A stretch of DNA of 64,000 nt from Macrostomum lignano. Lineage: Eukaryota. Numbering within the stretch: the first letter of the stretch is position 1; each line of letters opens with the position of its first letter. Shown here piece by piece: positions 1-64,000 of the stretch. Below the pieces are notes generated by a model. It worked only from the letters and a program-made list of their open reading frames with translations. It made no database searches and was not told the DNA's origin. The stretch is taken from NCBI GenBank assembly GCA_002269645.1, contig NIVC01000558.1, positions 310,001 to 374,000 on the forward strand, given 5' to 3'. A program made the translations under genes and the position numbers.

Positions 1-1432
1 ATCTCCCTTCAGCTGAAAGCAGTCAGTTCCGATCTGTCCCTTGATCCACTCCAGCGACTCGATGCCCTGATGCTGAGCGGCCAAATGGACGGCCGTGTCA
101 CCTCTAGAGTCAGGAACTGTGAGACAGTCGCTGCCGAGCTCCTTCACCAGCCACTTCAGATTTGAATTGTCAGACTTCTCAGCAGCAATGTGAAATGCTG
201 TTCTATCCAACAATCCCTTCAGCCGAAAGCAGTCAGTTCCGATCTGTCTCTTGATCCACTCCAGCGACTCGATGCCCTGAAGCCAAGCAGCCAAATGGAC
301 GGCCGTGTAACCGTCTTTGTCAGGAACTGTGAGACAGTCGCTGCCGAGCTCCTTCACCAGCCACTTCAGATTTGAATTGTCAGACTTCTCAGCAGCAAAG
401 TGAAATGCCGTTTTATCCAACCATCCCTTCAGCCGAAAGCAGTCAGCTCCGATCTGTCTCTTGATCCACTCCAGCGACTCGATGCCCTGATGCTCAGCGG
501 CCAAATGGACGGCCGTGTCACCGAGTATGTCAGGAACTGTGAGACAGTCGCTGCCGAGCTCCTTCACCAGCCACTTCAGATTTGAATTGTCAGACTTCTT
601 AGCAGCAAAGTGAAATGCTGTTCTATCCAATAATCCCTTCAGCCGAAAGCAGTCAGTTCCGATCTGTCCCTTGATCCACTCCAGCGACTCGATGCCCTGA
701 TGCTGAGCGGCCAAATGGACGGCCGTGGTACCGTATTTGTCAGGAACTGTGAGACAGTCGCTGCCGAGCTCCTTCACCAGCCACTTCAGATTTGAATTGT
801 CAGACTTCTTAGCAGCAAAGTGAAATGCTGTTCTATCATCATCTCCCTTCAGCTGAAAGCAGTCAGTTCCGATCTGTCCCTTGATCCACTCCAGCGACTC
901 GATGCCCTGATGCTGAGCGGCCAAATGGACGGCCGTGTCACCTCTAGAGTCAGGAACTGTGAGACAGTCGCTGCCGAGCTCCTTCACCAGCCACTTCAGA
1001 TTTGAATTGTCAGACTTCTTAGCAGCAAAGTGAAATGCTGTTCTATCATCATCTCCCTTCAGCCGAAAGCAGTCAGTTCCGATCTGTCTCTTGATCCACT
1101 CCAGCGACTCGATGCCCTGATGCTCAGCGGCCAAATGGACGGCCGTGTTACCGCATTTGTCAGGAACTGTGAGACAGTCGCTGCCGAGCTCCTTCACCAG
1201 CCACTTCAGATTTGAATTGTCAGACTTCCGAGCAGCAAAGTGAAATGCCGTTCTCTTCCAGAACCCTCCGTTCAGCCGAAAGCAGTCAGTTCCGATCTGT
1301 CTCTTGATCCACTCCAGCGACTCGATGCCCTGATGCTGAGCGGCCAAATGGACGGCCGTGTCACCGACTTTGTCAGGAACTGTGAGACAGTCGCTGCCGA
1401 GCTCCTTCACCAGCCTCTTCAGACAAGAGTTG
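1..1432 (-). repeat. 210-bp coding tandem repeat, about 7 units (one with a 6-bp in-frame insertion)
   Basis: Units start at 1, 211, 421, 631, 841, 1051 and ~1267; by eye they differ by only about 5-15 of 210 bases. Confidence 0.97.
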
Positions 1433-1836
1433 CTTTTTCTGTTCATAGCGGCAAAGTGAGCGACTGTCTGTTTCAATCTATCGACAATTCTCAAGCAGCC
1501 TCTGCCTCCCTTCTCTTTAACCAGCTTCATCCAAGATTCGTCCTGATGCTGGGCAGCCAAGTGCACTGGAGTCTCGTCCCTATCATTTCCAAGTGTCAGA
1601 CAGTCGGGTCCGAATCTGTCAATCAGCAGCTCCAGGCACGACGAGCTCACCGGCTTGCAGGCCACGTGGTGGGCCAGCGGCATTTTGCGAAGCTCTTCAA
1701 AGGGATAGTCTTGCTTGTCGAACCCGCCCACCTCCAGCTCGATGTTGCTGCCGACCTCACCGCACAGTCGCTGCAGCTGCTCGCTGTCTCCAGCCTCCAG
1801 CGCCGCTCTCAGCTTCCGCTCCATCTCCGTTGCCAT
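1..1836 (-). CDS. Ankyrin-repeat protein, intronless, 3'-partial (runs off window start); N-cap plus divergent ANKs, then about seven 70-aa double-ankyrin modules
   Basis: Manual translation from GCC-ATG-G at 1836 (in-frame TGA upstream at 1908-1906): MATEMERKLRAALEAGDSEQLQRL...DETPVHLAAQHQ...DxxGxTAVHLAAQHQGIESLEWIK...xxDRTAFHFAAxKSDNSNLKWLVKELGSDCLTVP; no stop down to base 1; T-x-x-H-L/F-A-A ankyrin motif every 35 aa. Confidence 0.92.
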   Translation of the reverse strand, partial: MATEMERKLRAALEAGDSEQLQRLCGEVGSNIELEVGGFDKQDYPFEELRKMPLAHHVACKPVSSSCLELLIDRFGPDCLTLGNDRDETPVHLAAQHQDESWMKLVKEKGGRGCLRIVDRLKQTVAHFAAMNRKSNSCLKRLVKELGSDCLTVPDKVGDTAVHLAAQHQGIESLEWIKRQIGTDCFRLNGGFWKRTAFHFAARKSDNSNLKWLVKELGSDCLTVPDKCGNTAVHLAAEHQGIESLEWIKRQIGTDCFRLKGDDDRTAFHFAAKKSDNSNLKWLVKELGSDCLTVPDSRGDTAVHLAAQHQGIESLEWIKGQIGTDCFQLKGDDDRTAFHFAAKKSDNSNLKWLVKELGSDCLTVPDKYGTTAVHLAAQHQGIESLEWIKGQIGTDCFRLKGLLDRTAFHFAAKKSDNSNLKWLVKELGSDCLTVPDILGDTAVHLAAEHQGIESLEWIKRQIGADCFRLKGWLDKTAFHFAAEKSDNSNLKWLVKELGSDCLTVPDKDGYTAVHLAAWLQGIESLEWIKRQIGTDCFRLKGLLDRTAFHIAAEKSDNSNLKWLVKELGSDCLTVPDSRGDTAVHLAAQHQGIESLEWIKGQIGTDCFQLKGD

Positions 1837-2446
1837 GGCTACACGGCTTCTCCTAGCAGCGCTTCTCTGCCGATCTGCTGTCTGCCGCAGCTGTTCCACA
1901 CGGCTTCAAACTGAGTGCTTTGCTCTTCTTCAAGCGAATTCGCCTGCCAGCTCAGCAGCAGCAGCAAAAGTCCCGCTGTCACGGACTGAAATCTCTGAGC
2001 TCTCCCTGTGCAGAGAAATTTGTTTAAATGGACTGAGGCCGATTCTCTTCTCTGACCCAGCGGCTGTGTTTGAGGCCTGATTGGGTGCCAGGGGGCCCGG
2101 CAGCTGCTCTGCTCAGCGGGGTGAGAGATGCAGGAGCAGTGAGATGCTGCGAGCTCTGCTGAGTTAAACAATGAGAGCTGACTGTGGCTGCGTGCTCGGC
2201 ATAGCAAGTGCATTGCCAGTGGGCAGGGGTGAAGGGGCGGCAGCTGAGACACGAGGGGAGAGAGATGGAGAGGGGAGAGAGGGCAGGGCTGAGGCCTGGA
2301 AACCAAGCGGACCTCTCTGACGATTTTCAATTTAGTTTGCAATTGTATGGCAAATATTTTGCAGAAAAATGCTTATAACTGAGGATTTTCTGTTGCTGAA
2401 GTCGAAATAGATGGAGAATGGTCGTTTGGGTTTGCCAGCGACACTT

Positions 2447-2831
2447 TACATCAGTATCTAACAGATTACACCAGTATCTAACAGGTTCTCGTGACATCAG
2501 TATCTAACAGCTGACATCAGTATCTAAGAGGTGACATCGGTATCTAACAGGTGACATCAGTATCTAACAGGTGACATTGGTATCTAACAGGTGACATCAG
2601 TATCTAGCAGGTGACATTAGTATCTAACAGGGGACACCAGTATCTAACAGGTACTCGTAACATCAGTATCTAACAGGTGACATCAGTATCTAACAGGTGA
2701 CATCAATATCTAACAGCTGACATTAGTATCTAACAGGTGACATCAGTATCTAACAGGTGACACCTGTATCTAACCGGTGACATCAGTATCTAACGGGTGA
2801 CATCAGTATCTAACAGGTGACATTAGTATCT
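2447..2831. repeat. 20-bp minisatellite (CATCAGTATCTAACAGGTGA)
   Basis: About 18 imperfect tandem copies visible. Confidence 0.95.
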
Positions 2832-3108
2832 GATCTGGCTTTGAAAAAATTACCTGATCAAAGAAATGATCCATTAAAATTGCTATTTTTTAATTGCTTG
2901 GTTTAGAGGACTGCTGACTTTAACCATACATCCAGGGTGTCCTAGTAGCTTGACTACGGGCTACTGTGGTATATTTCATATTTCATAAATATTTCATGTA
3001 ACATAATATCCGCTAACATCCGCATAGAGGAGCTATCATTTGTAGATGGGCTTATTGGGGAATTAAAGCAAGCTTACGTGCAAATAGTTAATGTTTTTAG
3101 CATAGATA

Positions 3109-3164
3109 TCAACGCTTGACTTCAAACTTGACGTCTTTGCACTCGTTGGTTGTTTCGCAAGAAT
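3109..3164 (-). CDS. Vasopressin/oxytocin-family precursor, exon 3 (neurophysin C-terminus)
   Basis: Acceptor TTTTTTTCTATTTCAG|; (D)SCETTNECKDVKFEVKR-stop; brings the neurophysin to the canonical 14 Cys; joined CDS is 155 aa. Confidence 0.88.
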
Positions 3165-3255
3165 CTGAAATAGAAAAAAAGTCAGTAAAGATATCGGGAT
3201 GCTGAAATATTTTATTTGAAATTTTCTATTTGGTAAAGAAGGAACAGTTTCTTAC

Positions 3256-3498
3256 CAGCAGTGCAGCAGATGCCTCTGGAAGCGCAGCGACCTTTGCCTC
3301 CCAGACAGGGAGTGGCGACGCGACCGCAGCCAAGGACTTTCGCTGGCAGACGGCGGCACGCGGCGGTGTCCGGGCCGAAGCCGACGCGACATCCGCCGTG
3401 GGGGTGACAGCAGACGGCGCGGCCGAAACAGCGGCCCCAGCCGTGGGAGCAGCTCAGGCAGGGACCGTTACTGGTATTGGTTGCCGGTGCATGGCTGC
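3256..3498 (-). CDS. Vasopressin/oxytocin-family precursor, exon 2 (neurophysin core)
   Basis: Acceptor CCCACAG| phase 1; PCLSCSHGWGRCFGRAVCCHPHGGCRVGFGPDTAACRRLPAKVLGCGRVATPCLGGKGRCASRGICCTA; donor G|GTAAGA at 3255. Confidence 0.9.
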
Positions 3499-3624
3499 CT
3501 GTGGGTTTGAAGTTGTGGTAGACTTTAAAATACCTGCGTTTGGATTCGGCGTGCCGTTACATTAATTTGAGGTTCAAGGCCCAGGGCTGGCTGGCCATCT
3601 CAAAATGCCCACAGTGTGCATACT

Positions 3625-3928
3625 GTTGTAGCCCAGTGGTTAGAGCGTCGGACTCACGACTTAAAGGTCGGGGGTTCGATTCCCGATCCCACTCGGAACA
3701 ATTTGTGTCGTTGAGCAAGACACTTAACTCTGCACATTTCTTCAGTTCACCCAGCTGTGAAATGGGTGCCAGCATTAGCTGGGGTAATTGAGGGTGTGCG
3801 TGGCGACCCCCCAGTCCTTGGACTGAACAGCCGTACGCAGCCTTCAGATGCACTGCGCAATAGCTGCGGCTGAGCTGTCGGTTGCACATCTGGCCCAACT
3901 GGGGCAGGTGTAATCAATTATTATTATT
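3625..3928 (+). mobile_element. tRNA-derived SINE with CORE-like central domain, full length, in intron 1 of the neuropeptide gene
   Basis: A box TAGCCCAGTGG, B box GGTTCGATTCC, TGTGTCGTTGAGCAAGACACTTAAC...CAGCTGTGAAATGGG resembling the CORE domain, (ATT)n tail, possible TSD ATACTG. Confidence 0.85.
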
Positions 3929-4098
3929 ATACTGCTGTACACTCTGAGTGTGTACCTGTGTGCTCAGGTGTCCGTGGAATGGCATTGACTGCTGGACTTC
4001 TTGCTGACGGCTGTGGTTATTAAAGCCCCCCCTTCTGATGAGTTGCCTGTTTGGCTTCAAATTTCTGAAGATTTTAAACGTGGCTGCCTGCGACTCAC

Positions 4099-4267
4099 CA
4101 GTCTCATCAGCTTGCATCGACGCCAATTCAAACTCGTCTATCGAGCGTTTCTTCTTGCCGCCTGGCGCACAGTTTTCCATGAAACAGGCGCCGCAGCAAT
4201 GCAACAGGTATGCCAGGCACAGAAGAGTGAGAAGCCTGCGTTGAGCTGTTGTCGTCTTGTAGGTCAT
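4099..4267 (-). CDS. Vasopressin/oxytocin-family precursor, exon 1 (signal peptide, CFMENCAPG-GKKKR, linker)
   Basis: MTYKTTTAQRRLLTLLCLAYLLHCCGA-CFMENCAPG-GKKKR-SIDEF...ET; donor G|GTGAGT at 4098 (phase 1); pyrimidine-rich acceptor just upstream of the ATG implies a 5'UTR intron. Confidence 0.88.
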
Positions 4268-5117
4268 TGTTAGTTTCTGTAAAATAGAAAGAGAAGTATT
4301 CGATGGTAGCTGATACTATCGAAAAAAGCTACAGAACTCTTTACGGTTCCTGGATATTGAAAAGCTGGTAGTCAACTTACCGGTTGAAGAAGATACGAGG
4401 CAGCGCAGCTTGGAAGAAAAAGTTCTGATGAGCTCGAAAGGTTGCCTGTTCAATATTGGCTATTCATTTTTCGCGCTTCTTGCTCTGTCTTTTATAGACA
4501 TTTCCAAATCCGTGAGTAGATGGCTTGGGCTTTGGAGGCGGCGATTTTGTCCCCAATTGGAATAATTATTCACAACATTTGAAGCTCAAGTTTCATTTGC
4601 CCAAATTTTAAATTGGTCCATTTTTCTCATCAGCAATTATAAAATTTTGTGAAAGAAGAAAATTGTCGAAACTTTTTGCCCAATTACTGACAGGGCTCTC
4701 GGTAAAAGAAAAAACGCCTCTTACAAAGCCCCTAAAAAATTATTAGAATAACAGTTTTCGCCTTTCATCTCACATGTTTATACAATTTATACTTTCGTTG
4801 TAATTTCTCGTAAATGAAAACTGTCGTGTTTTTTATTCTCGTTTGTTTTTTTTTTTCTTGCCGTACCAAGAACTTTTGTATCGGATAGAAGATATGGACT
4901 GGAAAGCAGTTGTTAGTTAGTCTTGAGGGATGCTTCTGGGTGTAGTGTCGCAAAGTCGCTTTTCGCTGAACCCCTGAGCACGCATACGGATTATTTACTC
5001 ATACAAAGTGTACGAGTGGCTTTGAACTTTTCAACAATAAAGGATTTCAATAACACGCGGAAAAACCTATAAAAACTCTGGAGCAGAGTCGGTCGTGTTA
5101 GCGCTCTGTCGATTTGT

Positions 5118-5990
5118 CATGAATCTCTTAAAGATATAGATCAAGATCATGAATCTCTTGAAGATATAGATCAAGATCATAAATCTCTTGAAGATATAGA
5201 TCAAGATCATGAATCTCTTGAAGATATAGATCAAGATCATGAATCTCTTGAAGATATAGATCAAGATCATGAATCTCTTGAAGATATAGATCAAGATCAT
5301 GAATCTCTTGAAGATATAGATCAAGATCATGAATCTCTTAAAGATATAGATCAAGATCATGAATCTCTTAAAGATATAGATCAGGATCATGAATCTCTTA
5401 AAGATATAGATCAAGATCATGAATCTCTTAAAGATATAGATCAAGATCATGAATCTCTTGAAGATATTGATCAAGATCATGAATCTCTTAAAGATATAGA
5501 TCAAGATCATGAATCTCTTAAAGATATAGATCAAGATCATGAATCTCTTCAAGATATAGATCAATATCATGAATCTCTTAAAGATATAGATCAAGATCAT
5601 GAATCTCTTGAAGATATAGATCAAGATCATGAATCTCTTGAAGATATAGATCAATATCATGAATCTCTTCAAGATATAGATCAATATCATGAATCTCTTA
5701 AAGATATAGATCAAGATCATGAATCTCTTGAAGATATAGATCAAGATCATGAATCTCTTGAAGATATAGATCAAGATCATGAATCTCTTGAAGATATAGA
5801 TCAATATCATGAATCTCTTAAAGATATAGATCAAGATCATGAATCTCTTAAAGATATAGATCAAGATCATGAATCTCTTGAAGATATAGATCAAGATCAT
5901 GAATCTCTTGAAGATATAGATCAAGATCATGAATCTCTTGAAGATATAGATCAATATCATGAATCTCTTAAAGATATAGATCAATATAAT
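5118..5990. repeat. 30-bp minisatellite (GAATCTCTTGAAGATATAGATCAAGATCAT)
   Basis: About 29 near-perfect tandem copies. Confidence 0.97.
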
Positions 5991-7078
5991 TAATCTCTAG
6001 AAGATAAATCAAGACGTCAATTTGGTAAGTGCATGGACCTCTTAAAAGTTCAGGTTTTAACTAGATACATTGACATGTAAATGTTTTCTAGGGGTAACTT
6101 TCATGGCATCTCAGAAGTCCACCCATGGGACTTGACGTATTGGCGATTCCCCCCAGGAGGCGTTTATGGTTGAGAGGTCAAATACAAGCGTATTCTATGG
6201 TAAAACTGATGTTAACACTGTCCCTAACCTTTTTGTTTGATATGACGCTTCTTTTATGTTAGAGGTGGCATGACATGGTCCATGAACATAAGCAGTGATT
6301 TAGTTGACTCTTTGTCACAGCTTTTCCTTAACAGAACTGTGACACTTTTGAGAGCATGGTCTTATTGTCGTTTGCTGCTTCACTAGCACTGCTGATTATT
6401 TTGCTAATACATTTGCGTGCTAATTTTGTTTTGAATGCTTTCATGTTCTCAACTTCAATCAATATACTAGTATTATATTTATATTCTGACTAAGACATTC
6501 TCCGCAGTGAGTTTAGGGTGGGTGCAAAATTTGCTTTTGTAGAGTTTTCATTTTTATTGCTAGAGATTATAATATAGTTATATAAACATTAGTGTAAACA
6601 ACATTAAATTTAAAGAAAATCAATTTTTTTTCGATTTCCAGTGCCCACTAGCTAAAGTGCCTCAATAATTATAATTAACTACGCAATTATTTAAACAAAA
6701 AAGAAGCAATTTTTCTATTGCTCCATCTTCTATGCCGAAATTTTTCTGCAAAATCACAGCTTGCCGATTGCCGATTTGCGACTTGTTTTTATCGCTTCAA
6801 AGGATTTCCTCCAGAATCTTCATAATTTTAACTCCAATTAAATCTACTCACCACGGTCTTCTTCCTAATTCCTAATGCCTGGCGTTTGAAAATTTTGCGC
6901 GGAGTCTTTTCTAATTTGGCGCAATCGTTTTCCTCATCGGAGAAATTACGGTAATCATTTCTAAGAAAAGAAAAATAAATTTCTCAATCTTCACCCACAA
7001 TTTTCGAGAATACATTAATTCTCACTTTTTTCATTTATTTGCGAAGGATGCGAAGCTTATTGCCACTTGGGGGTTGTC

Positions 7079-7279
7079 GAGGATGACAACGCGCCGCCAC
7101 ACCGAGCCGATGCTGTTAGTCAACCGAAAGAGCAGCTACAGCTGCGCACTCTGCGCTGGCCTTCCCGGTCACCAGGCATGAATCCCATCGAGCATGTCTG
7201 AGACTTCTTAAAACGCAGAATTCGAAAAGAGAATCCACCACAGAATGTTGCGGAGCTGCGTCATGCCATTGAAAACGGA
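7079..7279 (+). pseudogene. Tc1-family (DD34E) transposase C-terminal remnant
   Basis: EDDNAPPHRA...RWPSRSPGMNPIEHV*DFLKRRI...NVAELRHAI; 34 residues between D and E; conserved W replaced by TGA. Confidence 0.8.
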
Positions 7280-8077
7280 TCCCAGATTTCAGATCCCAGA
7301 TCTCAGATCTCAGATCTCAGATCTCAGATCCCAGATCTCAGATCCCAGATCTCAGATCCCAGATCTCAGATCCCAGATCTCAGATCCCAGATCTCAGATC
7401 CCAGATCTCAGATCCCAGATCTCAGATCCCAGATCTCAGATCCCAGATCTCAGATCCCAGATCTCAGATCCCAGATCTCAGATCCCAGATCTCAGATCCC
7501 AGATCTCAGATCCAAGATCTCAGATCCCAGATCTCAGATCCCAGATCTCAGATCCCAGATCTCAGATCCCAGATCTCAGATCCCAGATCTCAGATCCCAG
7601 ATCTCAGATCCCAGATCTCAGATCCCAGATCTCAGATCCCAGATCTCAGATCCCAGATCTCAGATCCCAGATCTCAGATCCCAGATCTCAGATCCCAGAT
7701 CTCAGATCCCAGATCTCAGATCCCAGATCTCAGATCCCAGATCTCAGATCCCAGATCTCAGATCCCAGATCTCAGATCCCAGATCTCAGATCCCAGATCT
7801 CAGATCCCAGATCTCAGATCCCAGATCTCAGATCCCAGATCTCAGATCCCAGATCTCAGATCCCAGATCTCAGATCCCAGATCTCAGATCCCAGATCTCA
7901 GATCCCAGATCTCAGATCCCAGATCTCAGATCCCAGATCTCAGATCCCAGATCTCAGATCCCAGATCTCAGATCCCAGATCTCAGATCCCAGATCTCAGA
8001 TCCCAGATCTCAGATCCCAGATCTCAGATCCCAGATCTCAGATCCCAGATCTCAGATCCCAGATCTCAGATCCCAGA
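7278..8077. repeat. 14-bp minisatellite (CCCAGATCTCAGAT), two 7-bp half-units
   Basis: About 57 near-perfect tandem copies. Confidence 0.97.
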
Positions 8078-8212
8078 TGGCGTGGCGCAGGTGAGCTGCT
8101 TCGTTTCGTTAATTATCTGTCACAAACCTTGCAGATCTGGATTTGAAATGCCGATTAAGAGTTCTAATTTAACTAGTCCTGAAGTTCAGCCCCAAAAAGA
8201 TTTAAAATATAA

Positions 8213-8465
8213 AATCCCAATCCAGAATCCTGAAAGTCAAAATCTCAAATCTCAAATCCCAAATTCCACATCCAAAATCCCAAATCCCAAATCCCAAGTC
8301 CCAAATCCCAAATCTCAAATCCCCTATCCCAAATCCCAAATCCCAAGTCCCAAATCTCAATCCCAAATCGTAAATCACAAATCTCTAATCCCAAGTCCAA
8401 ATCCCAAACCCAAATCCCAAATCCAAAATCTCAAGTCCCACATCTCAAATCCTAAATCCCAAATT
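8213..8465. repeat. Degenerate 7-bp repeat (CCAAATC/TCAAATC)
   Basis: Tandem AAATCCC-type heptamers. Confidence 0.85.
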
Positions 8466-8469
8466 CCGA

Positions 8470-8745
8470 TTCGGATTCACGACGATTCCCGATCCCACTG
8501 GACCAATTTGTGTCTTTGAGCAAGACACTTAGCTCTGCACATTGCTTCAGTTCCCCAGCTGTAAAATGGGTGCCAGCATTAGCTGGGGTAATTGAGGGTT
8601 GTGTTGTGTGGCGACCACCAGTCCTTCGACCGAACAGCCGTACGCAGCCTTCAGATGCGCCGCACAATAGCTGCGGCTGAGCTGTCTGTTAAGCACATGC
8701 ATCTGGCCCAACTTGGGGCAGGTGTAATAAATAATAACAGTAATC
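8470..8745 (+). mobile_element. Second copy of the CORE-like SINE, 5'-truncated
   Basis: Aligns by eye to 3650-3925 including the core and the GCAGGTGTAATAAATAATAA tail; tRNA head partly deleted. Confidence 0.85.
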
Positions 8746-9124
8746 ACTATTATATCTCATGCTGTCGGTTTGCTCCGACCACTGACCAAATAACAACGCT
8801 ATGGACAGCCACAGGATCCGTTCTTGTTGACGTACATGTATGTCTATCCAACACACTGGACCTTCGTCCAGCATGCAAATCGATGCATAACCAGCATCGA
8901 TCTCTGTCGAAATCAACGCATCCTTATGGGTCTCTCCGTGGAAGCGGCATGCTGCGGAAGAATCTGCCTTGCTGCCTTGCCTTGCCTTGATCAAAGTAGG
9001 TGTTTGAGCTTTGACAGGTCCCCCCAGTAAAAGCTATGGATCAGGGACATGCCAATGCTTTGTTTCCCCCACCCCATCAATTGTGTCCCGTAGTTGTGAA
9101 AAGCAATAATTTTGTTTTAGGGCG

Positions 9125-9310
9125 CTAAAATATAGCACCTACGGCGGCGCGAAAATGAGTGCCTGCGGCGCTAAAATGAGTGTCTGCGGCTCTAAAATGA
9201 GTGCCTGCGGCTCTAAAATGAGTGTCTGTGGCTCTAAAATGAGTGTCTGCGGCTCTAAAATGAGTGCCTGCGGGGCTAAAATGAGTGTCTGCGGCTCTAA
9301 AATGAGCGCT
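9125..9310. repeat. 21-bp tandem repeat (AAAATGAGTGYCTGCGGCTCT), related to the subterminal repeats at 13575-13640
   Basis: About 8 copies; reverse complement of the motif recurs in the insertion within the Ngaro element. Confidence 0.85.
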
Positions 9311-12277
9311 GACAACACCGATTCTCAAAATACTGCACATGTAGAAATTTAGTCATGTGCAGAGTACATTTAAAATTCCTTGCTTTGTCCCTCCACCATA
9401 AAACTCATGGCGATCGACGCCCTCTCTGCTTCATGCCGCAGGGGCAGCTCAAGCCTGTGCCTGACCACCATGAGCCTGAGCCTCTGGTTCTACTCGTACT
9501 TTTGATGGCTCCCAGCCCCGGCCTATCGCCCGTCCGCGCCTGGCTGCCCTGCATCTTCTTCAGCGGCTCCAACACTAATAGAAAATTATTGCAAAGATTG
9601 CAATCTGATTGTAATTCTTCTTGCGAAAGATTGCAATATAAGTGCAATAATTATAATTGAAAATTACTATTGTTCGGGTGGGGGAGCGGGGGTTTGGGGG
9701 GCGGCGAGCCCCCCACATTACGCAACCCTACCCAACAATTGCAATTATTATAATTATAACGCAATTTTATTGCAATCATTACAATGGAAAAATCAAAGAG
9801 TTTTCTCATCCTTGCTTTAATGTGCGCGCACGGTTTGCCTTCAGCTGTTCTCCATGACTTTGCCTGCTTGGTATTGAAACTTTCTACACTCGGATTCAGG
9901 AAAATAAGTAACACAAACAAAGTTCCAAAAGTTGTAATAACAAAACAGATTGCTATAATAGCTTAAACAGTAGCCAAACACACAGATGGCTTATTTAAGC
10001 TAAGGTCTTTAGGTTTTTTAAAAGAACAAGACAGTAAACATTAATTAATATGATTACATAGATTGTACCAAAGTACAAATAAACAACACTATTCCGCAGT
10101 CCGCAGCCATTAAATTTTATTAGCGTTCAAAACGCTGATATGCTATTACAGACTTATCATAGATATTTAATGTTAGACCCACCCATTTGCCTGCACTAAA
10201 ACAGCCACGCAGACCCTGTGTGCCCTCTCTGTGTTAATTTATCTAACTGCCTAACTATGCAAAAAAGCAAATAAGATTTGTGAGGCGGAAAAATATCACG
10301 CCACCACCCCAACACTGCCCCCGAGCACAATGCTGAGCATTATAAATACAATGCAATTGAAAGAGCCGAGGCTCTCCACTGCCGAGTTTAGTAGAGTTTG
10401 AGCTCAAACTAAGAAAATGACTTGTCTCAGTTCTTCGAAGCTTCTGTCTGTCGTGTCAGAGGGGTAGCAGGCGTGTAAGGTAGTTGGCGTGAGAGGCCTT
10501 TCAGAGACTACCGATAAACCACCTGTTACAAATTTACTGACCCCCCGAATTTAAACAAAGGCTGTCGATTCGTCCACCTTTTTAAAGGTTCGCCTGCTTT
10601 CGCGTTTTGGGACCTGGACTGCCTTTGCAGCAGCACCAATTCATAGGGGAAAAACATGAGAAATAAACTACAAATTCTCCCCTCTAAGCCTACACCTCAA
10701 CTTCATTCAATTTGTCCCTCTCTACAGTCTTCTGCCATCTCCTTCTCTATCCACTCTACTACACCATTAAACTGCTACTGCCACCAGCATGGTGGATATG
10801 GTATGGATTTAGTTAGCTCGTAATTAGTGCTGGCAATGCTTTCTTTTCTCATGTAAGCGAAATTGTGAGCACATTACGAGCTACCAGCATGCTAATCCAA
10901 CATTGTACCCACCCTACTTCTACTCTCTACCCTTCTCCTCTTCACTCTACCCTCCCTACTTTGTCCCATCATCTCCTCTACTGTCTCCTCTCATCTCCCT
11001 CCCCGTAAGTCTCTGTCAAAAATATTTTGTCCCTGGAGTCTCGGAGGGGCTCCTCTCGTGACCGAGGTGACTCATCTCCGAGCACTGCCACCTGAAACCC
11101 GCGGGCATGGTGGACAGCGGCTGTGCGAATTTCTCTGCTCTCTCCATTCATCGACTTTATACAATCGAGTTTATAACTATACAACAAAAATCATACAATC
11201 TTTGGGTATTGCACCTAAAAGTTGACTACATGTATAAGGTCAGGGACGGTAGAGTGAGGAGAGAGGAGTGTAGGCGTTTTGTGACGTATAAAGTGGCGGC
11301 CTCGAGAATAATCGGCGAAGGCAAATAAATACGGCAGAGGCGAATTTGTAGCCGTAGCACTTGGCAGTAACGGCGGCTAATGCGAGCAATGGCGGCAGAC
11401 TTCGTTTAGTGTAGCGTATGTTATTGTCAACAGAGACAGGTCAAAGTACTAGTTAGGTTCGTAACGATGCACTGGTGGCTACACAACAATGAGTTAGATA
11501 GTAGAGGGTCGATGAGTTGAGGCAGTGGCGACGAGATGATGGCGGTGAACGTACGGTGGCGGTGCTCGTAGTGAGAGCTCGAACAGACAGTAGGAGGGGC
11601 GTGACTGAGAGTGGCAGAGGCGTGGTCTAGAACCGTGGCGGAGTGAGGCAGGAAGAGAAGGCAAGAACAAGAGTGCCGGGGCGGCAAGGATCTACAGGCG
11701 GGGACGCAAAACCCGATTAACCCCGAGCGCACGGCCACACAGGACTGAGAAAGAGTGGGCTGGGGGGGTGGGCGCGTGAGAACTTAGTATAATTAACCCG
11801 CAACCCCACCAGCAGCAAAAGGAAGGCAAAGGCGGCGGGTTGGCAGCGAGCACAAAGCAGCGACGAGGTGGGGAAGGCGACCCCTTCGGATGTTGCACTT
11901 ATTTTGAGCAATACACGGGCGTACGTCGAATTCGAAATTGATCGATAAAACCGGGGAGGATAAAACAAGAGAAATTTAAAAAAATAAAAAATCTGAGCAA
12001 TTGCACACAGACGGTCAAGCCAGAAAATACTGGGTTTAAGAACCCCCGGCACGCGGCGGAGGGGGGGGGGCGGAGGAGAGGTGGGCAAAGGGGGTGGGGT
12101 GGGGTTAACACACTTTACACTGAGGCCCACGGAGCAGGCCTAGTGTAAAGTAGACATTAACTCGCAACCCCACAAGCAGCAAAAGGAAGGCAAAGGCGGC
12201 GGGTTGGCAGCAAGCACAAAGCAGCGACGAGATGGGGAAGGCGACCCAAACCCCGAAAAAAGAAGAAGCGGGGGAAG

Positions 12278-13010
12278 TTAGTGATAATTAATAGAAGCAG
12301 TAATCTGCTGGACGGCGGAGCGCCTGCGGGCAAAAGCTGCATCGAAATAGCGGAAGCAAGGACCACTAGAAGTTACCGTTGTAACACCATACAATACAAC
12401 GGTAACTTCTAGTGGTCCTTGAGCGGAAGACGGAGTCGGAGCGCCAGTCACCAAGGCAGCGGATGTCGGCCACGGAGAGGCCACCCTGGAAGGCGGCGCT
12501 GGCTCCGCCCCTGCGCAGACTGTGGCCAGAGAAGTTTTCCTCAGCAGGGATGCCGCAGATCGACAGGCCCCGCTTGAGCAGGCGGATGAAGTTCGAGGCA
12601 GCCAACGGGACTCTGCGGGCGCCCAGGACAGCGAAGAGACGCTGGTGCGGCTCGACAACTTGGTTCTCATGCAGATGAGTGGCGAGGGCAGAGACCGGGC
12701 AGATCGGTTGGCAGTCGGTGCATTGCGGAAGGAACACCAGCAGCTGACGCTCCTTGAACTGGTTCGTCTTGGACTTGCCGATGGTCAGGCGGAGGCCACC
12801 GAGGCAGGTCGACAGCGCACCGCGGCGCAAAGCAGCGCCAGCGGTAGACGGAAGAAGCTCGCCCAGACGAAGGACGCCCCACCAGGCAACCAGCAGCGCA
12901 GCCTTGAAGGCCACGAAGAGGCGCCGGGGCAGCAATTGCTGAAGCAGAGGGCTGTTGCAGAGCAGGCGGAGATGATGCGGCTGCAGTGGCTCTGCCCTGC
13001 GTGGCTGTCT
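12278..13010 (-). pseudogene. Tyrosine recombinase catalytic domain, interrupted by a MITE
   Basis: LRLGE (R), KSKTNQ (K), HSLRRGGA (HxxR), GDWRSDSVFR|YF: the catalytic Tyr is restored when the 65-bp insert and one TSD are removed. Confidence 0.9.
12357..12421. mobile_element. 65-bp hairpin MITE with 8-bp TSD (hAT-like by TSD length)
   Basis: Perfect 27-bp TIR CAAGGACCACTAGAAGTTACCGTTGTA, 11-nt loop, flanked by AGCGGAAG at 12349-12356 and 12422-12429. Confidence 0.92.
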
Positions 13011-13012
13011 GC

Positions 13013-13561
13013 TTAGTAGATCTCACGGGAGAGGCAGTCCTTCAGCAAATCCCTGGTGCTGGCGGCCTTGTCCATGGGCAGCGACAGTGTTCCGTCATTT
13101 GTGTCGATTTGAGCGCCGAGGAAGACCATCCGCTGCGTTGGGGCCGTGGACTTGCTCCAGTTGATGGTGAAGCCCAGGTCTTGCAGGAGGTGCACCAGGT
13201 AGTCGTAAGCGCATTCAGAGGCTTCCTGTGAGTCGCCGGCAACTACCCAGTCGTCCAGGTAGTTGACCGTAGCTTGGAAGCCTTGCCTAAGCATGTGGCG
13301 ATGAATGGCGGCTGAGAGACGGTGAAAGATCTCGCAAGAAGCCCGGGCACCGAATGGCAGCCGGGCGTCGATGAACACCGAGGATTCGGTGTCAGCTGCG
13401 CAACGCCAGCTGATGCCTGTCAACGCCTGATCGTCCGGGTGGATGCCGACAGAGCGGTAGGCCTGCTTCAGATCGTCCTTGCCGATAAACGAGCCGGGCC
13501 GGATGTGACGCAGCAGATCCTGCACGGAGGAGAATCTCAGACTCCGCTCCTGGCTGGCCAT
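13013..13561 (-). pseudogene. DIRS/Ngaro reverse transcriptase fragment (N-terminus and RNase H missing)
   Basis: KDDLKQAYRSVGIHPDD, DARLPFGARASCEIF, NYLDDW, LGFTINWSKS, FLGAQID motifs. Confidence 0.88.
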
Positions 13562-13746
13562 GCCTTATGCCATTGCCACTTTTGGCGCCGCAGGCACTCA
13601 TTTTGGCGCCACAGGCACTTATTTTGGCGCCGCAGGTACTCAATTGCCTCATGGTTTTTGGTATCTGCCGCGCCCAATGCCACCCCCCAGACGATTGGGA
13701 GGGGGGGCCGCGGCCCCCCCGCCCCCCCCCCCTGGCTACGCCACTG
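13562..13746 (-). mobile_element. One-ended fragment of a non-autonomous DNA element (terminus CAGTGGCGTAGCCAGGGGG)
   Basis: Ends in CCTGGCTACGCCACTG at 13746, carries three copies of the 21-bp motif seen at 9125-9310, sits where the RT N-terminus should be; other end not found. Confidence 0.6.
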
Positions 13747-13893
13747 AAGAAGCCAAGTTCATGTCAGAAGACAGCACCCGATGCGGCGGGGGAGGCGGGT
13801 CGGGTTGGCGGGCAGGGGTGAGGGGATGCAAGCAATGGAATGGGGGCGGGCGGGGGATAAAAGCATGGTGGCTATAAAATAAATCTAGTTTTT

Positions 13894-14886
13894 TTACCCC
13901 TCTGCCGCATCGCTGCTCTGACGATGCAGTTGGGCGGGATGCGGCTTGCCGCAGCCAGGCAGCTTGCAGACGTGCCGGTACCTGCAGCTGGACCGTTGAC
14001 AGCCAGCTGTTGAGTTGAAGCTCAGGCAAACGGGCGCCTGCGGCTGCGAGATACCTTCAGATTGCGTAGAGCGTTCAGGTGTCGATGGTACAGCTTCGGG
14101 GGTTCGCACCCCCACTGATGCAATTCTGACTCTGCCATCAGCTTCCTGTAGTCTTCATCAAACTCCCACACAACGTTTGGGCTGTAGTTGGCGTCCAGGA
14201 GTTCGCCCATCTTCTGGGAGTACAGCAGGTAGCCTCTCAGCTCGCTGGTGTTCACAGACCCGTCGTCATTCAGAAAGATGAGCGAGCCGTCGTCAATCAG
14301 GCGCTGTAGGATTTGAGCATTGCCAGAGATCTATTGGCCGGTGGAAATCTTGCTTAGGTTTGGCGACTGCTTTTTGAACACCAGGTTGCCGTTCTCCACG
14401 CAGGCGGTCAGGCTCTCGCTTGACTGATTGGCGTTGGGCTTGACAAAGTCTCGGATCAGGAGGCTTTCTGGCTGACTGACCGCTCTCTACACCTGCGCAA
14501 GATAAAAGGGCCTCATGCACACCAGCAGGAAAAGCTGTGGGCTCACCTTGAGAGGAGGCAGCAGTCTGATTCCCGTTGAGCTCGCGCTGCAGTTGAGCAC
14601 GGCGCCGCGTCAGCGCCTTGATTTCCAGCTCTTCGACCTCCTTCCGCAGAGCCGCCAGGTCGCCAGCCGCGCCCCCCGTCGCCTCTTGCCCGCCTGTTGA
14701 CTGGTCGTCGATGATTCCTGCATCAAGAGTCGAGACGGAGCTGTCAGAGTCGGCTGCAGGAGCTTCAGACTGCAAGTGGCGGCATAGCCGTTCGTAGAGC
14801 TGTTGTTTGCAGCCTGTTTTTGGGAGACCGCGCTTGGCCAGCTCTGCTCTGAGCTGTCTAGCTGTTAGTGCATGTGCACTTTCCAT
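13894..14886 (-). pseudogene. Ngaro gag-like ORF (N-terminal SAP-like motif, C-terminal Cys/His finger), frameshifted
   Basis: LTARQLRAELAKRGLPKTGCKQQLYERL; VVWEFDEDYRKLMAE; CLSFNSTAGCQRSSCRYRHVCKLPGCGKPH; spread over three frames with an internal stop. Confidence 0.72.
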
Positions 14887-15369
14887 GGTTGTTGACAAAT
14901 AAAAAAATTGCAAATAAAAAATCTGAGCAATTGCACACAGACGGTCAAGCCAGAAAATACTGGGTTTAAGAACCACCGGCACGCGGCGGAGGGGGGGCGG
15001 AGGAGAGGTGGGCGAAGGGGGTGGTAGGGTTAACACACTTTACACTGAGGCCCACGGAGCAGGCCTAGTGTAAAGTAGGCATTAATGCGCGCGGCTTTTT
15101 TATTGGCCGGCTGGGAAAAACAGAAAACCGAAATTACCGATCGCGCACTGTACGCAGGCTTTACAAATGTACGCAGATGATTAAAATTCTTTGGGCACTA
15201 CTTTAAGACGACGTGAGAGTACAAAACCAACAACATTATAGATTGGTACCGGATGTCAAAACGGCCCTTGGCGGGGCTACTTAAACTGACAACGTTACAG
15301 TTTAGCGATGAGCGTCTAGCCATATTGGTCAATCGCTCACGTACATGTAAGTTCTTCCAATATTTTTTC

Positions 15370-15420
15370 CAAGGACCACTAGGAACACTTCGTTATAAAA
15401 GTCTAGTCTAGTAGTCCTTG
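15370..15420. mobile_element. Second, degenerate member of the CAAGGACCACTAG mini-MITE family
   Basis: CAAGGACCACTAG...CTAGTAGTCCTTG (one mismatch), 51 bp; TSD not clear. Confidence 0.65.
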
Positions 15421-16140
15421 TCTTTTTTTGCAGCAGTGCCCTCTACTCGCCGCAATAGCGGCGCTATTTTACTAGGACCGCCGCCATCCCGTGATCCCCC
15501 GTCATATTAAGTTGTTTTCCCATTACGCTCGTACTAATTATAAATGCAGGCCGTTGTTCGCGCCAAAAACGCCGACATGCCAGTGTAAAGACCGTATGTA
15601 GCAAATACCAATTAAAACTAAAAACGCACGAACATGACGTATACGTTCAAAAAGCTTCAAAACATATTTTTAATAAAAATATAATGATAGATAGACCTAT
15701 TATGAAAGTTGCACTTACGTTAAACAGTTTTCATGGTTATCAAACTTATATTGCTGTTAGCTTTTTTGTTTAAGTCTTTTAACTTCTTAGCAAATTGGAT
15801 TTGATTTAAATGTCCCTTTTAGTTATGGCCGGACCTGTGCGCGCGCCGGGAGCTTTAAATGCTTGTTTTGCTTGCTTGCTGACGTTATAATAAACTTATA
15901 AAGGAAGCTAATATAAAAGTGACAACTCAGGCCTAGTCTAATAGAGTTAAAAAGCTTTCTGATTCGCTTATTTAGTCTTTGCTATTTTATTCACGGTCAA
16001 CATTCGAACATTGTCATTGCTAAGAGTAAGACTAAGGCTGAGTCTACTTTTTTCTGTTTAGGCTTAATTAATATAGTTTTTAGCTTAACAGAAAAGCCTT
16101 TTAATAACCTTCGTTCTGTTAATGAGAAACATCCTTTAAA

Positions 16141-16177
16141 ATGGTCGAAAATTCAGTTCTGCATGAAGAAGTGACTA
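16141..16177 (+). CDS. DEK-C/SWIB protein, coding exon 1
   Basis: ATG...MVENSVLHEEVT A|GTAAGT; phase 1 matches the acceptor at 23626 and supplies the first helix of the DEK-C domain (EEVTKLLAGADL). Confidence 0.7.
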
Positions 16178-16659
16178 GTAAGTACATAGCGATAGCCCAG
16201 CCATTGACCATCAATAACATTAAGTTATTTGACTTTAAAATAAAATGTGTTTTGTAATATGTCTGCTCATTCAGACTTCAGAATCATTCCATGCCATGCC
16301 AACTATGTGCATTTTAACATTAAGAAACTTCCAGGTAAAAAATGCTTATTATACCCAGGGTTGGCCGGTTGGGCACCAGTCTATTATTATTAATAAGCAT
16401 TAATCAATTAATATTAAGTCCTTATAAGTGTTAAGATTTTTCATTATGTTAATAGACTGCCATTATGGACTGCCATTAAGATTTTTTTGAACTAGCAGAT
16501 TAACAAATTTGCATTGACAAATTTATCATTAACATTAACAACAATGTCAAAAGTCAAGACCAACAATGAAAAGAAAGAACAAAAATAAGTCTAACAAGAA
16601 GCTATAACATTATTATGAATGTATTCGAATTTACCTAAATGCCTAATTAATCTCTTTGT

Positions 16660-18350
16660 TTATAATGAGGGTGCTGACCAATTTGGTGACAAACAAATTT
16701 GGCAATAGAGATTCACAATGGACTAATTCAGCGAAAGCAAATTCGGCAACAATTAATGAAGGAAAAACAATTGCATATGATCTGAATAATTCTTTTTGTA
16801 GAATGGTATTCTATAATGCAGATTAGCTTTCCTTTTGTTAACTGAATTTGTTTTATCTATCATTTATTCTTAGTGAATTTTAAGTCCTTTCCAAGAAATG
16901 TTCTAATTTCAGGCTGAGCGGCCTCATAAGCAAAAACCTATTGGCTCATTCCATATAAGCATGGTCGTAACATGACAGGTTATTTTTACTTATAAAATGA
17001 AATCTAATAATAGAATATACTAAACCAATATTTTAAATGAAAGATTATTTTGTCTAGAATATATTTATAGAGTTTCATATAGATATCATCATTAGTATAG
17101 ATGCTATTAAACCTTAAATGACACTTATGGTCGTAACGACAGGATTTTTGACATATAGAAACTAAAAGGTAAAAGTCTTATAACATTTTTCATTTTTGAT
17201 ATTTTGCAATACATTTTTAAAATTTGACTAAGAACATCTTTAGAAATCATACTCTTTTATTAGAATATATAAACTCAAAAGGCAACAAAGATACAAAAGA
17301 AAAGGCAGCCTTATGGTCGTAACATTATGGTCGTAACATATTTTTTTCTGTCAATTCAGTAACTTTGAGGTACTAATACATTAAAAATATAATAGATTAT
17401 TTGGTCACCAATGCTTTTATCTGATGATGCAAGTACTATACTTTTATCTATAGTTTGTTTCAACCTTCAAAAGCTTTCTATTTGTTTTTAAAAGGTACAA
17501 AATCTTAATGATGTCTTTTGCTTCGAAAAATGTCCAAATTTTTACAAAAATGACTTTTTGCCAATTGATAACATACTAATCCAACATTTTACCATTCCTT
17601 TATTCTTAGATTGTATATATTGCGCAATATAAACATTTGGTAAAAAAATAGGCTAATTAGGCAATGGCAAGCAAAAATATTGACTTTTTTCTATTTTCCA
17701 AATATGTCCATCTTATATGGAATGAGCCTATTGGACTTGAAAAAAATGAGAAAAATGATTTCTCGTATGCTTAATAAGGTCTTTCCATTGTTACAATGTC
17801 AGGGAAGGAATTCAGCCTTTTAACTACCCCCCCCCCCTCTTTTGATGTGAGCCATTTAAGGCACCCAATTCATTCTAATTTAAACCCCCTTTTCATGGTT
17901 ATCTATCTGTTTTATTACTCCGCAATTAGTCACCTATCCTACCTCTGTGCATGCCCACCAAAGAGTGCATGCAGGGTAGTGATTGGTGCCTTGTTCCAAA
18001 GCGTGAATCTCATTTATTCATCACTTGGATGGCCTCTTGAGTATATAAGGCTCAAATATACCGGATTTATTTGTTTGAATGCAACGCTGGCAGGAATTCA
18101 AATGTGGAATCCACCCTATCTCATTTCATGAGTGTCAGCAACCAACCGATTTCAAGTCAAACACCAAGTTTTATTTTCTTTCTCTACCTTCACCTCATTT
18201 GCTTTAACTTGTCTTTTATTAGGCTAGCTATAAAAAGACATGTCACTAAATTTGCCTAGATTGTTGCCAAATTCGCTTTTACCGAATTAGTCTATTGTGA
18301 ATCTCTGTCGCTGAATTTGTTTGTCGACAAATTTGCGTGCATCCTATAAT
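16660..18350. mobile_element. Old TIR element (about 85-bp imperfect inverted termini) hosting the 786-bp MITE
   Basis: 16680-16760 (AATTTGGTGACAAACAAATTT...ATTCGGCAACAA) is the imperfect reverse complement of 18261-18335. Confidence 0.65.
16943..17728. mobile_element. 786-bp MITE, TIR GGCTCATTCCATATAAG, 4-bp TSD TATT
   Basis: Both TIRs and TSD visible; internal GGTCGTAAC subrepeats; near-identical inverted copy at 57716-58501. Confidence 0.92.
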
Positions 18351-18375
18351 GATAATCATGCAGATGTAGCAACTT

Positions 18376-19201
18376 TGGCAATTCTTCGGTTTACAATCAC
18401 TGTCTATTTTGCCAGTTTCAGTTTACAATGACCTATTTTTCTAGTTTTGGTTTACGATCACCTTATATTTTGCTTATTGCAGTGCAAAAATGGCATGTTC
18501 AAAACTAAGACATAAAAACCAAAGGTAGTTTTAAATGAAAAGAATGCAAAAGTTGGCTGATCAACTAACTTTGTTTATTTGAAATTGAAAAGATTTGTTT
18601 ATTGGTGACTAGTAGCTTATATATAGCACTTTTGGTTTATGATCATCCAAAGCTGGCTATAGGAAAGCATGTCAACCCTAGCTTAGGACTAGTATAATTA
18701 ATCTTTAGCGCTATACCCCTTCACTTTTGGTTTACAATCACTTTTTCACATGCACTCCATTGAAATGATCGTGAACTGAAGCTGGCTGTAGGAAAGCACA
18801 CCAACCCTTAGTATACTTTCTTATAGTCAGCTTTGGTTCATGATCATTTTAATGGGTGACATACATTATCGTAAACTGAAAGTGGAATATTTAGGCTACT
18901 ATAGCTCAAACTTGCGACTTAACAGTTAAAATTAGTTTGATAGGTTTTCCTACTGCCAGCTTTCATTTGCAATCATGTCAATGGGCAACATAAATTTGAG
19001 TGATTGTAAACCAAATGTGAAATATAAGGTGCTACAACAATCTTACCATTTTTTGAAATAAACAAAGTCAGTTTGCCAACAGTAGATTTTGTTACATTGA
19101 AAACTATGGATTTTATGTCTTACAACTGTTTTTTTGTGGTGATTGTCACTGTTTAAGATGATTGTCACTTTTTGGGATGATTGTAAACCAAAGGAATGCC
19201 A
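18376..19201. mobile_element. About 826-bp MITE-like element with TG...CA ends and 6-bp flanking direct repeat CAACTT
   Basis: TGGCAATTCTTCGGTTTACAATCA vs TGATTGTAAACCAAAGGAATGCCA; internal TTTGGTTTACAATCA subrepeats. Confidence 0.55.
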
Positions 19202-22200
19202 CAACTTCTTAATAATGAATTTTAATAATTAATTAAAATTGTGAACGTGAACTTTTTTGCTTGCACGTGAGTATTGATTGCTTTGATTTACTTCTTTGTC
19301 AATCTTTTGTAACTTTTTGCTGCACCTGTTAATGTTATTGAAGCAACCTTCCTATTTGTATTTTATTCGTAACTAATTAGCTTTCAAGTTTCAAATAAAT
19401 AAGTTACTTCATTTACCATATGCTTACTTTAAGTAATATAATACATACAAGTTTTTACTATTTTTATTATTTGTTCTTTTTAGCTAGTGAATTGCTTGGA
19501 TGACCTCTGTGCTTTGCTAAAAAGATGTAAAAACAAAAGCAATGCATTAGAAAGTCTGTTTTGGAAAAAAGTGCAAGATTTTGGTATTTACTTTGTTAAC
19601 TTTAATAGATTAATGCTTATCAACAATTATCAGTTAATTATCAACTAACAAAATTATGAGTTAAAAGTTAAGATTTTTTGTTTTAATGCTAACACTTTTG
19701 CCATTAATGGAAGTTAAGATTTTTATTAATGGTGCCTAACACTAATTATACCTAATAGTGGCAGTGCTGGTTTGGAATCTTGGATAATATCACTGAGTAA
19801 AATGACAGATCACCTTACAACTTGTAAAATAATTAAGGTGAATAGAAGTTTTCAAAATGACAAACTGTTTCTTGCAACTCAAGATTTCAAGCATACATGG
19901 AACAGATGATTCTAGTACTTTTAAAAATTAACACCCTAATTATCATATCAGTTTCAGTCTTTGGGATAATAATCATTAAAATATAAGAATTTCATTTAAA
20001 AATTATTGTGTTTCAAAAGCACAAGCTCTATTTCTTTCAAAAAGTTAGATTGAGCTTTAAACTGAATTCCAGTTGTTTTGCCCTTAAACAATTTTGGCCA
20101 TTTGACATTTTGCTCCTAGACCATTTTCCCATAGTCCACTTTGCCTATAAAACAGTTTGGCTATAGGCATTTCAGCCATAATGCTAATGGTAATCGTGTA
20201 ATTTAGAGATACAACTATATTATATATATATGTATCTTTAATTTTTCCTTTTTCAATATTAATTTTTTGTTTTTACTAGTGCATAATGCCCTATAGGGGG
20301 TATTAAAATTCATAATTCAAACATTAAAAGCATTAAATTTTTTTGAATTTTTGACCTACTAACTTTTGATAGAAAGTTTATATGCCAATTTGCCAAATTA
20401 ATTTGAATCAATTGGGCCCATTAGCTACTGCCCCCTATCTAAAACTATGCCACCTAGTGTTATATTCATAAAATAAGACAAACAAGATCAGAGCAGTTTA
20501 GGGGGTTGATAAATTTTAGGCCAGCTTTTTAACCCCCTCCCTATGTACCCACTCTTATCAACAATAATAAAATTCAACCAACCCCATAAACTGCAAGCCT
20601 GCTGCGCTAAAGGTCATAAAACTCCTTCAGCCTAATTGTGGTAAATGTACATCTTACACTGTACATTGGCCAAGGAAAGGCCTGAATGGTTGAAATGAGC
20701 AATTAAATTTAGAAATGGAATGCCTTTTGAAAGCATTAAGAATCATTTTCAAATATTTAATCCACTTCCCATTCAAATTTTTCATTAAAAAAGTTATGCA
20801 TAATCCCTAAAAACAGACTTTTTTAAAGCAAATTTGAAACAAAATTGCCAAATAATTCTTAAAAAACAACAAACAGATAGACAGACAGGCAAATAGTGCA
20901 AAATTAGTATATAAATTTGTATTTATTGTTGTTATAATGCAAGTTAATTATTAAATTGTGTTTTGTGATTTATGGTTTTTAATTATTATGAGTTTTTTTC
21001 AAAGAAAGTAATTCCTTTCAAAAGTGCATAAGCCATTTTAATCAGAGTTAGTATTAAGATCTGTCAACTTTCTGCAAGTTTGGACATCCATTGCCACCTT
21101 TGCCAAATTGGTCCAATTGGCTTAGAGGCAAAATAGTCCATAACCAATATGGTTTAGGGGCAAAATGTTTATGGACAAAATGGTTTATGGGCAAAATGAC
21201 TAGTTAACCTTAAACCACTTACACATGATGTCTTAAATATAATGGCTCCACTGCATGGAGGCCTTGGTTTCAATTTTGTATAAATATAAAAATCTATAGA
21301 TAATAAATAGTGTTTCTACTATAAGAGAGGTCCATGTGCTATAGCTATAGCCATAAGCAAAACTACCACTTATTCTAATTCTTTGTATTCTATAGCCATA
21401 GGGATTCCAATATTACCATATTCCTATAGCCGTAGCCATAGTTTTGACAAAAATTCTCAATAATAAAGTACTTTGAATCAGGAAAATATAAACCAAGTAA
21501 CTAACTGCAAGGGTTGTTTAATAGACTGCAAAGATAAAAATTTGCAAAACAAATCAGCAAACTAGCTGTGTTAAACAAGAAATATATTACTAATATTTAG
21601 CAAAATGGGCAACGCTTGCCTCCCTACTCAGTCTTTGGACTGCCTTGCAGCTTAGGTTATTAACATTGTAAAACATATAAAAGCAAAGGAAACACTAAGA
21701 AAGCATTTACTGGCCATATTTGTTTATTTGAATTATAAACAATTGCAATTATAAATTATATCACTTCTAAAATGGAAAATATATTTTAAAATTTCCTTTT
21801 ATTTATTGTATTTTATTTGGTATAATTTATAAGACTTTAAATCTACTATACAGTTTTCCAGGGTATCTTTGTTTTATTCTACCAATAATTTTTTCATTTT
21901 TTAAATTTATAACTATGGCTATATGAATCTACAGAATGTGACAGCAATTGCTATATTTCCATAGTTGTAACCATAAGAGCAACTATCTACTAGAGGCATA
22001 TCCGTAGTTGCCATAAGCATTTATTTTACCATATTTTCCATAAGATCCCATAGCCATAGCCAGGTAGAATACTAATTATAAGATAGAGTATGCCTATGAT
22101 AGTATGCACCCCTTTCAATTTTAGAAGACAATAATTTTGATATTATTCATACTATTAATATTTGTATTGTTATTAGCAAATGATCATAAAACAAGAAATT

Positions 22201-23626
22201 AGCAATTGTACTTAATGGTTTTGACAAAAATAGTTATAGCATATAGCATAAACAAACCTATTTGATAGGAATAGTTTCAGTGCACACAGTGCAAGCAAAC
22301 TTTTTATAGGATAATTTAGAACGTGTTTTTATATATAGTCATTTTGTCTGACTTGACTGCGTTTTATTTGCTAGTTAACAAAATGACTTTTAATTGTTGT
22401 ATAATTTTGTTTATTGTAAAATGTCACCAAATCATTATTAGAGTTCTATTATTATAGTTATGAATATAGCTATGGAAAGTTTTGGAAACAGAGGTTTTTT
22501 AGCAAAGCATATGGATATTGTTATGGGAACACATAGTTCTTATATCTAGATCCTGTATCTAATAATACCAATTAACTAAAACTTAAACAAGCATTGGAAC
22601 TATTGACTTGATTGGGATAGGTTATTGGAAATAAATGAATGCTGCCAGTTTGAAAGTTGGAAGAACATTTGAGTCCCTAAAATTTTCAATGCCTTGTTTA
22701 CATTGTGGTTGCATGGTAGGAGCTAAAGTTTATATAAATCACTTTCAGGGGAGCTTTATAAGTCCCTAGGGTTAGGGACTATGATGGGATTAGGACTGTG
22801 GGAGCTAAATTTAAGAAGATTGAAACTACATGCATATTGAGATTAAAATGAGGGGGTTAAGGTTAAGATAAATGTTTTTACTTTCAATATAAAAGTTAAA
22901 ATAAGCACGTTGTGGCTGGGATGGTAAGGGCTTAAGTTAAGATGAATGAAGCCAATGGGGAAGCCACCTAGCATTTGCCACTATCAAAGGCTAGATTGCA
23001 AAGGAGTCTTCTTGGAAACCAATTGATGAGTTAGGCCATCACCCTCACAGAATATTTTGCATAGTAGTAATTGGAAATTTTGTTAATTGAGTTACTTGAA
23101 CAATATATGAAAATATTTCAGGAGAGAGATGAGAGGTAGAAAAGAGGGAGTCAAAGAAGGGGAAAATAAAAGATGATCTTGTCATTTGCCCTTGGCCTGC
23201 AGCTTGAGCAATATTTATTGTTCAAGCTATTGTTCAAGCTAGATATTTGCATAGCAGAAGGCATCTGACCAGATAACATGGCTAGTCAGTTGAAGTTGTT
23301 GCCTGCATAGCAGGTCAGGCCACATCAGGCGCACCCTTGTGTAAAGCACAGCTAATAAAGTATATTGAGTCTTATTAACCATTATAAGGTGCATAAAATT
23401 CTTCTAAAAACTGTAAGCAAACAAGTTGCTATTTACCATAATTAAAAACATTTACATTAGTAAGTATATGTTTGTACGTATATTAAACCCTTTTGAAGTT
23501 GTATACTTTAGAGAAATAATATGGAAACCTTTATATATTTATCCTTAGAAATACTTATAATTGTTTAATATTCAATAGTTAAATGGCAAAGAATGCAACC
23601 AACTAACACACAACACAAAAATTTAG

Positions 23627-24174
23627 AGCTGCTTGCTGGCGCAGACCTGAACGATCTCACAGTGAAGAAGGTGCGCAAAGAGCTTGAGCAGCGACTCGGA
23701 GTCAGCCTAGCAGATAGGAAGACTGATATTGAACAGGCAATCGAGGCTGTACTGACAGCCCGCGGCAACAGTGCTAGCAACCAAGATGAAGCTAAAAGCA
23801 GCAATAGCGGCAATGAAGATAAACATGATGATGATGATGACACAGACTCCAGCTTATCCGAACTAGAAGACGCTGCTCCATCAAGGAAATCGGCAAAACT
23901 GTCTTCAGCTTTATCCGCTGCAGCAGCTTCGTCTTCTGCTTCTGCAAAAAAGAAGCAGAAACCTCAGACAGACGAAGAATTGGCCAGGGAGTTGCACCTG
24001 AAAGAGAATGGCTTAACAACCCGTCGGCGTAGGACTGTCGGCTCAAGCGGTGATTCTTCCGCTACTAAAAGCAGAAAGACGCCAAGAAAATCTGGCGGCG
24101 GATTCTCCAAGCCGTGCGCGTTGAGTCCCGCATTGGCCAGCGTTGTTGGCTGCGACTCCATGCCCAGACAGCAG
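23627..24174 (+). CDS. DEK-C/SWIB protein (UAF30/Tri1/spp27-like), exon 2
   Basis: TTTAG| LLAGADLNDLTVKKVRKELEQRLGVSLADRKTDIEQAIEAVL (DEK-C); acidic/basic linker; GGGFSKPCALSPALASVVGCDSMPRQQ|GTGGGT (SWIB start). Confidence 0.88.
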
Positions 24175-24344
24175 GTGGGTGCAAGCATTGTGGCAGCCAC
24201 ATTTAGAGACGGGTGTTTTGGCGAGGCATTCCAAATTAGCACTCTAAAAGGCACTCTATTGTTGTCACTGTATGGGCATTCCACTTTGTTACTTAAATGC
24301 ATATCTAAATTTTATTATAAAGTCTCTAAACTTTATAGTGACTC

Positions 24345-24780
24345 TACTTTGACAAACCTTTCACTCCAAACGTCACAAACCTGTCACTCTAAAAGTCACG
24401 AATCTGTCACTCTAAACGTCGAAAACCTGTCACTCGGAAAAGTCACAAACCTGTCAGTCTAAGTCGCAAACCTGCCACTCTTAAAGTCACAGACCTGTCA
24501 CTCTAAATTTCACAGACCTGTCACTGTAAAAGTCTCAAACCTGTCACTCCAAATGCCATAAACCTGTCACTAAAAGTCACAGACCTGTCACTCTAAATTT
24601 CACAGACCTGGCACTAAAAGTCACAGACCTGCCACTCTAAAAGTCACAGACCTGTCACTCTAAAAGTCATGGACCTGTCACTTGAAAAGTCACAAATCTG
24701 TCACGGATCTGTCTCTGTCACTCTGTCACTCTGTCTGTCACAAATCTGTCACGGATCTGTCAGTCCTAAAGTCACATTGC
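24345..24780. repeat. About 22-bp minisatellite (AAAGTCACAGACCTGTCACTCT) in SWIB gene intron 2
   Basis: Imperfect tandem copies. Confidence 0.9.
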
Positions 24781-24868
24781 TTTTCACTTTGTAAGCACTC
24801 TTGCAAGCCCAATGAGAGGCACTCCACTTGGCACTATGAGACACAATCAATTCTCCTTCATCACGCAT

Positions 24869-25036
24869 GTGGTGAAGCGCCTGTGGGACATCGCCAAGGA
24901 GCGCGAAATGTTCGACCCGAAGAACAAGCAGTTTGTGATTTGCGACGCAGAGTTTGAGCAACTGTTTGGGAAAAAGCGACTTCGAATGTTCGCTCTGATG
25001 AAGTATCTGAAGAATCACGTTAAAAATGTGGACTAA
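24869..25036 (+). CDS. DEK-C/SWIB protein, exon 3 (rest of SWIB domain)
   Basis: VVKRLWDIAKEREMFDPKNKQFVICDAEFEQLFGKKRLRMFALMKYLKNHV-stop; the expected acceptor reads CAT rather than CAG, so the 5' boundary is uncertain. Confidence 0.82.
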   Translation: MVKRLWDIAKEREMFDPKNKQFVICDAEFEQLFGKKRLRMFALMKYLKNHVKNVD

Positions 25037-25244
25037 TTGGACACCGAGAAGGGCAGTTTTCCTGTTTTTTAATTTACATAATCTGTATTTGTAAGTGGTT
25101 CATTCAGCATTCAGCTTATTATTTTTGGAGATTCAAGATACAGTAGGAACAAGCTCTGTCTTCAACTCAACGCCTCGGCCTCACAGTTTATTGAATCGTC
25201 TTTCTATTAAGTAAGTCGCTCATTTCAGCTTATCTCGCTAAATA

Positions 25245-26050
25245 ATAGGTCATAAATCCCATTTGAGAATGGGTCATAAATTCGATTTAAGAATCGGTCA
25301 TTGATCCATTTGAGAATCCGTCATAAATCCCATTTGAGAATGGGTCATAAATAGCATTTGAGAATCGGTCATTGATCCCAGTGTAGAATCGGTCATAAAT
25401 CCTATTTGAGAATCGGTTATTGATCCCAATGTAGAATCGGTCATAAATCCTATTTGAGAATCGGTCATTGATCCCAGTGTAGAATCGGTTATAAATCCTA
25501 TTTGAGAATCGGTTATTGATCCCAGTGTAGAATCAGTCATAAATCCTATTTGAGAATCGGTCATTGATCCCAGTGTAGAATCGGTCATAAAGCCTATTTG
25601 AGAATCGGTTTTTGATCCCATTTGAGAATCCGTCATAAATACCATTTGAGAATCGGTAATTGATCCCAGTGTAGAATCGGTCATAAAGCCCATTTTAGAA
25701 TCCGTCATAAATCCCATTTAAGAATCCATCATAAATACCATTTGAGAATCGGTAATTGATCCCAGTGTAGAATCGGTCATAAAGCCCATTTGAGAATCGG
25801 TTATTGATCCCAGTGTAGAATCGGTCATAAAGCCCATTTGAGAATCGGTCATAGATCCCAGTGTAGAATCGGTCATAAAGCCCATTTGAGAATCGGTCAT
25901 AAATACCATTTGAGAATCGGTTATTGATCCCAGTGTAGAATCGGTCATAAAGCCCATTTGAGAATCGGTCATAGATCCCATTTTAGAATCGGTCATTGAT
26001 TCCATTTGAGAATCGGTCATAAATCCCATTTTAGAATTGGTCATTAATCC
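25245..26050. repeat. 24-bp minisatellite with alternating variants (48-bp higher-order unit)
   Basis: TCATAAATCCTATTTGAGAATCGG alternating with TCATTGATCCCAGTGTAGAATCGG. Confidence 0.93.
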
Positions 26051-27034
26051 TAACATCTCACTTGATGAAAGTTTCTTTTATATTTAACTTTAAGTACTGT
26101 ATATGAAATATTTTTACTTTCAAGTAGCTGTCCTACTACTTGCAGTAACAATTGTAAAATTCAATGCTTATATAAATTGTCAATTATTATTTAAAAGTAA
26201 TACTTTATCTTATACTACTGACTATATAAGTAGTTGAACTGCGTTGCCTCTTCATCTCTGGCTGCAGTAGTAGCCAAGCGGCTTTCATGAAAGTTCATAA
26301 AAGTCCCATTTGCAATTGCCATACAATGTTGCATTTTGTCACCCGTTATCGCGTATTGAATATGAAAATGCAAAGTTAAACTGACTACTCAATAAATAGT
26401 AGCTTATGAGCGCACTGTCTCCGGTCAGAATTGTACTGTAGACACACGCATTCGCTGCAATAAATGTCTTGAAGGTGTGTTTTGTTTTAACCATCTTTTG
26501 TATAGTACCAAGAGTACTTTAAGCTGCTTTTCACTTCAGTCAAACAAACAAAAAATAATATTAAATATTATTAAATAAAATGACCTGTGGACTGTTTTGT
26601 TCCATCTGTTTGCCCCACCTGTTGAAGTTAAATTGCTGTCTAATTATGTCCTTTGCATTCATTTTTTCATTGTTTCAATATTAACAACAAGAAACAACTT
26701 AGCAGTCACTGATTGGCAGGTGAAAACTGTCACAAATCACGAAAAGAGAACACTTATGAGTGTGTTTATTTGTGTGTATCAATTTTTTATTTCGATAGCA
26801 AGGCAAATCACAGAGTTTCAAGTGGAAGATTAAAGCTTTAGCGTCCTTCACAAGGGCGCCGCACAGTGCATATCACAAAATTTACGTTTTTTCTTTAGAC
26901 ACACCAGAAAGATTTCAAAACTATATCAAAAGATTAAAAAAGAAAATGAGCCAGTTTTATTATTACAAGATAGAAAAAATACGGTTGAGGAGGCAGATCG
27001 ACCTAGCTTAGTCAATTTTAATTGTATCTTGATA

Positions 27035-27600
27035 AGCAAGATCTGCTTGTCTTAGCCAATAGAATCGTAGCTTAAATCTAATTGGTGAAAAGGAGCCAGA
27101 TCAGCTCAACTCTTAACCAATAGAATTTAGTTCGAATCTGATTGGTCAAAAAAGCCAGATCAGCTCAACTCTTATCCAAAAGAATTTAGCTTGAACCTGA
27201 TTGGTCAAGAAAAGCCAGATCAGCTTGTCGTAGCCAATAGAATCGTAGCTTGAATCCGATTGGTCAAGAAAAGCCAGATCAGCTTGTCGTAGCCAATAGA
27301 ATCGTAGCTTGAATCTGATTGGTCAAAAAAGCCAGATCAGCTTGTCGTAGCCAATAGAATCGTAGCTTGAATCCGATTGGTCAAGAAAATCCAAATCAGC
27401 TTGTCTTAGCCAATAGAATCGTAGCTTGAATCCGATTGGTCAAGAAAAGCCAGATCAGCTTGTCTTAGCCAATAGAATTGGAGCTTAAATCTGATTAGTC
27501 AAGAAAATCCGAATCAGCTTGTCCTAGCCAATAAAATTCTAGCTTAAATTCTATTGGCTAAGAAAACTCAGTTGATTTTATCAGCCTGGTTTCTAATTGG
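27035..27600. repeat. 59-bp tandem repeat, each unit with CCAAT and ATTGG
   Basis: GCCAGATCAGCTTGTCGTAGCCAATAGAATCGTAGCTTGAATCCGATTGGTCAAGAAAA, about 9-10 copies. Confidence 0.93.
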
Positions 27601-27658
27601 TCGATCAGTGCGCCTCAGACAATGGTAGATAAAGTTAAGTAGCAGCTTCTGCAGCCAA

Positions 27659-28193
27659 TCAGGGCAGAGCAAGGCTCTGATCAGCCAGCTGGGAGTTCAT
27701 ATTCGCCTGTCGCTGGTCGGCCCTCCTGCCCATCCTATTGGCCTTGTTGGCCAGGTGAAACTCCAGGTCTTTCTCCCGAGTCCACCTGGGCGCAAGCAGT
27801 CCGGCCGGCGTCACTGGCACGTTGGTCTCCGGCATTTTCTGACCGTAGGGAAACTGCTCAGAATCTGCCGCTGTGGCCGCAGCAGCCGCTGCCGCCGCCG
27901 CAGTTTCGGCTTCTTCGGCCGCAGCCGACCTGTCCAGGAACTCCTGCCGCACCATCTCTGGTGTGAGTCCGGAGCCGCCGTCCTCCTCGTCTGGCAGCAC
28001 GTGACTCGCGTCCTCTTCGTCGAGGCCATCGAGAAAGTCGGGGAGCGGCTCGCCGATGCCGGTGGTCTCAGTGTCGAATGGGTTGGTCCAGCGGGGCACC
28101 CAGACCCGGGTGAGGGTGGGCGTGTTGCCCAGAGCGGACAGGCCGGGGGAGGCGAGCTTCTTCCAGCTGGTGACGCCGCGGACAATGTCGCGT
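27659..28193 (-). CDS. CFAP221: CFAP221/PCDP1 exon 6 (terminal)
   Basis: RDIVRGVTSWKKLASPGLSAL...LTPEMVRQEF...-stop; the six exons join in frame to 941 aa. Confidence 0.88.
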
Positions 28194-28214
28194 CTGCGCA
28201 GATGAGTTGATAGT

Positions 28215-28397
28215 AAATTATCTAACTAACCAACTGACTAACTAACTAACTGACCAACTAAGCAAATAGCTAACTATTTAACTAAATAATTAACTCGATA
28301 ACTAACTAACTAAGCAATTAACAAACTAAATAATTAGCTAGCTGGCTATCTAACTAGCTAACTAAATAACTGACTAACTAACTAACTAACTAACTAG

Positions 28398-28431
<34 letters not shown>

Positions 28432-28460
28432 GACTAACTAACTAACTAACTAACTAACTG

Positions 28461-28496
<36 letters not shown>

Positions 28497-28632
28497 GCTA
28501 ACTAAGTAACTAACTAACTAACTAACTAACTAACTAGCTAACTAACTAACTAACTAACTAACTAGCTAACTAACTGACTAACAAACTAACTAACTGACTA
28601 ACTAACTAACTAACTAGCTAACTAACTAACTC
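28215..28632. repeat. (TAAC)n microsatellite filling CFAP221 intron 5
   Basis: Direct inspection. Confidence 0.97.
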
Positions 28633-28638
28633 CCTTAC

Positions 28639-29239
28639 CTGTCTAAGCAGTCCCTCCTGCTGCCATATCTGGGCAGCGGGCACAGTCTGTAGTCAGGGTC
28701 GGTCTCCAGATAGGCAGGTGGCTGGTCGAAGGCCCGCATTCCGGGCGCGGGGTTGAAGGCGTGCATGGGGTGGTACTGGGTCGGCCGGGCCAGCGCCTCG
28801 GGCGGCTGCAGCAGCAGCGGCACCTCCGCCTCGGCGCTCTCCGCCTCAATTTCGCCCAGCGTTGCCACCCGGAAATCTTCCGTAGCCTGCGAGGCCAACG
28901 GCACCTCGACCAGCTCGTCGATGGCACCCTGGCGGAGCTGGCGAGGCCTGGCCGCGGTCACGTGACCCTTGGACAGGGCGTGCACGTCCACCCTGTCGTA
29001 GTGCTGCAGCTGGTAGTGCAGCGGCACCTGCAGCGGGTGGAAGGCGTAGCTTCTCCGACAGACCGGCTGCTCCGGCATCGGGGGGAACAGCGGCGGCGCA
29101 GCCTCCTCCATCTTCTTGATCTGTTGAGCCGTCTGGTGAGTCGGGAAGGTCAGCGTGCCGACGCTCTCGAGCTGCAATTGGCTGTCCTTCAGCTGCTCCT
29201 CAGCGAGCTCCTCGTCCTCCTCTTTGCGCTCCATGTCGG
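28639..29239 (-). CDS. CFAP221: CFAP221/PCDP1 exon 5
   Basis: SYAFHPLQVPLHYQL...RQLRQGAIDE...QPPEALA...AFNPAPG...YLETDPDYRLCPLPRY; phase 1 acceptor and AG|GTAAGG. Confidence 0.88.
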
Positions 29240-29399
29240 CTGCGAGGATTATCAAAGAGGATTAATGACGTAGGGATTGAAATTTGAAAGCGATTACGAG
29301 CTAGTGTTGATCTCACGATAAGAAATGTGGATTAGGAATAAATATACGAATTGTAGAGTTGAGGGATGGCATCGGGAAGTAGTGATAAAGATTGAGATT

Positions 29400-29830
29400 A
29401 TCGATGGGGGATTAGGGATCAGAGTTGGATTAAGGGTGATAATAGGGATTAAGGGTCAATTTAGGATTAGGGTTCTAGTTTGGGATTAAGGAGTCCAGGT
29501 TGGGATGAAGGGTCCAGGTTGTGATTAGGGATCAGGATTGGGATTAGGGGTCCAGGTTGGTATTTAGGGTCCAGGTTGGGATTAGGGGTCCAGGTTGGTA
29601 TTTAGGGTCCAGGTTGGGATTAGAGGTCCAGGTTGGAATGAAGGGTCCAGGTTGTGATTAGGGATCAGGATTGGGATTAGGAGTCTAGATTGGGATTTAG
29701 GGTCCAGGTTGGGATTAGTGGTCCAGGTTGGGATTAGTGGTCTAGGTTGGGATTAGGAGTCCAGGTTGGGATTAGGGGTCCAGGTGGGGATTAGTGTTCA
29801 GGATTTATGATTAGGGATCAGAATTGGGAT
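29400..29830. repeat. 18-19-bp minisatellite (GGGATTAGGGGTCCAGGTT)
   Basis: Imperfect tandem copies. Confidence 0.9.
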
Positions 29831-30384
29831 GATAGATCAAAAATGAAATAAAAAGCAGAATTTTGAGTACTTTTGAGTGGGCTTTGGATTAAGGATGATC
29901 ACACCTAGAATCTTAGAAGTGCGAGTGCCAGATAACTTCAGATGCAAAAGTGAACTTGGGTTAAAACTTCATCCTGCATCACACAGCAAAATCGGTACAA
30001 TCGGTGCAATAAAAATATTCTGCAACTGTTACTAAAAGAAGCTTTTAGCTAAAACATAAAAATTTCAAATTCGATTATTAGAGTCAAACGGAATACAATG
30101 TGCATTGTTGCAGACGCTAAATAAATTTTAAGTTTTGCATTCGCACTCGGTGAATATAATTGACCTCAACTTGTGCAACCTTATTCTTCTTCAAAAAAGT
30201 TGTGCAATGTGTCTATTGTTGCTTTTAAAACTCTACAACTAATTATAACTTACACAGAAACGGTATGAAGGCGTTTTCTGAAATAATATTATTGTTTATT
30301 AATTTGCTTGGAAATAAAATCAATTCATTAGGCGAGTTTTTTATCATAAACATTGTTCAGATTGTGGTTAAATAAAATGCAGCG

Positions 30385-30815
30385 AATTTGATCACTGTTG
30401 CTAGGGGCGCAAATTTGGTTGCTAGGCCCGGTAGAACCCCTAGTTGTTTGGGCCGCTAAAATTCCAGTTACTAGGGATGCCAATATGGTTTCTAAGGACA
30501 CTGAAATCTCCGTTTCAAAGGACGCTAACACGGTTGTTAGGGGTAACCGAAATTCCAGTTGCTAGGGACGCCAATATGGTTGCTAAGGACACCGAAATCT
30601 ACGTTTCTAAGAACGCTAACACGTTGCTATGGGGACCTCAATTCCAGTTGCTAGGGACGCCAATATGGTTGCCAAACTCGCCGAAATTCTTGTTGCTAGG
30701 GACACCAACGCCTGTTACTAAGGATACCAAAAGGGTTGTTATAAGCGCCAATATATGGTTGCTAGGGCCATTAAAATTCCTGTAGCTAAGGGTTGCCAAT
30801 TTCGGTTGCTAAGGC
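30385..30815. repeat. Degenerate about 20-bp repeat (GTTGCTAGGGACGCCAATAT / GTTGCTAAGGACACCGAAAT)
   Basis: Recurrent TTGCTA(G/A)GG motif at regular spacing. Confidence 0.8.
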
Positions 30816-30941
30816 CACCCAAATTAGATGTAAAGGTCTCTAAAACTGTTGTAGTCTGTGTTGAAACCACAGCCTTAAGCAAGCTATAGTTGAAAGCGAC
30901 CTTCAGTCCGACACACAAACAACGCTAGCAGCTCTACTCAC

Positions 30942-31239
30942 TAGTAGTCAGGGCAGCGTATTTCCCTTTGCCCCAGTCGATGAACAGCTGCCTCAATCCG
31001 GCCAGTTTCTCGTCCGCCCGCCGTCTGACGATCACCTTCCAGGCCGCCTGCACAAATCGGAATCTCGCCGACCACCGACTCTCCCATTTGTCGTTTTTGT
31101 ACAGGTCGAAATTGGCTGTCGGCGTGGGCGCCGAATCTTGGCCGTCGGACGCGTCCACTTGACGCCGGGTGCGTCGCGACTGGGCCTCGGTGTCGGAGCG
31201 CTCCAGCTCCTCGGCCGGCGTCGGGTCGCCGCGCTTTCT
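30942..31239 (-). CDS. CFAP221: CFAP221/PCDP1 exon 4
   Basis: RKRGDPTPAEE...FDLYKNDKWESRWSARFRFVQAAWKVIVRRR; CGCAG| and A|GTGAGT. Confidence 0.85.
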
Positions 31240-31294
31240 CTGCGGGTCGAAGAGTCGGTGGGGACTCACTTTTTGACAGTGCCGTGAAAAGTCG

Positions 31295-31870
31295 TCTCTT
31301 AAATCAAAAATCGTCCTATGAATAAAAATCGCATCATGAATAACAATCACCCCTTTAATAAAAATCGCCCCATTAATAAAAATCGTCCCATTAAAAAAAT
31401 CGCCCCATGATTAAAAATCGCCCCATTAATAAAAATCGTCCCATTAAAAAAAATCGCCCCATGATTAAAAATCGCCCGTTAATAGAAATCGCCCCATTAA
31501 TAAAAATCGCCCCATTAATAAAAATCGCCCCATTAATAAAAATCGCCCCATTAATAAAAATCGCCCCATTAATAAAAATCGCCCCATTAATAAAAATCGC
31601 CCCATTAATAAAAATCGCCCCATGATTAAAAATCGTCCCATAAAAAAAATCGCCTCATGAATAACAATCGTCCATGAATAAAAATCGTCCCATGAATAAA
31701 AATCACCTCATGAACAAAAATCGCATCATGAATAACAATCACCCCTTTAATAAAAATCGCTCCATGAATAACAATCGCCCCATGAATAAAAATCGCCCCT
31801 TGATTGAAAATCGCCCCATGATAAAAAAACCGCCCATAGAAAATAAAAATCGCTAATGATGGAAAATCGC
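31295..31870. repeat. 18-bp minisatellite (TAAAAATCGCCCCATTAA)
   Basis: Homogeneous core with degenerate flanks. Confidence 0.93.
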
Positions 31871-32584
31871 CCTGATTAAAAATGATTAAAAATCCAGCTT
31901 TCAAAAAGCAGTCAGTAAAAACCATTAATTAAACCTTTAAAAAGTCACATTTCCCTCGAAAGAGTTTCCCCCACAAAAAAATTCCCTTTTAAAATTGACA
32001 TTTAAAAATTATATTTCAATCATCTGCGCAGTTTTTTGAAAATTGCGGCAAACTTTAACCTAGTTTCAACTTTTTAAGTACATGTATTACGAGCTATGTA
32101 AATTTCTTTGGTATGCAGACAGAAGGAAGGGATTGTGGTTTCTGGTTGTCATGGAAACGCCAAAAAACATTAGGACTGGGTTATATACTAAAAGTACTAT
32201 AATTTTCGAACCGGGTGGTGCCTCCAGTCAATCATTGAGATAAGAATACAGCATGCATGTGGAGGAGACTAAACTACAGTAGAGGAACAAGCACGCACAG
32301 TGCATAGAGAGTCAATCCATCATGCATGCCAGTCTGCATCCGAAATGCAATATGCAAATACATGCGTGCCCTGTTCTAATTTTTTCAGCATTATTGCCTA
32401 CTGCCTTGAGTTTCTTTGCTTCTATCTAAATTGAAGATGCACAGTTATAGCCTCGCTGGCTTTGTGTCTTCTATAGTTTTACTTTCGGTGTACACTTATT
32501 TTTGAAAGTAAATTTAATGCTAGTAGTAGGCTTTTACTACTTTTGTTTTTTTATTTGGAAATGCAAAGAGACCTGGGTGGGACG

Positions 32585-35500
32585 AAAGATAAATAAAGGG
32601 ATAGAGAGAGCAGTAGAGGAAGGGAGAGAGAGGGGTAGAGGGGTAGAAGAAGGGAGAGAGCTGAGAAAGAGGGGTAGAGGAAGGGAGAGAGTGGAGAAAG
32701 AGGAGTAGAGGAAGGGAGAGAGTGGAGAAAGAGGAGTAGAGGAAGGGAGAGAGTGGAGAAAGAGGAGTAGAGGAAGGGAGAGAGAGGAGAGAGCGGTAGA
32801 GGAAGGGAGAGAGCGGAGAGAGGGGTAGAGGAAGGGAGAGAGCGGAGAAAGAGGGGTAGAGGAAGGGAGAGAGTGGAGAAAGAGGAGTAGAGGAAGGGAG
32901 AGAGTGGAGAAAGAGTGGTAGAAGTAAGGAAAGAGCGGAGAGGGGTAGGTGTATGGAGAGAGTGGAGAGAGGGGTAGAGGAAGGGAGAGAGCGGAGAAAG
33001 AGGGGTAGAGGAAGGGAGAGAGTGGAGAAAGAGGAGTAGAGGAAGGGAGAGAGTGGAGAAAGAGTGGTAGAAGTAAGGAAAGAGCGGAGAGGGGTAGGTG
33101 TATGGAGAGAGTGGAGAGAGGGGTAGAGGAAGGGAGAGAGCGGAGAAAGAGGGGTAGAGGAAGGGAGAGAGTGGAGAAAGAGTGGTAGAAGTAAGGAAAG
33201 AGCGGAGAGGGGTAGGTGTAGGGAGAGAGTGGAGAGAGAGAGCGGTAGAGGAAGGGAGAGAGCGGAGAGAGGTGTAGAGGAAGGGAGAGAGCGGAGAAAG
33301 AGGGGTAGAGGAAGGGAGAGAGTGGAGAAAGAGGAGTAGAGGAAGGGAGAGAGTGGAGAAAGAGGAGTAGAGGAAGGGAGAGAGTGGAGAAAGAGGAGTA
33401 GAGGAAGGGAGAGAGTGGAGAAAGAGGAGTAGAGGAAGGGAGAGAGTGGAGAAAGAGGGGTAGAGGAAGGGAGAGAGCGGAGAAAGAGGGGTAGAGGAAG
33501 GGAGAGAGTGGAGAAAGAGTGGTAGAAGTAAGGAAAGAGCGGAGAGGGGTAGGTGTAGGGAGAGAGTGGAGAGAGAGAGCGGTAGAGGAAGGGAGAGAGC
33601 GGAGAGAGCGGTAGAGGAAGGGAGAGAGCGGAGAGAGGTGTAGAGGAAGGGAGAGAGCGGAGAAAGAGGGGTAGAGGAAGGGAGAGAGTGGAGAAAGAGG
33701 AGTAGAGGAAGGGAGAGAGTGGAGAAAGAGTGGTAGAAGTAAGGAAAGAGCGGAGAGGGGTAGGTGTATGGAGAGAGTGGAGAGAGGGGTAGAGGAAGGG
33801 AGAGAGCGGAGAAAGAGGGGTAGAGGAAGGGAGAGAGTGGAGAAAGAGGAGTAGAGGAAGGGAGAGAGTGGAGAAAGAGTGGTAGAAGTAAGGAAAGAGC
33901 GGAGAGGGGTAGGTGTAGGGAGAGAGTGGAGAGAGAGAGCGGTAGAGGAAGGGAGAGAGCGGAGAGAGGTGTAGAGGAAGGGAGAGAGCGGAGAAAGAGG
34001 GGTAGAGGAAGGGAGAGAGTGGAGAAAGAGGAGTAGAGGAAGGGAGAGAGTGGAGAAAGAGGAGTAGAGGAAGGGAGAGAGTGGAGAAAGAGGAGTAGAG
34101 GAAGGGAGAGAGTGGAGAAAGAGGAGTAGAGGAAGGGAGAGAGTGGAGAAAGAGGAGTAGAGGAAGGGAGAGAGTGGAGAAAGAGGAGTAGAGGAAGGGA
34201 GAGAGTGGAGAAAGAGGAGTAGAGGAAGGAAGAGAGTGGAGAAAGAGGAGTAGAGGAAGGGAGAGAGTGGAGAAAGAGGAGTAGAGGAAGGGAGAGAGAG
34301 GAGAGAGCGGTAGAGGAAGGGAGAGAGCGGAAAGAGGGGTAGAGGAAGGGAGAGAGCGGAGAAAGAGGGGTAGAGGAAGGGAGAGAGTGGAGAAAGAGGA
34401 GTAGAGGAAGGGAGAGAGTGGAGAAAGAGTGGTAGAAGTAAGGAAAGAGCGGAGAGGGGTAGGTGTATGGAGAGAGTGGAGAGAGGGGTAGAGGAAGGGA
34501 GAGAGCGGAGAAGAGGGGTAGAGGAAGGGAGAGAGCGGAGAAAGGGGGTAGAGGAAGGGAGAGAGTGGAGAAAGAGGAGTAGAGGAAGGGAGAGAGTGGA
34601 GAAAGAGGAGTAGAGGAAGGGAGAGAGTGGAGAAAGAGGAGTAGAGGAAGGGAGAGAGTGGAGAAAGAGGAGTAGAGGAAGGGAGAGAGTGGAGAAAGAG
34701 GAGTAGAGGAAGGGAGAGAGTGGAGAAAGAGGAGTAGAGGAAGGGAGAGAGTGGAGAAAGAGGAGTAGAGGAAGGGAGAGAGAGGAGAGAGGGGTAGAGG
34801 AAGGGAGAGAGCGGAGAAAGAGGAGTAGAGGAAGGGAGAGAGTGGAGAAAGAGGAGTAGAGGAAGGGAGAGAGTGGAGAAAGAGTGGTAGAAGTAAGGAA
34901 AGAGCGGAGAGGGGTAGGTGTAGGGAGAGAGTGGAGAGAGAGAGCGGTAGAGGAAGGGAGAGAGCGGAGAGAGGTGTAGAGGAAGGGAGAGAGCGGAGAA
35001 AGGGGGGTAGAGGAAGGGAGAGAGTGGAGAAAGAGGAGTAGAGGAAGGGAGAAAGTGGAGAAAGAGGGGTAGAGGAAGGGAGAGAGAGGAGAGAGGGGTA
35101 GAGGAAGGGAGAGAGAGGAGAGAGGGGTAGAGGAAGGGAGAGAGCGGAGAAAGGGGGGTAGAGGAAGGGAGAGAGTGGAGAAAGAGGAGTAGAGGAAGGG
35201 AGAGAGAGGAGAGAGGGTAGAGGAAGGGAGAGAGTGGAGAAAGAGTGGTAGAAGTAAGGAAAGAGCGGAGAGGGGTAGGTGTAGGGAGAGAGTTGAGAGA
35301 GAGAGCGGTAGAGGAAGGGAGAGAGCGGAGAGAGGTGTAGAGGAAGGGAGAGAGCGGAGAAAGAGGGGTAGAGGAAGGGAGAGAGTGGAGAAAGAGGAGT
35401 AGAGGAAGGGAGAGAGTGGAGAAAGAGGGGTAGAGGAAGGGAGAGAGAGGAGAGAGGGGTAGAGGAAGGGAGAGAGAGGAGAGAGGGGTAGAGGAAGGGA

Positions 35501-35830
35501 GAGAGCGGAGAAAGGGGGTAGAGGAAGGGAGAGAGTGGAGAAAGAGGAGTAGAGGAAGGGAGAGAGTGGAGAAAGAGGAGTAGAGGAAGGGAGAGAGTGG
35601 AGAAAGAGGAGTAGAGGAAGGGAGAGAGTGGAGAAAGAGGAGTAGAGGAAGGGAGAGAGTGGAGAAAGAGGAGTAGAGGAAGGGAGAGAGTGGAGAAAGA
35701 GGAGTAGAGGAAGGGAGAGAGTGGAGAAAGAGGAGTAGAGGAAGGGAGAGAGTGGAGAAAGAGGAGTAGAGGAAGGGAGAGAGTGGAGAAAGAGTGGTAG
35801 AAGTAAGGATAGAGCGGAGAGAGAGAAGGG
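32585..35830. repeat. About 3.2-kb polypurine satellite (about 30-bp unit GTAGAGGAAGGGAGAGAGTGGAGAAAGAGGA with variant modules)
   Basis: Plus strand almost entirely G/A. Confidence 0.97.
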
Positions 35831-36304
35831 TAGAGGAAAGGGAGAGCGGAGAGAGAGAAGGAAAATGAGTGAGCGCCAGCGGAGACAGGGGTGGCTCTTT
35901 GGAGAGAGGCTAAAGGAGGGAAAGGGTGAGGCATTTGACTGTAAAATCTCATTGTCAAACCATATTGCAGTGTTGTACAATTTTTTACTACCCTTTCAAT
36001 CTTAAATTCAGGAGCTCACTGACTGGAATTCCAGAATCCATCAAGCTGTTAAACGGAAGGCATTGAGCTTGAGCATGACATTGAGCTGTCGTTATACATT
36101 GAAACTCAGTCCTAACACTGCTATATACTCTAAGAGAAATTTATTGGGTAAAATGACAGCAGAACACAAGGTTGAAGTATCAGAACCATTCGAAATTACA
36201 AGGGATGCATAACTTTATTTGGCTATTGAATTTTAATTGAAAGCCTACCTGGATCTTATAATTGAGTTCTGAGTATTCTTTTAATATTATGTTTATTGAA
36301 ATAC

Positions 36305-36655
36305 TTGTTTCGGCGCTACTAGTGTCTGTTCTGGCGCTACTGGTGTCTGTCTTGGCGCTACTAGTGTCTGTTCTGGCGCTACTGGTGTCTGTCTTGGCGC
36401 TACTAGTGTCTGTTCTGGCGCTACTGGTGTCTGTCTTGGCGCTACTAGTGTCTGTTCTGGCGCTACTGGTGTCTGTCTTGGCGCTACTAGTGTCTGTTGT
36501 GGCGCTACTAGTGTCTGTTGTTTTGGCGCTACTAGTGTCTGTTTTGGCTTTACTAGTGTCTGTTGTGGCGCTACTAGTTTCTGTTCTGAAGCTACTAGTG
36601 TCTGTCTTGGCGCTACTAGTGTCTGTTCTGGCGCTACTAGTGTCTACTGTCTGCT
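36305..36655. repeat. 21-bp minisatellite (GCGCTACTAGTGTCTGTTCTG)
   Basis: About 16 copies. Confidence 0.93.
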
Positions 36656-37064
36656 GGCGCTATAAATTAGACTCCCAGCCAGATTTCCACTTAATCTCTT
36701 TATTATATTGAGCTCATCAGCCATACCCGATGGACATCAATACCTAAATAAAAGAAGTCGGACAGCAAAATTTCTCTGAGGCAGATGGTCGGAAATGCAG
36801 CAATGACAGCCTCCATAATTGCTAAGCCCCGAGGTCCGGAAGCGAATATTGGCAGGCAGTTGATAGCTGAGGGGAGACTGCGGATGCTGGGTGGGGATGA
36901 GAGGCGGATTTTGTTGAGCCCCAGCTGCTGCTGACTCACGGCGGCATCTGCCTGGCCGGCTTTGGGTGGAAGCCACTCACGATTAACTACTCAGTGCTGC
37001 TGAATCAGCTGTGCACTTGAGCACTGGGGACTGCTGACTTAGAGGGGTGACAGCGGTGGAGATA

Positions 37065-37147
37065 GGCACTAAGACAGACAGACACTTGGAGGCAGACAGA
37101 CAGACAGACAGACAGGCTGACAGACCGACAGACAGGCAGACACACTA

Positions 37148-37204
<57 letters not shown>

Positions 37205-37322
37205 GGCGGACAGACAGACGGACAGACAAACAGACAGACAGACACTTGGAGGCGGACAGACAGACACTATGACAGACACTAAGACAGACAGACACTAAGA
37301 CAGACAGGCAGACAGACGGACG

Positions 37323-37353
<31 letters not shown>

Positions 37354-37357
37354 ACTA

Positions 37358-37441
<84 letters not shown>

Positions 37442-37589
37442 CGACAGACAGACAGACGGACAGACAAACCGACAGACAGACAGACGGACAGACAAACCGA
37501 CAGACAGACGCTTGGAGGCGGACAGACAGACACTATGACAGACACTAAGACAGACGGACACTAAGACAGACAGACACACAGACAGACAC

Positions 37590-37644
<55 letters not shown>

Positions 37645-37660
37645 CACAGACAGACAGACA
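37065..37660. repeat. (CAGA)n microsatellite with CACTAAGA interruptions
   Basis: Direct inspection. Confidence 0.95.
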
Positions 37661-38726
37661 CTAGGAGACAATCAAGCTTGCATAAATTCCCATGATTAAA
37701 ACAAGCCCTAACAGAAATTCGACAAAGCATAGCTACCATGCAGACAAGACTTCCCTCATTCATGCTGGCTAGTTTGTAATCCAAAAATAACCCAGGTGCA
37801 AAGGTTCGCAGACAGCTTTGGCCCTCACCAAGGCAATAGAGATTTCGTGGAGGTTTCGAACGCCACTTGCCCGCCCACCCTCCAATCATCTTAAAGGAAC
37901 TAGCCGTCAGGATACCGCCTAAAACTGCTGGATGCGGCTGAACAGACTTTCCAGCTGGGCAGTACAAGAATTCGAATCCGTCCTAGTCACTCTGTACTTT
38001 TACTCTCTCCTTCCATCGTTCCCTTGCCGGCAGCCAATGGGAGTTTACGGTATGATTGACTGGAAGATAACCACCAGGCTTACTAAGGTTGGCCACGTTA
38101 TTCGTAGCCCCTAGCAACCAGAAACCGAAGTACCTACTCAAACATACAGTATATAACTCCCCTAGATACAGTGCAAGCCTCATCTTGTTTACTCGACAAA
38201 CTTGAGACCCCACAGTCAACTCATTTTTTAGATTGATTGATTGATTGCCTAAGCCAGTTACCAAGCCTGACCGAAGTTTGAGTAGCTTAAGTGGAAAAAT
38301 TGAATGCCGCCCTGATTAGGAAGCGATCAAGTGAAACGAATTAGCTGTGTAGGGCTGTAAGGATTGAACGCGCGAACACTTCATGCTCGTGGCTACTCTA
38401 AAGTACTCAACTATGAAAACTGGACGACAGTCTCCTTGAGAGTAGATCGCGTCAATTTGTATTTGGGGTTGACCGACCGAGCGATAAGAACCAACCATCC
38501 AAGTAGTCCGCAGACTCGCATGCATGCATGAGCACTGCGGTACAGAGTCTGGAGCAACTAAGACCCCTGGTTAAGATTCCCAATTTGTGCATGAAAATTA
38601 AATTGTCCAGGGGGGTTTCACAGAGTCAAGCGGAATCGAATATTTATTGTTCCTATAATGCTTGAAGACACCTGTAACAAAGCCGGATACAGGTAAGCAT
38701 TGCAACCATGGCAACGGTAGGCTCAC

Positions 38727-39623
38727 CCGGTAGTACTGCCAGGCCATTTCTCGCTCCGCTAGCATAGCAGCCGTCTCCTCATCAGTGAGCACATTGTCGC
38801 CCAGCTTCACCTGCCAACGCAGCTGATTTTGCCTCTCGTCGTAGACATTCTGCGTCACCTCCTGCTCAAACACAGCCTCCTTCATCTGGCGCGAAGCTGA
38901 CAGACCGGTTGCAGAGTTCTCCAGCGCGTCTCTGAGCTCCTTCATCTTGAGCCGGCCCTGCTTCTGGTTGAGCACCTGGGCAACAGCGAAGGGACTGTTA
39001 AGGTGCGGCGGAATTCGCAGACCGTTGCGTTCCACGGGTTGACGAACTCGCGGCTGTGGCAGAGACAACTGTTGCTGCTTTGAGGCGGCTCCTTGTGTTT
39101 TTTGTTGCTGCTGCTGCTTCTGCAGGGACTCTTGGCTGGCTCGCAGTTTGTTCCTTCGCGCACGTTCCAACGGTGAGAAAGCCCTGGGGTCCAGGCTCTG
39201 CTGCAGGGCCGCCGGGTCGCTGGGGTCCTCAAGGCCGTACATTTGGTACACCTGGTCGCGCTCCATTCCCGGAGCCGAGTGGCCCATCAGGTGGCAGGTG
39301 AGCGGGGCGAAGTTGAACTGCGACACCCGCAGCTCCATGGTCATCTCGGCGGTGACGAAGTCGATCGGGGCGAAGGTCACAGCAATGTCAACCTCGCCAT
39401 CAGCTGGAATCGAACCGCTGAGCGGCTCCACGGTGAACACCGGATTAGGATGGGTAATCTTGATCTCGAATTCGAACTCAACCGGAGCTCGTGAACGTAG
39501 CGGAATGATCTGAGTGCGCCGATAACCAACCGGTATTGGCGGGAATTTCACCTGCTTGGGGAACTCGTTGTAGCCCAGGACTGGGTAGGCGTGGATCGGG
39601 ATGATCAGATTGTTCTTTTCGTC
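38727..39623 (-). CDS. CFAP221: CFAP221/PCDP1 exon 3
   Basis: LIIPIHAYPV...FTVEPLSGSIPADG...SQFN...PFAVAQVLNQKQGRLKMKELR...RQMKEAVFEQ...LRWQVKLG; GCAG| acceptor and |GTGAGC donor, 299 codons. Confidence 0.92.
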
Positions 39624-39799
39624 CTGCGAGAGGTTGTTCGGTGCAAAATGGTTCATAAGTACACATCGGAACACAGGCTGTCTATAGTTATCTACACTTG
39701 AAAAAATCCGTCCCTACGGACATGGCTGGCCATAGACTATCGCTGTCCTTTTTAACACTCAGCAACACGAAGCACGAAGCCTGATCCTGCAGAATGCTA

Positions 39800-40053
39800 G
39801 CGGTTGTAGCCTGATGGTTAGGGCGTCGGAGTCAGGACTGAAGCATCGAGTCGGGGGGAGTTCGAATCTCGACTCAACTAGGAACGATTTGTGTCCTTGA
39901 GAAGGCACTTAACTTACCAGCATTAGGAGGTACCCAGATTAGCTGGGGTAATTGAGGATGTGTGGCGACCCCCCTCCAGTCCTTGGACTGAACAGCCGTA
40001 CGCAGCCTTCAGATGCGCCGCGCAATAGCTGCGGCTGAGCTGTTGGTTGCACC
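39800..40053 (+). mobile_element. Third copy of the CORE-like SINE (variant tRNA head, tail missing), in CFAP221 intron 2
   Basis: GTAGCCTGATGGTTAGGGCGTCGG...GTTCGAATCTC...TGTGTCCTTGAGAAGGCACTTAAC...CAGCCGTACGCAGCCTTCAGATGCG matches the other copies. Confidence 0.82.
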
Positions 40054-40116
40054 TATTCCAGAACTGAGTCAAATAATGTTTTGAATTCAATTACGGGATG
40101 CAACTTTCTTACTCAC

Positions 40117-40400
40117 CTTGCTGTGAATCCGCAGCGCGTCGTAGTAGTACCGCACCTCGGTGGGCTTAAACTCCAGGACGCACTGGACAGCAAAGCCGGG
40201 CACCAACCGATCCCGCTTCTCGTAGGTCAGCTTGAAAAACGGCGTCTCAGGAGGTAGGATGTGAAATCTGGTCACCTCGGTGCTGACGTTGGCGAATTTC
40301 ACTTTGCGCACGTGGACTTGATTCGGCGTGAAGCCGGCAAAGTGCACGACGGCTGGGTGAGCTTCTACGATGGCGTTGCGGCCCATCTTGTTGAAGATCT
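40117..40400 (-). CDS. CFAP221: CFAP221/PCDP1 exon 2
   Basis: IFNKMGRNAIVEAHPAVVHFAGF...RFHILPPETPFFKLTYEKRDRLVPG...YYYDALRIHSK|GTGAGT; phases fit both neighbours. Confidence 0.88.
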
Positions 40401-40564
40401 CTGAGCGAATGCGGGGCGTGCAAGAGGCTCGATGAGCTATAGCAAAGACTCAAAGGCGTGCGAAAACTCCCTCGTCTGTACAGAGTTAACTTGTACAGTG
40501 TGTCTTGTACAGACTTTAAGCTCTCAATACAATAGCTCGTGCAGAACTCATCCACAGCTATCAC

Positions 40565-40930
<366 letters not shown>

Positions 40931-40967
40931 TAGAGAAAGTTAAGAGGTGAAAAATATTAGGCCTTAC

Positions 40968-41178
40968 GCGTATCAAGGAAGTAGTTGGGCACAGGGCGCC
41001 TGCCAGTCTCCGGCTCCGCAAACAGATCGTCTCTGTCGACGAGCAGCTGCCGCGGCTCCTGACCCTGCTGCTCCTCCTGCTGATCCTCCTGCAGCAGCTC
41101 GCTGTTGGCATCCTTGAGCCCGCCAGAGCTGGCAACGGACAGTGCGGGAGCCAAGGCCAAGCCTCCAGACTCCGACAT
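40968..41178 (-). CDS. CFAP221: CFAP221/PCDP1 exon 1
   Basis: MSESGG...RRPVPNYFLDT C|GTAAGG; resembles the KEVPNHLLES region of vertebrate CFAP221 as recalled. Confidence 0.75.
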
Positions 41179-43077
41179 ATTTTGTTTTGATCAGTAATTG
41201 TTCTATGCTAAATTGTTATTTGAAAGTTAAACAGTTCAACGTTGTGACGTCATTAGAGTCCAGCTGGCAGAAATGTTGGTTGTATAAGACATTTTTAGCA
41301 ATGGTTTGTAATTTCAAAAGCTCGAAATCTCACATCGCAAAAACCGTTTAAACAGTGAGCTAGCACAAAAGCGCAGTACAAGACTATCGGGTACATACCC
41401 TCCGGCAACGGAGGGGAAACACCTGAGGGGATGTACCGGAGGAAATATACCGGAGGAAATATACGGGAGGAGATATACCGGAGGGGATATACCGGAGGGG
41501 ATATATCGGAGGGAAACGCCGGAGGAGAAATAACCAAAAGCCCCAGCAAAAACTATAAGTCACGTGAGTCAGTTAATCGATACTAAGTTTATTGCATGCC
41601 TCGAACTTTGAGTGTTGATTACGACTCCATAGATCACCCAAGCGGAGCAGCTGAGCTTATCGCTGATATTAAATTTTTTCCCTCAATTGTAACGTCCTAC
41701 ACTGGGCCATAACGCTGTGTAGGCGTTGAGAGTTCGTTGAGAGTTGAGTGTGACCGTGGTTTTTTATTAATCACGGTAACCCCACCTCGTGTCGTTTCTG
41801 TTTATCGTTAGATGTAGCAGGCATTTTTGGGTTTATGACCTCTGTGTCCCAAAAAAATAACTCACCACTTAGGAATATTAGGTGCAGATTCATTTATGAG
41901 GAATTACAAATGTAATATTTTTTAGACACAGAATATTAAATGGCTGCTGTAATTTTGACCATATATCTAACTTGAAGCCTTATAGACTTATTCCAATTTC
42001 ACATTCAAAGATGAATTAATTTTTAAATCGAGCAAAAAACTCTTTAGACCCTGAAATAACAAACTTCAAAAGTTCGAATTGAATTGATCTACAAAAACCC
42101 ACGGAAAAGTCTACACAGTCGGCTTCAACCTCGAGATTGGACAAGCCTGCACCTCGGAAAAAAACATTTTAGCATCTGCCAGGCTACAACCGCCACCGCT
42201 GCCGGTTTTCAAATATACAGTCTGACGGCTTTCTATCTATCCGGCAGCATTGAACACGGCCCTAGGGATGGAATAGTCTAGATTGTACATGCATGGCTGC
42301 AGTTCCAGCTGGGAGAGGATAGCCATATGCATGTGGAAGCAAGGGCGAGACAGATTGGTATGCAACCGTTCCGGCTGAAACATGTTTTCTCCATTCGCGC
42401 AGATCTCGCCTGCCTCCCTCCCTCCTATCCTCGGCTGCCCGAACGTTATACTGGATATTCGAGACTTGGTCACGGAGGAGGGGTGGACTGCATGGGCCCA
42501 GTGAAACATGCGGATGGATCATCTGCAGGGCTCTACCAGCGGGGGATTTTTTGTTCAGGGAGCTGGGGGGAGGCGACAAAAGTTCTGGGTTAGCCATAGC
42601 CAATGAACGAGGCTTGAGGCTAACACCGGGGAGTGGGGAGAGGATTATCGAAGGGCCGATCATCGATGGTTCGTGCTGCAAAAACGGATGGAGAGGGGAA
42701 GGGAGGGGAGAGCTGAATGGTCGGCAATTAGGGCAGCCATAACAGTCGCTAGCGTTGCTATACACGGCTAGCTGTATCCAACAGTTCGCGTGCGTGCCGC
42801 TGCTGCCTGCATAATAATAACCCCCATGACAACCCTTCCTTACTCCCCCTGAGACTTGCTTCTGATTTCTAAAGCCTACAACAAGAAGGCCCCTTCCTAC
42901 AGCCGAACGCTCACTGCGTAGAGCGCAGTTGTTCTCTTCCGTTCCAAAAAAGTCTTGCAAGCAATAACCGGTGCTGAGTGCTACTGGAGGAAGCTTTCCA
43001 ATTTGACTATAAGAAAGCGTGAAGCGCTACTGCTCCGAAAGAAGAATCGGTCTCTGTCTGCTTGTTAATAGTCAGTC

Positions 43078-43100
43078 ATGGGCGTAGGATGCATTGGAAA
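43078..43100 (+). CDS. Class A GPCR, putative coding exon 1
   Basis: GTCATGG...MGVGCIG AA|GTAAGT; phase 2 matches the acceptor at 43195. Confidence 0.55.
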
Positions 43101-43195
43101 GTAAGTAGCTCAAGTATGGACTTTGATTTTTTTATAATTTTTTTAAGTTCGTTGAATATAAGTTGCCTTCCACGACATCCCGTCAATAATTTTAG

Positions 43196-43281
43196 AGTTC
43201 CGATAATGTACATCGCCAACAAGGCGGTTCTGTGGGGCTGTTACGCCCTCATAATGTCGTTAATTCTGTTTGGACTTATTG
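43196..43281 (+). CDS. Class A GPCR, exon 2 (TM1)
   Basis: VPIMYIANKAVLWGCYALIMSLILFGLI G|GTAAGA. Confidence 0.78.
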
Positions 43282-43408
43282 GTAAGATCAAGCTACATTA
43301 AGATGAACTGCTTTTTCTCCATATTATCAAGGCTTAGCATATTGAGCATAGACTCACATCGATCATCGAGGTCAAACTAGCAATAGTAAAACCGTCCGCT
43401 ATTTCCAG

Positions 43409-45120
43409 GAAACATCCTGTCCTTCCGCATTCTGGGCTACAACAAGTCGCGCAGAAATCAGTCCAGCACTTTCTATTTACGAGCTTTGGCCGTGGCGGAC
43501 TCAGGCGCTCTGATCTTGAACTCGCTGCTGATGGCGCAGATGATGATGCTACGACCAGCGATACACCTGCACCCATTGAGCTTATTGTCCATCATGCTGA
43601 ACTCGTACCCGATGTGCAATGTGAGGATGTACTTGTCGCGTTCGACCACACTGATAGCGGTGTACATTATCGTGCTGTTTAGCATCGAACGAGCTCTGGT
43701 AGTGATCAATCCGTTTCGCTGGATGAGATTCTTCACTTTGCGCAAAGCAAAATTAGCGGTGGTTGGTTTGACGCTCATCAGCTACAGCATCTGTATTCCT
43801 GCAATGTTCAGCTTCAACAAGGAGAGCTTCAACTACCCGAAGCGTCTGTACAATGTGACCACGAATAAGACCATTGTGGCTCCGACACTCCTGGCTATGG
43901 CGGACTGCTCGCGTCTTAGACGGGAGGGCGTCAACGGAACTGGCAGCCTGGTGATGGAGGAGCCAATGCCGATGCTGGGCATTCTCGCTCAGCTGGCGTT
44001 AAACAAGGAGAGCATCCGGATAGAGGGCAATCTTTCCACTGTGCACCGGATGCTGCTCAACCAGAGCAAACAGGAACGCGGTCTGATGAGACACATCGGA
44101 CTGGAATGCCAGAGCATCGCCGATTGCCGCATCAATTTTCCAATTTTCAAGCCTTTCATCATGTTTTACAATATTTCCATATCCCTGATCCCATTTATCA
44201 TCACTGGAGTTTGCAACTTGATCATTCTAGTGTCTCTTCGTAACGTTGAGACAAAAAACCTGCGCAAGTCAAAGCCCAATGAAGAGGTTCAGGATCGGCA
44301 GGTGACAAAAAAGTTAATCATCGTCTCGACGGCTTTCGTGGTGCTGAGCTTTCCGTTGGCTCTGTTTCACTTAATTACCGGGATAATGCGAGGCAGTTAC
44401 TGCAGCACCTTTTGGTCGAACTACCTGACTATAGGTCTGACCCTGAGCTCCTCCAACCACGCCGTCAATTTCATCATCTACTGCATCAGCGAGGAGCAAT
44501 TTAGACGGCTGGTTGTGTCCGTCCTGATGTGCAAGCGGCACCGCCTCACCAGGCTGCTCAGCTACATCAACGAGCCGAGGAATCGAGGCGCCTGTGGCGG
44601 CGGCAGGGCCGGAGGCTACGGCGCGAAAGGGCGCAGCAGACGAGGCAACGTTGGCACCACCAACACTGGCCCGGCGACTGCAACCACCGGAACTGGCTGC
44701 CGGAAGATGTCCACCCCGTACACAAACATCACTAACTACAGCACAAGCCAGAGTCAGAGTCAGTGTCCGGACCAGTCGGAGTTGTCAGTAACGGATGTCT
44801 TGGTGCACCAGCCGGTCGAGAGAACACCAGCGCCACCGCCGCCGCCGTCAACGCCACCGCAAGAGCCTCCGCCTCAGGAGACGTCAAAGACGAACGAATC
44901 GCCCCAGCAACGTCAAAAGACGCTCTCATTTGCGAAGCGACTCAAAGCCAGACGGCGTAACGATGAAATTGTAGCAGACGATGCTGTTGAGATCCCGCAC
45001 GACTTCAAGAACTGCAGCCTGGTGCGGGACGACTGGGCGAGCGAGCTGTTTGCCGACGATGTTGAAGACAGTCGGTTGAGGGCCATAATGGCACGCTGGA
45101 GTGAAATCACACCAGAGTGA
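43409..45120 (+). CDS. Class A (rhodopsin-like) peptide-type GPCR, main exon
   Basis: TTCCAG| GNILSF (TM1 end), YLRALAVAD (TM2), FSIERALVVINPF (ERY-like), LIPFII (TM5), LSFPLA (TM6), NHAVNFIIY (NPxxY variant); long ECL2 and long C-tail; 606 aa when joined. Confidence 0.92.
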
Positions 45121-47359
45121 CTGGACTACTAGCTTTCTTAGCCATTTTTCCTGTATTCTAAGTCCATGGTCAATAGTCACTTGGCAGAAAACTTTCTGTG
45201 CACAACTAAATCCCCCCAAAAAGCATATTTATTTATTCTACAATATCTAGAAAACTCTATTGCCGTTGTAAGTTGTTATGCGGCTTCTCTCCCAGCTGAA
45301 ACTGCAGCCATGCATGTACAATCTAGACTATTCCATCCCTAGGCCGTGTGTAATTTACGGTTAAGTCAAGACCATTTATTTGAAGGCCTAATCTCTCTTA
45401 AAAATGTATTTGCAATATTAGGGGAGTCACATGAAGTCAGCAGGTGTTGGTTTTGAAGCGGATTTATTCACAAATCGACTCGTACTTTGCTGTAATGTGT
45501 TCTGTGGATGTATTTTTCTATTTGAGTTTGTTTGTATCCGTCTAAGATTGTCCATGGTAAAGCCATATTTCATGTTATGCATTTTGCAAAAAAGTCCGTT
45601 TAGAGAACGCACAGTACATGTACTTTACTTTTCTCCACTTTTAGTACAGGTTATTAAACGGAGTTTTCCAAAAAAAACTTTGTGCATGTTAGAAGTGAGA
45701 TACTGAAAATTCAATAGTATGCTAAAACTCGTTGATATGAAACAGAATAGTTCCTGTCTCACAATAACAAATAAACTTTTAGTGAGATTAGGCCTTCATA
45801 GGAATTGTCTGTAGAATACCGGTGTGTGAGGTTCTGATGCAACTATATAGTGATTATTTAGTAATCTATGAATTTCGCCAGTTAAAAATTGACTCCTAAT
45901 CTATTTTAATTGACAGAATTCAGTTTCTTTTTTAAATTTTCTGAGCATAGAGCTCTGCCATTTCACATTATATTGCATTAAATGTATAAATGATCTGCAA
46001 TATTATTTTTGTTGCAATAATGTTTTAAAAAAGTTCATTAATTCACTCTTTGTTTGATAAAAAATATCCATTGGCCATTTTAACTGTTTATATTGATCAG
46101 TTCATAGCTCATAGATAAAGTCCCTGTGAGTTTACTGGACCAAAATTTTTGTATAAAATGATAATGCTCATAATTAGACCAGTAATCCTGCAACACAGAA
46201 CATTTTCCAACTTTGCTAACATGGTTAAACTATACTACTGAATCAGAATATTTAAGTAGTGTTTTATGTATTAAACTATGAGTCCATTTGTTAAAGTTTC
46301 TTAAATAAACTTTTGAATTAGCTTCAAAAAATGCAGTTATTGGCAAACTAACACTTAAATGAATCAAGTAAGACAGGTGCATGATCTTATTAACAGTAGA
46401 AATAGCTCGTACCAAAGAAATTCCCTCCCTGGCAATTGTTTTGCTGCACCAGAACTGAGCAATGCAGGCACACGAAATTCAAGAAATTGGCCAATTTTTT
46501 GTTGTGCACTTTCTCAAACAAGAATCAAGTTGCTAGCCCTTTGGACAGTTGAGATATTTGACTATTCTGCTAGTAGGTTGAATTTTTCCCATAAGCGCCA
46601 GTGTATTCAGAATACCCCTGTTCGCCAATCAGCACTGCGACTCAGTGCAGCCTTGCCAAGCCTCTAAATTTCATCAGCACATCGATCACATGTGTCTGCA
46701 TCAGCCCTGACTTAGTTGGCAATAGGCCTTCACCCAGCCGGAGCTTCTGGACCTTCAGCAGGTGGCACAAGGTGACTATAACCACCCTGATGCAAATTTC
46801 TTGAGTTTTGCTGATTAGACCTCGGCAGTGAGCAAACCTCGCACGCGAAGGCGTATTCAGCATGCCAGTGAAGTATGAGACAGACTAGGCCCATGGGCTA
46901 AGGTCTGCGATGCTTCACGCCTGCCCCTATCTTCAGCAGGTCAAGGCTGGTGGGAGGTCTGCACCCTCTATTTGCCTCTGGCAGCCGCAGACCCCCCCCC
47001 CACGCTGTCTCGCAAGTCGACCCAGGGTACTCGTCCCCGCGTGTGTTCAAGGCAGTCCCTAGGGCTGCTGGACAGACTGGGCTCCGGCGCTGGCGACCCT
47101 ATCCAGTGGCTTCGGCCGAATTTGGGTATGCGGGTCTGGCTCGCCAACCTGCAGGCCGTGGTACTGCTCAACGTACTCTCTAATGCCTAAGGTGTTGACC
47201 GTGCCGATGGGCTGGAAGGCCGGGGAGTAGTCCGGTCGCAAGCGGTCCCCCTCCTGGTGTCGGGCCAGCCTTGAGGGTGCTATTGGCCTACTGCCCGGTC
47301 AGGTGGAGCGGCCGGGTGGGTACCGCGCCCCTTTGAGGGTAGCCCACCAACCTTTTATC

Positions 47360-48862
47360 ATGGCCTTCGAGCCGTCTATGGATAATCAAGCTAACTCTAG
47401 GGACGGGGACCCTTCTAAACCCCAACCTCAGTCCGAAGGACCGGCAGGCCCTGCTGGCAGATCCCAACCGACTGATTCAACTGTGGCAAAGGAAGGACCG
47501 GCTGGCTCTGCTGGCAGATCCGACCAGAGCTACCAAACTCAAAATACCCAAGGACCTGCCAGCTCCGCTGGTGGATCTAAGGGAACCGCGAGCTCTGAGC
47601 CTAAAGGACCGGCCAAATCTGGCAGATCCGATGAAGCTCAGCGGGCTCGGCTTGAGCGCAAACGCGCTAAACAACGCGCCAAAAGGCAGGCCAAGAAGGG
47701 AGCTGCGGGGCCAAAGCGGCGGCGTCCACCATGGATGCTGAAGCGACTGGCGTCCCAAGGCAACCAGACGGGCCGGCCGGTGGAAGCTCCGGTAGTTCAG
47801 CGGCGGCGCTCCCTGGAGATGCTGCTGCGGCTGCTGAGGCCGAAACCACGGCGCAACAAATGGCCACTGCCAACAAGGAGGTTCCTTCGGGAGCTACCTT
47901 TGCGGCGAAGGCCAAGGCCAAAATCCCGGGAGTGATCATCCAAGGTCGCGACCAGGACTGGACCACTGATCAGCTTCAAAAAGTGTGGAGTGCTGTTGAC
48001 TCCTATCTGATTGGCTGACTGTCGAGGAGGGAATCTCCATCGGCATTGAGCGGATGGTGCTGCGAAGCACATTCGTTCTTATTGCTCCTAGCAGCGAGGA
48101 GGACGCTCGGCAGCTGCTCCAGCGGCTACCACGGTCTCCTTGGATGCTGACCTTGGCGGAGCTCTTTTTCTTCGCGAGGGCCAGCGTCCAAAGACGATAC
48201 CCTATGTGGTTTTCGTCCCTGCTAAGAGCACCGCAGCTGGACCAGACGTTATTCGCCGGGTCCTACTGCGTCTGAACCCCGACCTCCCTGCTAGTGGACT
48301 GGTGTATCATCGTAAAGTCCGCAGGGGGGAGACGGGCAACTCAATTGTCCTCGGCCTTTCCAGCACTTGGGCGAGTCGGTACCCTAATGGATCCTCTTTC
48401 CAGCTGGGTGCCCTCAAGCTCAAGATGCGCCGAGGAAAGTCTGCCAAAGGGAAGGCTACTGCCAACCCCGGCATCTCCGGCAAGAGCGGGGCGCAGTCTA
48501 AGGCCCAAGGAAAGGCGCAAGCCGATCCCAAAGCCAAAGCTGCATCTCGCCCCTCTGCTAGCAGCAGTTCGGCGACCGCGGTAACGGCTCCGGCCAAGCC
48601 CCGGGAACCAAACCTGCCAGTCGGAGAAGGAGTTGAGGACGAGGCCGGGTCTTCGGAATCCGAGCTCTCCTCGGCCACCCTGGTGGGGTCTGAAGGTAAA
48701 GATGCAGGTGAGGAAGCTTCCTCCATCCTGTCATCGGAGCCTGAGGACTCTGCTGGGGGGGCCGGTGGGGGTGAGGAGGCCATGGACGTTGACCAACTCC
48801 CATCTCCCAGTCAAGCCCCAGCGGCCTGGGACGAGGACGATCTGTTGTCCAAGTCTCCTTGA
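47360..48862 (+). pseudogene. LINE ORF1, broken by about three frameshifts
   Basis: Pieces in ORFs 47303-47935, 47731-48018, 48054-48275 and 48140-48862 read as one continuous protein when the frame is shifted. Confidence 0.7.
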
Positions 48863-48901
48863 TGGCCCTGGGCTCTAGCCAGAAATTGCATTTAATACAG
48901 T

Positions 48902-51900
48902 ATGACTAAGCTCCACGCTGCCAAAGGAGCGACATTCTGTCTGCAAATTAATTTACAGCATTGCGTATCAGCGTCAGTAAATCTGATGAAGATTGCTGAG
49001 CTGTACAGGCCAGGCCTCATCCTGATCCAGGAACCCTGGATGCGCAACGGTAAGTTGCCCAACATTCCCTCTGGCTACTCTGATTTTTATGTGTGTGGCC
49101 CGGGGAACAGCCGCCCTAGAGCGGCTATCCTCGCTGCTAGCCATCTCCACGCCTGGCTGAGGACTGATCTCTCTGATGGAGACCTTTGTGTCATCCAATC
49201 TAATCATTTCTCTCCGCGTTCGTGTCTTGTTGCCTCGGTTTATATCCCAGGCGACAGAGACCCTGCTCCTGAGAGTTTACTGCGCCTCGCGCAGTACTGC
49301 GAGTCCCAGAACGCTGAGCTGTGCTTAGGGGGCGACCTCAACGCGCACCACAAGCACTGGGGCAGCAAAGATACCAACACTAGAGGAGAGGAGCTTCTGG
49401 CCCTCATCTCTAACACAAACCTTATGCTCTGCAACCGCGGCAGCACTCCTACCTTTAATAATGGCAGATGGACCGAGGTCCTCGACGCCACACTCGTTAC
49501 CCCAAGACTCTTTGACAGAGTTGAGGAGTGGAGAGTCTGGTCTGAGGAGCCCTCCCTGTCTGACCACTGCTTTATCGCCTTTAACATCGCGGACACTAAA
49601 ACCCAGTCTCCGATCACTTGGAGACGCAATATCCGTAACACTGATTGGGCGGCCTACAAGGCTGCCCTTGACCTGCACCTGCAGGAACTCACGGACTTAC
49701 GTCCGATTGAGACCTGCGAGGATGTGGATCATATGGCTGAGACGCTGACAGGTTGCATTATTGAAGCCTACGAAGCGGCTTGTCCTGCTCGCGCCTACAA
49801 AGGCAAGACCTCGGCGCCGTGGTGGAACCCGGAGCTGGGGAAACTCAGGCGGAAGGCCAAAAGCCTTCATCGCCGTGCCATGAAGACCGGAAACCCGGAG
49901 GACATGGAGCTTTTCCGGCAAGCCTCCCGCAATTTCAAATCTGAAGTGCGCAAGGCCAAGGAATGTAAGTGGCGCCAATTCTGCAATGAATTGGATCAAG
50001 ACAGACCTACTTCTAGGCTTGTCAAGGCCCTTACAATGGACAAAATGTCCAAATTAGCCATGATCAAAAAAGATGATGGCTCTCTTACTAAAGACCCTGA
50101 AGAAGTGCTTCAGCATATGCTTAGCACATTCTTCCCGAGGGTACCTACTGCTAGACCGGAGCCCAACCATTCGATGGATGGAGCCACCCTAGCGGCGGGC
50201 ATTGTCACTGAAGACCTAATCGCTCGTGCGGTCAGAACCTTCAAACCTTTCAAATCTCCTGGACCTGATGGTATCTACCCTGTTCTCCTTCGTGAAGCAG
50301 CCAAGATACCCTCGTTCCTGAGACTCACCCGCAATCTTATGCGGGCCTCTATCCAGCTGGGATACGTTCCCAAATGCTGGACTGAAGCTCGGGTAGTCTT
50401 TATTCCCAAACCTGGGAAGGGTGACTACCAAAGCGTCAAGGCCTTCCGGCCTATTAGCTTAACGTCAGCAATGCTTAAGCTCACTGAGAGGCTTGTTCTC
50501 TGGCGGCTGCTGTCCTGCGAGCTGACAGCGATGCCCCTCAGCAATAATCAGCACGCCTTCCGTACCGGGAGGTCGACTGACAGCGCCCTGCATGCGATTG
50601 TCGAGAAGATTGAAAGGGCGGTACTGGGTGACGGTTACGCTCTGGCTCTCTTTCTTGACATTGTTGGCGCCTTCGACAACGTTATCTTTGAAGCGTTTCA
50701 GAGGGCCCTTCAAAATCGCAAAGCTCATGCTACCCTCATACGGTGGATCATGTACATGATCTCCAACCGTACGGTCACTGCCCAACTTCTTGGGCAAACT
50801 GCCTCCACCAGAGTCTGTAAGGGTGGACCCCAAGGCGGAGTCCTCACCCCGACGCTCTGGAACCTGGTCATGGACGCTCTTTTGAGTGACTCCCGACCCG
50901 ACCCCGTCTTCAAAGTCGGGTATGCTGATGACGTCACGGCCATTGTGGCAGGACCGTCTCCCAGCACGCTCAGGGATCTGATGCAGAGATTTATCCGCAA
51001 AGCAGAATCCTGGGCCAATGACAATGGTCTGGAACTCTCTGAGCCCAAAACCGTTGCCATTATGTTTACCAGCAGACTACGCTGGAACATACGTCCTCTG
51101 CAGCTCTACGGCAGAGATATTGCCTTCGCGCACCAGACCAGATGTCTCGGGGTCATACTTGACCACCGGCTCAACTGGTCCTCCACGTGAAAGCAAAAGC
51201 CAAGCGTGCCTCAGCCATCCTGGCCCAGCTCCGACGAGCACTTGGCACTTCTTGGGGTCTATCCCCAAAGCGGCTTTGGTGGATCTATACTTCTGTAGTT
51301 AGACCTGCCATTACGTACGCCTCTGTTGTCTGGGTTAGCGCTACCCAGGTCAAAAGCCATGCAGACCTGCTCAACACGATCCAAGGCAGAGCGTGTAGGC
51401 TCATCTGCAACGCCACCAGGTCCACGCCCTTTGCTGGCATGGGGGCCTTCCTTAATCTTCCGCCTCTTGACCTCTTCATCAGGGGTGAGGCGGCTAGAAC
51501 GACGTGGCGTCTAATTGATGCCGGCGTCAAATTCATTTACATGAGAGCACCTGCTAAGCGGAACCTTGTCCCGCATAGCGATCTGTGCCTCAACTTTCTC
51601 AACGAGTGTCAGGCCAATCGCGTCTTCACCGATGGCATTGCCTCAACGCTCAACCTGAGACAGCGCTACTCCGTAGCTATCGACTCGCGCGATAACATCA
51701 ATGACCATTGGAACCCTGGTGAGCTTCATTGCTACACCGACGGTTCTAAGCAGTCAGCCAACACCGGCTTTGGTGTTGGAATCTTTCTGAACGGGAGGGT
51801 CATCGCTACCCACGCTCAATACACTGGGGTCAACTCCAGTGTTTTCCAAAATGAAGTTCTGGCCATCAGCTCCTGCACTGCAGAGCTTCTCGCCACTGGC

Positions 51901-52641
51901 GTTACTGGTAAGAACATCATTTTCCATTCGGACAGCCAAGCTGCCTTGCACGCCATCAGTGGCTGCAGCACCAACTCTGCTACAGTCCTTGACTGTATCA
52001 AACTCCTCAATGTGTTGGGTTCCGCCAACAAAATTACCCTTAAGTGGGTTCCGGGGCATGTGGGGATCCGAGGAAATGAGTTGGCTGACACCCTTGCAAA
52101 AGTTGGTGCCTCCGGCTCCTCTCTCGGCCCCGAACCTCTTGTCCCGATTCCTGGCTGTGTCATCGACTCGCGCATCAAAGCGTGGATCAGGACTCAGCAC
52201 CGCTCGACTTGGGCGAACCGCACGAACTGCAGGCAATCCAGAGGCGCTGTCCCTCAGCCCTCTCACCAGCTCCGGAAGCTCCTCTTGCGCCTCTCGCGCA
52301 GAGACATCCGGGCTGCCACCATGACCCTCTCTGGTCACGGCTGCTTCTCCAGGCACCAGCACCTGCAGGGCAACGCCACCAACGCCACCTGTAGCTTCTG
52401 CAACTCAGGTGACGAAACCGCTGAGCATTTCGTCAGCATCTGTCCCGCCTTCACGCGGGCCAGACTCACTTACCTCGGGCCACACACATCTATTACTGAA
52501 GCGTGCAAACCCGAAAACTTTATTCAGCTCATGCGCTACCTTCGGGCCACCCGCAGGGCTGAACTCTCCTTTCCAGAGAGCACCATAGCTGCTGGCGACA
52601 CTGGGGGACCTCCCTGGGCGGCGCCAACCCTCCGTCCATAG
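48902..52641 (+). pseudogene. LINE ORF2 (APE endonuclease, RT, RNase H, CCHC) with one frameshift near 51185
   Basis: QINLQH/IQEPW/GDLNAHH/SDH (APE); FRPISL, LDIVGAFD, QGGVLTP, YADD (RT); YTDGSK, FQNEVLAI, SDSQAAL, KWVPGHVGIRGNELAD (RNase H); CSFC...H...C; one extra base at TCCTCC^ACGTG gives W-S-S-H-V-K. Confidence 0.93.
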
Positions 52642-54639
52642 CGACGCGTCGGCCGTTCAGGGACTAGCGGAATGGGCGCCCGCGCCTTCCCGCTGTGTCC
52701 CCTCCGGGACAGCCCTGCAGCTAAGTCAAGTAAGTCAAGAGCAAACCTCAACTGCTGGGCATCCTTAGCTAGTCTCTCAAGCATTCAGTTATCACCCGGA
52801 TGCCATTGGCACCTTCAACAGGTGGCATCATTTGACTATGGACATCCTGTTGCAACTGTGTTAGATTTTTATTATCAAGCTTCAACAATGGGCAAACTGT
52901 CTGGCAGAATCGTTGAATATCTCGATGGTCTGCAGGGCTGGTGACTTGACTCTAGTTTGAGAAGGTGCGCAGCAAAAAGTTAGCTTGTGTTCTTGAATTT
53001 CGTGCACCTGATTTGCTCCATTCTGGCGCAGCAAAAATTGTCAGGGGGAGGGGGAATTCCCCCCTTCTTGATTCTATGGGCGGAAAAATGGCTTGGTATT
53101 CCTACTGTTAATTTCCTATTGGACTATAATTGAAAATGGATAATTTAAATTCAAATAGTTTTCTATCAATACAATATATTTTGATCACAGCAGTAAAACA
53201 AAATGTTAGTTTGTTAGTAAACAAAAGAAAATGACTATAAATATAAAAGACAGAAAAATCAAGCAGCATTTTTCAACTTAAACAACTCAATAGGCTTTAG
53301 GCTAAATAAGCCTAGGCCTAGTGTAGTTTACATTAAAATTTTTACAATGTTTAACTAAGTTAAATCTAGAAAGAATATTAATTGACTTTATCATTTATTT
53401 GGTAAATTTCATAATGATAACATCCAATTTTTTAGCAATAAAATCAATGGGGGATGTTTTATTCATTTCACAAAATGGAGTGTGTATTTTCATTGATGTT
53501 GTGGTGTTAAAAAAATTTATGAAGTTTTTTAACTATTATATAATATGCTTGTACAAGGCAAAATTCTAAATAAATAAAATATAATACCTTTTGCTAAATT
53601 AGATTTTCATTTTGAGTCATAGACTTTATACCATTTTGTTATATGTCATTATTTATAACTTCTGCTTTGTTTGTATGTATCAAAAATATTTACGTTTTTA
53701 GAGAATGAGAAATGTGATGGAAAATATTAGTACTTTTAGGGCAGCCCTCAAAAGTCATACAGAGGGTGCATGGGTTGGTGTGTTGAGAATATAGAAACAG
53801 CTATAGCAAGAGCAGCTAAAATTTTCTGATCATAATCAAGTTCTGGCTATTTCTTTAAAAAATTATTATGCTTAAAAATTGTTTTTATCTAATTTAAAAA
53901 GATATGATAGAGCATAAAAATAATGGCTTGTCCGAGCTGAGCAAGAAGCTGGGCGAATGCCTAATGGGCTGCTTTGGTTTGGTTTGGTTAGGACGTCAGC
54001 AGTCATGAGGAGCCCTTATTCTGTATCTGAAGCAGAGAATTTTGAATAATTCCTTTAGTAATCGCCCTATAGCATTTTTTTGCTCCTAAAGGGCCCATCC
54101 TTCCAAAATATTTGGTGTACAGTATACACGAGTGTTAAAATAATTGAAAAACATTTCACTTAAATCCTTTACTGTAAAAATCCAATTAAGCACTATACTG
54201 TAAGTTGCTAAAATTGAGCTACACAGATAATACAAAAATTTAAAGCAAGTCGATGCCTGAAAAGCCGTTAAGGCGTTGTTCTTTTTTTAGCAGCACAACT
54301 GTCGAAAACCTGTTAAGATTTAATCGACCAAAAAAGTTTAGTTGAATTGCATCCCCGTTAAAAATGTGTTAGTAACAACTTGATAAAATGTATTGTATTA
54401 TATTAACGACCAAAAAAGTATTTTAGAAGATTTTAAAAAGCTTCATCAGTCTTTTAAAATACTTTTTCCAATAAATTAGCAAATATTTATATTTCTGTAG
54501 TTAAAGTAAGTGCCTTACTTAAAAAGATCATTTCCAAGAACCTTTGTCAGGATGCTTTTTAACGTTATTGTATATTCCGTGAAGAGGATTTCGAAGTATT
54601 GACATCTTTTTATTCTTTTCTCCTATATCTATTTTCAAA

Positions 54640-54705
54640 ATGGGACGCTTAAACGTAGATATTTTGCGCTATTTGTCCACAGAAGAAATGCGAGTCCTAA
54701 CAGCT
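54640..54705 (+). CDS. RIOK2: RIO kinase 2 exon 1
   Basis: MGRLNVDILRYLSTEEMRVLTA|GTAAGT, matching the RIO2 N-terminus [22 protein letters not shown] as recalled. Confidence 0.9.
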
Positions 54706-55427
54706 GTAAGTTTGCTGCTTGTTCCTGACTTCCTACTCTACTTTTCAGCTAAATATATGTAATAAGATTTAGATAAATTTCAAGCCTTCCTGTATGCTAA
54801 AATCCGTATCTAATAATATGTTTTAAAATATATTTCTTACTCGTATTTACAACACAAACCATATTGATAAAAAGATATTTAAAATTTTTTTTAATATTTA
54901 TATGGTTGTGGTTAATTTTACCACAAGCACAACTGTACTGTTATTTGGGTCTATGAGAATTTCCAGTAGGAGAGGTTTGGCTAGGCCTATGCAAGCTTTT
55001 CCCGCAGCAAGCTTTTCCCACTCCCCATACTCCAGATCATGTACTATATGCCTGAAATTTCAGGCATGCATTGGCCTCCATAGTCCGGAAAAGGGGTGGT
55101 ATGCCAGATTAATCCGGTGTACACTCAACTTTTGGCATATACTTGGCATACAATTTTTTACTTTTTGAAATCTGGCATACAAAAAAGGTTACTTTACGCA
55201 ATTAAAAAAAATAATTCATTGTCGCAATGTAAAAAAGGTCATTTATTGTCACAACACTGGCATAGATTTTGAAAGTGGGCATGCATTCAAAATTTGGCAT
55301 ACACTGGCATACTAAAAAAATTATGAGATATTTTAGTCCGGCATACATTCAGGGTGTTCCAAACTATGGATTGGCCTTGCACACCAAAATTAAGGCGTGC
55401 ACAGTTGGCATGTATTACTCCTAAGAA

Positions 55428-56140
55428 TGCCATACTTACAGACATGGTGACCATGTCTATAATGCAAAAAACTTATAAACATGGCGGCCCTGTCTCTAAT
55501 AGTGACTTGGCCTATACTTATAGACATGGCCACCATGTCTCTAAGTTTCGGCATTATAGGCATAGCTACCGTGTCTATAAGTATGGACCTAGTCACTATT
55601 AGAGACATGGCCGCCATGTCAATGAAATTTGCACTGTAGCCATGTTGTTAACATTGAATAGGTTCACACTTATAGACATGGTGGGTAGCCGTGTCTCTAA
55701 TATTGGAGCTTATAGGCATGGCTGCCATTGCTATGTATATAATCATTGATTAGATGAAAAGATCAATCAATTAAAAAGTTGGAATTTTTTTTTAATTTTT
55801 AATTTTTTAAACATTAAATCAATTTTAATTTTTAATAGTAACACAAAATCATTTTAAAGTGCGACCACACAATTCAATTTAATTTTTTAATCAAAAAACA
55901 TAAAAAGTTCAAGATGGAAAAATTTCTATTTGCTAAAAAATTCAAATAAAAAAACTCTGACCACTTGGAATTCAAACCTAGCTACATGCAATCATAAGGA
56001 ATCGACATATCCACTAAGCCACCACTTGCTTATGAGAGGGTCCTACAGAACACACGTTTTATATTGATGAATCGATGATTATAGCCATGTCTATAAGCTC
56101 AAATATTATAGATACAGCCGTCGTGCCTATAAGTACTCTG
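55428..56140. mobile_element. Possible degenerate MITE in RIOK2 intron 1
   Basis: Flanked by direct repeat TCCTAAGAA; right end reads CAGAGTACTT on the minus strand, left end degenerate; internal TATAGACATGG palindromic subrepeats. Confidence 0.4.
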
Positions 56141-57644
56141 TCCTAAGAAAATAGTATGCGTGCACACCTGGCATGCACTTTATACAATCACATGTAAGAG
56201 TTATTGTGAAATAGAAAAAAGATAAAAAAAGTTCATTTTAAGCATAAATTTCAAGCTTTCTGATTTTTTCAAGCTTATAAAAAGCATTTAAACAAATCTT
56301 TGCATGTATCCCATAGTCCAGATCATGTTAAGTGCATACCAGAATGCTCTGAACCAATGCATGCCAGTGCCAAGCAAATGCACACCAAACTAATAGTAAT
56401 ATATTACAGAAAAAATATGCAACTTTTTATGTTTAAAAAATGCCCTTCAAAAAACTTTTGTAGCATGCAAATATACAATGATTCTTTTTGGCACATTAAA
56501 ATTTATTTGTCATTTTTCAATAAAAATAGGTATGAGTTATTGTCTTTACAAGACCATGTCTTTTCACAAACTTTTGTCTCAACAAAACATGTCTCTCTAT
56601 CATGCTAGGCCTCATTCTATATCAGCTATTCCATGCCATAGTGGCATAGCATGCCAACATGCCACTTTTGGCATGTAATAGCCACAATTTTTAGGCCAAA
56701 CCAAATGCATGCCAATGTATGCCTTCTGGAGTATGATATGTATCAATTTTCTGCTACAGATAGTATCACCAAAAGAGCATAAAAATTAACCAAATTAATT
56801 GCTTATAAGAGTCTATTAGGCCTACACAATTTAAAAAAGGTCATTTATTGTCACAATGTAAAAAGGTCATTTATTATTGCAACACTGGTGTATTTTTGAG
56901 AATAGGTGTATGCACTAAATGTTTTTTGGCATGCATTTGTAATTATTCAATTTTTGTTTAGGCGTGCACTTAGCATGATCCCAACTATGGCTCACTCTTG
57001 AATGAGCTTTTTCCATTGGAGGTTTTCTTTTCTAGCTGAGCCTTTGTTACCAAGATTTTCCTATAGCAATGTTTTCTGCAAGAGTTTTCCTTGCCAAGGT
57101 TTACCTATAGGCCTAGGCCATAGTTTTGATTGTATATTAGTGTATGTCAGGTTGGGTAAGGGAAAAAGTATAGGACCATGTTTGTATGTTGGGACTAAAA
57201 CAAGTTTTCAACTATGGCTATGTACACCTTATTTATGCAAAGTAAAAAACTTAAAAATTATTCACTTTTGCAATGTGCAATGAAAAAATACAATTATAAA
57301 AGAAGTATTTTAATTTAAATACTTTTTATTTGCTAGAAATTGAAAGGCACAAAGTTTAAAATTGTTTTTTACCATTTTATGTTCTGTAATGATGGCATTG
57401 CATATAGTGTATTCTATTTAAAGTCAATTTTTTTATCCTAACATGTATGTAGGTATGTCATAAATGTAAGCCAAAATTTTTCACTATGTCATATACGCTA
57501 GGATATATGCTGATATATGTTGAAAAATGGCAAGTACTCTTATGTTGCCTTTCAAACTATGGCCTGCAGGGTGTTTCTAGTTATAATTTTAAGTCAAATC
57601 CAATCAGACCATGATGGAATTTTTATACAAATCCTAGAAGCATT

Positions 57645-58770
57645 TTGTACTAAAAATTAATGTATTGGTTCCCCGACAGACATTCAGACAGACATTCTGA
57701 AATCATTCAGTAAATGGCTCATTCCATATAAGATGGACATATTTGGAAAATAGAAAAAAGTCAATATTTTTGCTTGCCATTGCCTAATTAGCCTATTTTT
57801 TTACCAAATCTTTATATTGTGCAATATATACAATCTAAGAATAAAAGAATGGTAAAATGTTGGATTAGTATGTTATCAATTGGCAAAAAGTCATTTTTGT
57901 AAAAATTTGGACATTTTTCGAAGCAAAAGACATCATTAAGATTTTGTACCTTTTAAAAACAAATAGAAAGCTTTTGAAGGTTGAAACAAACTATAGATAA
58001 AAGTATAGTACTTGCATCATCAGATAAAATCATTGGTGACCAAATAATCTATTATATTTTTAATGTATTAGTACCTCAAAGTTACTGAATTGACAGAAAA
58101 AAATATGTTACGACCATAATGTTACGACCATAAGGCTGCCTTTTCTTTTGTATCTTTGTTGCCTTTTGAGTTTATATATTCTAATAAAAGAGTATAATTT
58201 CTAAAGATGTTCTTAGTCAAATTTTAAAAATGTATTGCAAAATATCAAAAATGAAAAATGTTATAAGACTTTTACCTTTTAGTTTCTATATGTCAAAAAT
58301 CCTGTCGTTACGACCATAAGTGTCATTTAAGGTTTAATAGCATCTATACTAATGATGATATCTATATGAAACTCTATAAATATATTCTAGACAAAATAAT
58401 CTTTCATTTAAAATATTGGTTTAGTATATTCTATTATTAGATTTCATTTTATAAGTAAAAATAACCTGTCATGTTACGACCATAATTATATGGAATGAGC
58501 CAAATGTTTAACAAAATTGTCTATTTACTACGCAAGATACTGTGTATTTATAGAAACTTTTATGCATGTCTCTGCTTTAACAAGACACAAAAGTCTTTGT
58601 GTGTGTCTGAGGTGTCTTTTTAAAGCAGAGACATGCGTAAAAGTTTCTATAAATTCACAGTATCTTGCGTAATAAATATACAATTTTATTAAACATTTAC
58701 TGTACAATTTCTGAATGTCTGTCTGAATGTCTGTCAGGAAACCAATACATTAAAAATTATACTAAAAAAA
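57645..58770. mobile_element. Foldback (near-palindromic) element of about 340 bp, split by the 786-bp MITE
   Basis: Left arm 57645-57715 plus 58502-58585 is the imperfect reverse complement of 58613-58770. Confidence 0.8.
57716..58501. mobile_element. Second 786-bp MITE copy, inverted relative to 16943-17728, TSD AAAT
   Basis: TIR GGCTCATTCCATATAA at both ends; same length and near identity to copy 1. Confidence 0.92.
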
Positions 58771-60571
58771 CTTGTACACTTTTATGTAGCATAATGCATA
58801 TTGTTAAAAACTTGCATACAAACTTTGTGCAAGGAAAAAATTGTAAGTTAGTATCCATTATTTAAAAAGCCTTATATTCCTTTTGTGACATGCAGAACAA
58901 AGTTTTTGCATAGAAAAGGCAATTTGCTTCCTAAAAAGGTCCTTTATTATCAAATTCACAAAAGGTTATTTATTTTTTTAAACTGAAAAAGATCATTTGA
59001 CTAGTATATTGTTGTGATACTATAGTCAGGATCATGGTATGCCTGAACCAGAACAAATTATAAAAAAAGTTTGCTTGCACTATGTGCCAGAAAAATCCTA
59101 TAAAAAGTGTGCTTATGCCATGCAGTAGAATTATTCCAATGTTATTAGAGCCAAGCAATGATAGGATGGCAGCCATATCCATGACAGAAATATCAGAAAT
59201 AACAGTGGTGTTGTACTTCACCTTTCCAACAAAGGCCACAAGGCTGTCATGCTCTTGGCCTCTATATCAGCATGATCCCAAGCGTGCCAGTCGATGTCTA
59301 TAGACTTGCCAGTCACAAGCCAGCTGTCAAGTAGCGGCACTCCCTTGAAGATATCATGGGGAACAATTGAATTGTAGCACTCCTGCAGTTAAAAGTAATC
59401 TTCAAGATGGAAGCCATTTGATCTGGCCAGGAGATGCTTTACACTAGGAATAGGGTAATTCTCAAACTTAATTTTTATATTCACATGTACACTATAATCA
59501 GCACACATTCTGAGTATCCATTCTTCACCCATACAACCAGAGAGAAGTTGCTTACCAGGCCATCCATAGGCTCAATCACACCAAGTTGTTGAAGTCTTTC
59601 TAGCTTAGTGTTCACCACAGACTAAGTCAAAGGTATTTAACAAAGAGTGATTAAACAATGATCAAGTGTTAGTAGCTAATATTTATCTTGAAAAACAAAA
59701 AAAACTTGTAAATAATAGACACTCAATACTTCATACTATGTATCAGTATAGTATATTAGTATAAGTGCCAGACATGGTATAATATTTATAGTATATAGGA
59801 TTAGCCCTATACCAGTATTTAATATTTTAGGCTTTTAATATTCTTGTTTGAATATTTAACTCATTGTGATCATAGAATAGTATTTAGCATATTTCATTTT
59901 TTGCATATGCTATATTGCTATGATAGTGCAGAAAATTCTAGTTTTTCGACTCTGTCCTAGTTAATCTATTTGACCTTCTTATTTATGATCCTTGTTGATA
60001 AGGCCCTAGTACCTTTAAGTGTCCCTTGGCATATTTTTGTTATACCCTTGATATAACTCTACATTTTTGTCCCAATATAATAAACAATAAGTTGGGAGAA
60101 CTAACTTAATTATCCCATTGCATATTTAAAAACCAAAAGTAGTCTAGATGAAAGTCTAGTGGTTACCTTCAAAGAATAAACCAAAACATATTGAGTGCTA
60201 GGACTAGTATTCTATTAGCACATTTTTCATTACAAACAAATGTCTTCTACATAGTCTCAACTAGTTTGATATTGAATTTAAGCCATATCTTCAAAAAATA
60301 AAAAGTTAAAGTAACAAATCTGCAATATAAAATTAACATTAAATTAAAATTAGCTATTAACTTAACTTTGTTATAAAAAGTGAATACCAATGAATTTTAA
60401 AGAATTTATCAGTAAAAAACAAATTTAATAATGCACTTTATTTATCAAAATTTAACTAATGCCCTATGATGCTGATAAATGAACTTGATTTTTTATATTT
60501 AAACTGTCCTTCATTCCTGACTTGAATTGCAAAGCCCTAACTCATTGACACATGGCTTCTCAACAATGCAG

Positions 60572-60785
60572 GTTGAAATGGGCATGAAAAATCATGAGTT
60601 TGTACCAGACAAATTGGCCAAAGCCATCTCAGGCCTGAGATGCTCAGATAGTGGCGTGCTCAAAATCTGTCGCGATCTCTGTCAAAGACGACTGCTCAGT
60701 CATGTTGATGCTGGCTACAGATTGACGGTTGCTGGATACGACTGTCTGGCTCTGAAGGCGCTGGTTAACTCTGGAAAGCTGACAG
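60572..60785 (+). CDS. RIOK2: RIO kinase 2 exon 2
   Basis: VEMGMKNHEFVP...GYRLTVAGYDCLALKAL; GCAG| and G|GTATGT. Confidence 0.93.
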
Positions 60786-60799
60786 GTATGTTTTGGAAT

Positions 60800-61195
60800 C
60801 TCGAGGGTAAGAATCGTGAGGTTCTGGGGGGTAAGAATCGTGAGATTCTGGGGGTAAGAATCGTGAGATTCTGGGGGTAAGAATCGTGAGATTCTGGGGG
60901 TAAGAATCGTGAGAAGATTCTGGGGGTAAGCATCGTGAGATTCTGGGGGTAAGAATCGTGAGATTCTGGGGGTAAGAATCGTGAGATTCTGGGGGTAAGA
61001 ATCGTGAGATTCTGGGGGTAAGAATCGTGAGATTCTGAGGGTAAGAGTCGTGAGATTCTGGGGGTAAGCATCGTGAGATTCTGGGGGTAAGAATCGTGAG
61101 ATTCTGGGGGTAAGAATCGTGAGATTCTGGGGGTAAGAATCGTGAGATTCTGGGGGTAAGAATCGTGAGAAGATTCTGGGTGTAAGACTCGTGAG
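60800..61195. repeat. 23-bp minisatellite (GAGATTCTGGGGGTAAGAATCGT) in RIOK2 intron 2
   Basis: About 17 copies. Confidence 0.95.
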
Positions 61196-61243
61196 ATCCC
61201 AAAATGATGATTATTCAGCATCTCCCGCATTCTTCATCAACAG

Positions 61244-61699
61244 GTATCGGCAGTCAGATTGGTGTTGGCAAAGAAAGCGATGTCTACTTGGCCTGCGATG
61301 CCGATGGCGGCGAAGTGTGCGTGAAGTTGCACCGACTTGGTCGAACGTCTTTCCGTCAGTTGAAGAACAAGCGCGACTATATTGGTGCCCGACGTCACTT
61401 CAACTGGCTCTACGTGAGCAGACTATCAGCTGAGAGAGAGTTCGCCTTCCTGCAGGCTCTGCACTCCGAAGGCCTGCCAGTGCCGAAGCCGCATGGTCAC
61501 AATCGACACGCTGTTGTCATGGAATTTGTCACCAATGCCAGTCCGCTGAATAGCGTGTCCAGCGACCATCCTGATGCGGAGTCCCTGTACCTGCAGTGCC
61601 GGGCTGGACTGGAGCGACTGGCGGAGCTGGGGCTGGTGCATGGCGATTATAATGAGTTCAATCTGCTGGTGCAGGAGCCGAGCGATAAAGGGCCTGATG
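61244..61699 (+). CDS. RIOK2: RIO kinase 2 exon 3
   Basis: IGVGKESDVY, KLHRLGRTSFR, NRHAVVME, HGDYNEFNLL. Confidence 0.95.
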
Positions 61700-61719
61700 G
61701 TTGGTGTCTCTGAGTTTAG

Positions 61720-62200
61720 GGATTTTGGAGCTTTTGGGTTTGTTTTAGGATCAGTTGCGATTGCTTTGGGATCGGTTAGGATGTTTTAGGATCCATTAGG
61801 AATTTTGGGATCTTTCCGAAGTGTTTTAAGATCCTAAGGATTTTTCGGGATCTTAGGGATTTGTTTTTGGGATCTTAGGGATTTGTTTGGTATCTTAGAG
61901 ATTTGTTTGGGATCTTAGGGATTACTTTGGGATCTTAGGGATTTGTTTTGGGATCTTGGGGATTTGTTTTGGGATCTTAGGGATTTGTTTGTGATCTTTT
62001 TGGATTTGTTTTGGGATCTTAGGGATTTGTTTTGGGATCTTAGGGACTTGTTTGCGATCTTATGGATTTGTTTGGGATCTTTGGGATTTGTTTGGGATCT
62101 TGAGGATTAGTTTGGGATCTTTAGGATTTGTTTGGAATCTTTGGGATTTGTTTGGGATCTTAGGGGACTGCTTTACGATTCCGGGAAATTTTTTGGAGCT
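61720..62200. repeat. About 20-bp minisatellite (GGGATCTTAGGGATTTGTTT) in RIOK2 intron 3
   Basis: Imperfect tandem copies. Confidence 0.92.
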
Positions 62201-62327
62201 TTTTGGGGATCCAAGGGGTTTTTTGGTATGTTTAAACTTATTTTGGCTTTAGGTTTTTCCTGTATCTCACATCTTTTCGGGAATGTTTTGCATTGTTTCA
62301 TCACCCGTGGCCAACAATTTTTCGCAG

Positions 62328-62566
62328 GCAAACCGCTCGTGCGCATCATCGACCTGCCGCAGTGCATCTCGCGGCGGCACCCACAGGCTGTTGAGCAGTA
62401 CAACAGGGACGCCGGCTGTCTGGTGACCTTCTTCCTGCGCAAGTTCGAGCAGTTGCGTCACGGCTGGCTGCAGGAGCGCGAGCCAACTCGCCTGTCAGAC
62501 ATCGCCCGGGATGCCCGGGGGGTCCGGCTGGACGAGAAACTGAAAGCATCCGGTTACAGAGCTGGG
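62328..62566 (+). CDS. RIOK2: RIO kinase 2 exon 4
   Basis: RIIDLPQCISRRHPQAVEQYNRD...ASGY; GCAG| and |GTGAGC. Confidence 0.92.
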
Positions 62567-62579
62567 GTGAGCTCAAGAC

Positions 62580-63500
62580 AAAATCCCATCGTGATCCCAA
62601 AGTCTAGAATTCCCATTATGATTTGATAGATAGAATCCCCATCATGATTCCAAATCTAGAATCCCCATCATGATCCCAAATCTAAAATCCCCATCGTGAT
62701 CCCCAATATAGAATCCCCATCATGATCCCAAATATAGAATCCCCATCATGATCCCAAATATAGAATCACCATCATGATCCCAAATATAGAATCCCCATCA
62801 TGATCCCAAATATAGAATCCCCATCATGATCCCAAATCTAGAATCCCGATCATGATCCCAATCTAGAATCCCGATCATTATCCCCAAATCTAGAGTCCCC
62901 ATCATGATCCCCAAATCTAGAATCCCCACCATTATCCCAAATCTAGAATCCCCATCATTATGATCCCAAATATAGAATCCCCATTATGATCCCAATCTAG
63001 AATCCCCATCATGATCCCCAATCTAGAATCCTTATCATTATCCCCAAATCTAGAGTCCCCATCATGATCCCCAAATCTAGAATCACCACCATTATCCCAA
63101 ATCTAGAATCCCCATCATTATGATCCCAAATCTAGAATCCCCATTATGATCCCCAAGTCTAGAATCCCCATCATGATTCCAAATCTAGAATCCCCATCAT
63201 AATCCCAATCTAGAATCCTTGTCATTATCCCCAAATCTAGAATCCCCACCATTATCCCAAATCTAGAATCCCCATCATTATGATCCCAAATCTAGAATCC
63301 CCAATATGATCCCCAAGTCTAGAATCCCCATCATTATGATCCCAAATCTAGAATCCCCAATATGATCCCAAATCTAGAATCCCCAATATGATCCCCAATC
63401 TAGAATCCCCATCGTGATCCCCAATCTAGAATCCCCACCATTATCCCAAATCTAGAATCCCCATCGTGATCCCCAATCCAGAATCCCCATCGTGATCCCA
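62580..63500. repeat. About 26-bp minisatellite (ATCCCAAATCTAGAATCCCCATCATG) in RIOK2 intron 4
   Basis: Imperfect tandem copies. Confidence 0.93.
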
Positions 63501-63529
63501 ATGATAGATCCTATCACCATCCTTTTAAG

Positions 63530-63970
63530 GACGTGGTTGCTGAGGAAGAGGAGGATTCAAACGAAGACTCAGACTCGACAGCTAATGAGGATTTCGATGA
63601 AGCCGCTAAGGCTAAGGAAGCTGGAGCAACAGCAAATTCTGATGCAGACAAACCCGGCGAAGAAGGAGAAGATAAAGATGAAGACGTCTCAGACTCCGAT
63701 GCAGACTCGAACAGCGAGGAGTCAGGCGAGTCGGCAGAAGACTCAGAAGCTGCAGGTGCTGTTGGAGCAGCAGGTGCCAAATCCACTGGGAAAAGTTCTC
63801 GTCGATCCAAACCTCCCGACGACCCATCGACCGCCAGGCGCCGGGTGCGCGCTGAGCGCCAGCGCGAGATGCGCCGGGCCGGTCTGCGCGCTGGCAGACG
63901 CGCAGCTAAGCGCGAACGAACGGCGCGCGATCGGCGAGACATGCACGAAGAGCTGACGACCTGGGGCTGA
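63530..63970 (+). CDS. RIOK2: RIO kinase 2 exon 5 (acidic then basic tail)
   Basis: TTTTAAG| DVVAEEEEDS...RRDMHEELTTWG-stop; five exons join in frame to 471 aa. Confidence 0.85.
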   Translation, partial: DVVAEEEEDSNEDSDSTANEDFDEAAKAKEAGATANSDADKPGEEGEDKDEDVSDSDADSNSEESGESAEDSEAAGAVGAAGAKSTGKSSRRSKPPDDPSTARRRVRAERQREMRRAGLRAGRRAAKRERTARDRRDMHEELTTWG

Positions 63971-64000
63971 TTTGAAGTTTTCTCCTGGTTGAAGGTTGAA

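Follow-up and report, generated by a model that had tools for sequence, protein, structure and literature searches.

The first 1836 positions of the window, by which we mean the whole stretch of 64,000 nucleotides analysed here, encode codons 1 to 612 in exon 1 of the Macrostomum lignano gene BOX15_Mlig011736g1, on the minus strand. The window matches contig NIVC01000558.1 of this flatworm (assembly GCA_002269645.1; locus L001) at 100%, which bears out the invertebrate host proposed in a preliminary description of this DNA. The reading frame starts with an ATG at window position 1836 and is open through to position 1; it had been described as running off the window, and on the contig it does continue, to 1153 codons with a canonical GTGAGT splice donor at its end. 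The kinase exons lie downstream, beyond the window, and are intact in L001. The product is ~1471 aa long and consists of an N-terminal cap, 13 double-ankyrin modules of 70–71 aa (a count taken from one PacBio/Canu assembly of one inbred line), a C-terminal cap, a linker rich in Pro/Ala/Ser and the kinase; it has ~30 ankyrin repeats in total, and the whole array is encoded in the single exon. The maximum hydropathy is 1.25, so that neither a transmembrane segment nor a signal peptide is predicted, and the protein is expected to be cytosolic. The features in the window, all on the minus strand, are as follows.

1–1836, minus strand: start of exon 1 of BOX15_Mlig011736g1 (ankyrin-array kinase), from translation and Pfam; it runs past position 1.
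1837–1909, minus strand: 5' leader adjoining the start codon, in frame, 23 codons without a stop.
1414–1836, minus strand: N-terminal cap, aa 1–141, with a pair of capping helices followed by an inserted beta-hairpin and three diverged ankyrin repeats (AF2).
1201–1413, minus strand: module M1, 71 aa; finger 1 at 1360–1371 (KVGD), end of helix 1A at 1333–1338 (QH), finger 2 at 1252–1272 (NGGFWKR, one extra codon), helix 1B at 1228–1239 (FAAR).
991–1200, minus strand: module M2; finger 1 at 1147–1158 (KCGN), end of helix 1A at 1120–1125 (EH), finger 2 at 1042–1059 (KGDDDR) and helix 1B at 1018–1029 (FAAK), checked by translation.
781–990, minus strand: module M3; finger 1 at 937–948 (SRGD), end of helix 1A at 910–915 (QH), finger 2 at 832–849 (KGDDDR), helix 1B at 808–819 (FAAK).
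571–780, minus strand: module M4; finger 1 at 727–738 (KYGT), end of helix 1A at 700–705 (QH), finger 2 at 622–639 (KGLLDR), helix 1B at 598–609 (FAAK).
361–570, minus strand: module M5; finger 1 at 517–528 (ILGD), end of helix 1A at 490–495 (EH), finger 2 at 412–429 (KGWLDK) and helix 1B at 388–399 (FAAE), checked by translation.
151–360, minus strand: module M6; finger 1 at 307–318 (KDGY), end of helix 1A at 280–285 (WL), finger 2 at 202–219 (KGLLDR), helix 1B at 178–189 (IAAE).
1–150, minus strand: first 50 codons of module M7, the window edge cutting off the rest; finger 1 at 97–108 (SRGD), end of helix 1A at 70–75 (QH), start of finger 2 at 1–9 (KGD).

The ORFs at L001–L005 and L007 each open 70 nt ahead of the annotated ATG, and the same leader layout is seen in all paralogs examined. 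In the window ORF, Pfam finds ankyrin families only (Ank_2, 2.8e-52; Ank_4, 2.6e-52). The repetition is equally plain in the DNA: TRF reports a period of 210 nt with 6.7 copies and 93% matches at 4–1423, and a 42-nt module anchor occurs seven times with no mismatch, where none would be expected by chance. The AF2 model of the array (pLDDT 91.3) places helices at residues 4–15 and 18–27, strands at 33–36 and 50–53, and regular ankyrin helix pairs from residue 54 onwards. With both a Pfam Ank match and a helix-pair solenoid in this model, the window array belongs to the ankyrin superfamily. Foldseek returns NOMPC, AnkB (4rlv) and ankyrin-1 at a probability of 1.00, all of them long ankyrin solenoids that bind extended peptides.

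Against a module framework that is nearly invariant, synonymous sites included, the seven window modules vary at 17 of 70 codons, and at 15 of these 17 the amino acid changes. The remaining two, codons 24 and 54, vary only synonymously and, with a TTA/TTG difference at codon 50, account for the 'about three' synonymous differences counted previously; the residues listed earlier for both fingers and for the positions after LAA and FAA were reproduced exactly on re-translation. Over all 13 modules, the mean pairwise identity is 93.1% in nucleotides and only 87.8% in amino acids (over 910 aa), the framework alone reaching 95% in amino acids. Some ten residues per module are hypervariable, and they lie on both beta-hairpin fingers and at the C-terminus of every inner helix. 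When columns are placed by AF2 secondary structure and by the conserved D-x-x-G-x-T...H-x-A-A register, the finger loops contain the variable columns 15, 16, 18 and 48–54, and the inner-helix ends contain columns 26, 27 and 62. In the model, the variable sites occupy the canonical concave binding groove of ankyrin proteins.

Nearly the same residues are those that protein engineers chose to randomize. DARPins are synthetic proteins with two to three internal repeats, and their library repeat, reportedly introduced by Binz and colleagues in 2003, is said to read DxxGxTPLHLAAxxGHLEIVEVLLKzGADVNA. The proposed match between variable codons and DARPin library positions was upheld: all seven columns of highest entropy fall within the a priori set of 12 randomized positions (hypergeometric p=6.6e-7). 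In detail, the coincidence is partial. Positions 2, 3, 5 and 13 vary in both repeats of the module, position 14 varies weakly in repeat A and is invariant in repeat B, and position 33 is invariant; finger 2 goes beyond the library design, as its length is not constant and its positions 1 and 4, fixed in DARPin libraries, are variable here, and in a sister subfamily position 10 is variable as well. Outside the coinciding positions (2, 3, 5, 13 and 14) the framework is otherwise invariant. DARPins are found among both the sequence and the structure matches of the array, although the natural proteins NOMPC and Espin are closer in sequence. The M. lignano array differs from DARPins in being natural, in having ~30 repeats and in alternating two types of 35-aa repeat; since DARPins are synthetic, it resembles them without being a member.

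Nonsynonymous differences are in excess at these positions, as had been claimed. At the a priori positions piN amounts to 0.319, which is 6.0 times the framework piS of 0.053 (bootstrap 95% CI of the ratio 3.0–11.1), and none of 20000 random sets of 12 columns attains the observed piN. Within BOX15_Mlig011736g1 alone, the values are 0.318 and 0.0186 (ratio about 17), and parsimony gives a minimum of 29 nonsynonymous events at variable codons against three synonymous events in the framework (p=1.5e-8). These figures come from Nei–Gojobori and parsimony counts and are therefore count-based estimates on recombining, non-independent repeats. We took the framework dS as the neutral reference because multi-step codon paths inflate the local dS, which is drawn from ~6 synonymous sites; the local dN/dS at variable codons, 1.9–2.0, is unreliable alone for the same reason. 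A test over whole modules was not significant (p=0.15), and only the site-class tests are used here. At the nucleotide level, the variable codons hold 36 positions, of which 21 vary; of the 174 other positions, 13 do (p=4e-11). The variable nucleotides are distributed 13:12:9 over the three codon positions, and most differences among variable codons involve two to three nucleotides each.

The kinase domain has a pN/pS of 0.19–0.70 (mean 0.49), which indicates purifying selection, whereas between genes the framework reaches 0.63 and the caps ~0.8–1.3; for the N-terminal cap among paralogs, pN is 0.081 and pS 0.097. The fairly high framework value and the cap values imply weak constraint on the family as a whole. 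The genes nevertheless appear to be functional, judging from the purifying pN/pS of the kinase, the open frame of 1153 codons and an annotation built from transcripts.

The modules are also exchanged. Over their full 210 nt, M3 and M7 do not differ (M7 completed from L001), and M2 has the same B half as both, while its A half differs from that of M3 at 9 nt. M13, outside the window, joins the A half of M3 (one difference) to the B half of M5 (no difference). The four-gamete test on modules is failed by 61 of 120 site pairs, with an Rm of 7 or higher. A higher-order repeat of 840 nt, at which the identity of M3 and M7 hinted, was ruled out, as M4 and M8 differ at 12 nt. Exchange extends across loci: paralogs on other contigs have identical multi-codon variable cassettes in common, and the SRGD cassette TCT AGA GGT GAC is present in six genes. 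Comparison of L008, which encodes a kinase, with L009, which encodes a caspase, gives pS values of 0.218 for the N-cap, 0.578 for the C-cap and only 0.051 for the internal modules; in this sister subfamily one array type is joined to either effector and homogenized between loci. The number of modules ranges from 2 to 13 among young paralogs, and from 3 to 13 where pS is ~0.04. Arrays grow and shrink, and the modules are recombinant mosaics. Taken together, this is diversifying selection acting on the binding surface of a lineage-restricted family, expanded in tandem, whose modules also evolve in concert and are shuffled.

At its C-terminal end, the product of BOX15_Mlig011736g1 (P0001) carries a kinase domain (Pkinase PF00069, 1.1e-55) in which the motifs GRGGFG, VAVK, HRDIKSSN, DFG and APE are all present on alignment to STK25. 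It is a predicted STE-like Ser/Thr kinase with intact catalytic motifs and, by prediction, active. Its best solved relatives are STK25, SLK, MST4, ASK1, MEKK2 and PAK (E 1e-36 to 1e-29, with STK25, SLK and ASK1 at about 1e-36; ~30% identity); every match above 37% identity is an M. lignano protein, and the search found no orthologue outside the species. The preliminary description had listed NACHT/NB-ARC, TIR, death, transmembrane or enzyme domains as candidates for the remaining ORF, and of these only the last was encountered, in the form of this kinase. In the annotated full-length product and five paralogs, Pfam finds Ank, Pkinase or Peptidase_C14 only and no NACHT, TIR, death or CARD domain, and the further M. 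lignano relatives P0205, P0207 and P0213 are likewise without a Pfam NACHT. The product therefore lacks the central NACHT or NB-ARC that defines NLR/STAND proteins. In the paralogs P0020 and P0024, the ankyrin array is fused to a Peptidase_C14 caspase instead.

That the gene might be one member of a repertoire is confirmed by at least 25 M. lignano paralogs, often in tandem, and the pattern of modules with a variable groove recurs in eight other loci. Among the array matches with a checked source, each one at 42% identity or above is an M. lignano protein. Outside the species, the array is most closely related to insect caspase-NACHT-ANK and NACHT-ANK proteins, which have a KWLV-E-G motif in common with it; the two uncharacterized proteins Neocloeon triangulifer LOC132192631 and Neodiprion virginianus LOC124304452 match at 32–36% identity (E about 1e-99 to 1e-107). 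The mayfly (Neocloeon) array is built of the same 70-aa double-ankyrin module and is associated with a caspase effector. The sawfly (Neodiprion) array is highly conserved internally, like that of the flatworm, but shows little hypervariability. In the insect proteins NACHT is present and the array lies C-terminal to it, whereas the flatworm proteins are without NACHT and have the array N-terminal to the effector.

Several other known systems invite comparison. Fusions of an ankyrin pro-domain to a caspase, termed ANK-caspases, are described as flatworm-specific (Lee et al. 2014, as cited in PMC11463336) and have been called unique to parasitic flatworms (PMC11463336). Their architecture is exactly that of P0020 and P0024, while the window gene has a kinase instead, and hypervariable, internally conserved arrays have not been described for them. 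A search with the caspase domain of P0020 for a tie to these parasitic-flatworm proteins returned only M. lignano matches above 39% identity. Ankyrin repeats and a kinase occur on one polypeptide, as here, in ILK, TNNI3K, RIPK4/ANKK1 and DAPK1, the first two of which likewise have an N-terminal ankyrin domain; RIPK4 is a weak match in the array search. The kinases of these proteins belong to the TKL and CAMK groups, whereas that of M. lignano is nearest to STE20/MAP3K (~30% identity), and their short, diverged ankyrin domains are conserved from one species to another rather than homogenized and hypervariable. The lamprey VLR, built of LRR cassettes, likewise diversifies the concave surface of a solenoid by combining repeat cassettes, but it is assembled somatically and is extracellular, whereas all the diversity seen here is in the germline and the M. 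lignano protein is predicted to be cytosolic.

A close parallel is found in fungi. The highly conserved (HiC) arrays of fungal NLRs have at least 85% repeat identity over at least 100 aa, and repeats of this type are rare in Metazoa (0.8%) (Dyrka et al. 2014, PMC4986451). The likeness to Podospora HNWD and similar NLR repeats that had been suggested for the window array holds for internal conservation, shuffling and homogenization between loci (PMC4986451). More fully, the fungal ankyrin, TPR and WD arrays (Podospora HNWD/NWD; PMC4986451) show a repeat identity above 85%, as compared with 87.8% here, hypervariable positions on the concave face (inner helices and hairpin loops) with signs of positive selection, a variable repeat number (here among paralogs), shuffling within loci, exchange between loci, and one type of sensor array joined to different effector domains. 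Three hallmarks of fungal HiC arrays, namely repeat identity, an excess of nonsynonymous differences on the concave face (count-based here) and concerted evolution, are all found in the M. lignano arrays. There are nevertheless distinct differences. The M. lignano gene is without NACHT or NB-ARC, the effectors in its family (kinase or caspase) are C-terminal rather than N-terminal, its host is an animal and its repeat unit is a 70-aa double repeat.

We consider it probable, by analogy with the fungal NLR arrays, that these genes form a germline-diversified family for intracellular recognition that dispenses with a nucleotide-binding domain. The long solenoid would act as a germline-encoded, combinatorially variable sensor of intracellular ligands, and its targets, held along the groove, would probably be proteins or extended peptides that come from pathogens, from other non-self sources or from selfish elements. 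Once bound, a ligand would either release the protein from autoinhibition or cluster it, and either event would activate the fused kinase in MAP3K/STE20-like signalling; in the caspase paralogs, a ligand would lead to proximity-induced activation of the protease. This would be NLR logic without a nucleotide-binding oligomerization (NOD) domain, and the apparent lack of any such domain, which would explain activation, counts against the recognition reading. An immune or non-self role is suggested by the analogy; since M. lignano is not colonial, classical allorecognition is unlikely. A more far-reaching version, to which we give a tentative, minority share of belief, is that the family represents a class of immune or non-self receptors, intracellular and of animal origin, that has not been described before. 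It would amount to a 'natural DARPin library' in the germline, in which an ankyrin sensor array, hypervariable and under constant reshuffling, is plugged, NOD-free, into two kinase types and a caspase; the class may derive from protostome caspase-NACHT-ANK receptors by loss of NACHT. A literature search turned up no earlier account of the M. lignano array family, nor of ankyrin arrays with hypervariable positions in animals.

Of the alternatives to intracellular recognition, the one that survives best is that the array is a fast-evolving endogenous module for reproduction or intragenomic conflict, such as a sperm or germline kinase scaffold under sexual conflict or a selfish killer/antidote-like element, with a groove that tracks a co-evolving partner within M. 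lignano and not a pathogen. We regard it as unlikely, though a serious competitor: the sequence signature is one of diversifying selection and is silent on its agent, the family, restricted to one lineage and expanded in tandem, is on the whole weakly constrained, and M. lignano is a hermaphrodite in which reproduction-related genes are reported to evolve quickly (PMC7336406). With neither a signal peptide nor a transmembrane segment, however, the protein would have no direct contact with the extracellular molecules of a mate, and both the array–caspase fusion and the foreign caspase-NACHT-ANK relatives point to death or defence signalling. A weak point in the same direction is that the gene IDs are missing among the listed germline and neoblast signature entries; a wider search for family gene IDs in the text and supplements of M. 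lignano papers found no expression record.

That the pattern is a neutral by-product, of a recently amplified coding minisatellite, of relaxed exposed loops or of decaying genes, is largely refuted and has little probability left. It could draw on the youth of the paralogs (pS 0.03–0.2), on a cap pN/pS near 1 and on the non-significant test over whole modules, but relaxed constraint cannot raise nonsynonymous diversity 6–17 times over synonymous diversity, nor can it pack 21 of 34 variable nucleotides into 36 of 210 positions. Codons that differ by two to three nucleotides within a nearly invariant framework speak against it as well, as do a kinase under apparent purifying selection and paralog ORFs that are unbroken over 400–1176 codons.

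Less credible still is an assembly or consensus artefact, in which reads of paralogs or homeologs in the redundant assembly of a neopolyploid would have been merged into a chimera and neither the length nor the mosaic would be real. Mlig_3_7 is indeed a redundant and difficult assembly (PMC5730564), and M3 and M7 are identical; 12 of the 13 modules are nonetheless distinct, which leaves an unambiguous path through the array, and the 2.9-kb array is short compared with PacBio reads at 130x coverage (PMC5730564). The frame is open over 1153 codons to a canonical donor and eight other loci show the same pattern, neither of which fits a chimera. PacBio errors are mainly indels, not codon-specific substitutions. 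The least probable reading, a dedicated mutational or somatic mechanism such as targeted hypermutation or VLR-like somatic copying of cassettes, could accommodate the extreme concentration of changes, their multi-nucleotide nature and the cassette pool across loci, none of which is specific to it, but no diversification machinery was found near the gene, and the cassettes are fixed in the germline and common to several loci, as gene conversion and unequal crossing-over would give.

Little is known of innate immunity in flatworms, for which there is no description of a diversified family of intracellular receptors. If intracellular recognition is the correct reading, the fungal route to recognition diversity, in which nearly identical solenoid repeats carry hypervariable residues in the groove and are shuffled, would also have arisen in an animal, and it would work without the nucleotide-binding switch thought to be central to such receptors. 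For protein engineering, the arrays are a natural experiment in which evolution has randomized nearly the same positions as the designers of DARPins, over arrays ten times longer. M. lignano is amenable to RNAi and transgenesis, so the hypothesis is open to direct test. The public annotation of M. lignano was derived from transcripts (PMC5730564), and its model of BOX15_Mlig011736g1 skips eight modules and is 835 aa long, against the ~1471 aa read here; annotation from transcripts collapses such arrays, and similar families are probably under-counted in other genomes. The genes beside BOX15_Mlig011736g1 are a LINE, a GPCR and ordinary genes.

On the minus strand of the window, an ATG at position 1836 opens a frame that runs without a stop to window position 1 (612 codons), in which ankyrin families are the sole Pfam matches. 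Tandem Repeats Finder places a repeat with a period of 210 nt at 4-1423 (6.7 copies, 93% matches), and a 42-nt module anchor occurs perfectly seven times against zero expected by chance. When the protein is cut at LVKELGSDCLTVPD, six complete modules of 70/71 aa are obtained, together with a seventh that is ended by the window edge. The translation, the Pfam matches and the 210-nt period thus bear out the preliminary description of an ankyrin ORF made of near-identical 70-aa double modules, and all of the variable residue strings that it listed are present exactly in the window protein. It had also held that the modules differ mostly non-synonymously, with about three exceptions; indeed, 15 of the 17 variable codons (among 70) change the amino acid, the purely synonymous differences being those at codons 24 and 54 and a TTA/TTG pair at codon 50.

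The sequence past the window edge was taken from the locus of the gene on contig NIVC01000558.1 of assembly GCA_002269645.1 (L001), with which the first 11,836 window bases are 100% identical. There, the full exon-1 ORF comprises 1153 codons with the following parts.

aa 1-141: N-terminal cap
13 double-ankyrin modules (M1-M13, numbered N to C)
C-terminal capping module
start of a Pro/Ala/Ser-rich linker

A GTGAGT splice donor lies exactly at the end of this ORF, and the downstream exons, for the linker and for an entire protein kinase domain, are intact; the reconstructed product has 1471 aa and about 30 ankyrin repeats. It is cytosolic, since no hydrophobic segment is present (Kyte-Doolittle maximum 1.25). 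The preliminary description had looked to the remaining ORF for a NACHT/NB-ARC, TIR or death domain; Pfam finds no NACHT, NB-ARC, TIR, death or CARD domain in the product, which carries a kinase instead. The latter (Pkinase match at 1e-55) is nearest to the STE20/MAP3K kinases STK25, SLK, MST4 and ASK1 at ~30% identity and contains all catalytic motifs; the fused signalling kinase is apparently active. The public model BOX15_Mlig011736g1 (835 aa; L001 10001-16022) retains five of the 13 genomic modules, the third one chimeric. The M. lignano assembly was annotated by mapping transcripts assembled from short reads onto it (PMC5730564); the model has collapsed because such transcripts were mapped over near-identical repeats, and its transcript basis implies transcription of the gene. 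Truncation or splitting probably affects further models of the family as well, since many kinase-only fragments occur among the kinase search matches.

The DARPin libraries, which Binz et al. are said to have randomised in 2003 at repeat positions 2, 3, 5, 13, 14 and 33, supplied a test set that was fixed before variability was inspected. These six positions were placed on both module repeats via the conserved D-x-x-G-x-T...H-x-A-A register, giving a set of module codon columns 13, 15, 16, 18, 26 and 27 in the first repeat and 48, 50, 52, 54, 62 and 63 in the second; all other columns form the framework. In a codon alignment of 34 modules from eight genes at seven loci, the nonsynonymous diversity of the set (0.319) is unmatched by any of 20,000 random 12-column sets, and the framework has a diversity of 0.053 synonymous and 0.035 nonsynonymous. 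The resulting piN(set)/piS(framework), which like our other selection statistics rests on distance and parsimony counts over recombining, non-independent repeats, is 6.0 (bootstrap 95% CI 3.0-11.1), a count-based agreement with the codon-site diversification expected earlier; for the window gene alone the ratio is ~17 (0.318 and 0.0186). The more conservative minimum-event count gives 29 nonsynonymous events in the set versus three synonymous events in the framework for the window gene (binomial p=1.5e-8), and 52 versus 24 for all 34 modules (p=4.7e-6). A whole-module selection test is not significant (p=0.15), and the local dN/dS within the set, resting on just six synonymous sites, is ~2. 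The variable nucleotides of the window gene (34 of 210; 13, 12 and 9 at codon positions 1, 2 and 3) are concentrated in the set, with 21 of 36 there and 13 of 174 elsewhere (Fisher p=4e-11). Where codon pairs differ within the set, the change involves two or three nucleotides in 245 cases versus one in 194, the framework counts being 22 versus 263, and module identity is 93.1% for DNA and only 87.8% for protein. As to the claim that the DARPin library positions are the variable ones, the seven columns of highest amino-acid entropy (50, 16, 52, 62, 15, 26 and 18) all fall in the set (hypergeometric p=6.6e-7), but position 33 is invariant in the modules, position 14 is little variable, and, beyond the DARPin design, the second finger differs in length between modules and is also variable at positions 1 and 4.

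The 612 window residues were modelled with AlphaFold2 from an alignment of 17 paralogs; the confident model (pLDDT 91.3, pTM 0.79) contains two capping helices, a small hairpin insertion and then a regular ankyrin solenoid. Variable sites were assigned to its elements by secondary structure and register. As had been proposed, they are predicted to lie in the finger loops (columns 12-19 and 47-55, with variable columns 15, 16, 18 and 48-54) and at the C-terminal ends of the inner helices (columns 20-27 and 56-62, with variable columns 26, 27 and 62); the outer helices are invariant save for R/G at column 38. Foldseek matches the model to the long natural solenoids NOMPC, AnkB, ankyrin-1, TRPA1 and latrotoxin, and also to Espin (TM 0.76). 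Several of these solenoids bind extended peptides in the inner groove.

The protein is a very long cytosolic ankyrin solenoid joined to an apparently active signalling kinase, and the family also joins the sensor to a caspase. We infer that the array serves as a germline-encoded, combinatorial ligand sensor; ligand binding would activate the effector via relief of autoinhibition or clustering, an activation logic that may resemble that of NLR-type receptors but lacks their nucleotide-binding switch. Selection could be driven by pathogens, by selfish elements or by a co-evolving endogenous partner, and the main rival reading is a reproductive or genomic-conflict role. An assembly artefact, somatic diversification and neutral decay are unlikely; purifying selection acts on the kinase domain (pN/pS 0.19-0.70, mean 0.49), and the family genes are therefore functional.

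The groove residues of the proposed sensor have been diversified by shuffling as well as by selection. M13 is a mosaic, with a first repeat close to that of M3 (one difference) and a second repeat equal to that of M5 (zero differences), and in the respective other half it differs from each by nine nucleotides. The second halves of M2 and M3 are identical, and M3 equals M7 along the whole module. Among the informative site pairs, 61 of 120 fail the four-gamete test, and a minimum of seven recombination events is required inside the 210-nt unit. Multi-codon cassettes such as SRGD, KGDDDR, KGWLDK and NGGFWKR recur identically in genes on other contigs; SRGD (TCT AGA GGT GAC) is common to six genes. 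Paralogs with an N-cap pS of only 0.04-0.2 have between 2 and 13 modules, and further family members, P0005 among them, have diverged, non-homogenised modules (56% identity). The clearest evidence of between-locus exchange comes from a sister subfamily with LVNECGTDCLSVRD modules, in which the L008 gene ends in a kinase and the L009 gene in a caspase: their pS is 0.218 for the N-caps and 0.578 for the C-caps versus 0.051 for the internal modules, which equals the within-gene level. The variable columns of this subfamily (61, 58, 50, 51, 16, 27 and 18) again belong to the fingers and inner helix. At a further locus, L005, the protein P0007 combines modules of subfamily A, to which the window gene belongs, with a second, very different kinase type, only 38-42% identical to the usual kinase of L001-L004 and L006 and also found in the divergent member P0018. 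This suggests that distant members of the family have swapped effectors or exchanged arrays.

Fungal NLR arrays are characterized by repeat identity >85%, repeat-number polymorphism, concave-face positive selection, concerted evolution and effector swapping, and such highly conserved repeats are rare in Metazoa (PMC4986451). The evolutionary likeness to these arrays suggested in the preliminary description is seen in the high module identity, the mosaics and the between-locus exchange. By analogy, the window gene may work like an NLR receptor, yet it is not an NLR because the defining NOD domain is missing. Its placement in an invertebrate repertoire also holds: a first search returned 29 M. 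lignano proteins at E < 1e-60, mostly ankyrin plus kinase and some ankyrin plus caspase, and family genes stand in tandem at L007, L008 and L009 (two or three per 22-24 kb). The contig of the window carries at least three, with no second ankyrin-kinase family member within the 64-kb window. When 1.84 billion representative proteins were scanned exhaustively with HMMER, all source-checked matches of >=42% identity were from M. lignano. Outside this species, the nearest proteins are STAND proteins of insects, as yet uncharacterised; P0209 of the mayfly Neocloeon triangulifer (caspase-NACHT-ANK) shares the 70-aa double-ankyrin module and a KWLV-E-G motif, and P0211 of the sawfly Neodiprion virginianus (NACHT-ANK) has a strongly homogenised array of ~15 near-identical 34-aa repeats. 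Kinase and caspase domain searches gave no close relatives beyond M. lignano; the label 'species-specific' is not warranted, because the databases probably lack other Macrostomum species. ANK-caspases are a recognised flatworm-specific class, called unique to parasitic species in a 2024 survey (PMC11463336), but the same architecture occurs in free-living M. lignano (P0020, P0024 and a second copy at L009 1-1498). The window gene differs from this class in being a kinase fusion, and hypervariable arrays are unreported for ANK-caspases; our literature search found no paper describing the M. lignano ankyrin-array family.

Tandem repeats are very abundant in the region upstream of the ankyrin-kinase gene, as they reportedly are in the M. 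lignano genome (PMC5730564). The following lie just upstream of the gene.

2448-2831: 20-nt repeat, 18.6 copies
5117-6014: 30-nt minisatellite, 30 copies
7278-8078: 14-nt repeat, 57 copies, 99% identical, within ORF 7245-8519

An uncalled 117-aa ORF at 3914-4267 (-), MTYKTTTAQRRLLTLLCLAYLLHCCGA-CFMENCAPG-GKKKRS, has no Pfam match but has a signal-peptide-like start, a Cys1...Cys6 nonapeptide and then Gly and a basic processing site, the same layout as vasopressin/oxytocin-type ('platytocin') precursors; VP/vasotocin precursor genes have been reported in M. lignano (PMC8896804). A called neurophysin (Hormone_5) gene lies ~18 kb further on the same strand (L001 25851 onward), and, should both be parts of one gene, the ankyrin-kinase gene would be nested in its intron. 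The remaining neighbours are metazoan genes or exons of ordinary kinds.

14293-15036, minus strand: SAP domain
23593-24462, plus strand: DEK_C domain
38598-39674, minus strand: CFAP65-like Ig domain
43486-45120, plus strand: rhodopsin-type GPCR

At 48902-52641 (+), two long adjoining ORFs (762 and 484 aa) with endonuclease/exonuclease/phosphatase, reverse transcriptase and RNase H domains apparently form an intact non-LTR (LINE) retrotransposon. A 31-nt purine-rich satellite, GTAGAGGAAGGGAGAGAGTGGAGAAAGAGGG, occupies 32613-35857 in ~107 copies; its strand asymmetry is extreme (GC skew 0.75-0.92), and it yields spurious ORFs of ~1140 aa on the minus strand.
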